Below, piece by piece: positions 1 to 64,000 of a stretch of 64,000 nucleotides of DNA (the first letter of the stretch is position 1; the number at the start of each line of letters is the position of its first letter). The position numbers were made by a program, and so were the translations under genes. Where the stretch lies: positions 9,298 through 73,297 of the forward strand of contig JACOXP010000006.1 in assembly GCA_016182295.1 (NCBI GenBank). Reading direction: 5' to 3'. The stretch is from Candidatus Harrisonbacteria bacterium (lineage in GTDB: Bacteria; Patescibacteriota; Minisyncoccia; UBA6257; WO2-44-18). Below the pieces are notes generated by a model. It saw only the letters and a program-made list of their open reading frames with translations, was not told the origin of the DNA and searched no databases.

Positions 1-19
1 CCGTCACCCGAGCCGATGG

Positions 20-1120
20 ATGATCGTCGGATCATTTGGAGCTTCGATCTTGGCAGGATTGGGAGGAGAGAGAATTCTTGCGCGGGTTAAGGAAAAAGTT
101 AAAATTTCTGACCGAAAATGGTTGTTGATCGTTGCTCTTGTGATAATCTCAATCGTTATTGATTACAGAATCGTGTGGCAAAAAAAGTTTGCCATAGAAA
201 GTCCCAAAGCCGAGTTTTTGATTAACAATTCTTCGCCCAAACAATTAAAAGAATTAATTCAAACAAGAGAAGCGGGAAGAGTTCTTTCCGTTTTGCCCGA
301 TGACAGCGTGTCGGTTTTTTATTGGGCCTTAACAGGACAGGGTCCACCGAGAGACGCTGATTTGAAAGCAAAAATTGACGCGGCTTATCTTCACCCCAAT
401 GATCAGTTGTTTTATGGAATAGAGACGATTGAATTGACCGATAATTTGCCGCTTCGCATGGGTCGTTATCTCTCTCTTGTCGGGGCAAGAATTTCTGGGG
501 GCGATTATGGCGAGAGTAATTTGATAAAATATCCGGGAATGCCAATAGATCGGCTGTCTTTACTGAAGCAACGATCCAGTCTGCTTAATTTTCTCGGCGT
601 GCGTTACCTGCTTTCCGGTTTTGATTTGCGTGAAGTTGGATTCGATTATCAGAACCTTGGAAGAGTTCGGGTCGAAGGAGTGAAAGAAGCGGGTTACGCT
701 TTTGGTGTAAATGTTTATGAAAATACCGGCGCCAAACCTCTGGCTTATTTTTCTAAAATCACCGATTTTACTCAGAACGCGGACCAATCTTACGACACTT
801 TTAAAGCGAATGATTTTCGGGGAGTTTTTGTTGAATGCGCAGATTGCGGCAGTATTACCGAAGCTGGCGGCAAAATAGAAATTTTGGAAAAGACGAACGG
901 ACGAGCGATTTTACATTCCGAGTCCGATGGAGTTAGATTTCTGATTTTTTCTCAAAATTATATTCCCGGTTGGGGCGCTTGGATTGATAGCGTAGAAACA
1001 GAAATTTTTAGAGTGAACGCCGCTTTTATGGGAATTTTTGTACCCACCGGCGAGCATAAAATTAGATTCGATTTCAGATATAGCGAGCTTTTAAACCCAA
1101 AATTTTATTTTAATGAATAA
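20..1120 (+). CDS. C-terminal part of a membrane protein, YfhO-like GT-C candidate; may extend upstream of the window
   Basis: ORF starts 19 nt from the window edge. An N-terminal TM helix is followed by a large soluble domain whose C-terminus (NYIPGWGAWIDS...HKIRFDF) resembles YfhO-type membrane glycosyltransferase tails. A GT2 gene follows immediately. Confidence 0.4.
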   Translation: MIVGSFGASILAGLGGERILARVKEKVKISDRKWLLIVALVIISIVIDYRIVWQKKFAIESPKAEFLINNSSPKQLKELIQTREAGRVLSVLPDDSVSVFYWALTGQGPPRDADLKAKIDAAYLHPNDQLFYGIETIELTDNLPLRMGRYLSLVGARISGGDYGESNLIKYPGMPIDRLSLLKQRSSLLNFLGVRYLLSGFDLREVGFDYQNLGRVRVEGVKEAGYAFGVNVYENTGAKPLAYFSKITDFTQNADQSYDTFKANDFRGVFVECADCGSITEAGGKIEILEKTNGRAILHSESDGVRFLIFSQNYIPGWGAWIDSVETEIFRVNAAFMGIFVPTGEHKIRFDFRYSELLNPKFYFNE

Positions 1121-1838
1121 ACATTCCATCACTGTTCTTATTTCAGCGTTTAACGAAGAGCAGACGATCGCGGAAGCTATTTTGAAAACTGATGAAGCGT
1201 TGAGAAAGCATGTGATTGATTATGAGATCATTGTTTTTGATGATGGTAGCCGCGATGCTACCGGGAAAATAGCCGAGGACTTGGCTAAGAATAATAATCG
1301 GCTTAGAGTGGTGCGCAATAAAACCAATAAGAATCTTGGTTATAACTTGAGAATGGGCGTGTCTTTAGCTGGCAAAGAATATTGTATGGCTTTTGTTAAT
1401 GCCGACAGCTATCCGCTGGAAGAATCATTTCGCCAGTTTTTTTCAGTTTATGGCGAGAAAGATTTTGTATTAGGTTACTCCGTTAATTATGGAGACCGTC
1501 CTTGGCTGCGAAGGTTCCTCTCCTGGTTGTTTGTGAAAATTATGAATTTTTTGTTTGGTTTTAGGATTAAATATTATAACGGCCCCGTTATTATTAAAAC
1601 CGCATTATGGCGGACGGTGCCGATGACTATCGAAAGTTTCGCCTACATGGCTGAAGTAACCGCGACTCTTTTAAAAAGGGGCATAAAATATGACGAAGCG
1701 CAGATATTTTATATGCCGGAGCGTAAAGGCTTGAATATTTCGGTCTTGCGGCGTAATATTTGGGGTGTGGCTAAAGCGATTGCTTTAATGTTCTGGCGTC
1801 TGAATATAAAGCGTCAGCTTTACGTAAAACCAAAGTAG
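1113..1838 (+). CDS. Family 2 glycosyltransferase (GT-A fold)
   Basis: N-terminal VLISAFNEE...FDDGSRDATG is the classic GT2 nucleotide-sugar binding / DxD region. Start overlaps the upstream ORF stop. Confidence 0.8.
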   Translation: MNKHSITVLISAFNEEQTIAEAILKTDEALRKHVIDYEIIVFDDGSRDATGKIAEDLAKNNNRLRVVRNKTNKNLGYNLRMGVSLAGKEYCMAFVNADSYPLEESFRQFFSVYGEKDFVLGYSVNYGDRPWLRRFLSWLFVKIMNFLFGFRIKYYNGPVIIKTALWRTVPMTIESFAYMAEVTATLLKRGIKYDEAQIFYMPERKGLNISVLRRNIWGVAKAIALMFWRLNIKRQLYVKPK

Positions 1839-1854
1839 TCTACGGATTTCATTT

Positions 1855-2739
1855 ATGAATAAAACGGAGAGGGATTTCTTGAAAAATAAGAAAGTTTTGA
1901 TTGTCGGCGCGGCTGGTTCAATCGGTGGCGCGCTTTCCCGACGGGTGGCGGAATTTAAACCAAAATCACTGACGATTTTAGATCAAAATGAAAGTGAGTT
2001 GTTTTGGATTTGGGAAGAAACCAAAGAGACCTGCAAGACTAATATGGTGATTGCCGATATTCGAAATAGAGAGCGTATTGAAGAAATCTTTTTAAACTAT
2101 CGTCCGGATATAGTTTATCATTGCGCCGCCTACAAACACGTGATCTTAATGGAAATGTGGCCGCAAGAAGCCCATCGGACGAACGTTCACGGCACTCAAG
2201 TTATTGTGGATGCCGCTCTTAAATCGGGGGTTGATAAAGTAGTTTTTATCTCCACCGACAAAGCGGTAAACCCCACTTCCGTTATGGGAATGACCAAAAA
2301 AGAAGGGGAAAAAATTTGCCTCAACGCGAATAAATTAAAAAAAACTAAATTTATCGTAGTTCGTTTTGGCAATGTGATGGCTTCGCGGGGAAGTGTAATT
2401 CCAATATTTCAAAAACAAATTAACGAAGGCAAGCACCTCACGGTAACGGATCAGCGAATGGAGCGATATTTTATGGGAATTTATGAAGCGGTGGATCTTG
2501 TATTGGAGGCTTCCATGATTGGCAAAGCCGGAGACATCATGGTATTGGATATGGGCAACCCCATGCCCATTTATGAGTTGGCCAACTTGATGGTTAAACT
2601 TTCCGGGAAAAATCTTAGAGTGAATTTTACTAAAGCGGGCAAGGGAGAAAAGTTTTTTGAGGAATTGATGACTCCCGCCGAGAGAAAACGGGCTATCAAA
2701 AGAAACGGAATATATATTATTCGCTCGAAATCTCGATAA
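1855..2739 (+). CDS. CapD/PseB/FlaA1-like NAD(P)-dependent sugar 4,6-dehydratase (polysaccharide biosynthesis protein)
   Basis: Rossmann motif VLIVGAAGSIGGAL; characteristic FISTDKAVNPTSVMGMTKK motif of the CapD/FlaA1 family. Confidence 0.7.
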   Translation: MNKTERDFLKNKKVLIVGAAGSIGGALSRRVAEFKPKSLTILDQNESELFWIWEETKETCKTNMVIADIRNRERIEEIFLNYRPDIVYHCAAYKHVILMEMWPQEAHRTNVHGTQVIVDAALKSGVDKVVFISTDKAVNPTSVMGMTKKEGEKICLNANKLKKTKFIVVRFGNVMASRGSVIPIFQKQINEGKHLTVTDQRMERYFMGIYEAVDLVLEASMIGKAGDIMVLDMGNPMPIYELANLMVKLSGKNLRVNFTKAGKGEKFFEELMTPAERKRAIKRNGIYIIRSKSR

Positions 2740-2743
2740 AATT

Positions 2744-3700
2744 ATGCCAATAGCCACGCCAGTTTTGATTACTGGAGCCAGCGGTTTCGTTGGCGCTAAT
2801 TTGTTGCGGAGATTGGTAAATAATGGATTGGAGAAAAAAACCAACATTATTTTAAGAAAGAACTCCGACCCCTGGAGGATAAAAGATGTTTTAAAGAAAG
2901 CGCCTACCCACATCGTTGACTTGCGAAACGAAGAGGCCACCAGGGCATTGTTAAAAAAAATTAAACCCAAAACAATTTTTCATCTAGCCACTCACGGCGC
3001 TTACCCGCGCCAGCAATTTGAAGAAAAAGAAATAATGGAAACCAATATTACCTGCGCTTTTAATTTGATGAATAGCGCCGCGCGGACCGGCGTTAAATCG
3101 TTCATCAACACTGGAACTTCTTCAGAATACGGAATTAATAAAATGGCCATGCGCGAACAGGATCGTTTAAGTCCCGTTACCGCTTACGGCGCGAGTAAGG
3201 CCTGGGCCACGCTTTATGGAAATTATTTGGCCAATGACAAAAAATTCCCCGTAACTACATTGCGACTTTTTGGCGTGTACGGATATTACGAACCCCGCGG
3301 CAGGTTGATACCGAATATCATATTATCTTTTTTAGAAAATTCTCGACCAAAACTGACTAATCCGAAATTTATTCGAGATTTTGTTTTTATTGAAGATGTC
3401 GTTGACGCGTACATTATGGCCGCTGAAAGGAACATAGCCGGTTCTATTTTAAATGTAGGATCGGGAAGAAAAACGTCGCTTCAGGAGGTTTTTACTGTTA
3501 TAAAAGAAATTATGAACAGCGACGTTCGGCCAATTTTAGAGAAATCGAAAACCGGCATACCTGATATAAATAGGCGCGTTGCCGATGTGCAATTGGCTAA
3601 AAAGACTTTAAAATGGAAACCAAAGACGAATTTGCGCGATGGCTTGCGAAAGACCGTTAATTGGTTTAAAGATAACTTAGATTTATATGAACATCATTAA
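2744..3700 (+). CDS. NAD-dependent sugar epimerase/dehydratase (SDR family)
   Basis: VLITGASGFVGANLLRRL glycine-rich NAD motif; YGASK catalytic YxxxK; length typical of extended SDR sugar epimerases. Confidence 0.8.
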   Translation: MPIATPVLITGASGFVGANLLRRLVNNGLEKKTNIILRKNSDPWRIKDVLKKAPTHIVDLRNEEATRALLKKIKPKTIFHLATHGAYPRQQFEEKEIMETNITCAFNLMNSAARTGVKSFINTGTSSEYGINKMAMREQDRLSPVTAYGASKAWATLYGNYLANDKKFPVTTLRLFGVYGYYEPRGRLIPNIILSFLENSRPKLTNPKFIRDFVFIEDVVDAYIMAAERNIAGSILNVGSGRKTSLQEVFTVIKEIMNSDVRPILEKSKTGIPDINRRVADVQLAKKTLKWKPKTNLRDGLRKTVNWFKDNLDLYEHH

Positions 3701-4496
3701 GCTTAAAGAAATAGCTAAACAGATAAGACGCGACATTGTTACGATGACTGGAACAGCCCGCGTGGCTCATTCTGGTAGCGCTCTTTCGGCGGTTGACGCG
3801 CTTACGGCGCTCTATTTCAACTTTATGAAACTGAACCCGAAAAAACCAAATTGGCCGGGTCGGGACCGGTTTATTCTAAGCAAGGGCCACGCGGCCACGG
3901 CCTTATATGCCGCTTTGGCCAATCGGGGATTTTTTAAAAAAGAGAAATTAAAAACTTTCGCCCAAAACGGCAGTCATTTGACCTGCCATCCCAGTATTCA
4001 AAATGTGCCCGGGGTTGAGGCCACTACCGGCGCGCTGGGACACGGACTTTCAATTGGCGTTGGCATGGCTTTGGCGGGTAAGCGGGATAATAATAAACAC
4101 AATATTTACGTAATGATTTCCGACGGTGAATGCGATGAAGGTTCTGTTTGGGAGGCGGTGCTTTTTGCCGGCCATCACAAATTAAATAATCTTACGATTA
4201 TTGTTGATTACAATAAAATTCAGAGTTTCGGTCGAACCGCGGAAGTTTTGGATTTAGAGCCGCTAACCGAAAAATTCAAAGCTTTTAATTGGTGGACTAA
4301 GGAAGTTGACGGGCATAATTTAGGCGAACTTCTGTCAGTTTTAAAAGAAGCGAAAAAAATTAAAAACCAGCCGCAATGCTTAATCGCCCATACCGTAAAG
4401 GGGAAAGGTGTTTCTTTTATGGAGGATAGATTAGAATGGCATTATTGGTCGCCCAGCGGCGATTTGTTAAAAAAGGCGTTGGAGGAGCTTGCTTAA
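3687..4496 (+). CDS. Transketolase, N-terminal (thiamine-diphosphate binding) subunit
   Basis: SKGHAATALYAALA, HLTCHPS, GALGHGLSIGVGMA motifs of the TPP-binding half of split transketolases. Confidence 0.85.
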   Translation: MNIIKLKEIAKQIRRDIVTMTGTARVAHSGSALSAVDALTALYFNFMKLNPKKPNWPGRDRFILSKGHAATALYAALANRGFFKKEKLKTFAQNGSHLTCHPSIQNVPGVEATTGALGHGLSIGVGMALAGKRDNNKHNIYVMISDGECDEGSVWEAVLFAGHHKLNNLTIIVDYNKIQSFGRTAEVLDLEPLTEKFKAFNWWTKEVDGHNLGELLSVLKEAKKIKNQPQCLIAHTVKGKGVSFMEDRLEWHYWSPSGDLLKKALEELA

Positions 4497-4504
4497 AAAT
4501 TGAC

Positions 4505-5329
4505 ATGGAAAAATTTGATCCAATAAAAAATTTCAAAGAAGAAGAACAGGGAACTTTTTGGGACGAATATTCTAAAAATTTTATTTCGATTGAAGCGGCG
4601 CAAAGCACAAAATCTCTTTTAAGAGGTGAAATTAGATTGTGCGGAGATTTCTTAAGATCATCCGATCGATCAAACAAAGGAAAAATTTTGAAGTTGGATT
4701 TATGGAACGAAGCTCATCACACCGCGATTCTTACCTACATTCACCATTTTTACGACGAAGTTCATGCTATTGATATATCGCCGGACGTTGTTCGACAGGC
4801 GCTGAAAAAATTGGAAGAGAAAAATATAAAAGTTAAAGCGGTTATCGGCGATATGCGAAAGATGCCCTATCCGGACAATTCTTTTGACTATGTATACACG
4901 ATGGGCACCATTGAGCATATTCCGAGGCCACAGGACGCCATGGAAGAAATATTCAGAGTGCTGAAGCCGGGTGGGCGGGCGGTAATCGGTGTTCCCAATA
5001 AATATGAATGGTTTGGAAAATCTTTAATTTTGGACTTTTTTGCTCTTACCGGCATCAAGGAAGACGGCTACGAACATAGCTACGGTTGGCGGCAATTCAC
5101 TCGTGAGCTTGAAGATTCTGGATTGAGAGTTTTGCGCAAAACCGGCGCTTACTTTATGCCCTGGTTTATCCGGGCCGCCGATTGGTTCTTAGCTCAACGT
5201 TTGCCGAAAGCGGCAATCGTTTTATGGCCTTTCATAAAATTCTCCGACTATTTAAGCAATTCCAACTTCTTCCTTAAGCACGGCAGTGTTGTCGTGGCGG
5301 TTGTAGAGAAACCCCACCATGCGAGATAG
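4505..5329 (+). CDS. Class I SAM-dependent methyltransferase
   Basis: ILKLDLWNEAHHT...VLKPGGRAVIGVP (Methyltransf_11-like motifs I and post-I). Start chosen at MEKFD just after the transketolase stop; the tabulated longer ORF overlaps upstream. Confidence 0.7.
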   Translation: MEKFDPIKNFKEEEQGTFWDEYSKNFISIEAAQSTKSLLRGEIRLCGDFLRSSDRSNKGKILKLDLWNEAHHTAILTYIHHFYDEVHAIDISPDVVRQALKKLEEKNIKVKAVIGDMRKMPYPDNSFDYVYTMGTIEHIPRPQDAMEEIFRVLKPGGRAVIGVPNKYEWFGKSLILDFFALTGIKEDGYEHSYGWRQFTRELEDSGLRVLRKTGAYFMPWFIRAADWFLAQRLPKAAIVLWPFIKFSDYLSNSNFFLKHGSVVVAVVEKPHHAR

Positions 5330-6626
5330 CCAAGAAATAAAAAAAATTGCCGATCAGTATGGCACCCCTACCTTTATTGCTTGGAAAAACGTCATTATTG
5401 AGAATGTCAGGAGATTTCGGGAAGTTCTATGCCAATATCGAGGCGGTTCAACCTTGTGTTATTCGGCCAAGACCAATCCCCAGGTGGCAATTTTAAAAAT
5501 GATGGCCGAACAGGGAATATCCGCCGCCGTCTGTTCTGTTTTGGATACAACCGCTGCGTTCAGAGCGGGATTTTCTGGAGAAAGAATGATCTACGTCGGA
5601 TTAGTTAAAACGGATGAGGGTTTGGAGATCGCCGTTAAAAATAATTTTCGAATAATTAACGTTGAGTCTTATGACGAAGTTACGCGTTTGGCAAAAATTG
5701 CCGAGAAGCACAACAAAAAAGTTCCAGTGGGTATTCGACTTTCCTTTCCGTCCAAAACAGGCATTAAATCTCTATTGGGAGTCACGTATGACCGTTTTGG
5801 GGCAAGCGTTAAAAGTGGAGAAGCGCGGTCAATAGCCGAATTTATTGTTAAAAATCCCCATTTAGTTCTCGAGGGACTTCATTGCCATACCGGATCCAAC
5901 CAAACAAACGAAAAAAACTATCTGATAGGTATTAATCACTTGGTTGATTTCATGAGGTATTTAAAAGAAAAGCACAATGTTTCGATATCGATTTTGAACA
6001 TCGGCGGCGGAATAGGCGTCCCGACCATCAGGGCTTATTCGTTGGTAAATCTTGGCGTGAATTTTCTAAAAAACATGATTGGCCGGCCACTTCGCCACGT
6101 CAGTAACCTCCAATTTAGTCTTCCGGCAATGATGAAAAGAATTATCGATCATTTACATCAGACCTTGGATCGTCACAATCTTTCCCATCCCCATCTTATG
6201 ATGGAACCAGGAAGAGCGCTCGTCGGAGATGGGATAGATCTGGTAACGCGGATAGTCAACGAAAAAAGGACGGAGATTCGCAAGTGGTACATGATCGATG
6301 GGGGCACCAATCTCCTTCCCGCCCTTACCCTATTTTCAGAATCCCATGATATAACGGTGATAACTGATAATCGGGATTCCACTATGGAAAAACTTTCCGT
6401 CGCGGGGCCGCTTTTATACTCGGCTGACATAGTGGCGACCAACAGATTTTTACCAAAAGCGAGGATTGGCGATCTGATTGTGGTGCATGACGTTGGCGCG
6501 TATTGCGGCAGTCAGTCAAACCAGTTTCTTTACCCGAGAGCGGCAACCATATTGGTAAGTGGAAATACTTCAACCGTTATACAAAAACGGGAGTCGGTTG
6601 AAGACGTATTATCAAGGGATTTATGA
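5319..6626 (+). CDS. PLP-dependent decarboxylase, Orn/DAP/Arg decarboxylase family (fold type III)
   Basis: YSAKTNP (PLP-lysine region), HCHTGSNQ and a C-terminal beta-domain resembling diaminopimelate/ornithine decarboxylases. Confidence 0.75.
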   Translation: MRDSQEIKKIADQYGTPTFIAWKNVIIENVRRFREVLCQYRGGSTLCYSAKTNPQVAILKMMAEQGISAAVCSVLDTTAAFRAGFSGERMIYVGLVKTDEGLEIAVKNNFRIINVESYDEVTRLAKIAEKHNKKVPVGIRLSFPSKTGIKSLLGVTYDRFGASVKSGEARSIAEFIVKNPHLVLEGLHCHTGSNQTNEKNYLIGINHLVDFMRYLKEKHNVSISILNIGGGIGVPTIRAYSLVNLGVNFLKNMIGRPLRHVSNLQFSLPAMMKRIIDHLHQTLDRHNLSHPHLMMEPGRALVGDGIDLVTRIVNEKRTEIRKWYMIDGGTNLLPALTLFSESHDITVITDNRDSTMEKLSVAGPLLYSADIVATNRFLPKARIGDLIVVHDVGAYCGSQSNQFLYPRAATILVSGNTSTVIQKRESVEDVLSRDL

Positions 6627-7603
6627 AAAAAGTTCTCATTACCGGGGCAACCGGATTTATCGGAGGCGCGTTGGTTAAACGTCTTTTAAAAAATAAAAAT
6701 TACAAAATAATTTGCTTGGTGCGGGATTTGAGCAAAGCGGCCAAGCTTAAGGAATTGGGGGCCGAACTTGTTAAATGGGATATGACGGATTCCCAAAACG
6801 TTGAAGATGCTATGCGTAATGCATCGATAGTAATTCATCTGGCGGCGGTTTTGGCGAATAAACACGCGTCCAAAACGGAAATGCGCGCCGTTAACGTTGA
6901 TGGAACAAGAAACATTTTGAAAATTGCTAAACTAATCGGCGCGAAACAGTTTATTTTTTTAAGTTCGGCGCTTTTAAGCTGGCACAGGAGTATTGATTGC
7001 CCCAATGAAGAATCGCCGGTTCTTCCGACTACCGAATACGAAAAGACAAAATTAGAGGCGGAGCGTTTGGTCAAATCCGCTTCTTCTTCGGAGTTTCAAA
7101 CCACGGTAATGAGACCCGGAGTTGTTTACGGTCCCGGAGGCATCGGCTTTTCTCCATTATTCAAAGCTGTTAAAACGGGGAAGTTTTTCTATGTAAATAA
7201 TGGTTCTCACATTTTTGAGCTGACTTTTATTGATGATCTGATTGATGTTATTCTAGCCACCATCGGCAATAACAGCGCCTACGGAGAGACTTTTATTATT
7301 TCCGAACAAAATCCCAAGACCTTTCGGGAATTTACGGAACAAATCGCTAGAACTATCGGGGTGACTCCGCCCAAGCTTAGCATCCCGGCCCCTGTTTTTA
7401 AAATCGCCTGGATGTTTTTATATCCGCTTGAGCTTTTAGGTCTCCCGATTCCGATCAGCGAAAGCACTTTTAAGACCCTTACTTTGCGCCGCGTTTTCGA
7501 TACCACTAAAGCAAAAAAGATGTTAAATTATACAGCGCGAATTTCATTGGAAGAGGGCGTTAAGCAATCAGTCGATTACTATAAAAATATCGGAATTTTA
7601 TGA
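6623..7603 (+). CDS. NAD-dependent sugar epimerase/dehydratase (SDR family)
   Basis: VLITGATGFIGGALVKRL NAD motif; YEKTK catalytic YxxxK. Confidence 0.8.
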   Translation: MKKVLITGATGFIGGALVKRLLKNKNYKIICLVRDLSKAAKLKELGAELVKWDMTDSQNVEDAMRNASIVIHLAAVLANKHASKTEMRAVNVDGTRNILKIAKLIGAKQFIFLSSALLSWHRSIDCPNEESPVLPTTEYEKTKLEAERLVKSASSSEFQTTVMRPGVVYGPGGIGFSPLFKAVKTGKFFYVNNGSHIFELTFIDDLIDVILATIGNNSAYGETFIISEQNPKTFREFTEQIARTIGVTPPKLSIPAPVFKIAWMFLYPLELLGLPIPISESTFKTLTLRRVFDTTKAKKMLNYTARISLEEGVKQSVDYYKNIGIL

Positions 7604-8517
7604 GAAAAGCGTTTATAGATACTCTTTTTGAATTGGCGAGAAAGGACAAAAATATTTTTCTGTTGAATGCAGATTTAGGCTTTTCGGTTTTAGAAAAATT
7701 TAATCAAGCTTACCCCAAACGAGCTATTAACATGGGCATAGCAGAAGCCAATTCTATAGGAACGGCTGCTGGTTTGGCGTTATCCGGAAAAACAGTTTTT
7801 GTTTATTCAATTATTCCTTTTGTGACTTTCCGTGTTCTGGAGCAGATCCGTAATGACGTGGCTATGCAGGAAGCCAATGTTAAAATAGTCGGCATCGGTA
7901 GCGGTTGGAGTTACGGTTCCTTAGGCGCCACCCACCATGCTATAGAAGATATCGCCGTTCTTCGTTCAATACCGGGCATGCGAATTGTCTGTCCGGGTGA
8001 TCCGATAGAAGCGGCAGCGGCCACTAAAGCCATTACCAAAACCAAAGGGCCGTTTTATTTTCGTCTTAACAAAGCGGGAGATCCGATTGTCCATAAAACC
8101 ATTCCAAAATTCCGGATTGGCGAAGCAATTCAAGTTCGGCCCGGAAAGGATCTGACGATCATCACCACCGGCAATGCTCTACCCGGCGGCGCGATCGTCA
8201 GTGACATTTTGTCCGAAGATGGATTAAGCGTTCGATTGATTTCCATGCATACAATTAAACCACTGGACGAAGCCACCGTTAAAAAAGCGGCCAAGGAAAC
8301 CAAGGCAATTTTTACTTTAGAAGATCATAATATTCTTGGAGGATTGGGCAGCGCGGTCGCGGAAATTTTGGCGGAAAATCGATTCGGCGGAGTGTTCCAT
8401 CGCTTTGGCGCGAAAGACGCTTTCACTCATATTGCCGGCCCCCACGATTTTTTGCGGGAGCATCATGGGCTTTCTCCTAAAAATATTGCTAGAGTTATCA
8501 GGCGGAAAATCGCATGA
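7600..8517 (+). CDS. Transketolase, C-terminal (pyrimidine-binding) subunit
   Basis: NMGIAEANSIGTAAGLALSGK motif and C-terminal transketolase domain. Pairs with the N-terminal subunit at 3687-4496. Confidence 0.85.
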   Translation: MRKAFIDTLFELARKDKNIFLLNADLGFSVLEKFNQAYPKRAINMGIAEANSIGTAAGLALSGKTVFVYSIIPFVTFRVLEQIRNDVAMQEANVKIVGIGSGWSYGSLGATHHAIEDIAVLRSIPGMRIVCPGDPIEAAAATKAITKTKGPFYFRLNKAGDPIVHKTIPKFRIGEAIQVRPGKDLTIITTGNALPGGAIVSDILSEDGLSVRLISMHTIKPLDEATVKKAAKETKAIFTLEDHNILGGLGSAVAEILAENRFGGVFHRFGAKDAFTHIAGPHDFLREHHGLSPKNIARVIRRKIA

Positions 8518-9692
8518 AATTATCCGGCTTCAGAATCGGAGATTTTTTGGAATTGCGCGGCTGGAAGCTATTGGAAATCTCTAAGGAAATTCCTTTAATA
8601 ATAAATTTCAATTGTCCGGCGGACGACGGACAGCTGAAAACCATCGCTACCCTGGTCGGCAATTCCGGAAGACAAATACGTATTGGCTGCTGTCCAAACT
8701 GCGGTTATATCGGTTACATAGACAAATTGAGCAAAGATTGGATCAATCGTTTTTATTTGGAAACCTGGGATGATGCCGTAAATCAAGATGTTCAAAAAAA
8801 AGCTCAGAAACTCAAAGAAAAATTAAAAACCGGCTACAGCGGGAAAGAACAGCTTGCTATCTCCGCCATCAAAACTTTGAATATTGATAAAAGCCGTTAT
8901 GTATGCGAGATAGGATGCGGATTCGGCAAATCTTTAAATCAGCTTCGCCGATTGGGCTTTGAAAAATTGGTAGGAATTGAAAATTCTTCTCATCGCGCGG
9001 CAATTGCCGCCAAAGCTTATGGTTTGAAAACTATAGCCGCTCCTTTTGACGAAGCGGCAAAGAATTCGGAGCTTAGCAAACTGGCTCCTTTTAGCCTGAT
9101 TTATTCTCATCACGTTCTTGAGCATGTTTATAATCCGGCGGAGATGATTAGGATCGCTTCTGAATTACAGAAAGAAGAAGATTATCTCGTTACCGTTATC
9201 CCTAATTTTATTGGCGAGCCCTCGGTGGGTGTTCTTGGTTTCTTTCCGCATCTCCATTCTTTCACGGAAACCGCGCTCACCGGTCTTTTAAGGCGTTACG
9301 GATATAAAGTAATAAACAGATCTCTTACTAATGATAGAGAGATCTGTGTTGTCGCTCAAAAAACGCGAAAGGCGATCGCGGCAACGGTTTTGAGGGGAGC
9401 TTATAATCTGGCTTTGGAAAAACTTAAACGCGGATTGGCGTTAGACGGAAATCACATTTCTTTTCCGGCTAGATTTTGGTGGTACGCGAAAAAATCAGAT
9501 CAAGGCGGCTGGAAGAAATACTTTAAGAACCGGTTCTTGGATAAAATTTATTGGAAACTAGCTTCTTTTGGGAGAAAATATAAAGGAACCAGAGTTTTGG
9601 TTGTTGAAAATCTCAATGGTCGCTATAATTCGGAACAAGCTTCGCCTATTGAGATTCAATTTAATGGGGAGATAAAATTATTTTATAAATAA
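8514..9692 (+). CDS. SAM-dependent methyltransferase with N-terminal zinc ribbon (TylC3-like sugar C-methyltransferase candidate)
   Basis: Cys4 ribbon (CPADDG...CCPNCGY) followed by class I MT motif CEIGCGFGKSL and a long C-terminal domain. The architecture matches sugar C-methyltransferases. Confidence 0.6.
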   Translation: MKLSGFRIGDFLELRGWKLLEISKEIPLIINFNCPADDGQLKTIATLVGNSGRQIRIGCCPNCGYIGYIDKLSKDWINRFYLETWDDAVNQDVQKKAQKLKEKLKTGYSGKEQLAISAIKTLNIDKSRYVCEIGCGFGKSLNQLRRLGFEKLVGIENSSHRAAIAAKAYGLKTIAAPFDEAAKNSELSKLAPFSLIYSHHVLEHVYNPAEMIRIASELQKEEDYLVTVIPNFIGEPSVGVLGFFPHLHSFTETALTGLLRRYGYKVINRSLTNDREICVVAQKTRKAIAATVLRGAYNLALEKLKRGLALDGNHISFPARFWWYAKKSDQGGWKKYFKNRFLDKIYWKLASFGRKYKGTRVLVVENLNGRYNSEQASPIEIQFNGEIKLFYK

Positions 9693-9693
9693 A

Positions 9694-10602
9694 ATGAAAA
9701 AATATTTTTGGATTTTCCGGTATTGTTGGAAACACTTCAGCAGATTTTTAATGAGACCGTACTATTCAATTAGAACATCTTGGCCTGTGTGGTTCGGCAT
9801 TTTAAATAAAGAGGGGCGGCTATTATACGATCGACATCCCAAAAACCACGATTCTGTTTTGGAAAAAATCATAAAAGAAATAAAAGAAAAAGGCATCGCC
9901 GTTACTCATCTTGACGAATTATTTCCCGGAAGAAATCTTTTGCCGGAATTGCAAAGTTACACAAAAAAACTTGCTGAAACCGCTCAAATAAAAAAAGGCA
10001 AGGAATTTCTAATGGCTCTTTGGGAAACGGCTGGGGTTTTGGATTTAGATAATAGTTTAGTTAAATTATCCCTACAATCAAGATCGCTGGAAGTAGTAAA
10101 CGCTTATATGGAGATGTTTTCCAAGTTCCGCCACGCTTCTTTAAATGTAACAATACCGATGCCGGAGGGATCGTTGGCGATAAAATCACAGCGCTGGCAT
10201 CGCGATCCGGAAGACAAACGGATGTGCAAAATGTTTGTTTATTTAAACGATATTGATGAAGATGCCGGCCCGTTTATTTACATTCCCAAATCTCACCAAG
10301 GAGGAAAATGGAGAGAAATTTTCCCCCAGCGTCCGCCAGTCGGCTACTACCCTCCGGATGGAGCGGTGGAAAAAGTTATCCCCTCAGCCGAAATAAAAGT
10401 TTGTACCGGCCGCGCCGGTACGGTAATATTTGGCGATACCAGCGGTTTGCACAAAGGAGGCTACGCCAAGTCCAAAGAGCGATATATGTTTACGGCTACT
10501 TATTCATCGAAAGCGTCTCTTTGGCAAACATATTATGCGCTGCCGTCAGCCGGTCAATTAACCGAATTAAACCTATTGGCTCGCTACGCGGTTACAAAAT
10601 AG
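9694..10602 (+). CDS. PhyH-like Fe(II)/2-oxoglutarate-dependent dioxygenase
   Basis: WHRDPED ... FIYIPKSH ... GLHKGG resembles the HxD...H facial triad region of phytanoyl-CoA dioxygenase family enzymes. Confidence 0.55.
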   Translation: MKKYFWIFRYCWKHFSRFLMRPYYSIRTSWPVWFGILNKEGRLLYDRHPKNHDSVLEKIIKEIKEKGIAVTHLDELFPGRNLLPELQSYTKKLAETAQIKKGKEFLMALWETAGVLDLDNSLVKLSLQSRSLEVVNAYMEMFSKFRHASLNVTIPMPEGSLAIKSQRWHRDPEDKRMCKMFVYLNDIDEDAGPFIYIPKSHQGGKWREIFPQRPPVGYYPPDGAVEKVIPSAEIKVCTGRAGTVIFGDTSGLHKGGYAKSKERYMFTATYSSKASLWQTYYALPSAGQLTELNLLARYAVTK

Positions 10603-10607
10603 AAGAT

Positions 10608-11966
10608 ATGAAGACAGTTTTTTTGTGCGTGCCCAATTACGTTTTTTCAACAGATCTTCTGCGCACGCGTTATATCGGTTATCTAGCATCCAAATACAAA
10701 GTAGTGGTTTTTATGCCGATGATCGGTCCAGAAGAAGCGAAGCGCGTCGGTTATTTTCATTCTACAAATGTCCAGTATGTAAAGTGGGAATTGGAAGTGC
10801 CAAAATTTTGGAGCATTTTTAAGTTATTCAGAATAGCGGCAATGACCGAGTTCGATTATCTCGAATCGGTCCGACACTTCTATAAACGACCCACTTTCAA
10901 AAACAATTGGCAGAGACGTTTGGTCCGTTTTTTCGCGAAGCCGTTTGGGCAGTTATTGACGGCTGATTTTTTTACAAAACTTGAAAGCCGTTTACACCCT
11001 CGATCTCTTCAATTTGATAAATATCTCAAGCAATTCCAGCCAAGTTTGGTAATCACGGCCACGCCGGGTTTTAATCCTTTTGAAGCAGAAATGATTTTAT
11101 TGGCTAAACGATCGAAACTGCCAACGGCGGCTGTTAATTTTACTTGGGATAATTTGACAACCAACTGCAACCATATTAGAAAAACTGATTATTTGATTGT
11201 TTGGAACGATATTGTTAAAGAGGAAGCGAAGAAAATTCATCACTACGATCTGGCTAAAGTTTTCGTCGCCGGTGTTAACAAGTTCGACCATTATTTTAGA
11301 AAAGAAGGCAAACTTAGTCGTGAGGAATTCTTAAAAAGTAAAAAATTAGACCCCAAAAGAAAGACAATAGTTTTTTGTAGCAAGCCGAAAACCTACGTCG
11401 AGCAATTAGATCACGTTCGCGGCATATTGGAAGCGCGCGAAAAAGGACGTCTAGCCGCCCCCGTTAACCTATTGATCAGGCCTCACCCGCTGGATAATCG
11501 AGATAATTATAAAGAATTTATAAATTTACCGAATGTTTATGTTGATTATTCTGGTAAATCAATGAAGTTTTCCGCCGAATCAGTTTCCAATAAAATTGAG
11601 ATGGACGAGGAGGATTTAATGAATTTGAAATACACCTTGCAATACGGAGATGTGCACCTTCAATATGGATCAACCCTGGCGCTGGAAGCGGCAATTTTTG
11701 ACAAACCAATGGTTAATATCGGTTTTTTGAAAACCCTTAATCATGACACAAGCTATAAGGTAACTCATTTTTGGCCGGTTATTGAGACGGGCGCTTCTCC
11801 AATAGCTAAAACGCCAGAGGAACTTGTTGATTTAACCAATCAATATTTAAAAAACCCGATGTTGCATAAAGAAAATCGCCGACAGCTTTTGGAAAAATTC
11901 GTGGTCCTGCGCGACGGTTTTGCTTATAAACGGAATGTGGATTTCCTGGGAAACGTTTTATCCTAA
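10608..11966 (+). CDS. GT-B-like transferase with HP motif, uncharacterised family (paralog 1 of 3, plus a divergent fourth)
   Basis: Start taken at MKTVF immediately after the upstream stop (the tabulated ORF extends out of frame into the upstream gene). Shares TPGFNPFEAE..AKR..PTAAVNFTWDNLT, RPHPLD and C-terminal GSTLALEAAIFDKP blocks with 19406-20737 and 24358-25743. Confidence 0.6.
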   Translation: MKTVFLCVPNYVFSTDLLRTRYIGYLASKYKVVVFMPMIGPEEAKRVGYFHSTNVQYVKWELEVPKFWSIFKLFRIAAMTEFDYLESVRHFYKRPTFKNNWQRRLVRFFAKPFGQLLTADFFTKLESRLHPRSLQFDKYLKQFQPSLVITATPGFNPFEAEMILLAKRSKLPTAAVNFTWDNLTTNCNHIRKTDYLIVWNDIVKEEAKKIHHYDLAKVFVAGVNKFDHYFRKEGKLSREEFLKSKKLDPKRKTIVFCSKPKTYVEQLDHVRGILEAREKGRLAAPVNLLIRPHPLDNRDNYKEFINLPNVYVDYSGKSMKFSAESVSNKIEMDEEDLMNLKYTLQYGDVHLQYGSTLALEAAIFDKPMVNIGFLKTLNHDTSYKVTHFWPVIETGASPIAKTPEELVDLTNQYLKNPMLHKENRRQLLEKFVVLRDGFAYKRNVDFLGNVLS

Positions 11967-11993
11967 AAACAGGTTTAATTTAGAAACGGGGAT

Positions 11994-13571
11994 ATGACTT
12001 TTCGAGAAATTCAGAATTCTGTTTTTCGACTGATGGAAAATCCGGGCGCGACCGTATCCGATCACTTGTCGATCGCGAATCAGCTGGAAGACAGCAAAAA
12101 AGAAAAACCGGAATACTTCCGCGGCATTAAAGCCGCTTTTTTGAGCAACTTTACCATTAAGGGATTGCCGGAGATTTTTAGAACGCGGGCAATTTTCCAC
12201 AATGTCTGGGCGGATGTTTATCTTGGCCCCTATGATCAATGCGCTCAGGAAATTCTTGATAAAAAAAGCGGCCTGTATAAATTCCAGCCGGATTTAATTT
12301 ATTTTCTTTTCGACGCCGACGGCGAAAAGGCAAATCATTACAAAGAACTAGCCAGCCAACTTTCTGGCAAGGTGATGCTGATGGACAGTAATCAAATAAA
12401 AGCGGTCGTCGGTAATTATTGGCAAACCAAATATAAAGAGATGGGAGATTTCAGCGTGGCGCCAGAAGGATTTTCTACACTAGCCGATTATTTAATGAAA
12501 GAAACAATCGCCGTGAGCGGCGCTACCAAAAAATGTTTGGTGTTGGACCTTGATAATACGTTGTGGAAAGGAGTAATTGGTGAAGACGGCCTTGAGGGAA
12601 TAAAACCAGATCAAGATTTTCAACGTCAGGCCCTTTATCTTTATGAGACTGGAGTAATTCTGGCGATAAACAGTAAAAATAATTCAGAAGACGTGCTGGA
12701 AGCAATTGAAAAGCATCCGAAAATGATTCTACGAAAAAATCATTTTGCCGCTTGGCGGATCAATTGGCAGGATAAGGCAACCAATATGAAAGAATTGACG
12801 GATGAGTTAATGCTGGGGGCCGACAGTTTTGTTTTTGTCGATGATAGTCCGTTCGAGAGGAATATCGTGGCCAATAAATTTCCGGAAGTAGCCATTCTAA
12901 GCCCTGAAAGCCTGAAAAATTATCCCGGCTTCCATAAATTAAAAATTACCGATGAAGATCGACGTCGCGGTCAAATGTATGCCGAGGAGCAAATCCGCAG
13001 AAGCGCCCGATCTTCATTAAATAACGTGGAAGATTTTATAAAGTCATTGAATTTGGAAGTTACTATTCGAGAAATAAAATCGGACAGTCCCATTATCCCG
13101 CGTATCGCCCAAATGGCTCAAAAGACCAACCAGTTTAATATGACGACCAAGCGTTGGAGTGAAGATGAAATCAGGACTCTGCTTAATGAACGGCACAATT
13201 ATAAAATGTGGGCTGTTGAGGCAATGGATCGTTTTGGCGATTACGGTATTATAGGTTTCTTGGCCGCAAAGCCCGTAGTTGATAAAGTTTGGGAAATTGA
13301 TAATTTTTTAATGAGCTGCCGTATTCTGGGACGAGGAATAGAAAAGACGCTGTTGGCTCGCGTGATTGAAGAAGCGAATCGGAGCAAAATCAGCAAACTT
13401 ATAGGGGTTTTTATTCCGACCAAAAAAAATAAGGCGCTTTGTGAAGATTTCTATCCAAATAACGGTTTTAATAGTGGGCTTGTCTACAAATCCGCCGATT
13501 CTGTAAACTTTATTCATCACCTAAACAGCCCCTACCCATATCCAGAAAACATAAAAGTAAATTTCTCTTAA
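11994..13571 (+). CDS. FkbH-like HAD-superfamily (subfamily IIIC) phosphatase/acyltransferase
   Basis: LVLDLDNTLWKGVIGEDG (HAD motif I DxDxT), FVFVDDSPFERN, and a C-terminal GNAT-like region. Architecture of FkbH-type glyceryl-ACP loading enzymes. Confidence 0.7.
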   Translation: MTFREIQNSVFRLMENPGATVSDHLSIANQLEDSKKEKPEYFRGIKAAFLSNFTIKGLPEIFRTRAIFHNVWADVYLGPYDQCAQEILDKKSGLYKFQPDLIYFLFDADGEKANHYKELASQLSGKVMLMDSNQIKAVVGNYWQTKYKEMGDFSVAPEGFSTLADYLMKETIAVSGATKKCLVLDLDNTLWKGVIGEDGLEGIKPDQDFQRQALYLYETGVILAINSKNNSEDVLEAIEKHPKMILRKNHFAAWRINWQDKATNMKELTDELMLGADSFVFVDDSPFERNIVANKFPEVAILSPESLKNYPGFHKLKITDEDRRRGQMYAEEQIRRSARSSLNNVEDFIKSLNLEVTIREIKSDSPIIPRIAQMAQKTNQFNMTTKRWSEDEIRTLLNERHNYKMWAVEAMDRFGDYGIIGFLAAKPVVDKVWEIDNFLMSCRILGRGIEKTLLARVIEEANRSKISKLIGVFIPTKKNKALCEDFYPNNGFNSGLVYKSADSVNFIHHLNSPYPYPENIKVNFS

Positions 13572-13575
13572 AATT

Positions 13576-14016
13576 ATGAAATCCAATCCTACTTTACAGT
13601 TAAGCAATTTGAATTACGAAGGCATAAAGATCGATCAGGAATTTTCCTTCGAACGCTTGGTGGACAAGCAATTAGTCGATGAATTTGCCAAATTAAGCGG
13701 CGATTTCAGTCCTCTGCACATGGATGATTCTTACGCCAAAACGACTAAATTCGGCGAACGGATCGCCCATGGGATGCTTTTGGCCAGTTTTTTCTCTGCT
13801 CTGGTGGGGATGTTGTGTCCCGGGAAGAAAGGTTTATATTTATCCCAAACAGCAAATTTTAAAAACCCGTGCCGTTTGGGAGACAAACTTATTGTTATGG
13901 GCAAGATAAAATCAAAATCGGATTCAACCAGAACATTGGAATTAAGCACAATAATTAAGAATACTAACGGGAAAATTTTGGTGGACGGGTCGGCAATGGT
14001 AAAATTTTTAGAGTAA
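13576..14016 (+). CDS. MaoC-like (R)-specific hotdog-fold dehydratase
   Basis: FAKLSGDFSPLHMD...AHGM is the MaoC dehydratase signature; about 146 aa single hotdog. Confidence 0.75.
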   Translation: MKSNPTLQLSNLNYEGIKIDQEFSFERLVDKQLVDEFAKLSGDFSPLHMDDSYAKTTKFGERIAHGMLLASFFSALVGMLCPGKKGLYLSQTANFKNPCRLGDKLIVMGKIKSKSDSTRTLELSTIIKNTNGKILVDGSAMVKFLE

Positions 14017-14019
14017 TTT

Positions 14020-14721
14020 ATGGATCTTAAATTAAAAGGCAAAGTAGTTCTTATATTGGGAGGAACCGGAGGGATCGGCTCTGCGATAACGGCGGAATTC
14101 CAGAAAGAAGGCGCTTCGGTTTGCGCCCATGGGCGTTCGGGCAATTACGCTACTGATCTGACGTCTGAAGACGCGATGGCTGGGCTGGTGGAAAAGGCAA
14201 TGAAACAATTTGGGCGGGTTGATACGGTGATCAATTCTCTATCGACTCCGGTAAAACACGGAGCTTTAGAGTCAAAAAAATGGTCCGATTTTCAGGACCA
14301 AATTGATGTTCAAACACGCTCGTTTGTTGATTTATTGCCGCTGGTTGTGCCGACGATGAAGAGGCAGGGTGGCGGCCGAATAATAAATATTTTAACCACT
14401 TACGTGATTGGGCAGCCCCCGTCCGGGTTGGCTGATTACGTAACTGCCAAATACGCGCTATTGGGCCTGACTAAAGCGGCAGCCAGAGAATTGGGTAAAT
14501 ATCACATAACGGTAAACGCCGTTTCCCCGAGTTTTATCCGCAATAAATTTACCGATCGGATACCGGAAAAATTTGACGAATTGTTAATCAGCCAGACTCC
14601 GCTTGGTCGTTTAGCAACTCCGGAAGATGTGGCGAGAACCGTTTTATTTCTTGCTTCAGAAAAAGCCGAGTTTATTACCGGTGAGAATATCATTGTTGCC
14701 GGTGGCCAAACAATGGATTAA
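14020..14721 (+). CDS. Short-chain dehydrogenase/reductase (FabG-like ketoreductase)
   Basis: LGGTGGIGSAI cofactor motif; YVTAKYAL catalytic YxxxK. Confidence 0.85.
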   Translation: MDLKLKGKVVLILGGTGGIGSAITAEFQKEGASVCAHGRSGNYATDLTSEDAMAGLVEKAMKQFGRVDTVINSLSTPVKHGALESKKWSDFQDQIDVQTRSFVDLLPLVVPTMKRQGGGRIINILTTYVIGQPPSGLADYVTAKYALLGLTKAAARELGKYHITVNAVSPSFIRNKFTDRIPEKFDELLISQTPLGRLATPEDVARTVLFLASEKAEFITGENIIVAGGQTMD

Positions 14722-14732
14722 TTTTAATTTTT

Positions 14733-14960
14733 ATGAAGACACTTGAAGAAATAATTGCCGGCGTTTTAACGATTGATGTCAAATCGGTCAATGATCAGAC
14801 CAGTCCGGAAAATACTCCCGGCTGGGATTCTTTTAACAGTATTCTTTTGGTTAGCGAAGTTGAAAAAAATTTCAACGTCAAATTTGAATTGGATGAGGTA
14901 GTGGGATTGAAAAATGTCGGGGATTTTCGGGCTCTCTTGAAAAAACGCGGCGCTTTTTAG
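14733..14960 (+). CDS. Acyl carrier protein
   Basis: 75 aa, acidic, with GWDSFNSILLVSEVE containing the DS(F/L) phosphopantetheine attachment serine context. Confidence 0.7.
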   Translation: MKTLEEIIAGVLTIDVKSVNDQTSPENTPGWDSFNSILLVSEVEKNFNVKFELDEVVGLKNVGDFRALLKKRGAF

Positions 14961-14962
14961 GA

Positions 14963-16066
14963 ATGAAAATCGAATTTCTGGATAAAAAGGATCGGAGCTT
15001 GCTAGAACAATTTTATCGGGAAAGCTATTCTCCAAAATATATTTTGCTCAGAAAAGATTTTTTTGATTGGTACACGGTTAAAAATCCGAATTACCGAGAT
15101 CGATTCCCGGATGGACAACTTCCAGTTCTGGTTCTTAGAGACGATAAAAGGATCTTGGCTCATTGGGTTTGCGGAGCGCAAAAATTCAATTTTTTTGGGA
15201 GAAACTTTTCTATGTTCTGGACTTCTAATTGGATGGTTCATCCGGATTTTCGCCATCGTGGTTTGGGTGCTCTTATAACTAATTTTTTGCAAAAGCTGCC
15301 GGTGGATGTATTGGCGGCAAATATGGTGACCAAAGAATCAAGGAATGTCTTAGAGCGACTTAATTATCAATATCAAGACCTTAATCGTTATTTAGCGGTT
15401 TTTTCTGACGAAGCTTTAAATTTAGTTAACCACCGAAATGATCCAAGAGTTCGGGATCGTTTGCGGGAAGTTATTATCCCCGCTAAGAATGGCGATTTTG
15501 CCAATATTGAGCCGGTTTCCGCCTTTGCAGAAGACTATAACGAGTTTTGGCACAGCGGTTTCGCGCCCGTAGCGCAAGGCGGAGCGCGCGACGCCGATTT
15601 TTTAAACTGGCGATATCCGCAAGCTCCGTTTTTTGAATATCGCTGTTTTGTGGTTAAAGACAATCAAAAAAAGATAAAAGGGGTGATTGTTTTACGCATT
15701 GATGAGATTCGAAACACTAACTACCGAGCTTGTCGGATGTTGGAATTTTTTACTGATCCGGAATGGGCAAAACTAGCCGCCGAATTTGTAATCAGCTATG
15801 CCCGGCGGGAAAAATGCGTTTTTCTTGACTATTACAATTTGTTTTCCGGTTTTGATTCATTTTTCGCGGAAGCCGGAATTTTAAAGAATGATTCCGTATT
15901 ATCAACGGAAATTCCAAGATTGACTCAACCGGTAGCTCATGAGAATTGGTTTATTAACGCGGTTTTTTGGAAGAGGAATCCTGAAATTTCCAACGAAACT
16001 TTCTTTAATTTCGACAAATGGTATACTACCTCCGGCGATTCAGATCAAGATCGAAAAAATTTTTAA
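14963..16066 (+). CDS. GNAT-fold-like putative acyltransferase, paralog A (candidate carrier-protein-dependent transferase)
   Basis: Paralogous to 27807-28892: shared N-terminal block, the GNAT-like HPDFRHRGLG versus KKDLRSLGYG, and a near-identical C-terminal WYTT.SD.DQDR tail. Sits directly after an ACP gene. Confidence 0.5.
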   Translation: MKIEFLDKKDRSLLEQFYRESYSPKYILLRKDFFDWYTVKNPNYRDRFPDGQLPVLVLRDDKRILAHWVCGAQKFNFFGRNFSMFWTSNWMVHPDFRHRGLGALITNFLQKLPVDVLAANMVTKESRNVLERLNYQYQDLNRYLAVFSDEALNLVNHRNDPRVRDRLREVIIPAKNGDFANIEPVSAFAEDYNEFWHSGFAPVAQGGARDADFLNWRYPQAPFFEYRCFVVKDNQKKIKGVIVLRIDEIRNTNYRACRMLEFFTDPEWAKLAAEFVISYARREKCVFLDYYNLFSGFDSFFAEAGILKNDSVLSTEIPRLTQPVAHENWFINAVFWKRNPEISNETFFNFDKWYTTSGDSDQDRKNF

Positions 16067-16972
16067 ATGATTTCAAATAGCGATCAGTATATTGTCGTCA
16101 ATTATCATTTCGTTTTAAATCCCGAAGATCGTCCGGATTTAGGCGGAATTTTTCCGTGCCTGCCGGAGACTTTTTCTAATCAGCTAAAGTGGCTTAAAAA
16201 GAATTTTACTTTGACAGCCGTGGATGAAGTTTATAGAGCCGCCCGTGAAAAACGGTCCGGCCGTTTTTGCGCGTTAACCTTTGACGATGGCACTCGAGAC
16301 CATCTGGAAATAGTTTTCCCGTTGCTGCGCGAACAGCGAGCGCCGGGAACATTTTTTGTCATAACGGGTCCGTTTGAGGGGAAAATGCCCACTTCGCATA
16401 AAATCTATAGATTAAGATCAGAGCTGACAATCCCCGAATTAATAGATCATTATAACAATTTTTCTAGAAATCCTATGCCCACCGACAAATTTATCGATCC
16501 AACCGAGCGGTATGATGATTTGCTTACATCAAATTTTAAAACCACGATAGCGCGTTTGCCGCACTCCGTGGCGAATGAATTTATGAACGTGCTATTTTCT
16601 CAATTGGGGTGGGACGAAAATCTTGAGGCCAGAAAGCTTTTTTTAATGCCGGAAGATATTGTTAAAATGAAGTCGGGAGGAATGAAATTCGGAGCGCACG
16701 GTGACAGTCACAATCCCTTTCCGGTTTTAAAAGATGATGAAGTGGCAAACGAACTTAGGAATTCAAAACGAATACTCGTTGATCTTTTAGGAGAAGAAGT
16801 TCATTTATTTTCTTATCCGCATGGACAGTATCGCCGCCAACACCCAAAATTAATAGAGGATTTCGGTTTCCACTATGCCGCCACGACCGAAAGACGATCA
16901 ATCAACGGAATCGAAAATAAATTTTTGCTGCCTCGTTTTGACGCCAACGATCTAAAAGATATTCAAAAATGA
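16067..16972 (+). CDS. Polysaccharide deacetylase (CE4, NodB homology domain)
   Basis: TFDDGTRD and HGDSH motifs of CE4 deacetylases. Confidence 0.8.
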   Translation: MISNSDQYIVVNYHFVLNPEDRPDLGGIFPCLPETFSNQLKWLKKNFTLTAVDEVYRAAREKRSGRFCALTFDDGTRDHLEIVFPLLREQRAPGTFFVITGPFEGKMPTSHKIYRLRSELTIPELIDHYNNFSRNPMPTDKFIDPTERYDDLLTSNFKTTIARLPHSVANEFMNVLFSQLGWDENLEARKLFLMPEDIVKMKSGGMKFGAHGDSHNPFPVLKDDEVANELRNSKRILVDLLGEEVHLFSYPHGQYRRQHPKLIEDFGFHYAATTERRSINGIENKFLLPRFDANDLKDIQK

Positions 16973-17904
16973 AGTACTCTATAAACGATAAACATATAGT
17001 AATTAATTATCATTACGTGGAAAATCCCAGTCGAAACTGGTCCGGTATCCATCCCTGCTCAATTGATGAGTTTAATCGCCAAGTCAAATTCCTATCCGAA
17101 AACTACAAATTTGGCTCTCTGGTTGACGTTTTTCAGGCGGCCAAAAATAACAACGCGGAAAGGGTATGCGCGATAACTTTTGATGACGGTTTACGCGATC
17201 AATATGAAAATACCCTCCCGATTCTTAAAAAAGGCTCAGCTACGGCGACTTTTTTCATCATCACCGCGGCTCTAGAAGGCCGCTTGCCGCCCGCTCACCG
17301 CATTCATGTTTTGTTATCAAAAATCGCGATAAACGACCTAATTAACCTTTTTAATGAATATTTAAAGGAATTTTATTCGGATCTCCAAAAACAATATTTT
17401 ATTCCGAAAGATCGGCGTTTAACTCAACGCCGCCTTCATGAGGACATTCCAACGGCTAATTTTAAAGAAACGCTAATAATGTTGCCGGAGGATATCAAAG
17501 CCCAGTTTTTACGGTATTGTTTTAAAAAACAAGGACTGGATTCGGAACGGCTTTCTCGTCAAATATTTATGGGGGCGGGAGAGATTCGGGAATTACAGAG
17601 AGCGGGTATGCAAATTGGCGCTCACACCCATCAACATTACGCCTTAGACACAATGAATCCGGAAGCAATCAAAAATGACATCAATCTTAATAAAGCCGGC
17701 TTGGACTCGGTTTTGGGATTTGTGCCAGAGGTGTTTTCCTACCCTCATGGGCGCTATCAGCCGGCGGCCGTATCTATTTTGCGAGATGAAAAATTCAAAC
17801 ACGCTGTCACAATAGAGAAACGTGGAGTATCCGGTTCAGACGACCCGTTGTTAATGCCTCGGTATGACACGAACGATCTCCGAGACTTTTTAAATTTACG
17901 ATAA
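16969..17904 (+). CDS. Polysaccharide deacetylase (CE4), tandem paralog
   Basis: ITFDDGLRD, HTHQH motifs; clear paralog of the preceding gene. Confidence 0.8.
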   Translation: MKYSINDKHIVINYHYVENPSRNWSGIHPCSIDEFNRQVKFLSENYKFGSLVDVFQAAKNNNAERVCAITFDDGLRDQYENTLPILKKGSATATFFIITAALEGRLPPAHRIHVLLSKIAINDLINLFNEYLKEFYSDLQKQYFIPKDRRLTQRRLHEDIPTANFKETLIMLPEDIKAQFLRYCFKKQGLDSERLSRQIFMGAGEIRELQRAGMQIGAHTHQHYALDTMNPEAIKNDINLNKAGLDSVLGFVPEVFSYPHGRYQPAAVSILRDEKFKHAVTIEKRGVSGSDDPLLMPRYDTNDLRDFLNLR

Positions 17905-17907
17905 TTT

Positions 17908-18603
17908 ATGAAAAAGGAAGCAAACAAAATTTTTGAACGCAATAAATCTGTTTGGGATAATCTCAAAATTTCTTCCATGAACTTGGACGTCAATTTCGTG
18001 CGATGCCAAAAATATCTTTTCCCGGAGGGCCGAAAGAAAAAACTGCTTTACATCGGTTTTGGGGAGGGACAGAATCTGGAGTATTTGGCAAAAGCGGGAT
18101 TTGATGTTTATGGCACGGAGATCGCGGAGAGCCGCGTCGGAGAAACCAAAAAACGACTCAAGAAAAATAAGCTCAAGGCGCGTCTGTATCTTGTTAAATC
18201 CAGCGCGTTGCCATTCCAGGACGGATTTTTCGATATTGTTGTGGCTTGGCAATCCATTTACTACAACGATGAAAACGGACTTAAAGCAATCCTTAAGGAA
18301 ATTAACCGAGCGTTAAAGCCAAAAGGGCAATTTCTTTCATCAATGATATCCACAAAGCAAAATCTTCTTTGTAGTAAAAAAATTGGATTGTCTACTTATC
18401 GTCCCGCAAAAAAAACTGGGCAACAGAACTGCACAATTTTTTGCTTTAAGAACAAGAACCAAATACGCAAACTCTATGGCGACTTTGCGAGAATTAAAAT
18501 AGGTTTTTACAGCTCCTATTTATTCAAGAGCCGAAACTTTCACTATGTGATTTATTGCGTCAAAACAAAACATTCCCTAAAGGAGTTACATAATTTACAA
18601 TGA
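17908..18603 (+). CDS. Class I SAM-dependent methyltransferase
   Basis: LLYIGFGEGQNLEYLAKAGFDVYGTE (motif I) and ALKPKGQF (post-I). Confidence 0.7.
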   Translation: MKKEANKIFERNKSVWDNLKISSMNLDVNFVRCQKYLFPEGRKKKLLYIGFGEGQNLEYLAKAGFDVYGTEIAESRVGETKKRLKKNKLKARLYLVKSSALPFQDGFFDIVVAWQSIYYNDENGLKAILKEINRALKPKGQFLSSMISTKQNLLCSKKIGLSTYRPAKKTGQQNCTIFCFKNKNQIRKLYGDFARIKIGFYSSYLFKSRNFHYVIYCVKTKHSLKELHNLQ

Positions 18604-19409
18604 GTAAATTAGAATCAGACATTTCACTGGTTATTATTACCGCCAATGCATTGAGGCATAAATTTGTAACCAATCAGTTAATTAAAGATTTTCAGGTTAA
18701 AGGAGTTATTTCCGAAATCAAGCGTCCATTAAGGCAAGGCGACACGGTGGAGGAAAATGAGATTATTGCTAAGCACAGCCGTGAGCGTGATGAAAAAGAA
18801 ATCGAATATTTTGGCGCTGAGAAAGACTTTAATCTTCCGACAGAGAAAATAATGAGGGTAGACTATGAGGAAGCTAATAGCCAAAAAGTATACGACTGGA
18901 TTAAAAAATTGAATCCCAATTACGTAGTTCTCTTTGGCAGTGGCATCGTGCGCGATCCGCTTTTAAGTGAATATAAGGGACGAATCATCAATATGCACCT
19001 TGGCCTCTCTCCCTATTATCGTGGTTCGGCGACCACCTTTTGGCCATTTGTGGAAAAAGAACCGGAATGTATCGGCGTTACCGTCCATTTAGCGGTTTTG
19101 AAAGTAGACGCGGGATCAATTTTGGGGCAATCTCGGCCGGAAATTAACCCTGACGACGGCGCCCATGATATAGGCTACAGAAATATTATCGCCGGGGCCG
19201 AACTTCTAACGAGATGTATCCGCGAATACAGCGCTGGAAAAATTCAACCGAAACCCCAGCGTCTCGATATCGGAAAGGTTTTTAAACACAAAGATTTCAA
19301 CGCGCAATCGGTGTTAAAGATGAAAGAAAATTTTTCAAACGGGATGATTGAGCTTTATTTAGAAAATAAACCCCAGCGTGACGCTCAATACCCGATTATT
19401 GAGGCATGA
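18600..19409 (+). CDS. Formyltransferase-domain protein (sugar N-formyltransferase candidate)
   Basis: VVLFGSGIVRDPLL...IINMHLGLSPYYRGSATTFW matches the N10-formyl-THF formyltransferase core (Fmt/PurN/ArnA-N-like). Confidence 0.7.
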   Translation: MSKLESDISLVIITANALRHKFVTNQLIKDFQVKGVISEIKRPLRQGDTVEENEIIAKHSRERDEKEIEYFGAEKDFNLPTEKIMRVDYEEANSQKVYDWIKKLNPNYVVLFGSGIVRDPLLSEYKGRIINMHLGLSPYYRGSATTFWPFVEKEPECIGVTVHLAVLKVDAGSILGQSRPEINPDDGAHDIGYRNIIAGAELLTRCIREYSAGKIQPKPQRLDIGKVFKHKDFNAQSVLKMKENFSNGMIELYLENKPQRDAQYPIIEA

Positions 19410-20737
19410 AGACGATCTTTCTTTTTGTCCCGCCGAGTCTGATTTCGGATCTTTTACGCACCCCGTATTTGAAGCATGCGGCAGAAAAATTTCGGGTTAT
19501 AGTTTTTACTAGAACAGTTGATCAAGAAACCGGCGAGCGGGAATATCTTAAATCGCCAAACGTGATTTACCATCGTTGGAAAACCCATAACTCCAAATTG
19601 CTGGGAAGGTTCAAGTTTTTCCGAATAGACGGAATCCACCAATTTAATTATTTGAGGGGAGTCGCCCAGTATTATCAAAAAAACATTTTTCTTTCCGATC
19701 GCCGGGCTCGACTAATTAGATTTTTGACCAGGCCTTTTGGAAAAATTTTGACAACCGATTTTTTTACCACGGTTGAAAAATTTTTAATAAAAGTGCCGAG
19801 GGAATTTCGAGACGCCGTAAAAAAATATCAACCATCCGCGGTAGCCGTTTCCACCCCGGGAATGACTGTTTTCGAAGCCGAAGCGATCTTGATGGCCAAA
19901 CGATTGGGGGTGCCGACCGCGGCCGTTAATTTCAATTGGGATAATCTTACTTTGCAGAAAGCCCACTTAATGCGGAGATGTGATTTCTTGCTGGTTTGGA
20001 ACGATATCATCAAGGAACAGGCGATCAAAATTCACAAATATCATCCGAATAAAGTGATGGCAACAGGCGTAATGCGTTTTGATCACTACTTTCAGAAAGG
20101 AAAAGAAGAAATTAGCCGTGATGAGTTTTTGAAAACCAAAGGTTTGAATCCTAATTTGAAAACCATTCTAATTATTACCGAAAGCAAGAATTACTCATTT
20201 CAGTTAAAATGGTTTCGCAAATTGTTCGAACTCCGCGAGAGAGGGAGTATTCCCTATGCCAATGTTTTTATTAGAATTCATCCCCACGATACGCCAGAAG
20301 CTTATAAAGAGTTCTCTGGGCTACCGGATGTTAATGTGGAATTAGCCGGGCAACCGATGGTTAATCAAGCTGACCGAATTGAAATGCGCGTTTCCGATTT
20401 AGAAAATCAAAAACTGACTATTAAACACACGGATATTAATTTCAACTATTGCTCTACAATGTCCTTGGAATCGATGATATTTGACAAACCGGTAGTGATT
20501 TTTTATGAACCAGGTCATTACGACACCGAAAAGACTCATTTCAAACCCATTCTGGACGTTGGTTCTGCAAAACTGGTTAGAAGCCCAGAAGAGCTTGCTT
20601 TAACTATCAAACAATACTTGACTAATCCGGGGTTAGATAGAGAAAAACGCAAGCTCGTCCTTGATCGCTATATGCCATTTAGGGATGGTCAATCCCCAAA
20701 ACGCAGCGTCGAAGCGCTGGCAAAAATACTAAAATAA
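19406..20737 (+). CDS. GT-B-like transferase with HP motif (paralog 2)
   Basis: TPGMTVFEAEAILMAKRLGVPTAAVNFNWDNLT, RIHPHD, CSTMSLESMIFDKP; paralog of 10608-11966. Confidence 0.6.
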   Translation: MKTIFLFVPPSLISDLLRTPYLKHAAEKFRVIVFTRTVDQETGEREYLKSPNVIYHRWKTHNSKLLGRFKFFRIDGIHQFNYLRGVAQYYQKNIFLSDRRARLIRFLTRPFGKILTTDFFTTVEKFLIKVPREFRDAVKKYQPSAVAVSTPGMTVFEAEAILMAKRLGVPTAAVNFNWDNLTLQKAHLMRRCDFLLVWNDIIKEQAIKIHKYHPNKVMATGVMRFDHYFQKGKEEISRDEFLKTKGLNPNLKTILIITESKNYSFQLKWFRKLFELRERGSIPYANVFIRIHPHDTPEAYKEFSGLPDVNVELAGQPMVNQADRIEMRVSDLENQKLTIKHTDINFNYCSTMSLESMIFDKPVVIFYEPGHYDTEKTHFKPILDVGSAKLVRSPEELALTIKQYLTNPGLDREKRKLVLDRYMPFRDGQSPKRSVEALAKILK

Positions 20738-20742
20738 CGCCG

Positions 20743-22626
20743 GTGCTGATTTACAGTAGAAAAATTTTTGTTCTTGTTGTGCTGGCAGTGGCGGTTGGAT
20801 TGTTTTATACACTACCGCCGTTTTTGGTTTGGCGGGATTTGGCGAGCAATGGCGAACCATTTCTGTTAGCAAACCTCCAATCCTACAAAGATGAAATGAC
20901 CGTGTATTTGCCAAAAGCGAGAGAAGTGTACGATGGTCATTTTCCTCCAACAGACGTTTATTCCGGAGAGACTGGGCCATCAGTTCTTGGTATCGTGCCG
21001 AGCGTTTTATTCGCGCCATTTCTTTTTCTTTTTGATGGCGATTTGAATTGGGCTTATTTAGCCGCGCAGTTTTTCTTTTCCGGATTGATATTTTTGATTT
21101 TTTTCTGGCTGGGAAATTTATTTTTCAAATCAAGAAGATGGGCGCTAACCATTTCTTTATTGGGCGTTTTAACCCCGCTGGCAACCATTTATTATGGGTG
21201 GAGCTTGAGCGGAACGGCAAGTATTTTGAAAACAATTGTTAAACAATTTGTACCATTGGTAAGAACCGAAATTCATAAATTGTATTTAGTAAGAATTGAC
21301 GATCCAATGCTAACTTTGCCGGTTTATCTTTTAGCAATTGGCGGTCTTTATACATTTTGGATGTCGCCTAAGCGGCGGACGGCTGTTTTTGCCGCTCTGC
21401 CAATGGGATTTCTTTTTTATACCTATTTTCATTATTGGATTTTGTGGTTGATAATAATCGGAGTTTTAACTTTATTTGGTTTGTATTCAATATGGCGAAC
21501 CCCTAGTTGGTTTAACAAAGATAAGTTAATTTATTTCTTTGTTTTGTTGGTGATTATTGGATTGATGGCCGTTCCTTACGCGATGAATTACCTAGAAACT
21601 TTGCAAATACTCGGAGGCCAGGATCATGGATTGAGATTGGGCGCTACTTACGGCCGGGATGTCTGGCCGATACAGCAATTTGCCTTCAGGCATTATATTG
21701 CGTATTTATTTTTAGTCGGCGCTGTTTACTGGCTTTATTTTCGAGGCGGAGATCAAAGGCGGGGGATATTTTTTTTAAGCTGGCTTTTAGCTTTCTTTGT
21801 ATTCTGGAACATTCAGACAATAACTGGATTTATGGTGGAACAAGTTCTGGCGCCAAGAGCCATAGCCCCTCTAATGTATGTGCTTCTATTCGTCTTACTT
21901 TTCGACCTGATAAAAAAAATCTCAATTCGGAAACCCTTATGGGGCCATTTAACGATTTGGTTTCTAACAGCTGTAATTGTTTTAATTCCACTCAAGAAAG
22001 CCGTCAATGTTTTAGCGATTATAAACCCGAGTTCGGAAACCAAGGACTATTACCGTTTTTCCGGAGAATTAATTGACTCCTGGAAATGGATTAACGCCAA
22101 TTTGAGAAAAGAACCGAAAATCGTTGCCTCTTCATTAGTGACGTCTTTTTATCTTACTACTTATACCTCAGCCCGCCCCTACGTAGCTACTGGATTTGTT
22201 TCTGCTCTGCCAACAATAGAGCTGGAACAAAGATTTCTAAACGCGAATAAATTATTCCAAGTCCCAGAAGATGTTTTTCGTCATCGGATTATTGGCGATC
22301 TGATTCTTAAATGTGGAGAAAATTGCCCGCCGGACGCTGTGTTTAATTTGGACAAAACTCGTCGTTTTCTCTTTGTCGCGGATTCAGCCAAAGTTTCTAA
22401 AATGGTTGGCCGCGAGAGCAAAACAATACTTGAATACGCCGATTCTGTAACGGCGTCATATAAGGCATTAAATTTGAATTGGGATGATATTGATGCGGAA
22501 TACGTTTATCTGGGGCCGCTAGAACGAATGTTTAGTAGCCCTAATTTTCTTGCCGTGCCTAATCTAAGTTTGATATATCAAAATCCTGAAGTAGAAATCT
22601 ACAAAATCGACAAAATTGATTTTTGA
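20743..22626 (+). CDS. Large polytopic membrane protein, GT-C-fold glycosyltransferase candidate (paralog 1)
   Basis: About 12 predicted TM helices; first extracytoplasmic loop carries KDE..YLPKAREVYDGHFPPTD, conserved in the paralog at 32416-34329; C-terminal soluble domain. Confidence 0.5.
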   Translation: MLIYSRKIFVLVVLAVAVGLFYTLPPFLVWRDLASNGEPFLLANLQSYKDEMTVYLPKAREVYDGHFPPTDVYSGETGPSVLGIVPSVLFAPFLFLFDGDLNWAYLAAQFFFSGLIFLIFFWLGNLFFKSRRWALTISLLGVLTPLATIYYGWSLSGTASILKTIVKQFVPLVRTEIHKLYLVRIDDPMLTLPVYLLAIGGLYTFWMSPKRRTAVFAALPMGFLFYTYFHYWILWLIIIGVLTLFGLYSIWRTPSWFNKDKLIYFFVLLVIIGLMAVPYAMNYLETLQILGGQDHGLRLGATYGRDVWPIQQFAFRHYIAYLFLVGAVYWLYFRGGDQRRGIFFLSWLLAFFVFWNIQTITGFMVEQVLAPRAIAPLMYVLLFVLLFDLIKKISIRKPLWGHLTIWFLTAVIVLIPLKKAVNVLAIINPSSETKDYYRFSGELIDSWKWINANLRKEPKIVASSLVTSFYLTTYTSARPYVATGFVSALPTIELEQRFLNANKLFQVPEDVFRHRIIGDLILKCGENCPPDAVFNLDKTRRFLFVADSAKVSKMVGRESKTILEYADSVTASYKALNLNWDDIDAEYVYLGPLERMFSSPNFLAVPNLSLIYQNPEVEIYKIDKIDF

Positions 22627-23606
22627 GCTATAATTTTCCCATGCGCATTCTAGTTACTGGAGGGGCCGGGTTTATAGGCAGTCATTTAGTTGAACGTTTA
22701 TCCAGAAATGGAGACCGAGTTATTGTTTTAGACGATTTTTCAACCGCCAGCCGGGAAGTAGTTAACTGGGTCGAAAAATTACCCGGCGTAACTATTGTTA
22801 AAGGATCAGTTTTGGACAAATCGCTCTTGACAAGAACAATATCCGGCTGCCAACAAATTTATCATTTGGCCGCGGCAGTTGGGGTTAAATTGGTTGTAGA
22901 AAAACCACTGCAGTCTTTTTTAACAAATGTTTCCGGTTCTCATAATGTTTTAGAACTGGCAGATAAGAAAAAAATCCCAGTTTTATTAACTTCTTCATCC
23001 GAAGTTTATGGAAAAAGCGACAAATTGCCGTTTCGAGAAAATGAAGACCGAGTTTACGGATCTGTTTACAATGAGCGTTGGGGATATGCATTATCCAAAA
23101 CATCGGATGAATTTTTAGCCCTAGCGTACTGGAGAGAACGGGGGTTACCAGTTGTGGTGGTCCGCCTTTTCAATACAGTCGGTCCTCGTCAGGTTGGAAC
23201 CTACGGAATGGTGGTACCTCGGCTAGTTCAACAAGGATTGCGAAATGATGATCTTACTATTTATGGCGATGGTCTTCAGATCAGATCCTTTAGTTATGTA
23301 GGCGATGTGGTTGACGGAATGCTAAAACTTTTAAATTCTAAAAAATCACATGGAGAAATTTTTAATCTTGGATCACCGGAACCGATAACTATTCTCGATT
23401 TAGCCAAAAAAATCAAAGTATTGATGAAGAGTCAGTCTAAGTTAAGAATGATTCCTTATCGGAAAGTTTACGGAGAAACTTTTGAAGATATGCGAGTAAG
23501 AGTCCCCGATATTTCTAAAGCTAAACGAATTGTTGGGTACAAACCTAAATTTACCCTTGATGACACTCTCAAAGCCGTTATCGATTACTACAGAAAATCT
23601 TTATGA
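22623..23606 (+). CDS. NAD-dependent epimerase/dehydratase, UDP-glucuronate decarboxylase (UXS/ArnA-C)-like
   Basis: ILVTGGAGFIGSHLVERL; SSSEVYG; YALSK catalytic pair; overall resemblance to UDP-xylose synthase type SDRs. Confidence 0.7.
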   Translation: MSYNFPMRILVTGGAGFIGSHLVERLSRNGDRVIVLDDFSTASREVVNWVEKLPGVTIVKGSVLDKSLLTRTISGCQQIYHLAAAVGVKLVVEKPLQSFLTNVSGSHNVLELADKKKIPVLLTSSSEVYGKSDKLPFRENEDRVYGSVYNERWGYALSKTSDEFLALAYWRERGLPVVVVRLFNTVGPRQVGTYGMVVPRLVQQGLRNDDLTIYGDGLQIRSFSYVGDVVDGMLKLLNSKKSHGEIFNLGSPEPITILDLAKKIKVLMKSQSKLRMIPYRKVYGETFEDMRVRVPDISKAKRIVGYKPKFTLDDTLKAVIDYYRKSL

Positions 23607-24349
23607 AATTAGAACTTTTATCAGTGATCGTCCCTGCTTACAATGAAGGGCCGTCAATTGAAAAGGCGCTAGAAGCAGTTTTTGCCGTGCCGGTTAAAAA
23701 GGAAGTGATAGTAGTTGATGATGGTTCGACTGACGAAACGGCGGAGATTGTTGAGAAACTTAGTAAGGTTTTGACCAAGCAGAATAAATATTCTTATCTC
23801 AAAGAATTGAAATTCGTGAAAAAAGAAGAAAATTCCGGTAAAGGATCTGCCATTAGATCTGGATTGTCTTTAGTGTCCGGCGATGTTGTTTTAATTCAGG
23901 ACGCGGATTTGGAATTGGACCCAAATGAATACCCCAAATTGCTGGCGCCATTTAAAGAAATGGAAGCAGATATTGTTTTTGGTTCTCGGTTTCGCAGAGA
24001 AGGAATTATTCGAGTTCAACAAACATTTCACTTTTTGGGCAATAAGGCGTTAACCTGGTTTTCTAATTTGTGCACCGGGTTTTATCTCACCGATATGGAA
24101 ACTGGTTTTAAGGTTTTCCGTAGCGATTTAATGAAGGGTTTTAAGTTGATCTCTAATCGTTTTGGCATAGAACCCGAGCTAGCTGCTAGAGCGGCTCAAG
24201 CCACTAGAAAGAAACGGTTGAATTTTTATGAAGTTTCTGTTTCATATCGACCGCGAACCATAGCCGAAGGAAAAAAAATGCGTTTTTTCCGAGGTGGAGT
24301 AATAGCATTATTAGCAGTTATCTACTTTAATTTTATTAATAAGTCCTAG
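23603..24349 (+). CDS. GT2 polyprenol-phosphate sugar synthase-like glycosyltransferase (DPM1/ArnC/GtrB-like)
   Basis: LSVIVPAYNEGPSIEKAL...VDDGSTDET GT2 N-terminus; hydrophobic C-terminal tail. Confidence 0.75.
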   Translation: MKLELLSVIVPAYNEGPSIEKALEAVFAVPVKKEVIVVDDGSTDETAEIVEKLSKVLTKQNKYSYLKELKFVKKEENSGKGSAIRSGLSLVSGDVVLIQDADLELDPNEYPKLLAPFKEMEADIVFGSRFRREGIIRVQQTFHFLGNKALTWFSNLCTGFYLTDMETGFKVFRSDLMKGFKLISNRFGIEPELAARAAQATRKKRLNFYEVSVSYRPRTIAEGKKMRFFRGGVIALLAVIYFNFINKS

Positions 24350-24357
24350 TCCTTAGT

Positions 24358-25743
24358 TTGAAGAATTTTTGGCTTTCTAGGAGTTTTAAGATAATAAGTA
24401 TGAAAACCGTATTTATAGCCGTTTTTCAAGGAACGGAATTTCGGAATATTATCCGGACAGACATTTATAAAGAATTGATCAATCAGCCGAATGTCCGCTT
24501 GGTTCTATTTACTGACAATGAAGTTAAGCGTGATTATTTCCAATCACAATTTAACGCTCCAAACGTTATTTATGAAATAGCCAATGATTATCGGCCGCAC
24601 TGGTCGGCGCCGATTTTTGGTTTTCTAAAATATAATCTGATCAAAACCGGCACTTTAGACATGAAACGCCGCAGAAAATTGGAACAAAATGGCAACTATT
24701 TTAATTATTATTTCCGATGGCTTACCAATCGCCTGTTGGCTAATCGATTGTCAAGAATTATAACTCGCTGGGCGGCGTTTCATTTAGTGCGTGACGATTT
24801 TTTTGCCTCTTATTACGATAAATACCAGCCACAAATGGTTCTATTAGCTCATCTTTTCAGCGATATCGAGACGTCAATGCTAAGAGAAGCAAAACGGCGA
24901 AAAATAATTTCTGTTGGATTGATAAACTCCTGGGACAAGTTAACTTCCAGAAATATGCTTTTGCTTTTGCCGGACAAAATGCTGGTCCATAATCGGATAG
25001 TGAAAAATGAAGCTATTCGTTTGGCTGATATGTCGAAAAAGGATATAACAATAGTCGGCATACCGCATTTCGACCATCATTTTAAAACGCCAAGGTCTTC
25101 CAAAAAGGAATTTGCTAAACGATTTGGCTTGGATCCTAACAAGCGATACGTAGTTTTTTGTCCGGAGGGAAAGACCTATATTGATTCTGATGGGCAAATG
25201 GCCAGCTTAATTGATGAAATGATTGCTAGCGGAGAATTGCCGAATGACCTCCAACTAATAATCCGCTTGCCGCCAAATGATATCATTGATATTTATCCAT
25301 ACAAAACAAAAGTGGTCATTCAGCAAGCTGGCAAGCGTTTTTCCAAGAAACGCGGAGTAGATTGGGATATGGACGAAGAAGATTTTCGGTTATTGGCTGA
25401 TACAATGCGTCATGCTTCGGTGATAATTCTTTATGCCTCAACGGTAGCAATGGACGCGGCGGTTTTCAATAAACCTCTTATCAGCGTGAATATTAAATTT
25501 CCAAATTATCCTTCCACTGATTGGGTTTATGAATATGAACATTGCGGCACTCTTTTGCGAACCGGTGGTTTGGATTACGTAAGGACACGCGCCGATTTGG
25601 CTAATTCTATCAAGCGATATCTTGAAAATCCTCAATTCAATGACGACGGTCGGAGCAGGATTCGAGAGGAGCAGTGTCATTATTTAGACGGCAGGTCAGG
25701 GAAACGTGTGGCCGAATACATCCTCGATTTGTTAAACGTTTAA
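24358..25743 (+). CDS. GT-B-like transferase with HP motif (paralog 3)
   Basis: MKTVFIAVF N-terminus (an alternative start at 24400 matches the paralog N-termini better) and C-terminal ASTVAMDAAVFNKP block; the HP position is degenerate (LPPND). Confidence 0.55.
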   Translation: MKNFWLSRSFKIISMKTVFIAVFQGTEFRNIIRTDIYKELINQPNVRLVLFTDNEVKRDYFQSQFNAPNVIYEIANDYRPHWSAPIFGFLKYNLIKTGTLDMKRRRKLEQNGNYFNYYFRWLTNRLLANRLSRIITRWAAFHLVRDDFFASYYDKYQPQMVLLAHLFSDIETSMLREAKRRKIISVGLINSWDKLTSRNMLLLLPDKMLVHNRIVKNEAIRLADMSKKDITIVGIPHFDHHFKTPRSSKKEFAKRFGLDPNKRYVVFCPEGKTYIDSDGQMASLIDEMIASGELPNDLQLIIRLPPNDIIDIYPYKTKVVIQQAGKRFSKKRGVDWDMDEEDFRLLADTMRHASVIILYASTVAMDAAVFNKPLISVNIKFPNYPSTDWVYEYEHCGTLLRTGGLDYVRTRADLANSIKRYLENPQFNDDGRSRIREEQCHYLDGRSGKRVAEYILDLLNV

Positions 25744-25746
25744 TAA

Positions 25747-26088
25747 ATGGTCATGAAAGGAATCGGAATCGATATAATCAAAATAAATCGTTTTAGAAGA
25801 ATCCCTTATAAGAAGCGACCGTCTTTTTATAAAAATATATTTACTAATCTCGAAATTGAATATTGTCTTGGTAAAAAAGATCCTTACCCGAGTTTTGCCG
25901 CGAGGTTTGCCGCAAAGGAGGCAATCGTCAAAGCGGTTGGTGGGACTATTTATAAAGCGAGACAAATCGAGATTCGTAAAGGCAGTTCTGGCCGGCCGAT
26001 GGTGAAGCTTCAAGGTCGAAAAAAGATACTGCTCTCTTTATCTCATGACGGAGAATACGCCGCCGCTATTGCTCTATGGTTAAACTAA
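25747..26088 (+). CDS. acpS: Holo-[acyl-carrier-protein] synthase (4'-phosphopantetheinyl transferase)
   Basis: GIGIDIIKINRF...FAAKEAIVKA is the canonical AcpS signature; 113 aa. Confidence 0.8.
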   Translation: MVMKGIGIDIIKINRFRRIPYKKRPSFYKNIFTNLEIEYCLGKKDPYPSFAARFAAKEAIVKAVGGTIYKARQIEIRKGSSGRPMVKLQGRKKILLSLSHDGEYAAAIALWLN

Positions 26089-27608
26089 TACAAGATTATT
26101 TTTCTATTTCCGCCAAAAACGACCCTGGTAAGTTAGCTGTTGATGTCGGAGAAGATGCCTTATCTGAAAAAGAGAAAGAAGTTTTTAATAAATCTTTTGG
26201 CTGGATTGATAATTTCAGCAACCAATTTGCCAGATATTTAAAAGAAAAAAGCGTCAAGAGGGGCGATCGCGTTGCTTTTATATTCAAGAAACAGAATCTT
26301 TCGTATTCGATCGCCTCAATCTTAGCAATACTTAAATGTGACGCTATTTATGTTCCGATACATTACAAATTGCCGCCAAAGCGAATTATCAAAATTTTAA
26401 GCGATTCGGACGCTAAATTTCTAATTTGCTCGTCTTTGTTTGCGAAAGACCTTAAAAAACATGCCGTGCTGTCCAATTTTCCGTTTTTTGAGATAGATAA
26501 AGAAAAAATAAATATTGAGAAAAGAGGCGCGGGAGCTTTGAGTTACGCCAACAACAGTGACGATGCCGCTTATATTATGTACACCTCTGGATCAACCGGC
26601 AATCCGAAGGGCGTGGTGATAACTCACGGAAATATTATCAACGCGACCGAATGGGCAGTAGAAGAATTCGGTATTACCAGCGAAGATCGAATGTCTCAGC
26701 ACCCCCCGTTGAATTTTGATCTTTCAACTTTTGATTTATATTGCGCCTTTAAATCCGGAGCTAGTTTGCATCCAGTGCCTGAAGACGCATCAATTTTCCC
26801 CGGAGAGTTAGTAAGATTTATTGAAAACAATAAATTGACCATCTGGAACTCGGTCCCTTCGGTGATGGTTCAAATGGCGGTTGCCGGATTAGTCAAACCA
26901 GACAGGATGCCGACGCTGAAAAAAATATTTTTCAATGGCGAGGGATTTCCAACAAAATTTTTGGCGGAATGGATGAAAATTTATCCGGATAAAGAATTTG
27001 TTAACATGTATGGGCCAACGGAAACAACCGTGCAATGCACTTTTTATCGCGTTCACGAACCACCGAAAGATTTGACTAGATTAGTTCCGATTGGCAAAGC
27101 TTGCCACAATGTTGAGGTTTTTGATGTAGACGGCGAGCTTTATGTCGGCGGACTTGGTGTCGGGAGGGGCTATTGGAATGATCCTCAAAGAACCTCTGAA
27201 TTATTTATCAATTATCCTGGCAGAGGTCGGGTATATAAGACGGGGGATTTGGTTCGTTTGTTGCCGGACGGAAATTATGAATTTATTGGACGGAGGGACA
27301 ATCAGGTGAAAATTCATGGTAATCGCATTGAGTTGGGAGATATTGAATCGGCAATTAATTCCCTTCCATATATCAGGGAAGCAGGCGTGATTGCTGTAAC
27401 TGCTTCTGAAATTGAGGATAAAAAAGTTATCGCTTTTGTAAGCGTTAATGAAGATAAAAAACCGGAGTCATTAAAATCTGATCTGAAAAAATTACTCCCG
27501 CTTTATATGATCCCACAGCAAATCGAAATCAGGGATAGTTTGCCAAAAACTGGCAATGGCAAAATAGATCGAGTTAAACTTAAAAATGAATATGGAAGAG
27601 AAAATTAA
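26076..27608 (+). CDS. Adenylate-forming enzyme (DltA-like amino/acyl-acid--carrier protein ligase)
   Basis: YTSGSTGNPKGV (A3 core), YGPTETT, GELYVGG..GRGY, YKTGD, and a terminal GKIDR lysine. A stand-alone adenylation domain of about 510 aa. Confidence 0.8.
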   Translation: MVKLIQDYFSISAKNDPGKLAVDVGEDALSEKEKEVFNKSFGWIDNFSNQFARYLKEKSVKRGDRVAFIFKKQNLSYSIASILAILKCDAIYVPIHYKLPPKRIIKILSDSDAKFLICSSLFAKDLKKHAVLSNFPFFEIDKEKINIEKRGAGALSYANNSDDAAYIMYTSGSTGNPKGVVITHGNIINATEWAVEEFGITSEDRMSQHPPLNFDLSTFDLYCAFKSGASLHPVPEDASIFPGELVRFIENNKLTIWNSVPSVMVQMAVAGLVKPDRMPTLKKIFFNGEGFPTKFLAEWMKIYPDKEFVNMYGPTETTVQCTFYRVHEPPKDLTRLVPIGKACHNVEVFDVDGELYVGGLGVGRGYWNDPQRTSELFINYPGRGRVYKTGDLVRLLPDGNYEFIGRRDNQVKIHGNRIELGDIESAINSLPYIREAGVIAVTASEIEDKKVIAFVSVNEDKKPESLKSDLKKLLPLYMIPQQIEIRDSLPKTGNGKIDRVKLKNEYGREN

Positions 27609-27816
27609 AAAATTTCTGGAAAAAGAAACTCAAAAGACAATTGTTGATAACAAAGCCAATCTTTTAGAGTTGGGAATCTTAGATTCTTTCACGATGATAC
27701 GATTATTGAATTTTTTGGAACAAGATTTAAAGATATCAGTAAAAATGGAAGAATTGTCGCCCCAAAATTTTTCTTCTATCAACAATATGATTAAGACCAT
27801 TGAATCATGGAAATAA
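27586..27816 (+). CDS. Carrier protein (DltC-like / peptidyl carrier protein)
   Basis: 76 aa; LGILDSFTMIRLLNFLEQ contains the conserved LDS(F/L) serine. Immediately follows the adenylating enzyme with start/stop overlap. Confidence 0.7.
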   Translation: MNMEEKIKKFLEKETQKTIVDNKANLLELGILDSFTMIRLLNFLEQDLKISVKMEELSPQNFSSINNMIKTIESWK

Positions 27817-28892
27817 GATTTATTAAAAAATCCGAATGGGAGCAATTGCGTAATTTTAATGCCGATCAGTATCGTCCCGATCACATCCTTACCAACAAGC
27901 AATACTATGATTGGCAATTCGACAATGTGTTTAATGAACAAAAAGATAGTTATACAACACTCGGCCTCTTTAGCAAGGGAGAGTTAATTGGAACTTTTGG
28001 AATGTTTACCGCTCCTTATAATTGTTTTGGCCGGCAAGTTACGGCAAATTGCTTGGCTAATTTGATAATTAAAAAAGATCTCCGCAGTTTGGGCTACGGC
28101 TATCGGTTATTGGAACGAGCTTCTAATTTCAACGATTTAGCTATCGATCATACCATCAATCAACAGGCTTGGCCGATGTTTATAAAATCTGGCTGGGTCG
28201 GCGAGAATTTGAAAAGATTTATTTATATTTTTAACCTCGAAGCAATGAGAAAATTGATAATTAATGATGATACACGTCAATTATCGGCCAGTCCCACGAA
28301 TCCGGTAATCGTTAGGCATTGGCGCTGGGAACCAGTAGAAAAATTTAATGAGAATTTCGATATTTTCTGGGAGAAAGTCAAAAACCGTTACCCAATTACA
28401 ATTAAAAGAAGCAGTCAGTATCTAAACTGGCGTTATGTAGATACGAATTTGATGAAATACCAAATATTCGCCGCTGTGGGTTCTGACGGAATTTCCGGAT
28501 TTGCGGTTTTTCGAACCGAAAATGTCTATCGAGACAATCAAGCAATCGGAGTAAAAATCGGCCGATTGGTTGATTTTGTCGCCGACGCGGCGGCCGAACG
28601 ATTTATTCTTGGAAAGGTGATCGAGTACGGTCGTCAATCTGGCTGGGATGGCTTAGATTATTTTTTCAGCGGTCAAAACCGCATAGAATCTCTAGAAGAT
28701 TTAGGATTTTTTGATGGCGATTCTGCCGGTTATGCATCCATTCCCATCCTTTTTCATCCTATCAGCACTAAGCGGATGCATCTGAATTTCGCGATCAAGC
28801 TGATTAATCCGGAATTAACAAAACAACCCGCCGATAAGTTGTATAATTGGTATACAACGAAAAGCGACGGAGATCAGGACCGTCCGTATTAA
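27807..28892 (+). CDS. GNAT-fold-like putative acyltransferase, paralog B (candidate carrier-protein-dependent transferase)
   Basis: Paralog of 14963-16066 (shared YYDWQF / FFDWY N-terminus and WYTTKSDGDQDRPY tail). Directly follows a carrier protein gene. Confidence 0.5.
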   Translation: MEIRFIKKSEWEQLRNFNADQYRPDHILTNKQYYDWQFDNVFNEQKDSYTTLGLFSKGELIGTFGMFTAPYNCFGRQVTANCLANLIIKKDLRSLGYGYRLLERASNFNDLAIDHTINQQAWPMFIKSGWVGENLKRFIYIFNLEAMRKLIINDDTRQLSASPTNPVIVRHWRWEPVEKFNENFDIFWEKVKNRYPITIKRSSQYLNWRYVDTNLMKYQIFAAVGSDGISGFAVFRTENVYRDNQAIGVKIGRLVDFVADAAAERFILGKVIEYGRQSGWDGLDYFFSGQNRIESLEDLGFFDGDSAGYASIPILFHPISTKRMHLNFAIKLINPELTKQPADKLYNWYTTKSDGDQDRPY

Positions 28893-28901
28893 TTAACAGA
28901 T

Positions 28902-30071
28902 ATGATGAAATCAAAACCCAAACGAAAGATTTGTTTTCCAATAATGAGTCGTATCCACTACGCTCGACAGCGTGGTCTGTTAGATTTGATTAAAAAGACT
29001 CCGGGCCTCGATCTGCAGTTGATAGTTGGCGGTTCAGTTCTTTTGGATAAGTACGGAGAAAGATTTTTGCCGGCTATAAAGTCCGCCGGTTTTCCAGTGC
29101 ACGAAATTCTTTATAATGTTATCGACGGCGGCAGTCATGTTTCAATGGCAAAGACCGCCGGATTAACCGCTCTAGAAGTGTCCAATTCTTTTCACAAACT
29201 CAATCCCGATATCGTTTTGATTCGTGGAGACCGCTTCGAGCAATTAGCAACCGCGATGGTCGCCGCTTATTTGAATAAAACAGTGGCGCATATTGAAGGC
29301 GGAGACGTTACCGGAACGATTGATGAAAGCGTTCGTCACGCTATTACCAAGTTATCTCATATTCATTTTGTTACCAATGAAGATTCTCGCAGACGTGTTG
29401 TCCAAATGGGGGAAAACCCCGATTTGGTTTTTAATGTCGGATCTCTTGATATTGAATTCGCAGCCAATGTTGATAAAAAAAATAACGGTCAAATAGTAAA
29501 TCAAACCGGCGTTGGAACGGTAATAAACACCCGCAAGCCATTTTTGATGGTTATGCAGCACCCGGTAACCACGGAAAAGAATAATCGTAAAAATATGGAA
29601 ATTACTTTAAAAGCCATAGATCGTTTAAACATGCCCACCGTGGTTTTTTGGCCGAACAGCGACGCTGGCACCAATGAAGTCGCGAAAGCTATCAGAGTGT
29701 ACCGAGAAGAAGGGAGGCTTAAGAATAAAAAAATTCGGTTTGTTACCGATCTTCTGCCGGAAGGTTTTATTGCTTTATTGCGTAGATCAAGCGCGCTTAT
29801 TGGAAACTCTTCGGCGGGCATCAAGGAATCTTCTTATTTAGGCGTTCCGGTGGTTAATATAGGCACAAGACAAAGCAACCGATTACGGGGGGGGAACGTT
29901 ATAGACGTTGACTATGACACTCGGAAAATAGAAAATGCCATTAGAAAACAATTGCGGCACGGGGCATATCCTAAGTCCGATATTTATTACAAACCCGACA
30001 CCAGTAAAAAAATTGTCGATATATTAAAAAAAGTCGATCTTTACAGCCAAAAGAAATTTCATGAAATCTAA
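28902..30071 (+). CDS. UDP-N-acetylglucosamine 2-epimerase, hydrolysing type (NeuC/LegG-like)
   Basis: LIRGDRFE ... AHIEGGDVTG ... HIHF match the NeuC-type hydrolysing 2-epimerase motifs (GDRxE, HIEGG). Confidence 0.75.
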   Translation: MMKSKPKRKICFPIMSRIHYARQRGLLDLIKKTPGLDLQLIVGGSVLLDKYGERFLPAIKSAGFPVHEILYNVIDGGSHVSMAKTAGLTALEVSNSFHKLNPDIVLIRGDRFEQLATAMVAAYLNKTVAHIEGGDVTGTIDESVRHAITKLSHIHFVTNEDSRRRVVQMGENPDLVFNVGSLDIEFAANVDKKNNGQIVNQTGVGTVINTRKPFLMVMQHPVTTEKNNRKNMEITLKAIDRLNMPTVVFWPNSDAGTNEVAKAIRVYREEGRLKNKKIRFVTDLLPEGFIALLRRSSALIGNSSAGIKESSYLGVPVVNIGTRQSNRLRGGNVIDVDYDTRKIENAIRKQLRHGAYPKSDIYYKPDTSKKIVDILKKVDLYSQKKFHEI

Positions 30072-30792
30072 AGTTTTAGGAGTAATTACGGCTCGAGGCG
30101 GTTCCAAAGGAATCCCCGGGAAAAATATCAAACCATTATTGGGCAAGCCGCTTATTGCTTATACAATTGAAGCGGCAAAAAATTCTGGAGTGATCGATCG
30201 GCTAATCTTATCGACGGACGATCCGGAAATCGCAAGGGTGGCTAAAGAATACGGTTGCGAAGTGCCGTTTATGCGTCCGGCGGAGTTGGCTCAAGACAAG
30301 ACTCCGCATTTACCGGTAATGCAGCATGCCGTTCAGTGGCTGAAAGAAAACGAAAACTATTATCCGGATTATGTCATGATTTTTCAACCGACTTCTCCGC
30401 TTCGGCAAGCGTTTCATGTCCGGGAAGCGGTGGAGTTGATCCAGAAAACCGGAGCCGATTCGGTATTGAGCGTCTCCGAAATACCTAATCATTTTACGCC
30501 GCACAAGGCGATGGTAGTGGATGATCGGGGAATGCTTTCTCTTTTTAGCGGAAACCCAATTCGCAAGAGAACCGCCCGTCGCCAAGACCTCGCGAAAACT
30601 TATTGGAGTGTTGGCTCAATCTACCTTTTTAAAACAGATTTGCTTTTTCATTCGGAAGATCCTAATTTTTTTGGCGACACGGTCGCCCGCTGCGAAATTA
30701 ATCCAAAATACGTAGTTGACATCGACGTTCCCGAAGACTGGGAAGAGGCCGAGCGGGCTATGAAAAAATTACAAAATGAGCAGTCACGTTAA
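30061..30792 (+). CDS. CMP-nonulosonate (acylneuraminate) cytidylyltransferase, NeuA/LegF/PseF-like
   Basis: VLGVITARGGSKGIPGKNIKPLLGKPLIAYTI is the hallmark N-terminal motif of CMP-NeuAc/CMP-Kdo synthetases. Confidence 0.85.
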   Translation: MKSKVLGVITARGGSKGIPGKNIKPLLGKPLIAYTIEAAKNSGVIDRLILSTDDPEIARVAKEYGCEVPFMRPAELAQDKTPHLPVMQHAVQWLKENENYYPDYVMIFQPTSPLRQAFHVREAVELIQKTGADSVLSVSEIPNHFTPHKAMVVDDRGMLSLFSGNPIRKRTARRQDLAKTYWSVGSIYLFKTDLLFHSEDPNFFGDTVARCEINPKYVVDIDVPEDWEEAERAMKKLQNEQSR

Positions 30793-31564
30793 TCATCAGA
30801 AAGATATTGACCGAGCTCTGTTTGACCGGATTGCCGTTGAATACGGAAAGAAAGATATACTGGCCTCGTCCAGGTTAGCCCGCCGTTACCAGCTCGAAAG
30901 AGCCGTTAAGCCGATCTTGAAAGAAAGGAAAAACTTGGGAACATTGATAGATTTGGGCTGTGGAATCGGAGCCCCGGCAAAATATTTGTCCGGTAAGTAC
31001 GAAAAATATATCGGTCTAGATTATTCGGAAAAAATGGTTGAGGCCGGAAAAATTTTTCATTCCGGAAACACTAAGGTTGATTTCTTTCCACAGGACGTTA
31101 CTAATATTCAATTGCCTGAAAATTCCGCCGATGTTGTTTTGGGGGTTGGCATTTTGCATCACATACCGATGGCGGAATTGGATAAAACGCTTCAATCGGC
31201 GAGAACGGTCGTTAAGTCCGGAGGCTTCTTGGTTTTTATAGAGCCCCAGCGCGGTAATCCGTTAATTCAGGCAACAAGATGGTTGCGTTCCAGGGTGGAT
31301 GCTTCCTATTCATCGGATCAACATTTCTTTTCCAAAAAAGAATTGGCAGATCTTTTAGACCGCAACGGTTTTACTGACTACCAATTGGAATTTCAAGGAT
31401 TTTTTTCCAAGCCATTAGCCCAAGTAGCGTTGCGTCCCCAGTGGTTAGCCACTCCGATTAGTTGGAAAATGGTAATGATTGATAAGGTTTTAGACAGATT
31501 TCTTCCGTGGCCGTTGAGGTTGCTTAGCTGGGACATTATTGTTCGCGCTCGAGTTTTTAAATAG
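30776..31564 (+). CDS. Class I SAM-dependent methyltransferase
   Basis: LIDLGCGIGAPAKYL (motif I); VVKSGGFLVFIEP (post-I). Confidence 0.7.
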   Translation: MSSHVNHQKDIDRALFDRIAVEYGKKDILASSRLARRYQLERAVKPILKERKNLGTLIDLGCGIGAPAKYLSGKYEKYIGLDYSEKMVEAGKIFHSGNTKVDFFPQDVTNIQLPENSADVVLGVGILHHIPMAELDKTLQSARTVVKSGGFLVFIEPQRGNPLIQATRWLRSRVDASYSSDQHFFSKKELADLLDRNGFTDYQLEFQGFFSKPLAQVALRPQWLATPISWKMVMIDKVLDRFLPWPLRLLSWDIIVRARVFK

Positions 31565-31583
31565 TTTTGCTATAATCAAGCCC

Positions 31584-32411
31584 ATGAAAGAACTCTCCGT
31601 AATTATACCGGCCTTTAACGAGGAAGCTGGAATCAGCGATGTGCTAGGACGGTTAGAGGAAGTATTGATGGGGAAATTTAAATATGAAGTAATTGTGGTG
31701 GATGACGGTTCTAGTGACAAAACTGGCGAGGTGGCCAAAATGGCCGGAGTGAAAGTGGTGCGGAATCCCGCTAATGCCGGCTATGGCCGGTCTTTGAAAC
31801 GTGGGATTGAGGCGGCAACCCACGAATACGTCGCTATTACTGACGCTGACGGGACTTATCCGCTTAATCGAATTCCTGATCTGGTGGAAAAACTTGATCA
31901 GGGTTTTGACATGGCGGTGGGAGCAAGGACTGGAAAGCATTATTGGGCTGGTCTATTCCTTAACCCCGCGCGCCTCGTTTTTAAATGGTTGAGCGAGTTC
32001 GTTGTTGGTCGAAGAATTCCGGATGTTAATTCCGGTTTGCGAGTTTTCCGAAGAAGCAAGGTAATGCCATTTTTTAACGATCTTTCCAACAGATTTTCTT
32101 TCACGACATCTTTGACATTGATTTTTATATTAAAAGGATATTTTGTGTGTTATCTTCCGATCGAATACCACGCCCGCAAAGGAAAATCTAAGGTGAGCTA
32201 TATCCACGATGCCATGAGAACCCTGCAGATTATCTTCACGATAATTGCCAAGTATAATCCGTTTAAACTGTTTTTTGCCGCCTCCTTGCCGATATTGGCG
32301 GCTACCATTGTCTTTTTAGTTTTTCAACTATGGCTATACGCCATGATCTCCTTATATTTTGTTATTCTGCTGTTACTGTTGGGATTTTTCTCCGCCATAT
32401 TTTCTAAATAA
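31584..32411 (+). CDS. GT2 polyprenol-phosphate sugar synthase-like glycosyltransferase (GtrB/ArnC-like) with C-terminal TM helices
   Basis: LSVIIPAFNEEAGI...VDDGSSDKTGEVA, DADGTYP, then two C-terminal TM helices. Start taken at MKELSV; the tabulated ORF begins 45 nt earlier. Confidence 0.75.
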   Translation: MKELSVIIPAFNEEAGISDVLGRLEEVLMGKFKYEVIVVDDGSSDKTGEVAKMAGVKVVRNPANAGYGRSLKRGIEAATHEYVAITDADGTYPLNRIPDLVEKLDQGFDMAVGARTGKHYWAGLFLNPARLVFKWLSEFVVGRRIPDVNSGLRVFRRSKVMPFFNDLSNRFSFTTSLTLIFILKGYFVCYLPIEYHARKGKSKVSYIHDAMRTLQIIFTIIAKYNPFKLFFAASLPILAATIVFLVFQLWLYAMISLYFVILLLLLGFFSAIFSK

Positions 32412-32415
32412 ATTT

Positions 32416-34329
32416 ATGACAATTTCCAAAAAGGAAATTCTTTTGGTAACGATTTTATCACTGGTGGTGGGATCGCTTTTTATCGCTCCGCCGCTCGCCA
32501 TTAAATATCACTATGAGCAAGATGGAAATGAATTCGTTTTAGCTCAATTGAAAACTTACCGCGATGAAGTCTACAGCTATCTTCCCCGCGCGCGGGAAGT
32601 TTACGACGGCCGTTTTCCGCCTACAGATTTGTCTTTGGAGGGTTATAAAGCGACTCCCTTTGGATCCGTGCCGCCGCTTTTGTTGGGAGGGTTAATTTAT
32701 GTTTTTCGGGGAGATATGAACGCCGCTTATCTTGCCGCTCAGTTTATCTTTTCGGCGATTATTTTCGCGCTATTATATCTCACCGGCCGATATTTGTTTA
32801 ATTCTTGGCGATGGGCGTTGTTTTTTTCCGCGGTTGGAGCGTTGACTCCCGCGTTGATCAACGTTTTTAATTTTGATTTTAAGGGAGATTTAAAAATTTT
32901 ATTCGATTATACCGTAAAACAGTTTGTACCCTTCGTGAGAACGCAAATTGATAAATTGCGTTTGGCTAGAATTGACGAGCCCCTGCTGACCTATCCGATA
33001 TATTGGGCGGCCATTTTAACCTTTTTAATTTTTTGGAAAAAACCTTCGGTCAAAATGGCATTATCAACGGCCGTATTGTCCGGTTTGCTAGTTTATACCT
33101 ACGTTCATCATTGGATTTATTGGACCATCTTTATAGGTTTGACCTTCCTTTACGCTTTTTGGCGCCGCGGCACGAATCAAAAACTATTTAAAAATTACTG
33201 CGTATTATTGGGATTTTTAGCAATTGTTCTTCTGCCGTTTTTTGTAAACTTTTGGCTGTTTAATCAAAATCCGGGGTCAGTCGACGCTTCTTACAGATTT
33301 ACGGTCTTTGAAACTAGAGAATTGGGTATAGGCCCAAGGCATTATAAGGATTATGTTGCCTATTTAATTTTGGCAATTTTGGTTTGGCTGGCTTTCTTTA
33401 AAAAGCCGAGGAAAATTGACGGAGAGGATTGGTGGCGGCCGAAAGAATGGGGGGTTATTTTCCTGGCATTGATCGGGGCAATTGTCGTTGCCAGAAATAT
33501 CCAGGTCGTTCTTGGAGAAACTATAACTCCCGCAAAATGGGACAATGCTTTTTCTCCAGCTTTTTTTATAATTTTTATCGCCTTAATTTACGATTTTTTT
33601 AAACGTTGGAGCCGGCAGGCGCCGGTAATTGGAAAATGGTCCGGGAGAATTTTGGTTTTACTAAGCGTTTTGGTTTTTGCCAAGTATGCCGTCAATCCGA
33701 TTTCCATTTATTCAAATCCCAACCCAGAAACCTTGGCTTATTATAAATTTCCCAACGAAGTGGTGGATTCCTGGCGGTGGATTAATAATAATCTGGAAAG
33801 CGAGCCGAAAATTTTAACCCCTTCCTACGTTACTTCTATGTATTTGATGAGCTACACTTCGGCTCGACCGTTCGTTCCAAGAGGACTTTTGTCGCTCGCT
33901 TCAAATTTTGAAATTGAGGAAAGATTCCTAATTGCCAATAAGTTTTTTCAAGTGCCGCCAGCCGATTTGAGAATGCAGCTAGCCGGTGAATTTGATCGGG
34001 GTTGCTCGGCATTTGATTGTTTTCCGGACACGGGAATAAACTTAAACAAACCGCTCTTCCAGCTTTATGGGGGGTGGTTCGAGAACCGTAAATTAAAGGA
34101 TTTTTTGAACGATCGTGATCTTACCGAAGCGCGCGATCGGAAGCTTGACGAATTGTTGACGCGGTATAAAAACTTGGAGGCCGATTGGGAGAAAGTGGAT
34201 ATTGATTATATTTATTATGGGCCGTGGGAAAAACAATTGAATGGTGGCAGAACCTTTTGGGGGAATCCCAGTCTGAAGCTTGTTTATGAAAACACCGAGG
34301 TGCAAATCTACAAGTTACTTAATAAGTAA
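32416..34329 (+). CDS. Large polytopic membrane protein, GT-C-fold glycosyltransferase candidate (paralog 2)
   Basis: Start taken at MTISKKEIL after the upstream stop. RDE..YLPRAREVYDGRFPPTD loop and overall topology paralogous to 20743-22626. Confidence 0.5.
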   Translation: MTISKKEILLVTILSLVVGSLFIAPPLAIKYHYEQDGNEFVLAQLKTYRDEVYSYLPRAREVYDGRFPPTDLSLEGYKATPFGSVPPLLLGGLIYVFRGDMNAAYLAAQFIFSAIIFALLYLTGRYLFNSWRWALFFSAVGALTPALINVFNFDFKGDLKILFDYTVKQFVPFVRTQIDKLRLARIDEPLLTYPIYWAAILTFLIFWKKPSVKMALSTAVLSGLLVYTYVHHWIYWTIFIGLTFLYAFWRRGTNQKLFKNYCVLLGFLAIVLLPFFVNFWLFNQNPGSVDASYRFTVFETRELGIGPRHYKDYVAYLILAILVWLAFFKKPRKIDGEDWWRPKEWGVIFLALIGAIVVARNIQVVLGETITPAKWDNAFSPAFFIIFIALIYDFFKRWSRQAPVIGKWSGRILVLLSVLVFAKYAVNPISIYSNPNPETLAYYKFPNEVVDSWRWINNNLESEPKILTPSYVTSMYLMSYTSARPFVPRGLLSLASNFEIEERFLIANKFFQVPPADLRMQLAGEFDRGCSAFDCFPDTGINLNKPLFQLYGGWFENRKLKDFLNDRDLTEARDRKLDELLTRYKNLEADWEKVDIDYIYYGPWEKQLNGGRTFWGNPSLKLVYENTEVQIYKLLNK

Positions 34330-34352
34330 TTCTGGAGTTGTAAATTAAGAAT

Positions 34353-35309
34353 ATGACTACTCTCATCGCAGAACCAAAGGATTACTCAGAAAAGGCCATT
34401 GCGGCTTATAAGTCGCTAGGGCCGGTTTATTTATTGCCCAAACTGGAAGGAAAAAAACGCGATGAGATTTTACGGCAAGCGAATATTATCGTTTTGCGTT
34501 TAGCTTACAAAATTGACGCTTCCTGGATGGATAAGATGCCGAATTTGAAAGTCATTGCCACGCCGACCACCGGATTAAACCACGTGGACGTGGCTGAAGC
34601 AAAAAAACGTGGCATTAAAATCATTTGCCTCCGCGGCCGCACCAGTTTTCTGAAATATATTCCCTCAACCGCGGAAAAGACAATGGCTTTATTAATGGCC
34701 TCGGTGCGAAAACTGCCGTGGGCTTTTGACCATGTTCGTGAAGGCGGCTGGGACAGGAATCTGTTTAAGGGAAATCAATTGTTGGGCAAAACACTTGGCA
34801 TTATCGGCTTCGGCCGTTTGGGGAAGATTGTCGCGAAATACGCCAGAGTTTTTGGAATGGACGTTGTTGCTTGCGATCCCCATCTCGCGCCAAAAGTTTT
34901 TTCACGTTACGGAGTGCGGCGAGTCAGCATGGAGGAATTATTCAAGAGGTCTGACATTGTTTCGGTCCACGCTTCGCTGACCAATGAAACCACCAACCTG
35001 ATCAAAGAAAAACATTTTCGTTTAATGAAACCGACGGCTCATTTAATCAATACGGCGCGCGGCGAGATTGTTGACGAAAAGGCGCTTTTAAAAGCCTTGA
35101 AAAATAAATGGATGGCTGGCGCGGCGCTGGACGTAGTGTGGAACGAAGCGGGTGATGGCTCTCACTTGAAGGGTAATCCGCTGCTTGCCTATGCCAGGGA
35201 AAATCAAAACCTTTTGATTGTTCCTCATCTCGGCGGAGCTACTTACGAAGCGATGCAAGTCACCGAGGATTTTATCGCCGATTTGGTAAAAAAATATATT
35301 AAGAAATAA
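34353..35309 (+). CDS. D-isomer-specific 2-hydroxyacid dehydrogenase (glycerate/phosphoglycerate dehydrogenase-like)
   Basis: LGIIGFGRLGKIVAKYARVFGM NAD-binding motif; catalytic R..E..H arrangement typical of the family. Confidence 0.8.
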   Translation: MTTLIAEPKDYSEKAIAAYKSLGPVYLLPKLEGKKRDEILRQANIIVLRLAYKIDASWMDKMPNLKVIATPTTGLNHVDVAEAKKRGIKIICLRGRTSFLKYIPSTAEKTMALLMASVRKLPWAFDHVREGGWDRNLFKGNQLLGKTLGIIGFGRLGKIVAKYARVFGMDVVACDPHLAPKVFSRYGVRRVSMEELFKRSDIVSVHASLTNETTNLIKEKHFRLMKPTAHLINTARGEIVDEKALLKALKNKWMAGAALDVVWNEAGDGSHLKGNPLLAYARENQNLLIVPHLGGATYEAMQVTEDFIADLVKKYIKK

Positions 35310-35310
35310 C

Positions 35311-35751
35311 ATGGAAAACTTAGCTAAATGTTTTCTGGTTCGTAAATCGGAAATTGATAAAACTTTAGCGACCGCTCCAACGCGGGGCAAGAAACTTTTG
35401 GAACCGCTCAAATCTTTGGCTGCGGCCAATAAGCTCCCGTTAAATATTTTGGAAGACAAAGAGGTTTTGGACAACGAAGCGGAGATTCACAAAAAGGAGG
35501 GTGATCTCTGGCTTTGTCTGAAGGGGGAGGTGAAATTTATTTACGGTGGCGAAATGGTTGATCCCTGGGTCAAAAAGAATGCCGACGGATCTTTGAACGA
35601 GAACGAAATTAAAGCCAAGCAAATTAAAAATGGCATTGAGTCAATTCTCAAACCCGGCGATTGGCTTTGGATTCCCGCCGGCCAGCCGCACCAACATTTG
35701 TGTGTTGGCACCGTTCGGCTTGCAATTATAAAAATTCCTGTTAAGCTATAG
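35311..35751 (+). CDS. Cupin-domain protein
   Basis: G..WLWIPAGQPHQ resembles cupin motif 2; small beta-barrel-sized protein. Function unknown. Confidence 0.4.
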   Translation: MENLAKCFLVRKSEIDKTLATAPTRGKKLLEPLKSLAAANKLPLNILEDKEVLDNEAEIHKKEGDLWLCLKGEVKFIYGGEMVDPWVKKNADGSLNENEIKAKQIKNGIESILKPGDWLWIPAGQPHQHLCVGTVRLAIIKIPVKL

Positions 35752-35784
35752 CCGTTCTTTCAAAAACTTTTAAAGGAGCTATAA

Positions 35785-36708
35785 ATGATTGGCGAACGCT
35801 GGATGCGTTGGACCTTTGCGGAAGCTGGAACCAAAACCGTTTCCAAATTGCTACAGAAAGTCGTGGGCAATGTCAGTACCACTCTGGCGCACACGTTCTT
35901 TGCGACACTGGTTATCGGATTGGTTCAGACTATCAGCGGCCTGATCGTTTGTCGCGTCGGTAAAAAACCGATTTTTCGGGATGGAACTGGCATTCTCGGC
36001 TCATGCCTTTTTGGCTTTTTTGCCGTAGTCTCAAGCGTGCTTTCCTTCTCGGTTTTCCTTTTAGGCGGCGAAGTCGGCATTAACACTTTTATTATTACGC
36101 TTTCCATCATTCCGGGCGCGCTGATTGACCGATTCTTTTTTGGGAAGCAGCTTTCCGGAAGGGAATGGTTTGGGATTTCTGTGGCGATTTTCGCCGGATA
36201 TTCCGTTCTCGGTTGGCCATCTCCAGCGACGGCGATGAAGTTGCCGCTTTGGGTTTGGTTGTCGTTCGGGATCGCTGTTTCAGTAGCGATTAACCAAGGC
36301 ATTACCCAGAAAGTAAAAAAAGTCGATCCATTTTTTAAGAATTTCTGGGGCGGTTTGACCACAATTGTTTTAAGCTTAGCAGCGGTGACCGTGCTTGGAT
36401 CGTTTAATTTATTTGCCGATTTTTCCAAACCTATGCGGAACCTCTGGCTGGTTTCGATAGTGATCGGCGCCATTGTGGTGGGTATGTGGTCGTTCAATTT
36501 ATTGAGCTATAAAGGAGGCGCTAGTATTGCTCTGAAAAAGCTCGTGATGAATGGTGCTTATCTTATTACCGCGATGCTGGCCGGCGTTTGGCTTTTCGGA
36601 GAATCTCTGACGATTTCGAAACTCGTAGGCATCGGCCTTTTCGTCATTGCCTTTGCTTTAATGGACAGGACGACTTGGGGGTTCATTACTCGGAAACTCC
36701 TCGCTTAG
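35785..36708 (+). CDS. Polytopic membrane protein (DMT/EamA-like transporter candidate)
   Basis: About 10 predicted TM helices with duplicated 5-TM halves. Confidence 0.45.
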   Translation: MIGERWMRWTFAEAGTKTVSKLLQKVVGNVSTTLAHTFFATLVIGLVQTISGLIVCRVGKKPIFRDGTGILGSCLFGFFAVVSSVLSFSVFLLGGEVGINTFIITLSIIPGALIDRFFFGKQLSGREWFGISVAIFAGYSVLGWPSPATAMKLPLWVWLSFGIAVSVAINQGITQKVKKVDPFFKNFWGGLTTIVLSLAAVTVLGSFNLFADFSKPMRNLWLVSIVIGAIVVGMWSFNLLSYKGGASIALKKLVMNGAYLITAMLAGVWLFGESLTISKLVGIGLFVIAFALMDRTTWGFITRKLLA

Positions 36709-36726
36709 GCGAGGAGTTTTATTTTA
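36694..36726 (+). terminator. Rho-independent terminator candidate
   Basis: Inverted repeat aactcctcgc / gcgaggagtt followed by a T-run, spanning the stop codon of 35785-36708. Confidence 0.55.
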
Positions 36727-36736
36727 TACTTTAATC

Positions 36737-37636
36737 ATGTTCATCTGGCTCTTGTTGGCGTTAGGTTCCGCCCTGACCAATTCTTGGGTGCAAGCCCTTT
36801 CCAAAACCGCTGTAGCGGTTAGCCGATACTCAAAAATCACAATCAGTTTTGTGGCGATGGCTTGCGCCTCGCTGATTCTCATCAGCATTTCATATTTTTT
36901 AATAGGCATTCCTGTTTTGCAAGAAGGATTTTGGTTCGCGGTTTTCGCGACCGGTATTTTAAATACCATCGCCTTTCCAACCCTACTTAGGGCTTATCAG
37001 CTCGGCGAATTTTCTTCGGTTTATTCGATGATTCTTCTGACGCCGGTTTTTATGATTCTCACTTCGTTTTTAATTCTTGGAGAAACTCCATCTATGATTG
37101 GCATAATCGGAGTTTTGCTGACGGTTTCCGGTCTTTGGTTTGTGTTTCGAGTTAGCCACAAACACGCCCAATCTCCTAATTTTACGATGGGTAATATTTT
37201 AGGAATAATAGTCGCTTTTATCTATTCCCTGTCGGTTAATTTTGATAAATTAATGATTCTTTATTCAGATCGGGTCTTTGCTCCGGGAATGGCCATAGCG
37301 ATAATGGCCGGCGGTTACGCGATTTATCTTTTATTGAAACACGGCACGCTTCTTGTGAAAATCACGGATCAAACGATGGATAATAACGCCCCAAGATTTA
37401 AAATCCCCGGGGTTTTTATTTTGCTCGCTCTTGGCGTATTGATGGCGGGAAGCAACGTGCTTCATGTTTCCGCGCTAGCGGTCGGCCTCGCTTCTTACAC
37501 CATTGCCGTTAAGCGGACGGGAGTTCTGTTTGGCGTTTTCTGGGGCTGGTTATTTTTCAAAGAGAAGAATATAGGCAAAAAGCTTGTCGGCGTGGCAATA
37601 GCTATTGCCGGCGTTGTGGTAATTTTATTCTCTTAA
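36737..37636 (+). CDS. EamA/DMT-family membrane transporter
   Basis: 10 TM helices, two EamA-like repeats. Confidence 0.55.
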   Translation: MFIWLLLALGSALTNSWVQALSKTAVAVSRYSKITISFVAMACASLILISISYFLIGIPVLQEGFWFAVFATGILNTIAFPTLLRAYQLGEFSSVYSMILLTPVFMILTSFLILGETPSMIGIIGVLLTVSGLWFVFRVSHKHAQSPNFTMGNILGIIVAFIYSLSVNFDKLMILYSDRVFAPGMAIAIMAGGYAIYLLLKHGTLLVKITDQTMDNNAPRFKIPGVFILLALGVLMAGSNVLHVSALAVGLASYTIAVKRTGVLFGVFWGWLFFKEKNIGKKLVGVAIAIAGVVVILFS

Positions 37637-37660
37637 TCGATAATCGTTAACCGCTGTCCA

Positions 37661-37697
37661 TATAAAGCAAAAAGCCCCTGTGAGGCGGGCTTTTTGC
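37661..37697. terminator. Bidirectional rho-independent terminator candidate between convergent genes
   Basis: aaaagcccc tgtgagg cgggcttttt hairpin with flanking A/T runs on both strands. Confidence 0.6.
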
Positions 37698-37767
37698 TAT
37701 GAGTACAATAGCTTTTACTTTTGGCTTCACTTCTATAACTTAGATGTTTCGGATTTGGTTTCGTAAG

Positions 37768-38085
37768 TTATTTTTGGAAAGTTTTGAGATAGCTAAACAT
37801 AGCTCTTCCTAAATCTCTTAAAATTAGCGCCCCAACGCTCAAAATGAGCATAATAAATATCTGAACGGCGATGTTGGTCTGCAGGAAAGCGCCTAAAAGA
37901 TACTTGGCAAATTCCCAGATATTGGAATCAGAGGCGATTGAGGCATTCTCAATAATTTTTCCAAGAAAGATTTTTCCGGCAAGCAATTTCAAAACGATAA
38001 TCAAAACCGCGACTTGAATCAGAATTAAGGGTAAGATGCGACGTAAAAACCAAATGGTATAAATTTTCCAGAGAAGTTTATTCAT
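37768..38085 (-). CDS. Small membrane protein, anti-sigma factor candidate
   Basis: 105 aa, 2-3 TM helices; start overlaps the stop of the ECF sigma factor gene (operon partner). Confidence 0.4.
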   Translation of the reverse strand: MNKLLWKIYTIWFLRRILPLILIQVAVLIIVLKLLAGKIFLGKIIENASIASDSNIWEFAKYLLGAFLQTNIAVQIFIMLILSVGALILRDLGRAMFSYLKTFQK

Positions 38086-38657
38086 TGTATTGAATCAGCG
38101 CTCAAATTCTTAAACAACCGTTTAGCCCTGAAAAGTCGCATTTTAAGGGTGGTCATGGAAATTTTTTCCAACTTGCAGATATCCTTATATGATTTGTCTT
38201 CAAGATAATAAAATCCGAGAATTCTGCCGAGGTGTTCTGGCATTTTTTCAATGACTGCCTTGACTGCCGCTTTGGCGTCGGAAACCGCGCCCAAATTATC
38301 ATCGTAGCTTAACGGTTTTTCTTCGTCGTAAAGAACGGGATCAAGATATTCCGTTGAATCAGATCGTTTTTTGACGTCTTGATATCGCGTAAAAGCGGTA
38401 TTCATTAAAATTTTGTATGCCCAGCTCTTGAATTCTATACCGGCTCTCTTTTGGAAGTTCTTGCCGTATTTATAAATTTTAACGAAGGTTTCTTGAACAA
38501 TATCTTCAGCGTCTTCTTGTCTTCGAACAATTCCCATCGCTTTGCGAATAAAAGGATCCTGATAGCGGGCAACCAGGAATTTAAATTGAGACGGATCGCG
38601 AAATGATTGGCGCAAAATCTCCTCGTCTGGGGCTTCGGGATTCATGGCCAATACCAT
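38082..38657 (-). CDS. ECF-type RNA polymerase sigma-70 family factor
   Basis: Region 2 (DIVQETFVKIYKY) and region 4 HTH (SYKDICKLEKISMTTLKMRLFRAKRL). Confidence 0.8.
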   Translation of the reverse strand: MVLAMNPEAPDEEILRQSFRDPSQFKFLVARYQDPFIRKAMGIVRRQEDAEDIVQETFVKIYKYGKNFQKRAGIEFKSWAYKILMNTAFTRYQDVKKRSDSTEYLDPVLYDEEKPLSYDDNLGAVSDAKAAVKAVIEKMPEHLGRILGFYYLEDKSYKDICKLEKISMTTLKMRLFRAKRLFKNLSADSIQ

Positions 38658-38720
38658 AACAATTTTTTATCAATTGGGCAACTTATTTACTTATAGTCGA
38701 GTTCTATTAAGATAAGTCAC

Positions 38721-39842
38721 ATGAACCCAGAAACTATTTGGTCAAAAATTCAAAAGGGAGTTTTTATAATCGCCGAGGCCGGGAAGAATTTTATTCAGAC
38801 AGAAGAGGACCGGCCGGTAGAGGAATATTTGAAAAACGCGATGCGATTAGTTGACGAAGCGGCGAAAGCCGGAGCGGACGCGATTAAATTCCAAACGCAT
38901 AATGTGGAAGATGAAGTGCTTAATATCGACTTTACCTCGCCCCATTTCAATAAAAAGGGAAGCGATCGATATACTTGGGTGACTCGCAATACCAAAGCGA
39001 CACCCGTGGATAAATTTTGGAGACCGCTTAAAGAATATTGTGATCAGAAAGGTATTGTTTTTTTCTCCACGCCGATGTCCAAGGGGGCGGCGAAGATTTT
39101 AAACGAAGCAGGCGTGAATCTTTGGAAAATCGGCTCCGGAGATATTTTAGATTTTGTGTTATTGGATTATCTGCGGCAAAGCGGAAAACCGATCATTATC
39201 TCATCGGGCATGAGTACCTTGGAGGAAGTGGAACAAGCGGTGAAATTTCTTCGCGAAAAAAACGATAAGGTGGCTTTGCTGCATTGCGTTTCCAAATATC
39301 CTTGCCCGCCCGAAGAACTTCATTTAAAGACGATTGATTTATACAAAGAAAAATTTGATATGCCTATCGGTTTTTCTGACCACTCTATTGGAATCGAGCC
39401 CGATTTGGTGGCGGTAGCGATGGGGGCGACGATTTTGGAAAAGCATTTTTCCATGGCCAGAACTTTATGGGGTTCTGATCATAAAGTTTCCATGACGCCT
39501 CAAGAATTATCGGATTTAGTCAGCGGCGTAAAAAAAGTTATTAACGACGCCGGCGAAAGGCAGAAAGTATTAAATGGCGATTTTGCTAAAAGGGGAATGG
39601 GCAGCAAAACCAAAGTTTTACAAGAAGGAGAAGCGGTCTTCCGGCCATTATTTAGAAAATCCTTGATGGCCGGTCAAGATATTCCGGCGGGAACGGTGAT
39701 TACGGCAGAGATGGTTTACGCGATGCGCCCCCAGCAGTATGCTGGCGGCTTGCCATCTGAAAGATATGAAGATGTAATCGGTAAAAAAACCTCCAAAGCT
39801 TTAAAAAAATTCGACCCTCTTATTCAGGGCAACTTGGCTTAA
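38721..39842 (+). CDS. N-acetylneuraminate/nonulosonate synthase (NeuB/LegI/PseI family) with C-terminal SAF domain
   Basis: FIIAEAGKNF...AIKFQTH N-terminal TIM-barrel motifs and a C-terminal antifreeze-like (SAF) domain typical of NeuB. Confidence 0.8.
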   Translation: MNPETIWSKIQKGVFIIAEAGKNFIQTEEDRPVEEYLKNAMRLVDEAAKAGADAIKFQTHNVEDEVLNIDFTSPHFNKKGSDRYTWVTRNTKATPVDKFWRPLKEYCDQKGIVFFSTPMSKGAAKILNEAGVNLWKIGSGDILDFVLLDYLRQSGKPIIISSGMSTLEEVEQAVKFLREKNDKVALLHCVSKYPCPPEELHLKTIDLYKEKFDMPIGFSDHSIGIEPDLVAVAMGATILEKHFSMARTLWGSDHKVSMTPQELSDLVSGVKKVINDAGERQKVLNGDFAKRGMGSKTKVLQEGEAVFRPLFRKSLMAGQDIPAGTVITAEMVYAMRPQQYAGGLPSERYEDVIGKKTSKALKKFDPLIQGNLA

Positions 39843-39931
39843 ATAAAAATCCCGACCTTGACCATTTTTTGTTTTTTTGGTATCTTCTTTGCGTTGCAGT
39901 TCTTTCCAAAATCTATTTTAATGGAGGTTGT

Positions 39932-41080
39932 ATGACCAGGGTTCTTTTCGTGGCGGAGATGGCGGGGACGGTCAATGCTTTGATGAAGCCGTTGGGGTCC
40001 TCGGATTTTGATGTGTCGTTCGTGGCGAACGACGTCGCGCTTTCGATGCTCCAAAAAAGGGACATCGTTTGCCATACGTTCGAGGATGATCCAAGCAAAG
40101 TGATTGCCGGAGCTCGTCCGGACATGGTGCTTACTGGCATCAGCGCTTTTGAGCGCGGCAATCCGAAATGGAGCGGCCTCGAACTGAAGTACGCGCTAGC
40201 GGCGATGGACGCCGGAATTCCGGTGGCGATGTATCGGGATTGGCTTGGAATTGCCGCTTGGGCGAAAGAAGCCACGCAGCATCCGCGAGCCGGACAATTG
40301 CTTCATTTCTTGACCTTTGATCGGGGCACGGCTTACGCCATTCGCAAAGCGGAATGGATTTATCGGGACGTGCGCGCGGTGGGGTCTTCGTACAACGAAG
40401 ACATTTTCCAAAAAGCGACCCGCATTGAGCGCGCAACATTGCGCCAGAGACTCGGACTAAAAGCCGATGACCTGCTGGTTGTTGTGAACAGCGGTGCGGA
40501 TTCCAAGCGCGTTTTGGAAATTTTGGAGCCAGCGGTTCAAGGCCTATTGGCTCAATCGAGTTCCCGCGTTGTGTTCGCGCCGACCTTTCATCCCAAAGAC
40601 AAAGACGCGCCGTTTTACGTTGATGATCGGAAAAACTTCGTCGCTCGCGCCTCGGCTCCGTATGATCCCGTTCTTCAGCGCTTGTCCGGCAAAGTTCGGA
40701 CGATTTTCGAGCCAATCATTCGCAGCTGCATTCAGGATCCGCAGGAACGAGTGGCGGCGGCGGATTTCATTGTGATGAACCCGCTTTCGACCGATGTGCC
40801 GACTGCCATTTTTCTTGGCATTCCGATGGTCATTCCGTTCCTGCCATTGACAGCCGAGTCAGCCCGCAGTGGCATGATCGATCCGGAGAAGTATGATTAC
40901 ATCTTGAACGGAATGGCGGATTCGGTTTTCACCGGCGAAGACCTGGAACATTACATGTCGGCTCTTAGTGACCGGTATGAGGAAATCGCGGTTCGTCAGC
41001 GGGCCGAGCAGAAAAAACTGAAACCGACCGCTGATACCGAAGTAATCATCCAGGCGATCAAGACAGTTGCCACCTCCTAA
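39932..41080 (+). CDS. GC-rich divergent member of the HP-motif GT-B-like family (candidate horizontally acquired)
   Basis: Markedly higher GC (roughly mid-50s %) than flanking DNA. GGAGG Shine-Dalgarno 5-9 nt upstream of the ATG. TFHPKD motif and overall length resemble the three HP-motif paralogs. Confidence 0.5.
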   Translation: MTRVLFVAEMAGTVNALMKPLGSSDFDVSFVANDVALSMLQKRDIVCHTFEDDPSKVIAGARPDMVLTGISAFERGNPKWSGLELKYALAAMDAGIPVAMYRDWLGIAAWAKEATQHPRAGQLLHFLTFDRGTAYAIRKAEWIYRDVRAVGSSYNEDIFQKATRIERATLRQRLGLKADDLLVVVNSGADSKRVLEILEPAVQGLLAQSSSRVVFAPTFHPKDKDAPFYVDDRKNFVARASAPYDPVLQRLSGKVRTIFEPIIRSCIQDPQERVAAADFIVMNPLSTDVPTAIFLGIPMVIPFLPLTAESARSGMIDPEKYDYILNGMADSVFTGEDLEHYMSALSDRYEEIAVRQRAEQKKLKPTADTEVIIQAIKTVATS

Positions 41081-41095
41081 TTCACAAGGGTTTAT

Positions 41096-41146
41096 ACCCC
41101 CGCACTAAACGGACAAAACCGTTATAGCGCGGGGGTTTATTTTTTA
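41096..41146 (+). terminator. Rho-independent terminator
   Basis: cccccgc ... gcggggg stem (with an inner aacgg/ccgtt stem) followed by TTTATTTTTT. Confidence 0.7.
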
Positions 41147-41214
41147 ACCTTTTTAATTTAAGCTTATTTGATACAAGAAACGAGTTTACAATAAATCAGG
41201 TTTTAGTAATAAAT

Positions 41215-42099
41215 ATGCAAAATCCCAAAATTGGCATTGTTGGAGTTGGTTGGGTGGGCGCCCAGCTCAAAAGATACTTTGAAGAATTTAGAGGATATAA
41301 ATCCGGAGAAGATCTTTTTGCTTATGATATTGATCCGAAAAAATGTGTTGGCGATCTCAATAAAGCCGACATTATTTTTCTTACTGTTCCGACGCCGCGC
41401 GATCCGCAGACCGGTGTTTGCGACACCTCAATTGTTGATAGCGCGATTAAAAAAATTCCAGGAGAAAAAATCATCGTTATCAAATCAACCGTTCCTCCAG
41501 GCACTACCGAACGTTTGCAAAAAGAACACCCGCAACATAAAATGCTTTTTAATCCGGAATTTTTGAGCGAAAAAACCGCCTGGCATGATATGTTGCGTCC
41601 CGATCGGCAGATTGTCGGTTTTACCGAAAAAAGCATGGACGCCGCTCATTTAGTCCTATCTCTATTGCCGAAGGCGCCTTTTATGTCGCCTTGGGGCGTA
41701 AGTACGTACCAGCAGACCAGAATCGCAGCTACTGAAGCGGAATTGATTAAATACGCCGGTAATGTTTATTTTGCCCAAAAAGTTAATTGGGCGAACGCCT
41801 TGGCCGCGGTATCCGAGAAACTCGGCGCCAATTATGAAAATGTGCGAAAGGGTATGTCAGCCGATCACCGGATTGGCGATTCTCATCTTGATGTCACTCA
41901 CGGCGGTTACCGAGGTTTTGGCGGATATTGCTTCCCCAAAGACCTTTCTGCTTTTATGGCGTTTGCTAAAGAGCAGGGGCTTCATAATGTCCACGATCTT
42001 TTAAAAGCGGCATGGGATTTTAACGGCAGATTGCTGGAATCACAGGGTTTGACTTATGATGATGTGAGTAGACACATCGATGAGTTCAAGCAATCTTAA
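41215..42099 (+). CDS. UDP-glucose/GDP-mannose dehydrogenase family protein lacking the C-terminal UDP-sugar domain
   Basis: N-terminal NAD domain (KIGIVGVGWVGAQL, KSTVPPGTT), central domain NPEFL and GGYCFPKD catalytic-Cys region, but only about 40 aa follow the Cys before the stop. Confidence 0.6.
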   Translation: MQNPKIGIVGVGWVGAQLKRYFEEFRGYKSGEDLFAYDIDPKKCVGDLNKADIIFLTVPTPRDPQTGVCDTSIVDSAIKKIPGEKIIVIKSTVPPGTTERLQKEHPQHKMLFNPEFLSEKTAWHDMLRPDRQIVGFTEKSMDAAHLVLSLLPKAPFMSPWGVSTYQQTRIAATEAELIKYAGNVYFAQKVNWANALAAVSEKLGANYENVRKGMSADHRIGDSHLDVTHGGYRGFGGYCFPKDLSAFMAFAKEQGLHNVHDLLKAAWDFNGRLLESQGLTYDDVSRHIDEFKQS

Positions 42100-44230
42100 A
42101 AATTACTATATTTGGGGCATTAAAGCCCTGGTTTTTATAATTCCATTTTTGTCCGTTTGGATTGCCACCTCAATGTATTTTCCATACATTACGGGACGGA
42201 ATTTTGGTTTTCGGATTTTAGTTGAAGTAGCGTTGGTTCTTTACATAGCCTTGGCGATTCTTGATAAACGATATCGTCCGCGAATGAATTTGCTTTCTTG
42301 GGCGATTCTAGTTTTCGTTGGCATTGTCGGCATCGCTGATTTATTCGGTGTGGATCCGATGCGTAGCCTCTGGTCTAACTATGAGCGAATGGAGGGTTAT
42401 ATTACAATTCTGCATCTCGGCGCTTATTTTTTTGTTTTGACTAATTTGTTCAGAAGCAAGAAAGAGTGGCTGGTTTTTTTTAGAGTTTTTTTAGCCGCCG
42501 GCCTATGGGTGGGTATATATGGAGTGCTTCAGATTTTTGGGGTTAAAGAAGCAATCCAAGGAAATGGCGCTCGTATTGATGGAACAATTGGCAATCCAAC
42601 TTATTTAGCAGTCTATTTAACCTTGATTATAGGCCTTAGTTTGATATTGTTTTTTAATACGCAAAGCCGCAGTTGGAAATATTTCTACGGGTCAATAATC
42701 GCCTTTCTGATTTCTATAATGTTTTTTACGGCAAGTCGAGGCGCCGCATTAGCTTGGGCAATTGCCGTGCCGCTCTTTTTAATTTTATATCTCTGGCTTT
42801 TCCGCAAGGAAAAAGGCGGCGAAAAAGTAAGAAAAATTATGATCGGTATTCTGATCGCCATGGTAATAGCGCCCCCTTTATTTTTGTTAATAAAAAACCA
42901 GTCGTGGGTTAGAGAGCACCCGGTTCTTTCTCGTTTCACTCAAATTTCGTTTCAAGAAAGAACCACCCGTTCTCGTTTTATGATTTGGGGAATGGGCGCG
43001 CAAGGGTTTTTAGAGCGCCCGCTTCTTGGTTGGGGGCAGGAAAATTATCTTCAAGTTTTTTCCAAATATTACAACCCAAGTCTTTATGATCAGGAGCCGT
43101 GGTTTGACCGCTCGCATAATATAGTTTTTGATTGGTTGATAAACGCTGGCATTTTGGGTCTGTTGGCTTATCTTTCGCTCTTCACGACTTACTACGTATT
43201 GTTTGCTCGCGGTTGGAAGTCCGGTAAAGTCGGCAAGAAAGAAGGACTTGTTTTATTGGTTCTGCCCATCGCTTATTTTATTCAGAATCTTTTCGTTTTC
43301 GACAATATCAACACCTATATCATCTTCTTTACACTTCTTGCCTACGTGAATAACTGGGAGTCCGAGTCGATTGTTGAGCGTAGGGATAGGGTAATTGCAG
43401 AAATTAAACCGTCCTTAATCGCTCTTGCTGTTAGCGGATTAATTGCTTTGCCTATCGTTTATTTAGCTAACGTCAAACCCGCTTTACAAGCGAGGTCAAT
43501 TATCAGTGGTTTAGCCGCTACTTCCAGCAGTAAAGATCCCGTTGGCGAAACCCTTAGCGCTTTTGAGAAAGCTTTATCTTACAACACTTTTGGCAATGGT
43601 GAAGCGCTTGAACAGCTCGGTAGAGTAACCAGAAACTTACTCGACCAAGACGTTCCCAATCAAATTAAAACCCGTTTTATTAATTATCTAGTCCCCAAAA
43701 TCGAAGAATATTTAAAAAAACATCCTAACGATATTCGAATTCATCTTTTTATTGCCGATATCTATCAATCAGCCATTAATATCGATGAATCTTATGTGCT
43801 TAAAGCTCGCGAACATTTTGAAGCGGCCTTAGCGCTTAGTCCCCAAAAACAGCAAATCCTTACGGCGCTCGCCAACAATTTTTTGTTTACCGGCGAAAGT
43901 GAAAAATCTTTTGAGCTTTTACGCAAAGCTATTGATGTTGAGCCATCCAACATAGAAGCTCATGGAAATTATGCGATTTATGCGGTTTTGGCTAGTCGCA
44001 ACGATCTCGTTGCGGAAGAAATCGCGGAAATGAATCGCCTCCAGAAAAACTTGGAGAAGCGAGGCGAATCCGCCTTCAACGATTACCTCGATCAACTTAA
44101 AAGAATCGCTGAAATTTATCGACGGGTTGATCAGATACAAAATGCCATTATTATTTATCAAGAATTGATTAGACTTTCTCCGACCAATGTTAATTTCCAG
44201 ACTGCCTTAAAAGAATTACAGTCAAAATAA
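42080..44230 (+). CDS. O-antigen ligase/polymerase-like (Wzy_C) membrane protein with C-terminal TPR repeats
   Basis: About 12 TM helices with FFTASRGAALAWAIAVPLF (Wzy_C periplasmic loop motif); C-terminal 250 aa of TPR-like repeats. Confidence 0.7.
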   Translation: MSSSNLKNYYIWGIKALVFIIPFLSVWIATSMYFPYITGRNFGFRILVEVALVLYIALAILDKRYRPRMNLLSWAILVFVGIVGIADLFGVDPMRSLWSNYERMEGYITILHLGAYFFVLTNLFRSKKEWLVFFRVFLAAGLWVGIYGVLQIFGVKEAIQGNGARIDGTIGNPTYLAVYLTLIIGLSLILFFNTQSRSWKYFYGSIIAFLISIMFFTASRGAALAWAIAVPLFLILYLWLFRKEKGGEKVRKIMIGILIAMVIAPPLFLLIKNQSWVREHPVLSRFTQISFQERTTRSRFMIWGMGAQGFLERPLLGWGQENYLQVFSKYYNPSLYDQEPWFDRSHNIVFDWLINAGILGLLAYLSLFTTYYVLFARGWKSGKVGKKEGLVLLVLPIAYFIQNLFVFDNINTYIIFFTLLAYVNNWESESIVERRDRVIAEIKPSLIALAVSGLIALPIVYLANVKPALQARSIISGLAATSSSKDPVGETLSAFEKALSYNTFGNGEALEQLGRVTRNLLDQDVPNQIKTRFINYLVPKIEEYLKKHPNDIRIHLFIADIYQSAINIDESYVLKAREHFEAALALSPQKQQILTALANNFLFTGESEKSFELLRKAIDVEPSNIEAHGNYAIYAVLASRNDLVAEEIAEMNRLQKNLEKRGESAFNDYLDQLKRIAEIYRRVDQIQNAIIIYQELIRLSPTNVNFQTALKELQSK

Positions 44231-44235
44231 CGCAA

Positions 44236-44937
44236 ATGAAAGCGATAATTTTAGCAGGTGGATTAGGAACGCGGCTTCATCCGGTTACTTTGGAAACTCC
44301 CAAAGCTCTTTTGACGGTAAAAAGGAAACCAATAATCAATTATTTAATAGAACTTTTTACCCGTCACGGCATTAAAGACATCGCTGTGCTTGCTAATAGC
44401 GCCCAAAAGGACGATTTCCATTGGTGGCAGAAGAGACATAAAAAAAACTTGCCAAAAACCCTAAAAATAAAATGGGAACCGCGGCTTCGAGGAACTTTTG
44501 GAGGTATTCGCGAGCTTCAGCGAGAATTGAAAGAGCCGTTTATTCTTACCAATGGCGACGAGATAAAAGATTTTGATTTGGAAAAACTTTTGAAGTTTCA
44601 CAAAAATCATCGCTATCAGCCGCACGCCACCATCGCCCTTGTAAAAGTTCCCGACCCCCGCGCTTACGGAGTGCCGGTTATGCAAGGCGATGAGATAAAA
44701 ATGTTTTTAGAGAAACCGGAGAATCCTCCGACAAAGTACATTTCCTCCGGCCTTTACGTATTAGAGCCAGAGGTCTTTGATTACGCCGATTGGAAAAAAG
44801 ATTTTTTGATGATTGAAAAAGATATTTTTCCGAAAATCGCCGAAAAAAGAAAATTGATTGGTTATAAAGTTCCAAAAGGCAAATGGCTTGATTGCGGCAC
44901 TCTGGACCGTTGGGCCAGCGCTATCCGAGAGCTTTAA
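44236..44937 (+). CDS. Sugar-1-phosphate nucleotidyltransferase
   Basis: MKAIILAGGLGTRLHPVTLETPKALL is the canonical NTP-transferase N-terminus. Confidence 0.8.
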   Translation: MKAIILAGGLGTRLHPVTLETPKALLTVKRKPIINYLIELFTRHGIKDIAVLANSAQKDDFHWWQKRHKKNLPKTLKIKWEPRLRGTFGGIRELQRELKEPFILTNGDEIKDFDLEKLLKFHKNHRYQPHATIALVKVPDPRAYGVPVMQGDEIKMFLEKPENPPTKYISSGLYVLEPEVFDYADWKKDFLMIEKDIFPKIAEKRKLIGYKVPKGKWLDCGTLDRWASAIREL

Positions 44938-46189
44938 TTTGGCGGGCTTTTCGCCAAATCAAGGCGTTGGTTAGCAGTTGCGTGATTATCGTGGAAACAG
45001 CGGCGCCTTCTATGCCGAACGGCGGAATCAGCAATAAATTAAAAGCCACATTGCCAAACGCCGCCGCGCCCACGAAAGTTACAAATGATTTTTGGTGGTC
45101 ATAGGCAAAAATGGCATTTCCCAAAAGTGTTGATGGGTAGACAACCGCCACCGTAAGAATTAAAAGCTGAAAAGTAACGACAGCCGGCAAATATTCCGCG
45201 CCGAAGAGCAAGTTAATAATTGGAGTCGCGAGCGCCACGCCAGCGATTACGATAGGAATAGAAAAAATAACTACCCTTTTGACATATTTTTTCAGAATTA
45301 TGTTTGCCTCGGCAATGTTCTGTTTAACCAGTCTGGTTAAAATCGGAAAAATACTTGAAGCGAGCAAACTAGGCAATATGTAAAGCAACTGTATTGGTTT
45401 CTGAGCGGCGGAATAAAAACCCACTTCCTCTGCTGTCCGGAGCCAACCAAGCATAATAATGTCCGTGTTGAGCATTATCGCCCCCATTAAACCCATCAGG
45501 CCAAATGGCCAAGCGGTGGAGATAATTGGTTTGATTAGTTCTTTTCTGAAGTTTCCTATAAGGTTGCGGAAATGCGATCGCAACACGAATAAAATCGCGA
45601 GCAAACCTATGCCGCTGCCGGCGGCATAAGCAAAAGCTAAAGAGTAACTGCTGGGATTAAGCGTTAGAAAAATAAATCCCAAGATGACAATGGCAAAATT
45701 GGTCAAGACGTGGATGCCCGCTTCAATTTCCATTTTTTCCAGAGCGCGGGAGACTGCCGATCCGAGATCCCGCAAAGTATCAAAAGCAAAAACAAAAATC
45801 AAAATCGGCATGATCATCGCTGCTTCCTCGATATTTGTTAGATAAGGGAAAAAAGCGATTACCCCCAAAACCAATATTAGAAGAAGACCCAATTTGGTGA
45901 AAAAAGCAGTGGAAAGATAACGATCTTTTAATTCCGGATTGCGCGACGCTTCTTTGGTAATAAGAGCGTTAATGCCGATGTCGGAAAAAATTGTCAGAAA
46001 AGCGGCAATTCCAAGAGCGTAAGAAAAAGCTCCCCAACCGGCGGCTCCCAACGCTCGAGCGGCGTAAATTACAATCGCCGCTCGCAAGAGACGGCCAACT
46101 ATTTGTCCGGAAAAAAGCCAAAAAGTGTTTTTAGCGATTGTTTGGGAAATCGTTTGGTTTTTAAAAAGCCAATCTAAAAAAAAGCGCAT
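44921..46189 (-). CDS. Wzx-like polysaccharide flippase (PST/MOP superfamily)
   Basis: 422 aa, about 12 TM helices, lysine/arginine-poor loops, family-typical N-terminus (TFWLFSGQIVGRLL). Immediately downstream of, and co-directional with, the sugar transferase. Confidence 0.65.
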   Translation of the reverse strand: MRFFLDWLFKNQTISQTIAKNTFWLFSGQIVGRLLRAAIVIYAARALGAAGWGAFSYALGIAAFLTIFSDIGINALITKEASRNPELKDRYLSTAFFTKLGLLLILVLGVIAFFPYLTNIEEAAMIMPILIFVFAFDTLRDLGSAVSRALEKMEIEAGIHVLTNFAIVILGFIFLTLNPSSYSLAFAYAAGSGIGLLAILFVLRSHFRNLIGNFRKELIKPIISTAWPFGLMGLMGAIMLNTDIIMLGWLRTAEEVGFYSAAQKPIQLLYILPSLLASSIFPILTRLVKQNIAEANIILKKYVKRVVIFSIPIVIAGVALATPIINLLFGAEYLPAVVTFQLLILTVAVVYPSTLLGNAIFAYDHQKSFVTFVGAAAFGNVAFNLLLIPPFGIEGAAVSTIITQLLTNALIWRKARQIKALG

Positions 46190-47524
46190 TTATTTATGTG
46201 ATGTAAAAAGATATTTAACGGTTCGAAGAAGAATCAAAAAGTCCAAGGCGAGCGACCGATTTTTTAAATAATACATGTCATATTGTAGTTTTTCGTAAGC
46301 ATCTTCGATAGAAGCGCCATACTTGTAGTTAATCTGCGCCCATCCGGTGATTCCCGGGCGGACCAACAAGCGCAATTCGAAGTAAGGCACATCCTTTTTT
46401 AATTGACTTACAAACTCCGGCCGTTCCGGGCGAGGTCCGACGAAAGACAATTCTCCTCTGATGATATTCCAAAGCTGGGGTAGTTCATCGAGGTGGCTCT
46501 TGCGTAAAATTTTACCGATAGTTGTCACGCGGCTATCTTTGGTCACAGCCCATTGGGGCCCGGATTTTTCCGCGTCGAACTGCATGGTGCGAAATTTGTA
46601 GATCATGAAATCATGTTCGTTTTGGCCAGAGCGAGTCTGTTTATAAATAATAGGGCCCCGCGAAGTAAGGGCGATTAGAATAGAAATCAAGATGCTTACT
46701 GGCAGAAGAACTACGGAAAATACTACCGCTAACAGAAACTCAATTGGCCTTTTGAAAAATTCGTAAATTTTGTGACTTTTGGAAAGATTTTCCAAAAACC
46801 AGACTTCTTCGAGTTCGGCGAGCGGCAGTTTCTGAAAAACTTTTTCGTAAAGCGCGGCGAGATCCCAAACCTCTATTCCCGATACCATATTTTTGTAGAT
46901 GAGCCGAGCCGCTTTGGAATTCTTCTTGATGTGAGCGGGGACGACAATTAAATTTATTTTACTGTTGAGAATTATTTGGGCCAGATGATCGAATTCTTTA
47001 TCTTGCAGTCCCTCCTTCATCCAAAAACTTATTTCATAGCCAAGCTGGGGATTTTTTCCGATGTGATCGGCCAATTCCTCAACGGTTTTATTGTAGCCAA
47101 TCATCAGAATTCGATTTACGGGTCCGCCGGCGCTTAGGATATTATTGTAAAAACTTCGCCAAATATAACCGCCCAAACCGGAAAGCAGCACAACGATGAA
47201 AAGATTTATTTTTGGCGTGATGACAAAGGCGGGAATAAAGTAGAAAAGAATGGTGGCGATTACACCGTTGATAAAAACCAAAGTGGTAAAGCTTCTGCTG
47301 AAAGCCAGGTCATTTTTGAGAAAGCTTAGATCGTAAAGCCCACCGATATAAAAACCCAAAAGCCAGATGCCGAAAATAATCGTGAAGGGAACAAAATGAG
47401 TTTCTAAAATAACATCAGGAATACCTTGGTAGCGGAGGGTTAATGTCAAAAAAAACGACGCGTATAAAACGGCAATATCTCCAAAAAGGAGGATGAGTTG
47501 TTTCAGCTTGACGTGGATGCTCAT
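46190..47524 (-). CDS. Polyprenyl-phosphate hexose-1-phosphate transferase (WbaP/WcaJ/PglC-like bacterial sugar transferase)
   Basis: N-terminal TM helices plus C-terminal catalytic domain with DELPQLWN...VGPRPERPEF...PGITGWAQI motifs. Confidence 0.85.
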   Translation of the reverse strand: MSIHVKLKQLILLFGDIAVLYASFFLTLTLRYQGIPDVILETHFVPFTIIFGIWLLGFYIGGLYDLSFLKNDLAFSRSFTTLVFINGVIATILFYFIPAFVITPKINLFIVVLLSGLGGYIWRSFYNNILSAGGPVNRILMIGYNKTVEELADHIGKNPQLGYEISFWMKEGLQDKEFDHLAQIILNSKINLIVVPAHIKKNSKAARLIYKNMVSGIEVWDLAALYEKVFQKLPLAELEEVWFLENLSKSHKIYEFFKRPIEFLLAVVFSVVLLPVSILISILIALTSRGPIIYKQTRSGQNEHDFMIYKFRTMQFDAEKSGPQWAVTKDSRVTTIGKILRKSHLDELPQLWNIIRGELSFVGPRPERPEFVSQLKKDVPYFELRLLVRPGITGWAQINYKYGASIEDAYEKLQYDMYYLKNRSLALDFLILLRTVKYLFTSHK

Positions 47525-47547
47525 TCTGGATTTATATTAAGTAAAGC

Positions 47548-48249
47548 ATGGAAGAGAGTCAAAAACCGGTTAAAGACGCGTTGTTGCCCGGCAGCATCAT
47601 TGTTGCGGCGCTTTTGATTGCCGGTGCCCTTGTTTATAACACCGGATTAAAGAACGTTGGTAACCAGGCCAGTCTTGAAGAAAACACGAATACTTTCTCC
47701 GCCGAAGATCTTATTGACGATGATGTGATTTTGGGCGATCCCAACGCTCCGGTAACGATCGTGGAATTTGGCGACTATCAATGCCCTTTCTGCGCCAGAT
47801 TTTTTGCTCAAACGGAACCGCAAATTCGCGAGGAGTATATCAAAACAGGGAAGGCGAAAATGGTTTATCGCGATTTCGCTTTTCTTGGGCCGGAATCGTT
47901 AGCCGCCGCCAACGCTTCCCAGTGCGCTGCCGAGCAAGGAAAATTTTGGGCTTATCACGACCGGCTTTTTGAAACCGAACTAGCCGATGGCCGCGAACAC
48001 AACGGCAATCTCAATGCCACTCTTTTTAAATCATTGGCGGCCGAACTTGGTTTAGATCAAACAAAATTTAATTCCTGTCTTGCTTCTGAAAAATACAAAG
48101 ATGAAATCCAGAAAGATTACGATGATGGAATTGCCGCCGGAGTTCGGGGGACGCCGCACACCTTCATTAACGGCAAGCCCATTTCCGGCGCTTTATCATA
48201 TTCAAGCTTCAAGCAACTAATAGAAGAATCTTTGGCCGCCGCTCGATAA
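47548..48249 (+). CDS. DsbA-like thiol:disulfide oxidoreductase with N-terminal membrane anchor
   Basis: FGDYQCPFCARF (CxxC thioredoxin-fold active site) after an N-terminal TM segment. Confidence 0.75.
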   Translation: MEESQKPVKDALLPGSIIVAALLIAGALVYNTGLKNVGNQASLEENTNTFSAEDLIDDDVILGDPNAPVTIVEFGDYQCPFCARFFAQTEPQIREEYIKTGKAKMVYRDFAFLGPESLAAANASQCAAEQGKFWAYHDRLFETELADGREHNGNLNATLFKSLAAELGLDQTKFNSCLASEKYKDEIQKDYDDGIAAGVRGTPHTFINGKPISGALSYSSFKQLIEESLAAAR

Positions 48250-48273
48250 AAATCTTTCTCTTCAATATACTTA

Positions 48274-49755
48274 ATGATAATGCTCAAGCTTCCAAAGGAA
48301 GTTCAACAAACCGCTGAAAAATTATCTAAAGCTGGTTTTGAAGCTTATCTTGTCGGCGGCTGCCTGCGCGATTTAATCCTGAGCGGAGTCGAAGGACTTC
48401 CTACGGTTCCAAAAGATTGGGATTTAACTACTAATGCTAAACCGGAGGAAATTCAAAAACTTTTCCAAGACAGCGTTTATGAAAATCAATTCGGCACAGT
48501 TGGAATTAAGATAGATACTGATGAGCCTACTCTTAAAATCATTGAGGTAACAACTTTTCGCAAAGAGGGTAAATATAGCGACAAACGGCATCCCGACGAA
48601 ATTACTTTTGCCAAAAATGTCGAGGAGGATTTATCCCGCCGAGATTTTACGGTTAACGCCATTGCCCTAAAACTACCCGAAGAGAAAGAATTAGTAGATC
48701 CTTTTAACGGACAAGCCGATTTGAAAAAGAAAATTATCCGCGCGGTTGGCAATCCGACAGAGCGTTTTGAAGAAGACGCCTTGCGGATTTTGCGGGCGGT
48801 GCGGTTCGCGGCCCAACTTGGTTTTAAGATAGAGGAAAAAACTATTGATGCCGCCAAAAAACACGCTGGCCATCTTGAATTTATTTCCAAAGAGAGAATT
48901 CGTGATGAGCTTTCTAAGCTTTTAATTGCCGACGGCGCCGCCGAAGGCGTTGATCTTTTGCAAAAACTTGGAATCTTAAAGATTATCCTACCGGAACTGG
49001 AAAAGGGGGTTGGCGTCGGGCAAAACAAGCATCACATATACACGGTGTTTGAACACAATCGTCGTTCTCTCGAATACGCCGCTCAAAAAAAATTCCCGCT
49101 TGATTTGCGGATAGCATCGCTTCTGCACGACGTTGGAAAACCAAAAACCAAGCAGGGCGATGGTCCGGAAAGCACTTTTTACGGACATCAAGTTGTCGGG
49201 GAAAGAATGGTTTTGCAAATTATGGATCGTTTGCGTTTTCCCAAAGAAATGACGGAAAGGGTAGCGCTTTTAGTGCGAGAACATATGTTCGTTTATGATC
49301 CGGAGACCGTTTCACTGAAGGGCGTACGTCGTTTGATTAGCCGCGTTGGTCAGGAAAACGTTGATGATCTCATAAAATTGCGCGAAGCCGATCGCATCGG
49401 TTCCGGAGTGCCGAAAGCTCAGCCATATCGCCTCCGTTATCTTCAGGCGATGATAGAAAAAGTAAAGAAAGATCCGGTCGGTCCAAAAATGCTTAAACTA
49501 AACGGAGGAGACGTGATGAAAGAATTAAAAATTGATCCGGGCCCGAAAGTCGGCGCTATCCTAGCCCTATTATTAGAAGAAGTATTAGATGATCCGAAAC
49601 AAAATACGAAGAAATCTCTGTTAGAAAGAGTGTGGGAACTGGGAAAACTCCCCGAAAAAGAACTTGCTAAGCTTTCCGAGAAAGCGAAAAAATCCGCCGC
49701 CGAAGCTCAGAATCGAATTGACGCGGAAATTAAAAGCAAGTATTTTGTGAAGTAA
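48274..49755 (+). CDS. cca: CCA-adding enzyme (tRNA nucleotidyltransferase) with HD domain
   Basis: GFEAYLVGGCLRDLIL head-domain motif, RRDFTVNA, and an HD domain (LLHDVGKP). Confidence 0.8.
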   Translation: MIMLKLPKEVQQTAEKLSKAGFEAYLVGGCLRDLILSGVEGLPTVPKDWDLTTNAKPEEIQKLFQDSVYENQFGTVGIKIDTDEPTLKIIEVTTFRKEGKYSDKRHPDEITFAKNVEEDLSRRDFTVNAIALKLPEEKELVDPFNGQADLKKKIIRAVGNPTERFEEDALRILRAVRFAAQLGFKIEEKTIDAAKKHAGHLEFISKERIRDELSKLLIADGAAEGVDLLQKLGILKIILPELEKGVGVGQNKHHIYTVFEHNRRSLEYAAQKKFPLDLRIASLLHDVGKPKTKQGDGPESTFYGHQVVGERMVLQIMDRLRFPKEMTERVALLVREHMFVYDPETVSLKGVRRLISRVGQENVDDLIKLREADRIGSGVPKAQPYRLRYLQAMIEKVKKDPVGPKMLKLNGGDVMKELKIDPGPKVGAILALLLEEVLDDPKQNTKKSLLERVWELGKLPEKELAKLSEKAKKSAAEAQNRIDAEIKSKYFVK

Positions 49756-49787
49756 AGCGGGCTTGCCCGCCGTAGCTTTAGCAGAGA

Positions 49788-49858
49788 CGGGGTGTAGTAT
49801 ACCGGCAGTACGCGCGCTTCGGGTGCGTGAAGACCGGGTTCAATTCCCGGCACCCCGA
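49788..49858 (+). tRNA. tRNA-Pro (anticodon CGG), no genomically encoded CCA
   Basis: Hand-folded cloverleaf: acceptor CGGGGTG/CACCCCG, D-stem GTAT/GTAC, anticodon stem CGCGC/GCGTG with loop TTCGGGT (U33, CGG, G37), T-arm CCGGG-TTCAATT-CCCGG; discriminator A followed by CA. Confidence 0.8.
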
Positions 49859-49863
49859 CATTT

Positions 49864-50748
49864 ATGAAGTATGTAGTAACCGGAGGAGCCGGATTTATCG
49901 GCTCTCATCTTACAGACGAGTTAATTAATCAGGGCCACAAGGTGGTTGTTTTAGACAATCTTTCAACTGGAAAAAGAGAAAACGTAAATCCCAAAGCTGA
50001 ATTTGTCAAAGCCGATATTACCAAGCTCGCGGAAATGCGTCCTCATTTTTCCGGAGCGGACGGCGTTTTCCATGTCGCCGCTCTGCCGCGCGTGCAAGTT
50101 TCCATTGAAGATCCTGATAAGACGCATGATGTTAACGTCAACGGCACTTTAAACGTTTTGATCGCGGCCCGCGACGCGAAAATTAAAAGAATTGTTTACT
50201 CCGCTTCTTCATCCGCCTACGGCAATGTTGAAGCCATGCCATTGCGTGAAGATATGAAGCCAAAGCCGATGAGTCCTTATGGTCTTCAAAAATATATCGG
50301 CGAGGAATATGGCCGGCTCTTTTCCCTGCTTTATGGATTGGAAACCGTTTCATTGCGTTATTTTAATGTCTACGGCCCGCGAATGGCGGAAGCGGGGGCG
50401 TACCTTACTGTTATGAGAGTTTTTCTGAATCAGAAAAATGCCTCAACGCCGATGACGATTGTCGGAGATGGCGAACAAACAAGGGATTTCACTCATGTCT
50501 ATGATGTTGTTAGGGCAAACCTTTTGGCAATGAACGGCGATAAAGTCGGTAAGGGAGAAGTCATTAATATAGGAGGGGGTAAAAATTATAGCGTTAATCA
50601 AATCGCGACTTTAGTTGGCGGTCCCAAGATTCACGTTGATCCTAGAATAGAACCAAGGCATACCCTGGCCGACAATTCCCTTGCTAAAAAATTACTTGGT
50701 TGGGAACCGAAGATGAATCTCGAAAAAGAAATCGCAACCCTATTGTAA
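49864..50748 (+). CDS. NAD-dependent sugar epimerase (GalE/WbpP-like)
   Basis: YVVTGGAGFIGSHLTDEL; SSSSAYG; YGLQK catalytic pair. Confidence 0.8.
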   Translation: MKYVVTGGAGFIGSHLTDELINQGHKVVVLDNLSTGKRENVNPKAEFVKADITKLAEMRPHFSGADGVFHVAALPRVQVSIEDPDKTHDVNVNGTLNVLIAARDAKIKRIVYSASSSAYGNVEAMPLREDMKPKPMSPYGLQKYIGEEYGRLFSLLYGLETVSLRYFNVYGPRMAEAGAYLTVMRVFLNQKNASTPMTIVGDGEQTRDFTHVYDVVRANLLAMNGDKVGKGEVINIGGGKNYSVNQIATLVGGPKIHVDPRIEPRHTLADNSLAKKLLGWEPKMNLEKEIATLL

Positions 50749-50799
50749 AGCCCTTGTTTTTGTAATAGTATCGGCAATAAGTTCTTTTAGAGGTGAATA

Positions 50800-51738
50800 A
50801 TGGTTTGGGTATCGGCAGTGGCGACTGCGATAGTGCCTTTGGTATTGGTTTATGTTTTTATCAGTGAAAAATTGAGGAGCAGGGTTGGTGAGTGGCTGGC
50901 TAAAGATTGGGCAAACCTGTTGGTTGTTTATTTTTTTGTAATCATCACTTACAGTCACTTCGCCTTCGTTAGCAACCAATTTGACCTTCGCGCTTATTTG
51001 AGCGTTTTATTGTATCTTGGCTTGCCGGTTTTTCTCTTTATGTTTTTAAGAAAAGAGGATATCCGGCGGTCTTCCCCAAGAGTTTTCTATTTTCTGTTGG
51101 CAATTTTTGTCTTAATGCTCTGGATCCCGATGGAATTAAAATGGGTTGAGCGAAAATGGGTGGAAGCGCCAATTAGAGATAAATCGTTCGGCCTTCCAAG
51201 CACGATGTATTGCGCCATTCTTTTGGGAATGTTTATTTTTACCGAATGGTTCGACCTCGATCTTAATTGTCGTTGGCGTTGGCGATGGAATCATTTGCTG
51301 TGGGTTTTGGGAACACTGGCCGTTTTATTGGTTGTTTTATTGCCGATGGCGGCCCGCGTTGATTTCGTGAAATTCGAAATCTGGGATGTTGTGGAACAAC
51401 ATCCTTGGGTGCCGCTGATGCTCTTCCCGCTTTTTTTAATAACTCCGGCCATTGGCGAAGAATTGATTTACCGCGGTGTTATTCAAAGTGTTTTGGAAAA
51501 GAAATGGGGAATCTGGATAGCGCTTTTTATCCAGGCGGGTATTTTTGGCTTCGCGCATATCAACAACAAGGCGGGCGGTTACAATTTTCCAAACTGGTCA
51601 TATGTTTGCTTTGCGACAATAGCTGGATTGGGTTATGGGATCGTTTTCTGGCGAACCCGTTCGCTTCTTGCTTCTGCCAGTCTCCACGCTTTAGTTGATC
51701 TTCTTTGGAAAACCTTTTTCAAAGGGGATGGTGGGTAA
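50800..51738 (+). CDS. CPBP-family (CAAX/Abi) intramembrane metalloprotease
   Basis: EELIYRGVIQ (EExxxR), FGFAHINN (FxxxH) and HALVD motifs in TM helices. Confidence 0.75.
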   Translation: MVWVSAVATAIVPLVLVYVFISEKLRSRVGEWLAKDWANLLVVYFFVIITYSHFAFVSNQFDLRAYLSVLLYLGLPVFLFMFLRKEDIRRSSPRVFYFLLAIFVLMLWIPMELKWVERKWVEAPIRDKSFGLPSTMYCAILLGMFIFTEWFDLDLNCRWRWRWNHLLWVLGTLAVLLVVLLPMAARVDFVKFEIWDVVEQHPWVPLMLFPLFLITPAIGEELIYRGVIQSVLEKKWGIWIALFIQAGIFGFAHINNKAGGYNFPNWSYVCFATIAGLGYGIVFWRTRSLLASASLHALVDLLWKTFFKGDGG

Positions 51739-52367
51739 TGAGTAATCGAAAATGGATTTTTCTGGAAGCGATGGGATTTTTTATTTTGGTAATGGCAATT
51801 ATCTGGTTTAGTAAATCAATTGTCAAAGAAGATTTTAAGTGGATTGCTGGCGCCCCGATTCTACTTTGGGTGATTATCAGCTGGAAACGGCGCGGCGATG
51901 AGTTTGATTCCATCGGCATTAAGAAAGAAACCGTCCCTTTTTGGATTTTCACTTCGGCATTGCTGGTCATTATTTTTACGTTAGCGTTTGGTGGAAATCC
52001 GGAAGTTTTTGGAAGGCCTGATCTTTGGAAGAAGGTGTTTGCCAAATTGGGTTATCCGTTCTGGGCTCTGATTCAGCAACTGTTGCTTCAAGGCTATTTG
52101 ACTAATCGGTTGAATCAATCTCTAGAGAAACATTGGCTTGCCTCTCTTGCTTCCGGCGCGTTTTTCGCCGCTGTTCATTTCCCGAACCCCCTTTTAATGT
52201 CCGGTTGTTTCGTGCTTGGCGTTGGTACCGCTTATTATTTTTTGAAAAGCCGCAACCTTTATGTGATCGCCTTTGCTCACGGAATTCTTGGAACGTTTCT
52301 GAAGTATTTGCTTTCCCAGGATTGGCTTGAGAATGGAATGCGTGTCGGCCCCGGATTTTGGAAGTAA
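51705..52367 (+). CDS. CPBP-family-like membrane protein with degenerate first motif
   Basis: AAVHFPNP and FAHGILG resemble CPBP motifs 2/3, but the EExxxR position reads QQLLLQGYLTNR. Confidence 0.5.
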   Translation: MENLFQRGWWVMSNRKWIFLEAMGFFILVMAIIWFSKSIVKEDFKWIAGAPILLWVIISWKRRGDEFDSIGIKKETVPFWIFTSALLVIIFTLAFGGNPEVFGRPDLWKKVFAKLGYPFWALIQQLLLQGYLTNRLNQSLEKHWLASLASGAFFAAVHFPNPLLMSGCFVLGVGTAYYFLKSRNLYVIAFAHGILGTFLKYLLSQDWLENGMRVGPGFWK

Positions 52368-52396
52368 AAGCCTCGTCTAATGACGAGGCTTTTTAT
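52366..52396 (+). terminator. Rho-independent terminator
   Basis: aaagcctcgtc taat gacgaggcttttt, a perfect 10-bp stem plus T-run, immediately after the stop at 52367. Confidence 0.8.
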
Positions 52397-52399
52397 AAC

Positions 52400-52428
52400 T
52401 TGACTTTGCTACATGAAGGGTATATAAT
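52400..52428 (+). promoter_or_regulatory. Consensus sigma-70-type promoter (TTGACT-N17-TATAAT)
   Basis: TTGACT at 52400-52405, a 17-nt spacer, TATAAT at 52423-52428; about 100-nt leader to the ATG at 52531. Confidence 0.6.
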
Positions 52429-52530
52429 ACGTACAAGTTTAGTTAGAGAAGAGGAGCTTAATCCCTTTTGCTCGACTAGGCGAAAGGGCGAAAAGCGTCT
52501 CCTTAAACAAGAGACAAAAATTAAAAATAA

Positions 52531-52722
52531 ATGGAATTTAATAATTCCGGACCTCGCAAGATGGTGCAAGGCAACTGGCACTGCGCCAAATGCAATGGCC
52601 CGATCACCGAACTTCCGTTCGAGCCTGATCCGGCCCGCTTGGACAAGCTCCTTTGCCGAGATTGCCATCGAGCGCGCGTCCAATCTTTTCGTGGCCCCCG
52701 CCGATTCGGCGGTGACCGCTAA
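52531..52722 (+). CDS. Small zinc-ribbon protein (CxxC...CxxC), function unknown
   Basis: 63 aa with WHCAKCNG...LLCRDCH; bracketed by its own consensus promoter and terminator; locally elevated GC. Confidence 0.45.
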   Translation: MEFNNSGPRKMVQGNWHCAKCNGPITELPFEPDPARLDKLLCRDCHRARVQSFRGPRRFGGDR

Positions 52723-52725
52723 AGC

Positions 52726-52760
52726 CAACAACCCCGCCAACTGGCGGGGTTTTGGTTTTT
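52726..52760 (+). terminator. Rho-independent terminator
   Basis: aaccccgcc aact ggcggggtt followed by TTGGTTTTT. Confidence 0.75.
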
Positions 52761-52953
52761 GACAAATTCTATTATGCTTTATAATAAGGTTATGAAATTA
52801 TTGTCGTTGGGAGTAACGATCGCCGGTCTTTGGTTAATCGTCTCCCCTTGGATTTTAGGCTATTGGAAAGTTTCGTCGGCGCTTTGGAGTCAGGTCGTAG
52901 CCGGCGTGGTAATAATGCTGCTGTCTATGTGGCAGCTGGCAGGAAAAGAATAA
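52759..52953 (+). CDS. Small two-TM membrane protein with SPW motif
   Basis: LWLIVSPWILGYW matches SPW-repeat small membrane proteins. Confidence 0.45.
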   Translation: MTNSIMLYNKVMKLLSLGVTIAGLWLIVSPWILGYWKVSSALWSQVVAGVVIMLLSMWQLAGKE

Positions 52954-52954
52954 A

Positions 52955-53191
52955 ATGACAAAAAACATTAAAATTTATTCAACCCCAACTTGTGTTTATT
53001 GCAAGATGGCTAAGGAGTTTTTCAAGAAGAACAATGTCGAATACACCGAATTCAACGTTGCCGAAGATGAGAAGGCGCGGGAGGAAATGGTGCAGAAATC
53101 ACAGCAACTCGGAGTGCCGGTGATCGATATTGACGGTAAAATTACCGTCGGGTTCAATGAATCGGAGCTTAAAAAAGCTTTAAACTTATAA
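52955..53191 (+). CDS. NrdH/glutaredoxin-like small redoxin
   Basis: IKIYSTPTCVYCKMAKEFF (CxxC thioredoxin fold, about 78 aa). Confidence 0.75.
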   Translation: MTKNIKIYSTPTCVYCKMAKEFFKKNNVEYTEFNVAEDEKAREEMVQKSQQLGVPVIDIDGKITVGFNESELKKALNL

Positions 53192-53259
53192 AATGTACGA
53201 TTTAGTAATTATTGGAGGCCCGCCCCGCCTCGGCGGGGCGAGGCTCGCCCGCTTACAAC

Positions 53260-54207
53260 ATGATGTATGATTTGGTGATAGTGGGCGGCGGTCCGGGCGG
53301 GGCCGCAGCTGGAGTTTACGCGGCCAGAAAAAAAATGAAAGTCGCTTTGATAACCGAATCCTTCGGCGGACAATCGGTTGTTTCAGCCGGTATTGAAAAT
53401 TGGATTGGCACGAAGTCCGTTTCCGGCCTGGATTTCGCCAAAATGCTGGAAGAGCATTTGCGAGCCCAGGAAGATATTGATCTTCTCCAGCCGGACTTGG
53501 TTGAAAAAGTTGAAAAAGCCAAAAACGGCTTTACTATTTCCACCAAAGAAGGAAAGAAACTGGAAACCAAAACAATTTTGGTGACTACCGGAAGTAGCCG
53601 GAAGAAACTGGGCGTACCGGGAGAAAAAGAGCTTGACGCCAAAGGAGTTTCTTATTGTTCCACCTGCGACGCGCCCATTTTTAAAAATAAAGTTGTAGCC
53701 GTCATCGGCGGCGGCAATGCCGGTTTAGAAGCCGTTGTGGATTTACTTGCTTACGCCACCAAAGTTTATCTGTTGGAATACGGCGATAAATTAAAAGGAG
53801 ATCCGATAACACAGGAAAAAATTGAAAAAGACAAAAAAGTGGAGATTATTCTCAACGCTCAGACCACAAAAATTTTGGGCGATAAATTCGTCGCCGGTTT
53901 TAAATACAAAGATTTAAAAAGCGGTCAGGAGAAGGAATTAAAGTTAGACGGTATTTTTGTTGAAATCGGCGCCGTGCCCAATATCAGTTTCGTCAAAGAT
54001 TTGGTTAAGTTAAGCGCTTACGGAGAAATTGCCGTTGATCACAAAACTCAGCAAACTTCCCAGCCGGGCATTTGGGCGGCGGGAGATTCCAGCGATGTCT
54101 TATACAAGCAAAACAATATTTCCGCCGGCGATGCCGTTAAAGCCGTTCTCAATATCTACGAAACTCTCAACAAAGAAGGCGGGACGAGGGGCGGCTATAC
54201 CAAGTAA
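53260..54207 (+). CDS. trxB: Thioredoxin-disulfide reductase
   Basis: YDLVIVGGGPGGAAAGVYAAR FAD motif; redox-active CSTCD; second GGGNAG dinucleotide motif. Start taken at the MMYD methionine; the tabulated ORF begins 48 nt earlier inside a GC-rich insert. Confidence 0.8.
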   Translation: MMYDLVIVGGGPGGAAAGVYAARKKMKVALITESFGGQSVVSAGIENWIGTKSVSGLDFAKMLEEHLRAQEDIDLLQPDLVEKVEKAKNGFTISTKEGKKLETKTILVTTGSSRKKLGVPGEKELDAKGVSYCSTCDAPIFKNKVVAVIGGGNAGLEAVVDLLAYATKVYLLEYGDKLKGDPITQEKIEKDKKVEIILNAQTTKILGDKFVAGFKYKDLKSGQEKELKLDGIFVEIGAVPNISFVKDLVKLSAYGEIAVDHKTQQTSQPGIWAAGDSSDVLYKQNNISAGDAVKAVLNIYETLNKEGGTRGGYTK

Positions 54208-54263
54208 CTTTTTCTAGAGACCCCTTTTACATCAAAAAATAAAAGGAGTAGTATTGAAACAAT

Positions 54264-54707
54264 ATGAATAAACTTAAATTATTGGGTATTGCCGGCATTG
54301 TCATTGTCATTGTCATTATTGGCGGAATTTTCCTTTTCCGGGGGTCGGAAAATTTGCCGATGGATATCGGAGCTAACAGCGCCGATGAAACAATGAATGA
54401 AGTTGTGGACGCGATTCGAGATGAGAATATTGATCGGGCCGAGCGTTATTTTGTTTCCGCCAACGAAGAGGGCAGGGCGACTTGGAAAGAAATTTTGCGG
54501 GTTAATAAAGACCGCGACCTTATGGAGGAAATGGCCAACGGAATCGGATCTTCGGAATTTTTCAAAAAGATTTCTGACACCGAGGAGCAGTATCTTATGA
54601 CTGACCAGCTTGGCACAGCCGGACTTTTAATCGGATTGATCTTCAATCCGGAAATTTCTGCTTGGCAGATCAACTCCCTTGTCAGAGTAGAAATCAGTCA
54701 ACAATAA
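54264..54707 (+). CDS. Hypothetical protein with N-terminal TM anchor
   Basis: ORF with a single N-terminal hydrophobic helix; paralogous in style to 55446-55925. Confidence 0.35.
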   Translation: MNKLKLLGIAGIVIVIVIIGGIFLFRGSENLPMDIGANSADETMNEVVDAIRDENIDRAERYFVSANEEGRATWKEILRVNKDRDLMEEMANGIGSSEFFKKISDTEEQYLMTDQLGTAGLLIGLIFNPEISAWQINSLVRVEISQQ

Positions 54708-54762
54708 AACGAAAAATAAATAGTATAGGATATCATCCATATGGGCAATAAATCATACCTTA

Positions 54763-55344
54763 ATGGCTAAAAGAAAATTTGCGGGGAAAATCGCTAAAGA
54801 AATTCTAATTGCCATGGCCGTTTTATCCGCGGCCGCTGGAATTACGATCACTCTGGCCGTTATGCCAGGATTGGGACGCGTTGGTAAAGAAATATTTGAT
54901 TGGTATTACAAACAAAATAAATCTCGTCGCCAACGCATTCGTAAAACTTTTCAAGATTTAAGAAAAGAACGACTTATTGAAGAAAAACATTTACCTGACG
55001 GCTCAACTCAGTTTATTCTTTCAGAAAAAGGAAAAAACAAAATTTTACATTATAATTTTGACGATCTTAAAATAGCAAAAACTACCAAATGGGACAAGAT
55101 ATGGCGGATAGTGATATTCGATATCCCGAATAATTTTGAAAAGGAACGCAGACTTTGGCGATTTAAATTAAAAACCATCGGATTTTATCAATTACAAAAA
55201 AGTGTTTGGGTTTACCCCTATCCTTGTAGGAAAGAAATAGATTTTATTGCGGAATATTTAGGCATCAGCCCACATATACGGATAGTAGAAGCAGTTTCAG
55301 TGGACGGATCCGAAGAATTAAACGATTACTTTTTCAAAGCATGA
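54763..55344 (+). CDS. PaaX-like transcriptional regulator candidate (N-terminal anchor, winged helix, PaaX_C-like domain)
   Basis: W.KIWRIVIFDIPNNFEKERRLWRFKLKTIGFYQLQKSVWVYP resembles the PaaX C-terminal signature; wing-like SEKGKNKI upstream. Confidence 0.4.
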   Translation: MAKRKFAGKIAKEILIAMAVLSAAAGITITLAVMPGLGRVGKEIFDWYYKQNKSRRQRIRKTFQDLRKERLIEEKHLPDGSTQFILSEKGKNKILHYNFDDLKIAKTTKWDKIWRIVIFDIPNNFEKERRLWRFKLKTIGFYQLQKSVWVYPYPCRKEIDFIAEYLGISPHIRIVEAVSVDGSEELNDYFFKA

Positions 55345-55355
55345 AAAAATATAAA

Positions 55356-55393
55356 AGTATTACTTATTGCCCATATGGGCAATAAGTAATACT
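55356..55393. repeat. 38-bp perfect palindrome (candidate operator or hairpin)
   Basis: AGTATTACTTATTGCCCATATGGGCAATAAGTAATACT equals its own reverse complement. A degenerate copy sharing CCATATGGGCAATAA and AGTAT lies at 54722-54756 upstream of the same gene. Confidence 0.8.
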
Positions 55394-55445
55394 TTGGGGG
55401 TTGACAGGGGGGTTTGAAGATGTAGAATGAGGGGCATTATATTTT

Positions 55446-55925
55446 ATGGAGAAAAATTCTTATTTTAAGTTTGTCGCGGTTTTTTTGGTTATTATCGCTT
55501 TAGGCGTTGGCGGCTATTTTATTTTTCGGGGAGAAAATCAGACGGAAAAAGCCGAGCGAGGGTTCCGGCAGTATGAAGAAGCGATGCGCGCCGACACTTA
55601 CGGAGGAAAAACTCCGCAGGAAACGCTGGATCTTTTTATTGAAGCCCTTCGCGCGGAAGATATCGAACTAGCGAGTAAGTATTTTTTATATGACGACAAT
55701 TTAAGCAAACAAAAATGGGTTGATCGCCTTAACGAAATAAAAAATAAAGGACTTTTAGAAATTATGGCGAATGATATAGAAACGCGCGCAAAAGAAGACG
55801 TTAAAAATAAAATTAGCGAAAATGATTTTAAATTTGTTCTATATGCCGACAACGAGCAGGTCGGTGCTCGGATCGATATGCAGTTTAATACTTATTCCGG
55901 AGTATGGAAAATAGAAAGCTTGTAA
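55446..55925 (+). CDS. Hypothetical protein with N-terminal TM anchor
   Basis: ORF; single N-terminal TM helix; charged soluble domain. Confidence 0.35.
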   Translation: MEKNSYFKFVAVFLVIIALGVGGYFIFRGENQTEKAERGFRQYEEAMRADTYGGKTPQETLDLFIEALRAEDIELASKYFLYDDNLSKQKWVDRLNEIKNKGLLEIMANDIETRAKEDVKNKISENDFKFVLYADNEQVGARIDMQFNTYSGVWKIESL

Positions 55926-58900
55926 TTTTAATCCCGGTTATACTGGGATTTTTCTTTGCTACTCAACCTGCGAGTGCGTACAGTACCAAAACCCACGCTT
56001 TTTTAACTAAAGCGACCTTGGAGTCGTATAACAAGCATTTTGAAAGTAAAATAGACGAAGAACTATGGCCGTATTTGATTGACGGCACTCGGAAAGAAGA
56101 TGAGTTTCCAAGATATTGGAATCATTTTTATGACCCCGTAAACGACAGGGGTCTAGAATCGGGGATTTATGGAAACGGCTATAAGTCTAAAAAATGGGCA
56201 ATGGACGACAAAGCCCAGAAGAGCAGCCTTTATAGAAACGCGGCAACCATCGGGTCAATTTTGACAGCCATTCAGCAGAGAAGCTTGGAAGGTTTTACGA
56301 TTCAGTCAGATTACACGTGGCAACAGGCAGTCAAACAATACATTGCCGGCGATGAGGAAAAAGCGTTTTACGCCCTAGGTCACGTTTTGCATTTGATTCA
56401 GGACGCTTCAGTGCCCGACCATACCCGCAACGATCCCCACCCGCCCATAGAAGGCGGCAGTCCTTACGAGGATTGGACCGAGCGGTTTAATTTGGAAAAT
56501 CCGGATAATGCCGTGCGGCTCCAAGTTTTATATAAAAAACCAGTTATTTTAGAAACTTTGGAGGAATATTTTGATTCCATAGCCAATTATTCTAATAATA
56601 ATTTTTATAGTCGAGATACAGTCGGATTAACTCATGGATATAAAATGCCAGAACCAGATTATTTTGCTCTATACGATGGTGAAAGTTACGGATTTAAAAC
56701 AGATAAAGAATTTGGCGATTACAAACTTTTATGGGGCAACGGAATTTTTGAATGGTCATCTGGAGGAGGAGCGCTTTTAATTGGTTTAGATCCAGTACTG
56801 AATGACTACTGGAACCGCCTTTCTGTAAAAGCGGTTCAGCATGGGGCGGGAGTGATTGATTTATTTTTTAAAGACGTTGAAAAAACGCGCAAAGAATTGG
56901 CAAATATTGAAGAAAAGAAATCCTTCTTCGCTCAAATTGTTGACGCGGTGAGAAATCTTTTTGGCGGTGACTCGGAAGACGAGCCGGTGCTAGAAATTGA
57001 AATTACCAGTTCGGATTTGATCAATGATTCCAAAACAGATCAAACAAATCAAATTGCCCAAATTGAAGAAGCGTCTAGCGTGATTGATAGTATAGAAATT
57101 CTTAATGAACAATTTGAAACCATAGTTGAGCAGGAACAAGTCCAATGGTGCGGATTTACAACTAGCAAATCGCCGACCAAGCAAAATTTAATAATCAACG
57201 AAGTTGCCTGGATGGGCTCAATTTCGAGCGCCAATGCTGAATGGATTGAATTGAAAAACATTTCCGGTTCCGAATTGGAGGTTGCTGATTGGCAAATGTT
57301 TGACGCAAAAGAGGATATCAAAGTAAAACTTTCGGGAAAAATTCCGGCTGGAGGATTTTACCTGCTTGAGAGAACTGACGACGACTCCGTTCCCGGCGTT
57401 TCGGCTGACCAAATCTACACAGGCGCTCTTTCCAATACTAGCGAGGGATTGCGGCTGTTTAATACAAGCTGTGATTTATTGGATGAGGTGATAGCCAATC
57501 CGAATTGGCCGGCTGGAAGCAATAACAATAAACACACGATGGAGCGAATGAATAATTTTTCCTGGAGAAATTATAGCGGCGGACAACAAAACGGTATTTA
57601 TGGAACTCCTAAAGCGGAGAATAGCTCCGGAGAAAATCCAGATAGCGCTAGTTCGGGATCGCCGACTCCCAAATCTGACCCGCAACCAACTTTGACGCCA
57701 ACTCCTACTCCGACTCCGACTCCTACTCCGACTCCTACTCCGACTCCAACACAAACTCCAACGCCAACCCCCACACCGGAGCCAGGACCGACTATCCAGA
57801 AAGTTTTAATAAGCGAATTTCTTTTTGACGCCGAGGGAAGCGACAGCGGCAAAGAATTTATTGAGCTTTACAATCCCGGGGATCAGGCCGTTGATATTTC
57901 CAATTGGTCCGTTCAGCATGTTTCCGGAAGCGGTTCTATAAGCAAGAAAAACTTTGAGACGGGAAATTCTATCGCGCCTAAAAGCTTTTTTCTTATTTGG
58001 CTTGGCAATTCGCCGGGTTCGCCACAAGCGGATATGGTTTGGGCGAGCGGAAGTTTAAATAACACAAACGCCACTATTTATTTGGTTGGCGATACCTCGC
58101 AAATTTCCACCACCAGCCCTGTTTCAGTTGACGCTGTCGGCTATGACGTCAATAATATTTCCGGATTTTCCGCGGGAATGAGTTTAGAAAGAAAAGCACT
58201 TTCTGGAAGCGATTGTGTTTCGGCTCAAAACGCCGGCGAATACTTGGGAAATGGTTGCGATACTGATCAAGCGAACGATTTTGAATTAAGAGAAACACCG
58301 AATCCGCAAAACACCCAAAGCTTGCCGGAGCCGCGCAATTCTCCGGCAGCCGCGGAAGACTTCAATGCTGAGGCGAACAAACTCAGCGTTGATTTTAGTT
58401 GGACTGCCGAATCGAATTTAAATTACGAAATTTACGCGAAAATCAATTCCGATTATTCGCTTCTTGGATCAACCCCGGATAGCGGTTACTCAACCTTAGT
58501 TAAAGAGACCAGTCGGGATTATACCTTTGTCATAAAATCCATAGACAAAGACGGCCTTTCTTCGGAAACCTTGCCAGAAACCATCGTTGAAGTCCCCAGC
58601 TTGATTACCGGAATTGATTTTCACGGAGACCCGAATGTCGCAACCAGCACAAGAATTCAAATCAACTTTGCCGAATATCCGTTCGTGCCGACTATTTTCA
58701 ACAAGCCGAACACCTGGAAAATTTTAGTTTTCTATCTTAATCAAGTTCCGGACAGCGCCCCGAATTACTTAAATACCGCTATTAGTTGGCAGCCCGAAGA
58801 TTTGTCAGGGATATTGTATATAAAATACCCCGGTTGCGCCGGCGGAAATTCTCATCATTATTCTTTGATAATACCGGATGTCGCGGAACGTTGCGGAACC

Positions 58901-59104
58901 GGCGGAGGAGTAATGAACAGAGCTTTTTATTTCGATAAAATAAATGAAAATGATTTAGAACTTGAGGTAATTTCAGAAACGGGATTTTCGGACACTGATT
59001 ATCTTACCGTGGCTTATTATGATTTTTCCACATCTGGGGGAGGAAACCAGGGGTTTAGTTTAGCGGCAATTGATAAGACAAAATATTATTTTCAGGCGGA
59101 TTGA
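55904..59104 (+). CDS. Large secreted multidomain protein: S1-P1 nuclease / zinc phospholipase C-like domain, two lamin-tail domains, Pro-Thr linker
   Basis: Signal peptide. HLIQDASVPDH fits the HxxGDxxxPxH zinc-site pattern of the S1-P1/PLC fold. Two LTD-like segments (LIINEVAWMGS..AEWIELKN; VLISEFLFDAEG..EFIELYNPG). (PT)n linker. Confidence 0.5.
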   Translation: MENRKLVILIPVILGFFFATQPASAYSTKTHAFLTKATLESYNKHFESKIDEELWPYLIDGTRKEDEFPRYWNHFYDPVNDRGLESGIYGNGYKSKKWAMDDKAQKSSLYRNAATIGSILTAIQQRSLEGFTIQSDYTWQQAVKQYIAGDEEKAFYALGHVLHLIQDASVPDHTRNDPHPPIEGGSPYEDWTERFNLENPDNAVRLQVLYKKPVILETLEEYFDSIANYSNNNFYSRDTVGLTHGYKMPEPDYFALYDGESYGFKTDKEFGDYKLLWGNGIFEWSSGGGALLIGLDPVLNDYWNRLSVKAVQHGAGVIDLFFKDVEKTRKELANIEEKKSFFAQIVDAVRNLFGGDSEDEPVLEIEITSSDLINDSKTDQTNQIAQIEEASSVIDSIEILNEQFETIVEQEQVQWCGFTTSKSPTKQNLIINEVAWMGSISSANAEWIELKNISGSELEVADWQMFDAKEDIKVKLSGKIPAGGFYLLERTDDDSVPGVSADQIYTGALSNTSEGLRLFNTSCDLLDEVIANPNWPAGSNNNKHTMERMNNFSWRNYSGGQQNGIYGTPKAENSSGENPDSASSGSPTPKSDPQPTLTPTPTPTPTPTPTPTPTPTQTPTPTPTPEPGPTIQKVLISEFLFDAEGSDSGKEFIELYNPGDQAVDISNWSVQHVSGSGSISKKNFETGNSIAPKSFFLIWLGNSPGSPQADMVWASGSLNNTNATIYLVGDTSQISTTSPVSVDAVGYDVNNISGFSAGMSLERKALSGSDCVSAQNAGEYLGNGCDTDQANDFELRETPNPQNTQSLPEPRNSPAAAEDFNAEANKLSVDFSWTAESNLNYEIYAKINSDYSLLGSTPDSGYSTLVKETSRDYTFVIKSIDKDGLSSETLPETIVEVPSLITGIDFHGDPNVATSTRIQINFAEYPFVPTIFNKPNTWKILVFYLNQVPDSAPNYLNTAISWQPEDLSGILYIKYPGCAGGNSHHYSLIIPDVAERCGTGGGVMNRAFYFDKINENDLELEVISETGFSDTDYLTVAYYDFSTSGGGNQGFSLAAIDKTKYYFQAD
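57696..57778 (+). repeat. Tandem 12-bp (ACTCCGACTCCT-like) repeat encoding a Pro-Thr linker
   Basis: Direct tandem repetition visible in the sequence; encodes PTPTPTPTPTPTPTPTPTPTQTPTPTPTP. Confidence 0.8.
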
Positions 59105-59158
59105 TCCCGCAATGGTTGACGAAATGAGATTTGCGTGATAGAATTGCCGCATTGAACC

Positions 59159-59812
59159 TTGATTTTAATTTTTAAGGAGGAAAGTATGCCGATCAAACAG
59201 GTGGCGTGCGCGTACTGCAATCAGCAAGTCAACAAGGCGCAGACTTACCACATCGGTGGGGGAAGACGCGCCTGTAGAACACACGAGGGTGTTCTACAGA
59301 AAAAGGATCAGTTGGAGCAAAGCCAGAAGGCAAGGATCCAACAAGGGATTGAGCGACTAAACAGAAAAAAGGAAAGAGGGTTCGCGCCGTTACCGCCCCA
59401 AACCAATCCCACGAAACCGAATTGCTGGGTGTGTGGCGTAAATGGCTTACGGCAAGACGAGTTTTTCCTTCGCCTCTTAATGGATCGCGAAAAGGCGCGC
59501 AAAATTTACGGATATGTCAATCCTCTTGACCTTTCTCACCCCGCGAACCATCCTATCAAAGAGCCATGTATTTTTGTCGTGCCGAAGGAAAAGTGCGCAG
59601 ATGTGATTGGGCATTTACCCTGGTACCTTCGGGAGCTTCCCGAAATGTCAGGAGTTGTGGCGATCTGCGGGCTGTGCGCCTATAAACACAAAGTAGACGC
59701 GTTGCCGGAGATTGACGCGGATCAACTGATGAAATTTTCCGTCATATACGAAACCTTCTTCAAGCCGATGCTGCAGAAAGCGGCCTCACGGGAACTGACC
59801 AGAGATAACTAG
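59159..59812 (+). CDS. Hypothetical protein with N-terminal zinc-ribbon-like Cys cluster
   Basis: CAYCNQQ...CRTHEG near the N-terminus; preceded by a GGAGG SD (59175-59179). Confidence 0.4.
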   Translation: MILIFKEESMPIKQVACAYCNQQVNKAQTYHIGGGRRACRTHEGVLQKKDQLEQSQKARIQQGIERLNRKKERGFAPLPPQTNPTKPNCWVCGVNGLRQDEFFLRLLMDREKARKIYGYVNPLDLSHPANHPIKEPCIFVVPKEKCADVIGHLPWYLRELPEMSGVVAICGLCAYKHKVDALPEIDADQLMKFSVIYETFFKPMLQKAASRELTRDN

Positions 59813-59814
59813 TT

Positions 59815-60240
59815 TTATTGCCCGACTTCAGATGGAGTCGGGCAAATTTTTTCTTTGTTGCTTAAAAGTTTTTCGGTGACGGCGGCGGTGATTTGATTGA
59901 TGACGCCCGGGTCGTCGTTTTGCTTCAGCACTTCCTCAACTATTTCCTTGGTGCGGTCGAGAGTTTCGACCGCCGCTTCGGGATTATCAAGATTGGCTTC
60001 GACAATTTCACGGAGAGTAAAAAGATTATTATCTAATTCGCCGAGGAGCTTTTCCCGCCTGTAAGCGGGAGTGGCGTAGATGTCTTCGGCGGTTTTTTTA
60101 ATTTCGCCGGGCAGGAAAGAGATGCCGCTGATGTAGTCCAGCCCCCTTTCTTTTATATTGTTGGGGGCGAAATAAAAGGCAACCCCGGCGATTCCAGTCA
60201 AAACGGCCAGGACTACTAATAAGCGTATTGCTTGAAACAT
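59815..60240 (-). CDS. Hypothetical membrane-anchored protein
   Basis: ORF with N-terminal TM helix. Confidence 0.35.
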   Translation of the reverse strand: MFQAIRLLVVLAVLTGIAGVAFYFAPNNIKERGLDYISGISFLPGEIKKTAEDIYATPAYRREKLLGELDNNLFTLREIVEANLDNPEAAVETLDRTKEIVEEVLKQNDDPGVINQITAAVTEKLLSNKEKICPTPSEVGQ

Positions 60241-60264
60241 CCTTTTTATTATAGAATATTGACT

Positions 60265-60876
60265 ATGAATACCAAATTTATTTTACCGGCAGTATTAATG
60301 CTGGCGCTGGCCATCGGCGGAGTTTATTTCTTTTCCAAAGGTTCGAATTCCGGAATGGACAGCGAAGCAAATCAGGCGAATTTGAACGGCCGATTTGCCG
60401 GAGACGTGTTCGCTGTTTTGGATACCGATCACGGGACGATAAAGATAAAATTTATGCCGGGAGTCGCTCCGAAAACCGTGGCCAATTTCGTGAATTTGGC
60501 CAAGGAAGGATTTTACGACGGTCTTATTTTCCACCGCGTCATTAAAAATTTCATGATTCAGGGCGGCGATCCCAACGGCAATGGGACCGGCGGGCCGGGC
60601 TATGATTTTGAAGATGAAATAAATCTTGAATCGGAATTGTATGCTTCGGGTATTTATAAAAAGGGAATGATGGCGATGGCTAATCGCGGACCCAACACCA
60701 ACGGCAGCCAATTTTTCATAATGGTTGACGATTTGCCGTTGCTTCCGAATTACACGATTTTCGGGCAGGTAGTTGATGGGCAAGACGTCGCGGACGCTAT
60801 CAGTTTGGTTGATACTGACGAAAAAGACATGCCGTTGGAGCAAGTTGTCATCAATAAAGTGACAATTTTGGAGTAA
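60265..60876 (+). CDS. Cyclophilin-type peptidyl-prolyl cis-trans isomerase, membrane-anchored/secreted
   Basis: FHRVIKNFMIQGGDP, GGPGY, MANRGPNTNGSQFFI cyclophilin motifs; N-terminal signal/anchor. Start taken at MNTKF. Confidence 0.85.
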   Translation: MNTKFILPAVLMLALAIGGVYFFSKGSNSGMDSEANQANLNGRFAGDVFAVLDTDHGTIKIKFMPGVAPKTVANFVNLAKEGFYDGLIFHRVIKNFMIQGGDPNGNGTGGPGYDFEDEINLESELYASGIYKKGMMAMANRGPNTNGSQFFIMVDDLPLLPNYTIFGQVVDGQDVADAISLVDTDEKDMPLEQVVINKVTILE

Positions 60877-60929
60877 ATTTTTTTTTAATTGACTTTTAAA
60901 AATTTTTAGATAGAATAGGGGGTAGAACG

Positions 60930-61325
60930 TTGCCATTACTATTGGAGGCCCCGATGAAATATTGGGAAGAAATAGCGGGCTGGATCGAAAGGTTCATTTC
61001 TTTAATAGACAGGCGAAAGGTATTTTGTTCAATAATTAGTTTCCCCGTTATTTCCGCAATCGCCATTATTCTTATTTGCGGACGTCTCGGAGAGGTTAGC
61101 GTGTCCGGTTTTGCTCTTGGGTTCGCGCTCGCGATGGCGGTGTTGTTTTTTTTACACGGTGTTCTTTCACTCATCAAAGAAGCGCTGTTGAGACGTAGCA
61201 TTCGGAGAGGCGTTGCCAGAGCTAAAGGAAAAAGCGAAGATTTTCATCCGACCTTTTTGGCGAAGGGAAGCTTGGACGATATGGATGACGACGAAATTAA
61301 CCGTCGTTTCAGGAGGTCAAAATGA
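60930..61325 (+). CDS. Hypothetical membrane protein
   Basis: ORF with two TM helices. Confidence 0.3.
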   Translation: MPLLLEAPMKYWEEIAGWIERFISLIDRRKVFCSIISFPVISAIAIILICGRLGEVSVSGFALGFALAMAVLFFLHGVLSLIKEALLRRSIRRGVARAKGKSEDFHPTFLAKGSLDDMDDDEINRRFRRSK

Positions 61326-61576
61326 ACGACGATATGGATTTGCCCGTTTACGTCGGCAATCAGGAGAGCTGCGTGTATTGCGGAAAAAAATTTCTTATTA
61401 ATGAAGTTATCGTTGCCTGCATGAAAGAAACTAGAACGTCCTCAGATTTGGAAGAGCGCATTTTCTGTTATTTCAGCCCGGATGATTCTGACGAGTGTTG
61501 CAGTGTTCAGTACTGCAACATTAATAACGATTACTTCACCCGTTTTAGAATTATGTGCTTCCACGGAAACACCTAA
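61322..61576 (+). CDS. Hypothetical Cys-rich small protein
   Basis: ORF with CVYCGKK...C...CC motifs; start overlaps the upstream stop. Confidence 0.3.
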   Translation: MNDDMDLPVYVGNQESCVYCGKKFLINEVIVACMKETRTSSDLEERIFCYFSPDDSDECCSVQYCNINNDYFTRFRIMCFHGNT

Positions 61577-61595
61577 TTCTAAAGAAAGAGATTTA

Positions 61596-61630
61596 AAACT
61601 CCCCATGGTTAGTGGGGAGTTTCTTTATTT
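61596..61630. terminator. Bidirectional terminator candidate between convergent genes
   Basis: aaactcccca tggttag tggggagttt hairpin followed by TCTTTATTTCTT. Confidence 0.55.
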
Positions 61631-62229
61631 CTTAGAGGTTTGATAAATTCCTGATAAAACTGTCGCGCTTGGATTTTATAACCGTCAATCGTGCAGTTAT
61701 TGTCAATCTTGAAATCAGTTCGGCATCCGATTTCGTGAACGTGGATTTCATTCGGCGCCTGGTCTTCTTTCAAAAATTCTTCCCAAGTTTTGCTTTCATC
61801 GCTTTCTTTCTCTCTTCTTGTTTTAACGCGCTCATAACGAAGAGCCGGATCGGCCATAATATAGACCATAATCCCGCCCATTTCTCTGATCGCGGTTTCG
61901 TCGGGAAGCCAACGGACTCCGTCGGCGATTATGATTTCGTAACGCTTGCGGGGATTCTCTTCCGTTTCCCTCATTTTATTGAGGAAGCCGACAGTTACGG
62001 CGTCGGCTCTTTTTGATTCAAGCTGCTGTCCGAGCCACTGCAGATTTTCTCTGGTGGTCGGAATGCCATAATGCTTCAGAGTTTCAAACAAAGAGTCAGA
62101 AAATTTTACCGTTCCTACGCTTGGCCAGAAATCATCTTCGCGCATTACCGCTTCCAGGGTCGATTTGAAAGTGCTTTTGCCCGCGCCTGGCTTTCCAACC
62201 AAACCGATGATCACGCGTTCTATTCCCAT
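61609..62229 (-). CDS. P-loop NTPase / nucleotide-kinase-like protein
   Basis: VIIGLVGKPGAGKST Walker A motif near the N-terminus; about 206 aa. Confidence 0.5.
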   Translation of the reverse strand: MGIERVIIGLVGKPGAGKSTFKSTLEAVMREDDFWPSVGTVKFSDSLFETLKHYGIPTTRENLQWLGQQLESKRADAVTVGFLNKMRETEENPRKRYEIIIADGVRWLPDETAIREMGGIMVYIMADPALRYERVKTRREKESDESKTWEEFLKEDQAPNEIHVHEIGCRTDFKIDNNCTIDGYKIQARQFYQEFIKPLRNKETPH

Positions 62230-62882
62230 GGCCGTTCTCCTAAAGGTTCAACTTTAAAAAGAATTCTTATCACTTCGAAAAGATTATCCGCCAGATAGTC
62301 CGGCTTGGATGAAGCAAGCTTAGCTTTGGAATTGTAGCCATGAGCCACGCCGATACTGGTCACGCCCACTCGTTTAGCGGCGAGAATGCCGTCGGCGATA
62401 TCATCCACGTAAAAGGCCTCTTCGGGTTTGCATTGGAAAGTATTCAATACTTCCCGAATCTTTATTTCTTTGTCATAAGCTTGGGCGAAGTACGCGTCGA
62501 AACAGTCATGAAGATTAAAATTTTCTAAGCATTTTTCCAGTAGGTCTTTTTGCTCCGCACTAACAATTACTCTAGCGGCGCTGTTTTTCTTGCAGGCCCA
62601 GAGCAAGGTTCTGGCTGTTGAGTAGAGACCTGCCTGGCGCCAACGACGCTTGATGAATTTCTTGCGGATTGCCCGCAGGTCATCAGGATTTGTGTCAGCC
62701 GGAATGCCATGCTTTTGATAAAATGGCATGAAATTCAAGCCGACTTCATCGCAGAAACTTTCCCAGGAAGGCGTCGGCAGTTCGTAGCGCCGGAAGATTG
62801 CTTGAAGGCAGCCCTTCATTAAATCACGGTCATCAAGAAGAGTGCCGTTCCAATCGAACATCCCGAGTTTCCAGTCGGGCAT
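62220..62882 (-). CDS. HAD-superfamily hydrolase (phosphatase)
   Basis: LGMFDWNGTLLDD (HAD motif I DxxGT) and a later D-containing motif (YVDDIADG). Confidence 0.7.
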   Translation of the reverse strand: MPDWKLGMFDWNGTLLDDRDLMKGCLQAIFRRYELPTPSWESFCDEVGLNFMPFYQKHGIPADTNPDDLRAIRKKFIKRRWRQAGLYSTARTLLWACKKNSAARVIVSAEQKDLLEKCLENFNLHDCFDAYFAQAYDKEIKIREVLNTFQCKPEEAFYVDDIADGILAAKRVGVTSIGVAHGYNSKAKLASSKPDYLADNLFEVIRILFKVEPLGERPWE

Positions 62883-62959
62883 TTAACAACCTCCTAAATA
62901 TAGAATTGTAAATGAGCAAACCCTTCGATTCTATTTAGGGCAAGCTATATAATAGTGGA

Positions 62960-63439
62960 ATGGTCGTGATTTTGCAAAACATCAGAAGCCTGCACAACGT
63001 CGGTTCTGTTTTCCGCACCGCCGACGCCGCCGGTATAGAAAAAATTTATCTTTGCGGCATTACGCCGGAGCCGGTTGATCGCTTCGGGAAAATCCAGCCA
63101 CAATTCGCAAAGGTGGCGCTGGGGGCGGAGAAAAGTGTCGCTTGGGAGAGGTGTGGTTCCGCAAACAAGTTGATTGATCGTCTGAAAAAAGACGGCTACA
63201 AAATCTGGACTATTGAGCAAAATAGGAAATCTGCGGCGTACTATAGCTTACGCCCCAAACCCCATACCCTCGCGCGCGCGGCGCTTATTCTTGGTAATGA
63301 AGTGCGGGGTATTGCGTCATCTATACTTAAAAAGGCCGATAAAATTTTAGAAATACCAATGAGGGGCAGAAAAGAATCGCTGAACGTCGCGGTGGCGTTC
63401 GGCATAGTCGCTTTTCATTTGGTATATTGTAGAAAATGA
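62960..63439 (+). CDS. SpoU/TrmH-family RNA 2'-O-methyltransferase
   Basis: NVGSVFRTADAAGI (motif 1) and ILGNEVRGI...LNVAVA (motifs 2/3) of the SPOUT class. Confidence 0.8.
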   Translation: MVVILQNIRSLHNVGSVFRTADAAGIEKIYLCGITPEPVDRFGKIQPQFAKVALGAEKSVAWERCGSANKLIDRLKKDGYKIWTIEQNRKSAAYYSLRPKPHTLARAALILGNEVRGIASSILKKADKILEIPMRGRKESLNVAVAFGIVAFHLVYCRK

Positions 63440-63897
63440 AGAAATTTTTAATAGCGTTGGGAATTTTCGCTTTAATGATAATCGCTTTTTTGGGAGTGAG
63501 TTTTGTTGGACAAAAAGGCGCTGAAAGCAATCTTCCAAAAAAGGCGTTGTTGGTTGGCAATCAATTTATCCAGGTAGAAATCGCCGGTGATCCAATTTCC
63601 AGATCGCGGGGACTTTCCGGCCGTTCCGGATTGGAGGAAGGCGCGGGAATGCTTTTTGTTTTTGAAGCATCCGGATTGCCGCAGTTTTGGATGAAGGGAA
63701 TGCTTTTCCCCATTGATATAGTTTGGGTAGGCGATGGGAAAATAGTCGGCGTGGAAAAAGAAGCCCCGCCGCATTATGGTTTCGGAGACCCGGAAATTTA
63801 CATGGCTCCGAAGCCGGTGGATATGGTGCTTGAAATTGGAGCCGGCGAATTTGACCGGCTTGGATTGAAAATCGGGGATGCGGTTGTGATACAATAG
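63436..63897 (+). CDS. DUF192-family protein
   Basis: Signal/anchor plus PIDIVWVGDGKIVGVEK...MVLEIGAG motifs characteristic of DUF192 (COG1430). Confidence 0.65.
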   Translation: MKKFLIALGIFALMIIAFLGVSFVGQKGAESNLPKKALLVGNQFIQVEIAGDPISRSRGLSGRSGLEEGAGMLFVFEASGLPQFWMKGMLFPIDIVWVGDGKIVGVEKEAPPHYGFGDPEIYMAPKPVDMVLEIGAGEFDRLGLKIGDAVVIQ

Positions 63898-63902
63898 TCA
63901 GT

Positions 63903-64000
63903 ATGAAAGCGCGGATAGCCATAAATGGTTTTGGTCGTATCGGGCGGCTGTTTTTCAGGCAGGCCTATGGCCATAAAGGTTTGGATATAGTCGCTATCAA
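63903..64000 (+). CDS. gap: Glyceraldehyde-3-phosphate dehydrogenase, N-terminal fragment (continues beyond the window)
   Basis: MKARIAINGFGRIGRLFFRQA is the canonical GAPDH NAD-binding N-terminus; no stop before the window end. Confidence 0.75.
   Translation, partial: MKARIAINGFGRIGRLFFRQAYGHKGLDIVAI

Follow-up and report, generated by a model that had tools for sequence, protein, structure and literature searches.

Bacterial and archaeal nonulosonic acids bear a large variety of N-acyl groups, which influence how cells are recognized by the immune system and bound by phages as well as their surface chemistry, and to our knowledge the enzymes installing groups other than acetyl and acetimidoyl on these sugars are largely unknown. 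In rhizobial Nod-factor synthesis (NodB/NodF/NodA), deacetylation of a sugar by a CE4 enzyme yields a free amine, to which an N-acyltransferase then attaches the acyl group brought by a dedicated ACP. Butirosin synthesis (BtrI/BtrH) likewise builds an acyl group on a dedicated ACP, from which it passes to an amine on a molecule of the amino-sugar type; BtrH is not known to be a GNAT and serves the production of a secondary metabolite, not of a surface glycan. Extra ACPs and the amino-acid-activating cj1307 are encoded in the cj1299-cj1308 locus of Campylobacter jejuni. This flagellar glycosylation locus also contains the FkbH-domain gene cj1302 (PMC7099621). The chemistry of FkbH proteins, the loading of a glycerate-derived unit, has been summarized (PMC3679948) and the use of NodB described (PMC5380657), and a 2017 study of Tannerella called it unknown which genes underlie the N-glyceroyl groups of nonulosonic acids (PMC5378307).

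Here we describe a locus from a Candidatus Harrisonbacteria bacterium, located in a stretch of 64,000 nucleotides that was analysed as a whole and is referred to as the window. It encodes two related proteins, ParA and ParB, each following a carrier protein. With the NodB/NodF/NodA system the locus has only the pathway logic of CE4 deacetylase, ACP and N-acyltransferase in common: NodA, with an unrelated fold and family, transfers a fatty acyl group to a chitooligosaccharide, whereas Par proteins are modelled as tandem GNATs with a putative C3 hydroxy-acid or amino-acid cargo. The C. jejuni locus is similar in being a nonulosonic-acid locus with an FkbH-domain gene, and its sugars are known to bear N-substituents of the glyceroyl type; a characterization of its transferases was not found in our literature search. 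DltA/DltC resemble the module of ParB in combining a stand-alone adenylation enzyme with a small dedicated carrier for the decoration of a cell-surface polymer. Our preferred reading, to which we assign a probability of roughly 0.55, is that ParA and ParB, as tandem GNATs resembling eukaryotic glycylpeptide N-tetradecanoyltransferase (NMT) and Eis, catalyse a carrier-fed N-acyl replacement on a sugar of the nonulosonic-acid pathway. It builds on the gene content, paralogy, fold, neighbour conservation and gene fusions observed here.

Results

Organization of the locus

As the sequence-only reading had described, the region 25747-28892 contains four overlapping open reading frames on the forward strand, which encode an AcpS, an adenylation enzyme, a carrier (carrier B) and ParB (Table 1), with Pfam and NCBIfam matches identifying the first three. 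The overlaps between successive genes amount to 13, 23 and 10 bp, and the four thus probably form one translation unit. The AcpS is a single-domain protein of 113 aa, compared to about 115-130 aa used as size range for the family, which exceeds the cutoffs of PF01648 and TIGR00556 and stays slightly below that of the acpS equivalog_domain TIGR00516 (54.5, cutoff 59.8). In our neighbourhood survey, an AcpS gene beside the module was mainly found in loci of CPR and Nanoarchaeota.

ParB is indeed a clear paralog of ParA, which follows the ACP of the FkbH module: both align over their full length with 23% identity (E=2e-27) and end in the similar tails NWYTTKSDGDQDRPY and KWYTTSGDSDQDRKNF. Both carriers score above the PF00550 cutoff of 20.8 and contain the conserved serine in a D-S-(L/F) motif. 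Since BLAST detects no similarity between them, the two modules are not a simple tandem duplication; a segmental duplication is not supported either, the carriers being unrelated and the loaders different enzymes. Paralogous pairs or triplets in the window include, besides Par, TagF-like proteins, CE4 enzymes and 630-aa membrane proteins. The TagB/TagF-like protein at 24400-25743 has paralogs at 10608-11966 and 19406-20737.

Both CE4 deacetylases of the window retain the motifs of their family and lack signal peptides; both flank ParA and none adjoins ParB. Regarding the type of nonulosonic acid (Neu/Leg/Pse), the synthase scores higher with NeuB_NnaB (283) than with PseI (228), both below cutoffs, and NeuA comes closest to PseF. 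Among the window ORFs that were scanned, none was found to be a DegT aminotransferase.

Table 1. Genes of the two carrier-protein modules and their surroundings (positions within the window).
Feature	Length (aa)	Position	Strand	Evidence and remarks
TagB/TagF-like paralog, immediately upstream of FkbH module		10608..11966	+	28% identity, E=7e-41 to 24358-25743; weak PF04464 match
FkbH-like enzyme	525	11994..13571	+	TIGR01686 275.9 bits (cutoff 146.65); DLDNT HAD motif, SCR cysteine motif
MaoC-type dehydratase		13576..14016	+	PF01575 63.6 bits
SDR reductase of FkbH module		14020..14721	+	PF13561 159.4 bits
Carrier protein A, ACP-like	75	14733..14960	+	PF00550 29.4 bits (cutoff 20.8); GWDSF serine motif
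ParA, ParB paralog, same fold	367	14963..16066	+	Proposed acyl-carrier-protein-dependent N-acyltransferase
CE4 polysaccharide-deacetylase-family protein 1		16067..16972	+	PF01522; no signal peptide; TFDDG, H-x-x-x-H and YPHG motifs intact
CE4 deacetylase-family protein 2		16969..17904	+	PF01522; 33% identity, E=2e-70 to CE4 protein 1
TagB/TagF-like GT-B protein, immediately upstream of AcpS		24400..25743	+	PF04464 45.2 bits; start taken at the MKTVF methionine; called from 24400 in L001
AcpS-type 4'-phosphopantetheinyl transferase	113	25747..26088	+	PF01648 60.8 bits (cutoff 25); TIGR00556 73.1 (cutoff 45.35)
Stand-alone NRPS-type adenylation enzyme	510	26076..27608	+	PF00501 and PF13193; TIGR01733 'amino acid adenylation domain' 346.4 bits (cutoff 317.4)
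Carrier protein B, PCP/DltC-like	76	27586..27816	+	PF00550 26.8 bits (cutoff 20.8); ILDSF serine motif
ParB, tandem-GNAT (NMT/Eis-like) transferase	361	27807..28892	+	Proposed aminoacyl-carrier-protein-dependent N-acyltransferase
NeuC-type hydrolysing UDP-GlcNAc 2-epimerase, directly downstream of ParB		28902..30071	+	TIGR03568 362 bits (cutoff 235.9)
CMP-nonulosonate synthetase, NeuA/PseF-like		30061..30792	+	PF02348; TIGR03584 PseF 198.1 bits, just below cutoff 205.7
NeuB-family nonulosonate synthase		38721..39842	+	PF03102 254.9 bits; NeuB_NnaB 282.9 and PseI 228.4, both below cutoffs

Predicted fold and sequence signatures of ParA and ParB

A GNAT- or acyltransferase-like fold, on which the sequence-only reading had made its proposal depend, is found in structure models of both proteins, which with confidence predict tandem GNATs containing the alpha/beta fold twice per chain, with NMT and Eis as nearest structures; Fem-type enzymes (the aminoacyl-tRNA-dependent FemABX dupli-GNATs) are not the closest match. 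Among PDB sequences, NMT is also the best match of the Par family profile (E=1.5e-5), covering only residues 26-112 and thus not both halves of the protein. No Pfam NMT family is among the matches listed (E up to 0.1) and a single-sequence search of the PDB with ParB returned only noise. The donor loop of motif A, R/Q-x-x-G-x-G/A, is present in the donor-binding half of both proteins (R93-S-L-G-Y-G98 in ParB, R97-H-R-G-L-G102 in ParA); its family consensus is RxLGxG with the arginine conserved in at least 90% of members, and no such loop is visible in the consensus of the C-terminal half. Neither protein passes the gathering cutoff of a Pfam GNAT family: ParB scores 20.3 with PF13527 (cutoff 25) and 18.3 with PF00583 (20.7), and ParA 24.4 with PF13508 (27) and 21.7 with PF00583 (20.7), yet in the latter case no single domain stretch passes. 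An NCBIfam scan of ParA and ParB gave no match, and no NodA family was matched in Pfam or NCBIfam.

Unlike NMT, to which identity amounts to 9-15%, Par proteins are prokaryotic and archaeal and contain the invariant motifs YLNWRY and WYxTKxDGDQDR, which are peculiar to the family. NMT uses myristoyl-CoA as donor and a protein N-terminus as acceptor, whereas for Par we propose an acyl- or aminoacyl-carrier protein and a sugar amine. Eis-type enzymes (Eis, Eis2, MAB_4324; Acetyltransf_9) differ by a third, SCP2-like domain and by the transfer of acetyl groups from acetyl-CoA onto aminoglycosides or proteins. In 167 of the 184 motif-bearing Par members, the chain ends one or two residues past D-x-D-R. 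The last ~10 residues of both models, which include the invariant motif, are modelled with lowest confidence (pLDDT 46-66 and 59). In NMT, the general base is the protein's own C-terminal carboxylate, and in Eis the C-terminal Phe402 was proposed as remote base (PMC4964394).

Genomic neighbourhood of the Par family

Our survey comprised 80 species-level loci, with carrier adjacency scored in 77 and loaders in the 48 where both flanks were complete. The adjacency to carriers, on which the earlier reading had equally relied, recurs in other genomes: a carrier is located directly upstream of Par or fused to it in 35 of 77 loci (its gene overlapping or abutting Par in 30 and sharing one reading frame in 5) and within 6 kb in 53. 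Domain mapping assigned carrier::Par fusions to L008, L028 and L031 and FkbH::carrier::Par fusions to L026, L027 and L069, and nine Par homologs of about 450 aa from databases carry an N-terminal PF00550 domain. Among the complete loci, 17 contain FkbH and 18 an adenylating enzyme as loader; both kinds are interleaved on the Par tree and the adenylating enzymes show several different specificity codes. The coupling of two loading chemistries to one type of transferase, initially noted for the window, thus generalizes, and FkbH, amino-acid or acyl adenylating enzymes are predicted to load Par's carrier interchangeably. In a basal clade (L062-L088), no carrier is found nearby and some Par members may therefore use acyl-CoA.

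Unbiased clustering of neighbours in the 80 loci places the CE4 deacetylase first (56 loci), which in L065 is fused to Par, followed by NeuA (31), FkbH (29), NeuC (28), TagF-like proteins (24) and NeuB (21); DegT aminotransferases occur near Par in only 12. MaoC recurs beside FkbH-carrier-Par in many loci.

The same enzymes and carrier chemistry could alternatively act on a de-N-acetylated hexosamine, such as UDP-GlcN, lipid-linked GlcN or ManN or a nascent polymer, with the Neu genes merely being part of the same surface-glycan locus. We regard this as unlikely, though deserving serious consideration. NeuA, NeuC and NeuB, like FkbH and TagF-like proteins, belong to the neighbours found most often apart from the deacetylase, and NeuC and NeuA directly follow ParB in the window, L011 and L012. 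In several phyla the module lies between NeuB on one side and NeuC/NeuA on the other, as in the NeuB-...-NeuC-NeuA operons of Acidobacteria. A hexosamine acceptor would, on the other hand, agree with the typical action of CE4 enzymes on GlcNAc-type residues, as in the PDB matches, and with 18 of the 48 complete loci in which no NeuA, NeuB or NeuC is located within 8 kb. On Azospirillum chromids, deacetylase, ACP, adenylating enzyme and Par are accompanied by GT4 genes, with no Neu genes within 9 kb, which means that in some cases the acceptor is something other than a nonulosonic acid.

A Par homolog on an Escherichia albertii plasmid is an orphan with uninformative neighbours, and a search of a plasmid collection with ParA gave no matches. 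In line with the initial assumption of an uncharacterized family, neither database nor literature searches yielded a model, name, structure or paper for the Par family, or a paper that connects FkbH with a GNAT in glycan synthesis.

Specificity of the adenylation enzyme

The adenylation enzyme, which among PDB sequences matches NRPS A-domains best, is predicted to load an alpha-amino acid onto carrier B. Its 10-residue specificity code, the analysis of which had been suggested in the sequence-only reading, is DLFNFNMVQK, with both Asp235 and Lys517 in place, and is conserved in nine CPR orthologs (DLF[ND][FLC]N[ML]VQK); we know of no code that matches it. For the GrsA and DltA references used for code extraction, the only validation was that GrsA yielded its published code DAWTIAAICK.

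The earlier description as DltA-like and alanyl-type is justified with respect to resemblance, DltA and DltC being the best named NCBIfam matches of adenylation enzyme and carrier, but not with respect to the assigned substrate. The enzyme scores 292 bits with the DltA equivalog TIGR01734 (cutoff 559.85) and 289.2 with NF003417 (cutoff 476), and carrier B 34.9 with the DltC model NF003464 (cutoff 68). Compared to the DltA reference (DLMTMCTVAK), the code differs at 6 of 10 positions and has Asn at the PheA-301 position, where DltA has the Cys that selects D-Ala. By these scores and this code, D-Ala specificity was rejected, and the enzyme does not count as an ortholog of DltA.

Scores and code also weigh against a cytoplasmic analogue of teichoic-acid D-alanylation, an improbable scenario in which the TagF-like proteins would truly transfer glycerophosphate and the amino acid, supplied by the DltA/DltC-like pair, would be esterified by Par to a polyol-phosphate polymer. 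Neither an MBOAT protein (DltB) nor DltD was found among the ORFs scanned (window 1 to about 50 kb), and the transfer enzyme would, unlike in the Dlt system, be a cytoplasmic GNAT. Apart from the named matches, D-alanylation would fit the TagF-like gene that directly precedes AcpS in every orthologous CPR locus, and CPR bacteria are thought to be monoderm. However, the Par family is also fed by FkbH and acyl-AMP ligases and paired with deacetylases, which makes sense only for N-acylation, and TagB-like domains are contained in proven transferases of Pse/Leg derivatives from Tannerella (PMC5420450).

Discussion

The sequence-only reading had considered both proteins as carrier-dependent transferases that decorate a glycan. 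Our data support such a role, with one change: the CE4 deacetylase, the most conserved partner of Par, which that reading had missed, and the nonulosonic-acid genes point to the replacement of an N-acyl group and not to simple addition.

For this N-acyl replacement, we infer donor, acceptor, order of steps and catalytic role of the tail as follows. The acyl donor of ParA and ParB would be the phosphopantetheine arm of a dedicated carrier and not CoA, because gene context and fusions argue for a carrier. AcpS would presumably prime carriers A and B by converting both to their holo form. The FkbH-like enzyme, predicted to load a glycerate-derived unit, would together with the MaoC-type dehydratase, which likely acts on the carrier-bound glyceryl group, and the SDR reductase provide a glycerate-derived C3 acyl on carrier A, either glyceroyl or a dehydrated and reduced form such as lactyl. 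A lactyl product would follow FkbH-DH-KR loading modules; our literature search retrieved no support for it as product of FkbH, MaoC and SDR. Carrier B would be charged by the adenylation enzyme with an alpha-amino acid that is small and probably polar. Both CE4 deacetylases, as cytoplasmic enzymes, would then strip the GlcNAc-derived N-acetyl group, most likely from an intermediate of the NeuC/NeuB/NeuA sialic-acid-like pathway, with CE4 protein 1 proposed to expose the amine that Par acylates; editing could occur at the stage of UDP-GlcNAc, ManNAc, the free sugar or the CMP-sugar. ParA and ParB would re-acylate the freed amine, each with its own cargo, and TagB-like transferases, with the protein at 24400-25743 as candidate, would probably install the modified CMP-sugars. 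Catalysis is probably NMT-like, where the fixed C-terminus (D-x-D-R and one or two residues) would enter the active site and either deprotonate the amine or bind the acceptor.

That Par would instead be an ordinary acyl-CoA N-acetyltransferase, or a GNAT-like decarboxylase or loader of the CurA/GphF type, with another enzyme handling the carrier-bound groups despite the gene context and fusions, appears least probable of all, and CurA/GphF-type matches span one domain only, making the decarboxylase variant unlikely.

Extended to the entire family, the proposed N-acyl replacement becomes more tentative, and we consider its chances somewhat below even: Par would be part of a widespread modular editing of sialic-acid-like sugars, in which CE4 enzymes strip the GlcNAc-derived acetyl group and an NMT-like tandem GNAT installs the cargo of a plug-in loader (FkbH, A-domain or acyl-AMP ligase). 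This might constitute the missing genetic basis of non-acetyl N-acyl nonulosonic acids (glyceroyl, lactyl, aminoacyl and others) in CPR, DPANN archaea, Verrucomicrobia, Acidobacteria and Planctomycetes, and Par might be the nearest prokaryotic relative of NMT. The family provides a testable candidate for N-acyl installation, within a four-part cassette of loader, carrier, tandem GNAT and CE4 deacetylase. Natural fusion proteins are suited for structural work, distant homologs exist in cultivable Azospirillum, Paenibacillus and Brevundimonas, and interchangeable loaders could serve the production of sialic-acid analogues. If true, the proposal would extend GNAT chemistry to aminoacyl-carrier-protein donors, and it would imply that CPR and DPANN organisms, with their small genomes, invest in elaborate tailoring of their surface sugars.

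The carrier modules and their paralogous putative transferases

The sequence-only reading had delineated four genes of the second carrier module, and these boundaries proved exact, with ORFs overlapping by 13, 23 and 10 bp. Its description of the adenylation enzyme and the carrier (carrier B) as DltA-like and DltC-like holds in so far as these are the nearest named relatives, but both proteins score below the respective cutoffs, with the enzyme far short of the DltA equivalog (292 against 559.85) and the carrier at 34.9 against a DltC cutoff of 68. The following protein, ParB, matches no NCBIfam model. As proposed, it is a paralog of ParA, with which it aligns from end to end (23% identity, E=2e-27) and shares the tail WYTTxxDxDQDR. 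ParA is preceded by genes for FkbH (TIGR01686, 275.9 against a cutoff of 146.65), a MaoC dehydratase, an SDR and a 75-aa ACP (carrier A), and directly followed by two paralogous CE4 deacetylase genes of 33% identity, whose products lack a signal peptide and retain intact TFDDG, HxxxH and YPHG motifs. When compared, carriers A and B show no detectable similarity, and we thus find two unrelated loading systems, one based on FkbH and the other on an adenylation enzyme, that converge on a single type of putative transferase, as had been suspected.

Features of the window with their coordinates and supporting matches
Feature	Coordinates	Strand	Evidence
Transketolase, N-terminal ThDP half	3687-4496		
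Transketolase, pyrimidine and C-terminal half	7600-8517		
TagB/TagF-like paralog (PF04464)	10608-11966		26-28% identity among the three paralogs
ParA	14963-16066		367 aa
TagB/TagF-like paralog (PF04464)	19406-20737		
Polytopic membrane protein	20743-22626		627 aa
TagB/TagF-like paralog (PF04464)	24400-25743		
AcpS-type phosphopantetheinyl transferase	25747-26088	+	PF01648 60.8 bits; TIGR00556 73.1 vs cutoff 45.35
Stand-alone adenylation enzyme	26076-27608	+	TIGR01733 'amino acid adenylation domain' 346.4 vs 317.4
PP-binding carrier B	27586-27816	+	ILDSF serine motif
ParB	27807-28892	+	361 aa; N-terminal GNAT matches, all sub-threshold
Polytopic membrane protein	32359-34329		656 aa
D-2-hydroxyacid dehydrogenase	34353-35309		Best match phosphoglycerate dehydrogenase, 232 bits, under cutoff
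NeuB	38721-39842		
403-aa ORF	39869-41080		
tRNA-Pro (CGG)	49788-49859		

Predicted fold and conserved residues

AlphaFold2 models of the two paralogs, built after 73-sequence homolog alignments, reached pLDDT values of 94.6 and 93.4 and pTM values of 0.91 and 0.92, and predict two GNAT domains in tandem in each protein. All of the best 37 Foldseek matches were N-myristoyltransferases (NMT; E ~1e-14, TM ~0.54, ~370 aligned columns). In structure comparisons single-domain GNATs scored about 9-10 and FemA only 8.8. The PDB sequence best matched by the family profile was equally an NMT (E=1.5e-5), in a match confined to residues 26-112. The N-terminal half of Par retains the GNAT donor loop RxLGxG, with R93 being conserved in at least 90% of sequences, and the alignment contains the invariant residues W188, L206, W208 and R209 (of a YLNWRY motif), P318, D356, D358 and R359. 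Of the 184 family members that carry the tail motif, 167 have a chain ending one to two residues past D-x-D-R. In NMT the C-terminal carboxylate acts as general base, and the C-terminal Phe402 of Eis was proposed as a remote base (review PMC4964394). By analogy, the tail of Par, which is the lowest-confidence portion of both models, may play a comparable role in catalysis or acceptor binding.

Association with carriers and their loaders

The adjacency of carrier and transferase recurs elsewhere. We surveyed 80 retained Par loci (designated by L-numbers) and classified their ORFs by means of HMMs that used window proteins as seeds. Par either carries a fused carrier or has one as its immediate upstream neighbour in 35 of 77 loci, and in 53 of the 77 a carrier lies no more than 6 kb away. 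Domain mapping identified carrier::Par fusions in Verrucomicrobia (L008, L028, L031), FkbH::carrier::Par fusions in Pirellulaceae and Aureliella (L069, L027, L026) and a Par::CE4 deacetylase fusion in Polyangiaceae (L065). In the 48 loci where both flanks extend over 5 kb or more, FkbH is found in 17, an adenylating enzyme in 18, both in one and either in 34, and in a neighbour-joining tree of Par these loader types are interleaved. The adenylating enzymes of the CPR clade carry the specificity code DLF[ND][FLC]N[ML]VQK and others the DltA-like code DLHFLCLIAK, while several lack Asp235, as is typical of acyl-AMP ligases. Collectively, adjacency, fusions, interleaved loaders and varied codes argue that Par behaves as a generic outlet for any cargo on a dedicated carrier, and we assign a probability of roughly 0.85 to a carrier-dependent function.

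Two CPR loci (L006, 9102-10908; L010, 9109-10931) contain an adenylation domain-carrier-Par unit immediately followed by an FkbH-carrier pair without second Par, where a single Par may serve two carriers or a second transferase may be encoded elsewhere. In related CPR loci a classical GNAT of ~152 aa resides between a TagF-like gene and AcpS (L005, 5423-5884; L006, 5516-5974 and 14254-14712). The window has no such gene; a possible role of its product is acetylation of the amino acid at its alpha-amine once transferred.

The proposed acceptor

Clustering of neighbouring ORFs without prior labels (n=80 loci) recovered Par itself in 71 loci, followed by the CE4 polysaccharide deacetylase (56), NeuA (31), FkbH (29), NeuC (28), the TagB/TagF-like GT-B protein (24), the adenylating enzyme (22), NeuB (21), an SDR (20), a Wzt-type ABC transporter ATPase (14), and a DegT aminotransferase and an AsnB-like amidotransferase (12 each). 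The deacetylase is fused to Par or directly downstream in 37 of 76 loci, and several Acidobacteria show the order NeuB-SDR-FkbH-carrier-Par-deacetylase-NeuC-NeuA. In the window, the genes immediately after ParB encode NeuC (TIGR03568, 362 against a cutoff of 235.9) and a cytidylyltransferase resembling NeuA/PseF. The deacetylase would be required for swapping the N-acetyl group inherited from UDP-GlcNAc, and since DegT aminotransferases are scarce at Par loci, the edited nitrogen would be the GlcNAc-derived one, corresponding to N5 of a sialic-acid-like sugar. We consider it reasonably probable that the system deacetylates and then reacylates its substrate, and give about even odds to a nonulosonic-acid intermediate as acceptor in the window locus. 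As Azospirillum loci contain the module without Neu genes nearby, other amino sugars are possible targets. A D-2-hydroxyacid dehydrogenase, also encoded in the window, follows NeuA in 11 of 80 loci (e.g. L008, L011, L022, L056).

Proposed pathway

In the proposed pathway, AcpS would convert both carriers to their holo forms. Its co-location with the module, found mainly in CPR and DPANN loci, would fit organisms without a housekeeping fatty-acid system. On carrier A, MaoC and the SDR may turn a glyceryl unit into a dehydrated and reduced C3 acyl group such as lactyl, by analogy with FkbH-DH-KR loading modules. The glyceryl unit would be loaded by FkbH from 1,3-bisphosphoglycerate (chemistry summarised in PMC3679948). 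Carrier B would receive an alpha-amino acid from the adenylation enzyme, which contains Asp235 and Lys517. The lining of its pocket by bulky (Phe, Phe, Met) and polar (Asn, Asn, Gln) residues suggests a small polar amino acid as substrate; to our knowledge, its specificity code corresponds to no known code. The CE4 enzymes would then free an amine to be re-acylated by ParA and ParB, NeuA would activate the sugar, and the TagB/TagF-like paralogs are candidate transferases.

The surrounding glycan locus

The remaining genes of the window, encoding a Wzy_C-type ligase/polymerase, a Wzx flippase, an initiating Bac_transf protein, GT2s, methyltransferases and a formyltransferase, fit a single large surface-glycan locus. 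Two of the three TagB/TagF-like genes are located immediately upstream of the carrier modules. Because Tannerella transferases of Pse/Leg derivatives contain a TagB-like domain (PMC5420450), these paralogs may transfer nonulosonates and not be glycerophosphotransferases. In one of them the mechanical ORF start at 10308 creates a ~300 bp overlap with the preceding PhyH-like gene, and the true start is probably the methionine of MKTVF at 10608, as in the other two paralogs.

The two polytopic membrane proteins are paralogs (37% identity, E=9e-130) without match in Pfam, whose homologs adjoin TagF-like genes in CPR loci L005, L006, L009 and L010; they may constitute an undescribed glycan polymerase or transferase. 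A split transketolase, with a methyltransferase, a LysA-like PLP decarboxylase and an SDR between its halves inside the locus, has a similar counterpart in L006 and suggests a further unusual sugar-tailoring step. The 403-aa ORF directly after NeuB matches neither Pfam nor NCBIfam models. The sole tRNA of the window is found just past the locus, after DsbA-like and CCA-adding-enzyme genes, and an even GC content (0.38-0.49) gives no sign of a foreign island.

Relation to known systems

The closest mechanistic precedent is the NodB/NodF/NodA system, which combines a CE4 deacetylase, a dedicated ACP and an N-acyltransferase, and the logic of LpxC/LpxD is similar. NodA and the transferase of the LpxC/LpxD system are unrelated to Par, whose closest structural relatives are NMT and Eis. 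The flagellar glycosylation locus of Campylobacter encodes extra ACPs and an amino-acid-activating enzyme. An FkbH-domain gene is present in this locus (PMC7099621). Friedrich et al. (2017; PMC5378307) described the genetic basis for N-glyceroylation of pseudaminic acid as unknown, and our literature search found no later solution.

Distribution and implications of the Par family

An exhaustive profile search detected 1,056 clusters at 50% identity with E<=1e-30 and 8,328 with E<=1e-10. Homologs found in a word-index search are named only 'hypothetical protein', 'GNAT family N-acetyltransferase' or, in fusions, 'acyl carrier protein', and a literature search returned no description of the family. 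Scanning one genome for each species yielded 279 relatives. Par is found in CPR bacteria, Nanoarchaeota, Bathyarchaeia, Verrucomicrobia, Acidobacteria, Planctomycetes and Chloroflexi and in the cultured Paenibacillus luteus and Brevundimonas lutea, with distant homologs on Azospirillum chromids. Six 62-kb plasmids of wild-bird isolates of Escherichia albertii carry a full-length distant homolog of 21% identity (L089; 11627-12694 on plasmid p3RM15115) as an orphan gene, with carrier, deacetylase and sugar genes absent nearby.

Among archaeal MAGs, Par is accompanied by FkbH, carrier, AcpS, CE4 deacetylase and Neu genes in one Nanoarchaeota locus (L019) and by an adenylating enzyme, carrier, AcpS and CE4 deacetylase, with Neu genes absent, in another (L021); in Bathyarchaeia (L076) the deacetylase is the only module partner seen. 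The Par proteins of Nanoarchaeota are nearest to CPR versions, which suggests an exchange across domains between episymbiont lineages of bacteria and archaea.

Overall, we rate Par as a putative carrier-fed N-acyltransferase of GNAT fold and NMT-like architecture, paired with a deacetylase in loci for nonulosonic acids, a reading that supports and extends the initial interpretation. Of all PDB entries, eukaryotic NMT matches this prokaryotic family best, in fold as well as in the search with the sequence profile, and this may have implications for how NMT originated.

Follow-up and report, generated by a model that had tools for sequence, protein, structure and literature searches.

High GC content of a gene in a Harrisonbacteria surface-glycan locus is the hallmark of its whole small family

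Introduction

A deviation in GC content and codon usage is a routine argument for the recent transfer of a gene from a compositionally different donor. We have analysed a stretch of 64,000 nucleotides (the window) from a Candidatus Harrisonbacteria MAG (CPR, Parcubacteria), in which one gene, at 39932-41080, deviates in this manner. A first-pass annotation proposed that it had been acquired horizontally from a donor of higher GC content, as a fourth paralog of the HP-motif proteins encoded in the same locus. The question raised is whether the composition of this gene tells us where it came from. We find that the deviation is real, yet it is common to orthologs in which synonymous sites are saturated, and it is independent of host GC. 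To our knowledge the surface chemistry of CPR bacteria is almost unknown, and it is to nonulosonic-acid glycan loci in these organisms that the family is tied.

A GC-rich island confined to one coding sequence

The coding sequence at 39932-41080 (+ strand) has a GC content of 54.7%, compared with 42.4-42.6% for the window; this is well outside the distribution of the 56 other ORFs of the window (0.429 ± 0.029; z = 4.1). The values at the three codon positions (GC1, GC2 and GC3) are 0.595, 0.420 and 0.624, of which GC3 has z = 3.7 relative to the same 56 ORFs (0.436 ± 0.051), and the GC content at four-fold sites (GC4) is 0.70, against 0.51 ± 0.06 (z = 3.0). Divided into 1-kb bins, the window has its maximum of 54.7% at 40001-41000, and the second-highest bin is at 48.2%. 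The dinucleotide signature of the coding sequence lies at a distance of 138 from that of the window, while 22 genes of comparable size give 70 ± 22 with a maximum of 126. All four measures (GC, GC3, GC4 and dinucleotides) set the gene apart. The codon profile (GCG, CCG, TCG, CGC, GGC) is of the type seen in high-GC genomes, and Ala, Arg, Pro and Asp are abundant in the protein.

The edges of the island are sharp. GC is 0.32-0.34 in the 150 nt preceding the ATG at 39932, 0.50-0.62 inside the coding sequence, and falls to 0.24-0.26 past the terminator, so that the abrupt rise and fall described in the first-pass annotation are borne out. Its view that the antisense ORFs are spurious is also upheld. 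The ORF list contains a 191-aa ORF at 40140-40715 (- strand), which is not part of the feature, and a 120-aa antisense ORF at 39913-40275. Only in the window copy does the former exceed the length obtained with synonymous shuffles, and neither the position nor the length of this frame is kept in orthologs. Across the 12 orthologs compared no alternative frame is consistently open beyond synonymous shuffles. The antisense ORFs are therefore by-products of the composition, and an overlapping antisense gene is rejected. No tandem repeats or phase-variation tracts were found.

The composition is shared by the orthologs

The family is tiny, comprising about 15 clusters among 1.84 billion cluster representatives. 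We denote the window copy W, and the other loci carrying family members by an L with a number. A GC island is present in 13 of 14 ortholog loci, with the gene at 51-64% and the flanks at 37-51% (for example 0.591 against 0.367 in L020, and 0.636 against 0.413 in L013). Seven of the 13 GC-island loci share the position of the gene in the window, between a neuB-type and a dehydrogenase-like gene. The elevation is seen at each codon position as well as in the variable residues, is confined to the coding sequence, and occurs in hosts of 37-51% GC. Gene GC is not correlated with host GC (Spearman 0.18, p = 0.57), and GC3 groups by gene clade, not by host. The lowest GC3 of the family (0.57-0.62) is found in the clade of W, L014 and L015; this could equally be read as partial amelioration.

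The orthologs are very divergent. At four-fold sites the third-position identity between the window copy and its orthologs is 0.30-0.36, where composition leads to an expectation of 0.28-0.31; in each of these comparisons the sites are saturated. The nearest homolog of the window protein is only 46% identical, so the homology search that was to have identified the donor lineage can name none. No copy was found in GC-rich flanking DNA among the 14 loci, and there are no relatives in plasmid, phage or viral-contig collections; a phage or plasmid origin is rejected on the latter result.

The first-pass annotation had considered that relatives might be equally GC-rich because of a constraint on protein composition. 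The equal richness is found, and its supposed cause is not, since GC3 and GC4 are raised and the GARP content of variable alignment columns is 0.26-0.36, compared with 0.15-0.23 in neighbouring genes. Protein composition alone is rejected on this evidence. Furthermore, L001 has, beside the GC-rich gene, a remote paralog of low GC (0.44; hhalign 88.7%, E = 2.6e-6), and P0019, the closest outgroup, has host-like GC, so that the GT-B fold itself requires no GC-rich coding.

Other GC-rich, SD-bearing genes are present in the same loci. One of these, L001 3759-4763, represents a second GC-rich family that is likewise rare, and its single homolog with a named source comes from a CPR genome, Giovannonibacteria. 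Polarised substitutions suggest that GC is maintained in some lineages (GC* of 0.6-0.86) and decays in L010 and L011, but the counts are tiny and too parsimony-biased to choose between maintenance and decay. Taken over the family, high GC is a shared hallmark and no mark of recent import into this genome.

Expression signals around the gene

A consensus scan finds a sigma-70-like promoter candidate at 39858-39886 (+ strand; TTGACC, 17 nt, TG-TATCTT; 9/12 matches with an extended -10 TG). The number of promoter-like sites in the region is not above that in shuffles, and the promoter role is putative, being drawn from resemblance to the consensus. TTGACA-type -35 and TAnnnT -10 boxes are also found 5' of the orthologs in L001, L004, L010, L014, L015 and L020.

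The Shine-Dalgarno (SD) sequence GGAGG, as read from the sequence, lies at 39923-39927 (+ strand), 4 nt before the ATG. Its rarity, remarked upon in the first-pass annotation, is real; GGAGG precedes 4 of 57 window ORFs, and any GGAG or GAGG only 10 of 57. SD-like sites are found 5' of nearly all orthologs, while the genes neighbouring the orthologs are without them. Genes bearing an SD have a GC content 6.8 points above their locus median (p = 2e-5), and the association persists with the FHPKD family left out (p = 0.003).

The gene is followed by an intrinsic terminator at 41097-41145 (+ strand), in which a bulged G+C-rich hairpin (41097-41135) precedes UUUAUUUUUU, the U-run (41136-41145). 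The calculated folding energy is -29.3 kcal/mol (z = -6.35 relative to shuffles), in keeping with its earlier description as strong; a simple terminator scan overlooked it because the stem is bulged. Most orthologs have a hairpin and T-run 3' of the stop codon, weaker in L015 and L019, and the combination of promoter-like site, SD and terminator is present in nearly all of them. In L001 and L004/L010 the promoter and leader resemble each other, though the genomic contexts differ.

The upstream leaders cannot be aligned across the family. Several orthologs have leader hairpins, and the window copy is without a structured leader. A search of Rfam at lenient thresholds gave no match in the window region or in 10 ortholog loci, and on these three grounds a structured RNA or riboswitch is rejected. 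When mRNA folding is compared with that of synonymous shuffles the family has a mean z of about -2.4 and neighbouring genes about -1.3; the excess is modest, and selection for mRNA structure beyond composition is rejected.

The protein and its predicted fold

The 382-aa product, whose start is fixed by the alignment of orthologs, has the same sequence (100% identity) as HYT03_01240 from a Candidatus Harrisonbacteria MAG, and three other assemblies of the same strain also contain the gene. Searches of Pfam, NCBIfam and PDB sequences with the single protein gave nothing, including Pfam Glyphos_transf (PF04464) at E <= 0.1. The 15 family members have no Pfam or NCBIfam match, and none to Glyphos_transf even at E <= 10; more distant relatives match Glyphos_transf (P0022-P0030) and Epimerase_2. 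The family is thus a GT-B family without annotation, linked to nonulosonic-acid glycan loci in CPR bacteria.

The AF2 model (pLDDT 91, pTM 0.86) shows a predicted GT-B fold, with two Rossmann domains and an inter-domain cleft. Foldseek places MurG (TM scores 0.59-0.60), the MnaA/NeuC 2-epimerases (0.56-0.58 for MnaA) and GT1 enzymes at the top of its matches; there are 158 structural matches in the PDB at E <= 1e-3, and the top ones are all GT-B. The motif TFHPKD reported in the first-pass annotation is present at residues 218-223, H220 being invariant in 15 members, while 14 of the 15 have P221. The family also has an invariant YRD followed by a near-invariant Gly (G106), and [ED]MxGT. In alignments, the invariant His of (F)HPKD falls on the HP motif of the 2-epimerases. 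Among solved structures the only significant sequence-profile match is to a WbpI-type 2-epimerase (E = 2.6e-4), which places HP on HP and is partial, covering residues 91-226 only.

From the fold and motif we infer that the enzyme binds a nucleotide-activated sugar, with H220 at the phosphate, and that it is a nucleotide-sugar enzyme, probably a transferase. Most likely it would transfer a CMP- or CDP-activated unit (a NeuB-derived acid) onto a lipid-linked glycan, which would then be handled by the Wzx flippase and Wzy_C/TPR protein encoded downstream.

The locus and its resident glycosyltransferases

The gene is flanked on the left by a neuB-type nonulosonic acid synthase gene (38721-39842, + strand; Pfam NeuB and SAF; reaching the NCBIfam cut-off of neither NeuB nor PseI), with a host-like GC of 0.44. 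On the right is a gene for a UDP-sugar dehydrogenase-like protein of 294 aa (41215-42099, + strand), also of host-like GC, which matches Pfam UDPG_MGDP_dh_N and the central domain, with no Pfam match to the C-terminal dehydrogenase domain. The conserved order is EamA, neuB, the gene studied here, the dehydrogenase-like gene and Wzy_C/TPR, then a flippase and Bac_transf. In L001, L002/L011, L017 and L020 the ortholog is preceded by a neuB-type gene, either directly or at a distance of one to two genes, and the dehydrogenase-like gene has the same downstream position in L001, L003, L011, L019 and L020; the neuB / dehydrogenase slot is occupied by a member of the family in L001, L002/L011, L003, L017, L019 and L020. 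The EamA-like genes of raised GC in the window (35785-36708) and L001 (4925-5962) have no homology to each other.

The window encodes three resident TagB-like proteins of the Glyphos_transf type (10308-11966, 19406-20737 and 24358-25743) and a canonical NeuC identified by Pfam (28902-30071). To call the 382-aa protein a fourth paralog was too strong. BLASTP within the window finds no paralog of it, and hhalign against 10308-11966 and 19406-20737 gives E = 0.036 and 0.05, with a probability of about 1%; 24358-25743 was compared by BLASTP only. The HP motifs do coincide in a 278-column alignment with 10308-11966. Paralogy with the resident glycosyltransferases is rejected as undetectable by either method, and comparison of the sequences points to a relation at the superfamily level only. 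Nor is the size that of the HP-motif family as had been stated, the residents having 443-552 aa.

In 12 loci, direct or inverted repeats on either side of the gene do not exceed those in shuffles, and a 20-nt inverted repeat around the window copy (39830-39849 / 41151-41170) is no better than chance (p = 0.10). After the hairpins of the family come T-runs, in the manner of terminators, in place of the attC core sequence. Boundaries of transposon or integron type are rejected on the basis of the repeats and of these T-runs. The only tRNA is 8.7 kb from the gene, and no integrase was noted among the flanking genes scanned.

Lateral movement with retention of composition

In L020 a frameshifted second neuB (9122-9741) is a pseudogene scar. 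It matches the neuB genes of L017, W and L002 at 58-62% and L020's own at only 50%, and has a GC3 of 0.38-0.53, like hosts of about 45% GC. This shows a donor of about 45% GC in which the gene was already GC-rich; here the GC-richness demonstrably predates a transfer, and the transfer was from a low-GC donor. The neuB of L011 is closest to that of L017 (73%), while for its cassette gene and its dehydrogenase the best match is L001 (63% and 84%), so that the similarity between L001, L011 and L017 forms a mosaic. Some copies are found elsewhere, in DUF2238/MurA/MreB, NusG-L11 and gas-vesicle gene contexts. Inheritance has been vertical between L004 and L010 (flanks 67-79% and gene 75% identical), and the gene is the GC-richest in both.

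The family thus moves laterally between related CPR lineages with its composition kept. From the islands at 13 of 14 loci, the saturation, the independence of host GC and the scar in L020, it follows that the composition travels with a mobile cassette, and is therefore uninformative on the GC content of the donor. Of the proposal of horizontal acquisition, the foreign composition, the autonomous unit, the HP-motif GT-B enzyme in a glycan locus and the lateral traces in the family all stand; the donation from a higher-GC genome to this one is not supported, the orthologs at 13 of 14 loci being as GC-rich, or more so, relative to their flanks.

Is the composition maintained?

The reading that we prefer, with a probability of about one half, is that 39858-41145 is a self-contained single-gene cassette, and that a gene-specific pressure keeps the GC content of the family high, independently of donor and host. 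The cassette would consist of the promoter-like site, the GGAGG SD, the coding sequence and the intrinsic terminator, set within a nonulosonic-acid surface-glycan locus. The weakest step is that a G+C-favouring pressure on the coding region would maintain the composition. Our best guess is selection linked to expression of the cassette mRNA, a structured and G+C-rich message provided with a strong SD, while most genes of the hosts have none. On this view the base composition of donor genomes would have played no part.

The main competitor, possible and distinctly less probable than the preferred reading, is that the family is at equilibrium in unsampled GC-rich lineages (about 60%) from which low-GC CPR bacteria are repeatedly re-seeded, each copy being a fairly young import at its own stage of amelioration in the same glycan locus. 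The independence of gene GC from host GC, with GC3 clustering by gene clade, would be accounted for, as would the clear lateral exchange and movement into other contexts, the decay-like substitution counts in L010 and L011, the codon profile resembling high-GC genomes, and the other GC-rich, SD-bearing genes in the same loci; moreover, most sampled contigs are short. Yet searches of 1.84 billion cluster representatives and of 5.8 billion clusters yield no reservoir copy, the scar in L020 points to a low-GC donor, and the second GC-rich family is also rare, with a named homolog in a CPR genome (Giovannonibacteria). In L004/L010 a vertically inherited gene is the GC-richest in both. The GC edges are sharp at the coding sequence and the facing ends of neuB and the dehydrogenase gene are host-like, and thus there has been no homologous replacement from a uniformly GC-rich locus. 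A recent acquisition by this genome from a higher-GC donor, not yet ameliorated, we consider improbable. It would explain the outlying GC, GC3, GC4 and dinucleotide signature of a gene with its own SD and terminator and no detectable similarity to resident glycosyltransferases, but the same island exists in same-slot orthologs of deeply diverged relatives and synonymous sites are saturated against every homolog, the closest being 46% identical. In addition, neither GC-rich flanks (14 loci) nor plasmid, phage and viral collections hold a copy, the sole preserved donor DNA (the L020 neuB) is about 45% GC, and neither flanking repeats nor mobility genes were found. Judged by the first number in their names, presumably the GC percentage, named Harrisonbacteria genomes appear to span roughly 38-49% GC.

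Slightly less probable again is GC-biased gene conversion, in which the cassette would recombine unusually often and mismatch repair biased towards GC would lift its GC. Recombination breakpoints do adjoin the gene, and a shift of all codon positions and variable residues is what a fixation bias at the nucleotide level would give. Against this, the shift of about +20 to +35 points in GC3 is far above anything known to have been reported for bacteria. The shift ends exactly at the ends of the coding sequence, where conversion tracts should spill into the flanking anchor genes, and alleles of 35-64% amino acid identity are too divergent for heteroduplex formation. Very unlikely indeed is an origin in amino acid requirements, a hidden overlapping antisense gene or a structured RNA: the protein is Ala/Arg/Pro/Asp-rich and the 191-aa antisense ORF exceeds synonymous shuffles, but GC3 and GC4 are both high, GARP residues are enriched in the variable columns, there is a remote paralog of low GC as well as an outgroup with the GC of its host, the antisense frames are unconserved and Rfam gives no match.

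If a gene-specific force does maintain the GC content, this small family would allow selection or biased fixation on the base composition of one gene to be studied in a clean natural setting. More tentatively, and with a good deal of doubt, Parcubacteria genomes in which SD sequences are mostly absent may carry a small class of rare, laterally circulating cassettes with a strong promoter, an SD, a GC-rich body and a strong terminator, whose GC set-point, intrinsic to the gene, would be kept by selection on expression irrespective of the mutational bias of the host. A possible mechanism would be that structured mRNAs are translated in an SD-dependent manner under a control of their own. Were this class real, composition would be a heritable, selected family trait, and GC deviation would fail systematically as a sign of recent transfer for such genes. 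The link with the SD in SD-poor CPR hosts provides a concrete and testable hypothesis.

Comparison with known systems

The best structural matches are the 2-epimerases (Epimerase_2: WecB/MnaA, NeuC, WbpI) and MurG, and the position of the gene beside a sugar dehydrogenase recalls wecB-wecC. Unlike the 2-epimerases, the protein has no Pfam Epimerase_2 match, and the positions aligned to EAGLR and PEE are unconserved; the motifs of the catalytic carboxylates (GDT, EAGLR and PEE) thus do not appear to be kept in the family. The window already encodes a canonical NeuC.

In sialyltransferases the HP-motif His contacts the CMP phosphate, and the bacterial GT-B sialyltransferases of GT38, GT52 and GT80 are defined by D/E-D/E-G and HP motifs (PMC2169525). 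The cassette protein resembles these in its two predicted Rossmann domains, in the HP His that would be expected at the donor phosphate, and in the linkage of its gene to neuB, neuA and neuC. It differs in that no D/E-D/E-G is conserved in the family alignment, where the nearest candidates are MDAG (unconserved) and RDxxG, and there is no sialyltransferase among its best 50 structural matches. TagB-like transferases of pseudaminic or legionaminic acid with an HP motif are known in Tannerella (PMC5420450). With such TagB/TagF-like enzymes (Tannerella forsythia, NCBIfam BFO_1060 family) the cassette protein has in common the GT-B fold, an HP motif near the start of the C-terminal domain and a nonulosonic-acid glycan locus, and distant relatives of the family match Pfam Glyphos_transf. 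By contrast, the 15 family members have no Pfam or NCBIfam match, hhalign against the residents is non-significant, and the protein is shorter, at 382 aa, than the resident TagB-like proteins (443-552 aa).

As a genetic unit the cassette resembles phage morons and small genomic islets, with a promoter-like site, an SD, one gene, a terminator, odd composition and lateral movement. Unlike morons it has no prophage context and no relatives in viral, phage or plasmid collections, and unlike a simple islet its odd composition is common to orthologs with saturated synonymous divergence. Among the usual signs of a genomic islet the atypical composition is present; the site is occupied in related genomes, and there are no significant repeats, no integrase among the flanking genes scanned and no tRNA nearer than 8.7 kb.

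Enterobacterial O-antigen and capsule clusters have an atypical, usually low, GC content. The cassette departs from these in being GC-rich in AT-rich hosts, in having a single gene and in having its edges at the coding sequence. Like them, it carries a surface-glycan gene that is laterally exchanged and whose composition lies lastingly off that of the host.

The cassette gene and its glycan locus

The cassette gene (39932-41080, plus strand, 382 aa) stands out sharply from the surrounding DNA. The mean GC content of the window is 42.6%, against 54.7% in the 1-kb bin 40001-41000; all other bins are at 48.2% or below. The coding sequence has a GC content of 0.547 (0.595, 0.420 and 0.624 at the three codon positions), compared with 0.429 ± 0.029 (0.436 ± 0.051 at the third position, GC3) for the 56 other ORFs, making it an outlier in both GC (z = 4.1) and GC3 (z = 3.7). 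Four-fold sites are 0.70 GC, against 0.51 ± 0.06 for window genes, and in dinucleotide signature, too, the gene is an outlier (138, where similar-sized genes average 70 ± 22). The GC island recognized in the first-pass annotation is thus borne out, as are its GGAGG Shine-Dalgarno sequence (SD; 39923-39927, plus strand), which is found upstream of just 4 of the 57 window ORFs, and its strong terminator, a plus-strand hairpin at 41097-41135 with a U-run (-29.3 kcal/mol, z = -6.35). The antisense ORFs it described are real, and behave as by-products of the composition. A promoter-like site (TTGACC-17-TATCTT) lies at 39858-39886 on the plus strand; such sites are no more numerous in the cassette region than in shuffled sequences. 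A longer, TTG-initiated ORF from 39869 was rejected, as ortholog alignment does not support its start.

The gene lies among neuC (28902-30071), neuA (30061-30792), neuB (38721-39842), genes for three TagB-like proteins (10308-11966, 19406-20737 and 24358-25743), a Wzy_C/TPR gene (42080-44230), and a flippase and a Bac_transf-type gene assigned by homology to annotated genes of L001, another locus with an ortholog. The UDP-glucose/GDP-mannose dehydrogenase-like neighbour (41215-42099) and its orthologs are short (294-314 aa); consistently, from locus to locus, they match the NAD-binding and central domains but not the C-terminal one. Between an EamA transporter and neuB, the minus strand (37768-38657) carries the gene of a 191-aa ECF-type sigma factor (Sigma70_r2/r4_2) and, overlapping it, a hydrophobic ORF of 105 aa; neither has a counterpart there in L001. 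The window contains a single RNA gene, for tRNA-Pro(CGG), at 49788-49859, and 55904-59104 encodes a 1066-aa protein with lamin-tail domains.

Fold and probable activity of the protein

The cassette protein has the same sequence as HYT03_01240 from a Candidatus Harrisonbacteria MAG. An assembly chimera is ruled out, since the cassette junctions recur across three independent assemblies. Sequence searches of Pfam, NCBIfam and the PDB gave no match to the protein. The AlphaFold model, for which the alignment of the family was used, is confident (pLDDT 91) and has a GT-B fold, and the top structural matches in the PDB are MurG, 2-epimerases of the MnaA/NeuC/WbpI type and GT1 enzymes. Within the family H220 is invariant, as is a YRD motif, with a near-invariant glycine (G106) three residues later; [ED]MxGT is a further motif.

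In sialyltransferases the histidine of the HP motif touches the CMP phosphate (PMC2169525), and the motif also occurs in TagB-like Pse/Leg transferases of Tannerella (PMC5420450). Unlike the sialyltransferases, the cassette family lacks the D/E-D/E-G motif. We infer that the product belongs to the HP clade of nucleotide-sugar enzymes and would use a nucleotide-activated donor in the neuB-linked pathway, most likely as a CMP- or CDP-donor transferase. The main alternative is an epimerase or hydrolase that is the partner of the adjacent dehydrogenase. The family profile gives a weak yet significant match to WbpI-type epimerases (E = 2.6e-4, FHPK aligned to VHPR), and distant relatives found by profile search match Glyphos_transf and Epimerase_2 weakly. 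At the sites that align with epimerase motifs, the family shows no conservation. The protein had been described as a fourth HP-motif paralog; to call it a paralog of the resident TagB-like proteins is unjustified, since none is detected by BLASTP, and the hhalign comparisons with 10308-11966 and 19406-20737 reach only E = 0.036-0.05. The accompanying description as a divergent homolog with the HP motif, placed in a glycan locus, is valid at the superfamily level only.

A family of GC islands

The family is tiny: a search of 5.8 billion clusters yields 7, and one of 1.84 billion cluster representatives yields about 15 clusters at E < 1e-30. A neuB-type and/or dehydrogenase-like gene adjoins the ortholog in the window and in L001, L002/L011, L003, L017, L019 and L020, and on contigs covering both flanks the gene sits between the two. 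Collinearity between L001 and the window spans about ten genes, with protein identities of 50-64%.

High GC content is family-wide, limited to the coding sequence and independent of the host. DNA context was recovered for 14 loci, and in 13 the ortholog is a GC island (gene 0.51-0.64, flanks 0.37-0.51, difference +0.09 to +0.22); the exception is L014 (+0.04 only), where the gene is preceded by NusG and L11. The rise is limited to the CDS in all loci, and the GC content of the gene shows no correlation with that of the host (rho = 0.18, p = 0.57). Both GC3 and GC4 are raised, and variable alignment columns are rich in GARP residues (0.26-0.36 vs 0.15-0.23 in neighbouring genes), which together rule out an amino-acid artefact.

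L001 also contains, between neuB and the GC-rich cassette gene, a 369-aa remote paralog (8759-9868, minus strand; hhalign 88.7%, E = 2.6e-6, HPRDE aligned to HPKDP) with weak matches to Glyphos_transf and Epimerase_2. Its GC content is host-like (0.44), as is that of the nearest outgroup protein, P0019, on a CPR-like contig; thus the fold itself needs no GC-rich coding.

Shine-Dalgarno sequences and leaders

Resident genes in cassette loci nearly always lack an SD (GGAG or GAGG in 10 of 57 window ORFs). In our survey of the window, L001, L002/L011, L015 and L020, SDs are found instead on GC-rich genes: the cassette orthologs, L001 3759-4763 and 4925-5962, window gene 35785-36708, and likewise the NUDIX gene of L002/L011. 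Pooled, SD-bearing genes lie 6.8 GC points over the locus median (p = 2e-5), and the association persists without the cassette family (p = 0.003, n = 14 vs 109). L001 3759-4763 (GC 0.62) belongs to a very small family of 12 homologs, at least one of them from Candidatus Giovannonibacteria, a CPR genome.

The window copy has no structured leader. A common promoter/leader sequence occurs in differing contexts at L001 9900-10000, L004 500-600 and L010 5200-5306 (TTGACA..TGCTAATAT, then a GCTAAAC..GGTTTAGC hairpin and T-run), and L005 150-190 and L013 1620-1660 share the leader motif GACTCYGCCAGYGGRGCRCRCTGGTA although their proteins are just 34% identical. An Rfam search of the leaders gave no match.

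Lateral exchange and the origin of the high GC content

The cassette has been exchanged laterally among relatives. In L020 the host is 36.7% GC and the cassette gene 59.1%. Directly upstream is a frameshifted second neuB copy (9122-9741), nearer to neuB of L017, the window and L002 (58-62%) than to L020's own (50%), and this is a scar of lateral acquisition. Its codon-position GC (GC3 0.38-0.53) fits hosts of about 45% GC and not a 60% donor; therefore the source of the cassette was a low-GC relative, where it was already a GC island. In L011, neuB is closest to that of L017 (73%), and the cassette gene and dehydrogenase to those of L001 (63% and 84%), so that recombination breakpoints must lie inside the glycan locus. 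Between L001 and L011, identity is 23% for EamA, 58% for neuB, 63% for the cassette gene, 84% for the dehydrogenase and 81-83% for downstream secreted proteins.

In L004 and L010 the gene is vertically inherited, and some other copies have unrelated genomic contexts. That of L015 lies directly 3′ of a gas-vesicle cluster (166-2774; GvpG, GvpO, GvpL/F, GvpA, GvpK) on a contig of 44% GC. Precomputed Pfam matches place an intein with a LAGLIDADG homing endonuclease in the dehydrogenase-like gene 3′ of the L020 cassette (11335-13560, 741 aa). A search for flanking repeats, mobility genes and phage or plasmid relatives found none.

Lateral movement is not the explanation of the high GC content. The first-pass annotation proposed recent acquisition from a higher-GC donor, which is unsupported as stated: nearly all the orthologs are themselves GC islands, and four-fold sites are saturated. 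When the window copy is compared with its orthologs at conserved residues, third-position identity at these sites is 0.30-0.36, where composition predicts 0.28-0.31; they are no more alike than composition predicts, so an imported composition should have decayed by now. The main rival to a pressure acting on the gene is supply of the family from an unsampled GC-rich reservoir. GC-biased conversion could raise the GC content, but is a poor fit to the sharp boundaries at the CDS. A gene-specific pressure, and not donor composition, would keep GC high, and we favour expression-linked selection, in which an SD goes with a G+C-rich, stable message in SD-poor hosts; the evidence for it is indirect.

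The gene thus adds a new, unannotated enzyme to a known fold class, and its GC island, which persists independently of the host, is an unusual form of the familiar compositional islet.

Follow-up and report, generated by a model that had tools for sequence, protein, structure and literature searches.

Why should a gene begin twice? In the window analysed here (64 kb of a Candidatus Harrisonbacteria metagenome-assembled genome, whose positions serve as coordinates throughout), the thioredoxin reductase gene trxB, on the + strand, is preceded by a second version of its own first nine codons. An earlier reading of this DNA, made from the letters alone and referred to below as the sequence-only reading, held that both versions encode the same peptide, MYDLVI(I/V)GG, with synonymous differences. 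This is borne out: 20 of the 27 bases are identical, and of the seven that differ all but one are at third codon positions, the exception being a first-position change that exchanges isoleucine for valine. The same reading placed the two in different frames, as they must be with starts 70 nt apart, and had the first run into a stop at 53270, which is the TGA of 53268-53270. We call the upstream version copy 1, or the old start, and the downstream version copy 2, or the new start; 43 nt (53220-53262) intervene. Coordinates are collected in Table 1.

Table 1. Features of the duplicated trxB start, in window coordinates.
Feature	Position	Strand	Description
Glutaredoxin-like gene (grx)	52955..53191	+	Directly upstream of trxB; Pfam Glutaredoxin, E = 9e-20
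Copy 1, old trxB start	53193..53219	+	ATGTACGATTTAGTAATTATTGGAGGC; MYDLVIIGG; ends at Gly-Gly codons GGA GGC
ORF1	53193..53270	+	25 codons from the old start; MYDLVIIGGPPRLGGARLARLQHDV, then stop; crosses P1 and the core
Full element	53214..53291	+	Covariance model 33.2 bits, E = 7.6e-5, model positions 1-39 of 39
Hairpin P1	53217..53245	+	12 base pairs, one bulged A, CUCG loop; takes in the last codon of copy 1
Invariant family core	53237..53249	+	GGCGAGGCTCGCC; sole window match at <=2 mismatches
Hairpin P2	53246..53287	+	CGCCCGCU (53246-53253) pairs with AGUGGGCG (53280-53287), 8 base pairs
Spacer, core to copy 2	53250..53262	+	CGCTTACAACATG; contains ATG 53260, a possible first codon
Copy 2, duplicated start	53263..53289	+	ATGTATGATTTGGTGATAGTGGGCGGC; MYDLVIVGG; continuous with the remainder of trxB
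trxB, as probably functional now	53260..54207	+	315 aa from 53260, 314 aa from 53263

The DNA between the copies is unlike its surroundings. GC content is 0.85 in 53214-53254, against 0.38-0.49 in 2-kb windows across the 64 kb. The sequence-only reading had described a 40-bp GC-rich palindromic segment foreign to its context; the description stands, except that the string it quoted is 34 nt long. An inverted repeat pairs 53215-53229 with 53232-53246, and the window has a single occurrence of a 24-nt palindrome that 100 shuffles failed to produce. RNA folding, suggested at the time as a check, predicts two stable, adjacent hairpins: the 84 nt of 53211-53294 fold at -44.3 kcal/mol (z = -3.26), matched by none of 200 shuffles. 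P1 starts within copy 1; in P2, the two ATGs lie in a 26-nt loop together with the spacer and codons 2-6 of the new start. The two hairpins make up an element that spans from GGAGGC on the left to GGCGGC on the right (53284-53289, within copy 2), flanking repeats that differ by one mismatch. The structure corresponds to no catalogued RNA family: a search of 52900-53500 against Rfam 15 gave a best score of 17.8 bits against a 50-bit threshold, and nine element-bearing loci matched tRNAs only. A simple promoter and terminator scan of 53190-53300 placed no site in the insert. Three familiar kinds of sequence were considered and rejected: an intrinsic terminator, since the GC-rich hairpin is without a T run (after P1 comes CGCCCGCTTACAAC); the template/variable repeat pair of a DGR, since the copy differences are not restricted to adenines; and an integron attC site, since the RYYYAAC/GTTRRRY core is absent.

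Which of the two starts serves the gene? Read from copy 2, the product matches Pfam Pyr_redox_2 (E = 2e-44), its residue 2 aligned to profile position 1, and it contains GGGPGG, the N-terminal motif, and CSTC, the CxxC motif; by predicted fold and by motifs it is a thioredoxin reductase (TrxR). Its N-terminus so read resembles those of about 80 homologues, the close ones all from Patescibacteria. The NCBI protein P0001, from a Candidatus Harrisonbacteria MAG, is 100% identical and starts MMYDLVIVGG, that is, at ATG 53260, which lies in frame with ATG 53263. Because the Pfam match and the N-termini of the homologues both fit copy 2, the second start appears to be the functional one, and TrxR is most likely translated from ATG 53260 or 53263 and not from copy 1. 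The old start opens ORF1, whose stop falls inside codons 2-3 of the new start. The stop occupies the same +5 position in three other loci with a duplicated trxB start (L013, L029 and L066). Over the nine start-duplication cases examined, the upstream ORF ends between -7 and +13 nt from the new ATG in eight, and precisely at ATGTATGA in four; the start-to-start spacing is a multiple of 3 in none. The nearness of the ORF1 stop to the new ATG could be chance, because AT-rich gene starts are full of out-of-frame stops. That the insert affects initiation of trxB translation, as the sequence-only reading thought it might, is plausible on the folding model, since the new start is enclosed by P2 and is also where ORF1 terminates.

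Relatives show the locus without the interruption. In L214, whose TrxR is 78% identical to that of the window, the genes stand in the same order (SPW-grx-trxB) with an uninterrupted junction, and the trxB ATG comes 1 nt after the grx stop. Copy 1 has exactly this placement in the window, and the two loci are colinear once 70 nt are removed from the latter. L217 has the same gene order, the loci L215-L217 are likewise without the element, and so are most trxB genes, nearest relatives included. The closest proteins, apart from the window's own record, are <=80% identical, and the comparison with empty sites is not one within a species. On a TrxR tree the element-bearing genes are scattered, each beside genes that do not bear it. 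Either the element was inserted repeatedly, or old insertions have been lost many times, or the 5' region has spread between lineages. An insertion could be lost easily, since an intact gene is regained when the two copies recombine.

The arrangement recurs. The upstream regions of 80 species-representative trxB loci were scanned for a second copy of the N-terminal peptide, which revealed duplicated starts in L013, L029, L026, L027 and L059; a search with the motif GCGAGGCTCGCC added L021, L035 and L066. The duplicated starts of L026/L027 and L059 enclose unrelated inserts, as does that of L020, whose trxB has yet another. The window, L013, L021, L029 and L066 share the junction GGCGGC/CCGC, a variable hairpin and the invariant core. 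With the window, nine loci have a trxB start duplicated around the element, the others being L013, L021, L029, L066, L133/L192 and L125, and, in part, L035. The sequence-only reading had proposed a comparison with related genomes, and those that have this arrangement do show the features of an insert. Pairing equivalent to P2 was found in L013, L021 and L029, and also in L121, where the start of another FAD oxidoreductase is duplicated; in these four and in L066, which has an Ala codon at position 7, the equivalent stem is made of other bases, wobble pairs among them. The start of rplU is duplicated in L155 (MSFAIIKTGG, the element, then MFAIIKTGGKQYIV). Nor need the target encode protein: in L166 the flanking repeat duplicates the first bases of a tRNA, and at a second L166 site it covers the last bases of a tRNA gene on the opposite strand. 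The right-hand copy is always the one that is continuous with the intact gene. The direct repeat is mostly just GGCGGC, and ranges overall from 5 to ~40 nt (11-17 nt in L116, L156, L211 and L154; 21-24 nt in L166 and L187). It includes the gene start when the target lies within ~30-50 nt of the 5' end. Transposases do not usually duplicate their targets over so variable a length.

By its sequence pattern, the insert belongs to a dispersed family of GC-rich, two-hairpin elements of 30-60 nt found in low-GC contigs of Patescibacteria. The family consensus reads GGCGGCC, CGCC[loop 1]GGCG (P1), AGGCT, CGCC[loop 2]GGCG (P2), GCC, with GGCGGC on both sides. An exact-pattern scan of metagenome contigs returned at least 120 loci, of which the high-GC ones look like chance. 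About 40 copies among the matches listed lie in contigs of 35-55% GC, in various genes, and they share the right-hand GGCGGC and the second hairpin, neither of which the scan pattern demanded. The window copy carries the same marks: the core, following CCCGC and the variable stem-loop P1 (53220-53249); a P2 stem closed by CGCC/GGCG; then GC(C), the whole between GGCGGC-type repeats. Both loops extend their stems, loop 1 by 80 extra pairs (19.2 +/- 4.6 in shuffled loops) and loop 2 by 73 (17.7 +/- 5.1). The loop sequences that do so differ from copy to copy, so the palindromic structure appears to be maintained. A covariance model was built from 12 short family members only, as MAFFT could not align the long-loop elements; short copies score 40-60 bits with it, compared with 33.2 bits for the window copy, and it detects more diverged second copies in the L211, L166 and L181 contigs. 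The search for further copies of the palindrome that the sequence-only reading had called for thus ended in two ways: copies are dispersed through metagenome contigs, and the 64-kb window has only the one. Away from trxB, ~509 kb of related loci contained none, and scans of viral contigs gave only chance GC-rich matches, L087 excepted. Weak covariance-model matches at window positions 28560, 46040 and 52708, and in L016, L067, L075 and L023, were inspected and judged to be chance. An N-terminal extension of P0092, considered as a degenerate in-frame copy, proved to result from a gene call that begins too far upstream, and no element is present there.

Where these elements reside says something of what they are. 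About 20 of the ~40 copies (again among the matches listed) lie inside long ORFs without introducing a stop codon, 9 in the sense orientation and 11 antisense. This absence of orientation bias speaks for a DNA element and against a functional RNA motif. The hosts of in-frame copies, by Pfam, are GatB, transketolase N, alanine racemase, TsaD and a GH1 glycosidase. The gatB copies occupy an identical site in L140 and L211; in transketolase N the domain alignment continues across the insert; the alanine racemase copy is placed in an inter-domain linker; and the TsaD copy lies just past the end of the Pfam domain, close to the C-terminus. In ~24 of 30 loci the flanking GGCGGC motifs are separated by a multiple of 3, as expected if the insert is translated. 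Other copies adjoin tRNA genes (L166, L181), and L087, L135, L143 and L175 contain arrays of 31-42 nt units. The window copy is itself not in frame; it splits the start of a gene.

The explanation that we favour, and regard as probable, is that a small non-coding element of two hairpins was inserted at the Gly-Gly codons of trxB, and that the accompanying repeat rebuilt the start downstream. The element would insert at GGCGGC-type Gly-Gly codons, here those of the FAD-binding motif. The direct repeat of the target would in this case extend over the first nine codons, start codon included, and probably over ~8 nt upstream (the CTTACAAC part of the spacer is similar to CTTATAAA, immediately before copy 1), and would so rebuild a complete gene start just beyond the element. 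The old start, still 1 nt after the grx stop, would then open the 25 codons of ORF1 through P1, and ribosomes on ORF1 would melt the P1 and P2 hairpins and re-initiate at the new start. The old start keeps its native context, and translation of ORF1 would have to open both P1 and P2 before it stops on the new start; termination-reinitiation coupling of ORF1 and TrxR is therefore the most economical interpretation. Insertions at the trxB site may persist only where the duplication restores a start; movement of the element is likewise something that we infer. The sequence-only reading had offered as its main suggestion the footprint of a mobile hairpin element with partial target duplication, and the dispersed family, the uninterrupted relatives and the recurrence in other assemblies all support it.

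The divergence of the two starts fits a simple scar badly. Over seven loci, copies 1 and 2 differ at 42 bases, 31 of them at third positions; the differing codons divide into 25 synonymous ones and 8 that alter the amino acid, four of the latter being I/V exchanges. In a dead remnant all codon positions should decay alike, and on this pattern copy 1 does not resemble one. Copy 2 is peculiar in another way. In its first nine codons third-position identity is 0.59, compared with 0.41 +/- 0.06 among native starts (10 of 5000 resamples reach this), and codon 2 is TAT in all seven copy 2 sequences as against 8 of 59 native starts. Codons 10-20 show no such excess (0.37 versus 0.35). Because the first nine codons are alike among distant hosts and codons 10-20 are not, copy 2 may be a portable start that moves together with the element, and not a local duplicate. 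On this view the P2 loop would hold the spacer and copy 2's first nine codons as cargo, and these would replace the start that the element displaces, much as some prophages bring a substitute gene end at their attachment site. The cassette would be self-compensating: along with the spacer and the start codon it would carry the first seven to nine codons of trxB (or rplU), and selection would keep the displaced start as a short leader ORF that delivers ribosomes to the new one. Such a cassette could enter an essential gene at GGCGGC without killing its host, and could spread between distant lineages of Patescibacteria. It would explain why the differences between copies are synonymous only, and it agrees with the scatter of bearing genes over the TrxR tree and with the imperfect left repeat of the window, GGAGGC beside a right-hand GGCGGC. 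Copy 1, moreover, is like the native starts of close relatives (23/24 for window/L215, 25/27 for L029/L043, 24/27 for L021/L042). We nevertheless consider this possible rather than likely. Convergence also accounts for the likeness of copy 2, GTG GGC GGC being needed for the P2 stem and TAT creating the ORF1 stop in four of the seven cases; the needs of P2 and of that stop may have reshaped copy 2 while selection kept copy 1. The empty site of L214 natively reads TTG GTG ATA GTG GGC GGC, the spacers are only weakly alike, and the duplicates at the tRNAs, in L187 and in L156 are nearly identical to the local flank, which fits local duplication.

Four further explanations were weighed. Were the hairpins and the upstream ORF a dedicated trxB leader, exerting attenuator-like or redox-responsive control, it would be natural for P2 to enclose the start codon with changes compensatory to codon 7, for ORF1 to end on that start codon, and for the arrangement to be kept in several lineages. 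This is unlikely, for the element is also found in unrelated genes in both orientations, beside tRNAs and in arrays; it has no Rfam match and no promoter-like or terminator-like site, and most trxB genes, nearest relatives included, do without it. The other suggestion of the sequence-only reading, that of a regulatory hairpin evolved for trxB, thus finds no support as an account of where the insert came from, since the majority of the family sits within genes and in both orientations. Replacement of the gene, in which a foreign trxB and its upstream region recombined in and left the first 27 nt of the resident as a stub, would produce copy differences that are mostly synonymous and a scattered distribution on the tree, and duplicated starts do occur around unrelated inserts (L026/L027, L059, L020). 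We give it rather little credence, given the identical junction after GGCGGC in at least six lineages, an insert that is a defined repeat family also present at non-trxB sites, and codons 10-20 that show no sign of shared foreign origin. Translational bypassing, with take-off at GGC (53217-19) and landing at GGC 53287-89, would yield the MYDLVIIGGGPGG peptide and a correct TrxR from the old start. Matching Gly codons do flank the insert, a stable hairpin begins at the take-off codon and the coding sequence of copy 1 is kept; the parallel in gene 60 is a GGA take-off/landing pair across a 50-nt gap (PMC5462505; bioRxiv 10.1101/2022.08.31.505936). Bypassing is, however, unnecessary where copy 2 has an ATG and a conserved N-terminal coding sequence of its own; the codon after take-off is CCG and not a stop, and other family copies are kept in multiples of 3, evidently translated rather than skipped. 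We think it very improbable. An assembly artefact, in which the trxB starts of two strain variants were joined in tandem, deserves mention because the window comes from a metagenome-assembled genome and because 20 nt separate a related case, L125, from the end of its contig. The same architecture, core and junction appear in assemblies of different projects and assemblers, and the structure is conserved with compensatory changes. An assembly error, which the sequence-only reading had named as a danger to its proposal, can on this recurrence be given almost no weight.

How does the inserted element compare with known ones? Rickettsia palindromic elements (RPEs), which are 100-150 bp long and specific to Rickettsiales, occur between genes and also in frame within them, where they add a peptide segment to housekeeping proteins (PMC1779305). 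The Patescibacteria family is alike in consisting of dispersed palindromic repeats, intergenic and in frame in coding genes. It is set apart by its description: 30-60 nt, >80% GC in genomes of ~43% GC, a GGCGGC flanking repeat, and duplication of the gene start near 5' ends. REP, REPIN and BIME sequences are short, GC-rich imperfect palindromes with hairpin doublets as a unit, occurring in short arrays and mobilised by RAYT transposases (PMC3337134, PMC3733652). GC-richness, doublets and short arrays are common to both groups; REPs, however, are extragenic with GTAG or CGTC heads, and the Patescibacteria family is mostly intragenic and has neither head, beginning instead with GGCGGCCCGC. Classification as a MITE was rejected, for the repeats of 5 to ~40 nt are not a target duplication of fixed length, and the two hairpins stand in tandem rather than as terminal inverted repeats. 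Yeast mitochondrial DNA, an AT-rich genome, contains the mobile GC clusters, inserts that are small, palindromic and GC-rich and in some cases lie in frame in genes. The Patescibacteria elements share the small size, GC-richness and palindromes, but in another domain of life, and we know of no report of gene-start duplication by GC clusters. The e14 and phage 21 insertions in icd, and the islands that target tRNA genes, are many kilobases long, encode an integrase and usually replace the 3' end. They resemble our case in that the target gene stays intact through a second copy of its end beyond the insert, differing mainly synonymously; the window insert is, in contrast, 43 nt long, without a gene, and at the 5' end. 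PATEs, derived from IS200/IS605, have two subterminal hairpins and insert beside a short, specific target without duplicating it. Two hairpins and a short, specific target are found here too, and the structure, being strand-specific, is likely relevant as single-stranded DNA; unlike IS200/IS605 elements, the Patescibacteria family is flanked by a target repeat. The coding gap of T4 gene 60 and the mitochondrial byp elements, finally, are mobile structured inserts between identical Gly codons that the ribosome skips (PMC5462505; bioRxiv 10.1101/2022.08.31.505936). The window insert is similarly short, structured, within coding sequence and flanked by matching Gly codons. In gene 60 and byp, though, the part downstream is without a start of its own, whereas here it is a complete start, and other members of the Patescibacteria family are translated in frame rather than skipped.

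The element is thus of a known kind, a small palindromic mobile repeat within genes, with an unusual habit of duplicating starts. The genomes of Patescibacteria are very small and are considered poor in repeats, and a literature search found no description of such elements in them. The family would be a new example of selfish DNA tolerated in coding sequence (gatB, transketolase, alanine racemase, tsaD). Through the false upstream starts, spurious short ORFs and additional peptide segments that they create, its members mislead gene callers and protein alignments for these organisms. Start duplication would illustrate one way in which an essential gene withstands an insertion among its first codons, and the almost purely synonymous divergence of the two starts raises a question that can be put to the test: is the old start still used? 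The native start of L214, from which the element is absent, combines a codon 2 like that of copy 1 with codons 4-9 like those of copy 2. It looks like a revertant produced by recombination between the copies, which we offer only as a lead.

In the relatives nearest to the window that lack the two-hairpin element at trxB (L215, L216 and L217), the spacer between trxB and grx, the glutaredoxin-like gene directly 5' of it, is 25–34 nt long and ends in CTTA(C/T)A..ATG, and the thioredoxin reductase begins M-x-Y-D-L. This spacer end, together with the M-x-Y-D-L start, matches the spacer in the window plus ATG 53260 (CTTACAACATGATGTAT), the possible first codon of trxB just 5' of copy 2, the duplicated start that is joined to the intact gene. 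In L214, which among element-free relatives with conserved gene order is the closest, the trxB start resembles copy 1, the old start, at codon 2, and copy 2 at codons 4–9. L214 could be a revertant, from which the element was lost by recombination between the two copies. Upstream of trxB in L036, ATATATACGACCTGCCCCGCC resembles a decayed trxB start (ATA TAC GAC CTG) with a short GC-rich remainder behind it, and may be the leftover of an older insertion. Two further features are in the window itself. A terminator-like hairpin (52730-52751; 9 pairs, then TTGGTTTTTG) directly precedes the small SPW-domain gene (52759-52953) that is itself 5' of grx. The other is a 1066-aa ORF with a long (TP)n linker (55904-59104), unrelated to the trxB insertion; in L216, a similarly placed gene 3' of trxB contains an LTD domain.

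Coordinates of elements, inserts and trxB-proximal sequences at the compared loci
Feature	Locus	Position	Strand	Sequence
trxB start	L214	693-719		ATG TAC GAC TTG GTG ATA GTG GGC GGC
Sequence 5' of trxB	L036	about 2925-2950		ATATATACGACCTGCCCCGCC
grx-trxB spacer	L215	323-356
grx-trxB spacer	L216	1469-1500
grx-trxB spacer	L217	652-676
Element between duplicated trxB starts	L125	1-131
Duplicated trxB start, unrelated insert	L026	2361-2467
Duplicated trxB start, unrelated insert	L027	2892-3001
Duplicated trxB start, unrelated insert	L059	2893-3004
Duplicated trxB start, unrelated insert	L020	about 1500-1609
Element in gatB	L140	2959-3023	minus
Element in gatB	L211	3078-3139	minus
Element at tRNA acceptor-stem end	L166	1461-1517	minus
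Element at tRNA acceptor-stem end	L166	1170-1231	plus
Element at tRNA acceptor-stem end	L181	3738-3800	minus
Tandem element array	L087	10700-10793	minus

In L125, a perfect 43-nt repeat (16 nt of upstream sequence and the first 27 nt of trxB) flanks the element on both sides, and a diverged, element-like G/C run lies 5' of the whole; this structure begins 20 nt from the contig end and is to be read with caution. Four more loci have duplicated trxB starts around inserts unrelated to the two-hairpin element. In L026 and L027 the gene is broken some 20 codons in, and the two loci have AGCCCCGTACAATTCC in common despite the distant tree positions of their trxB genes; the L059 insert is of a third kind, and at L020 there is an extended hairpin (CCTGCCTGC...GCAGGCAGG). 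Inserts of various types seem to favour the GC-rich 5' end of trxB as a hot spot.

The element also occurs within gatB, at one and the same site after DLPPI, in two different organisms (L140 and L211). In both, the 5' arm of hairpin P2 is complementary to host coding sequence and covaries with it (CATCCGC/GCGGATG versus CATCCAC/GTGGATG); either the two have evolved by compensatory changes, or the flank was copied in inverted form upon insertion. In L166 and L181 the element has entered tRNA genes at the end that encodes the acceptor stem (GGGGCGGCC); duplicates of 18–23 nt cover the tRNA end and flank, and the right-hand side always holds the intact tRNA. Immediately 3' of another tRNA gene, in an AT-rich, tRNA-laden region of an IMG/VR ‘viral’ contig (L087), a 42-nt unit of the element is present in 2.2 tandem copies.
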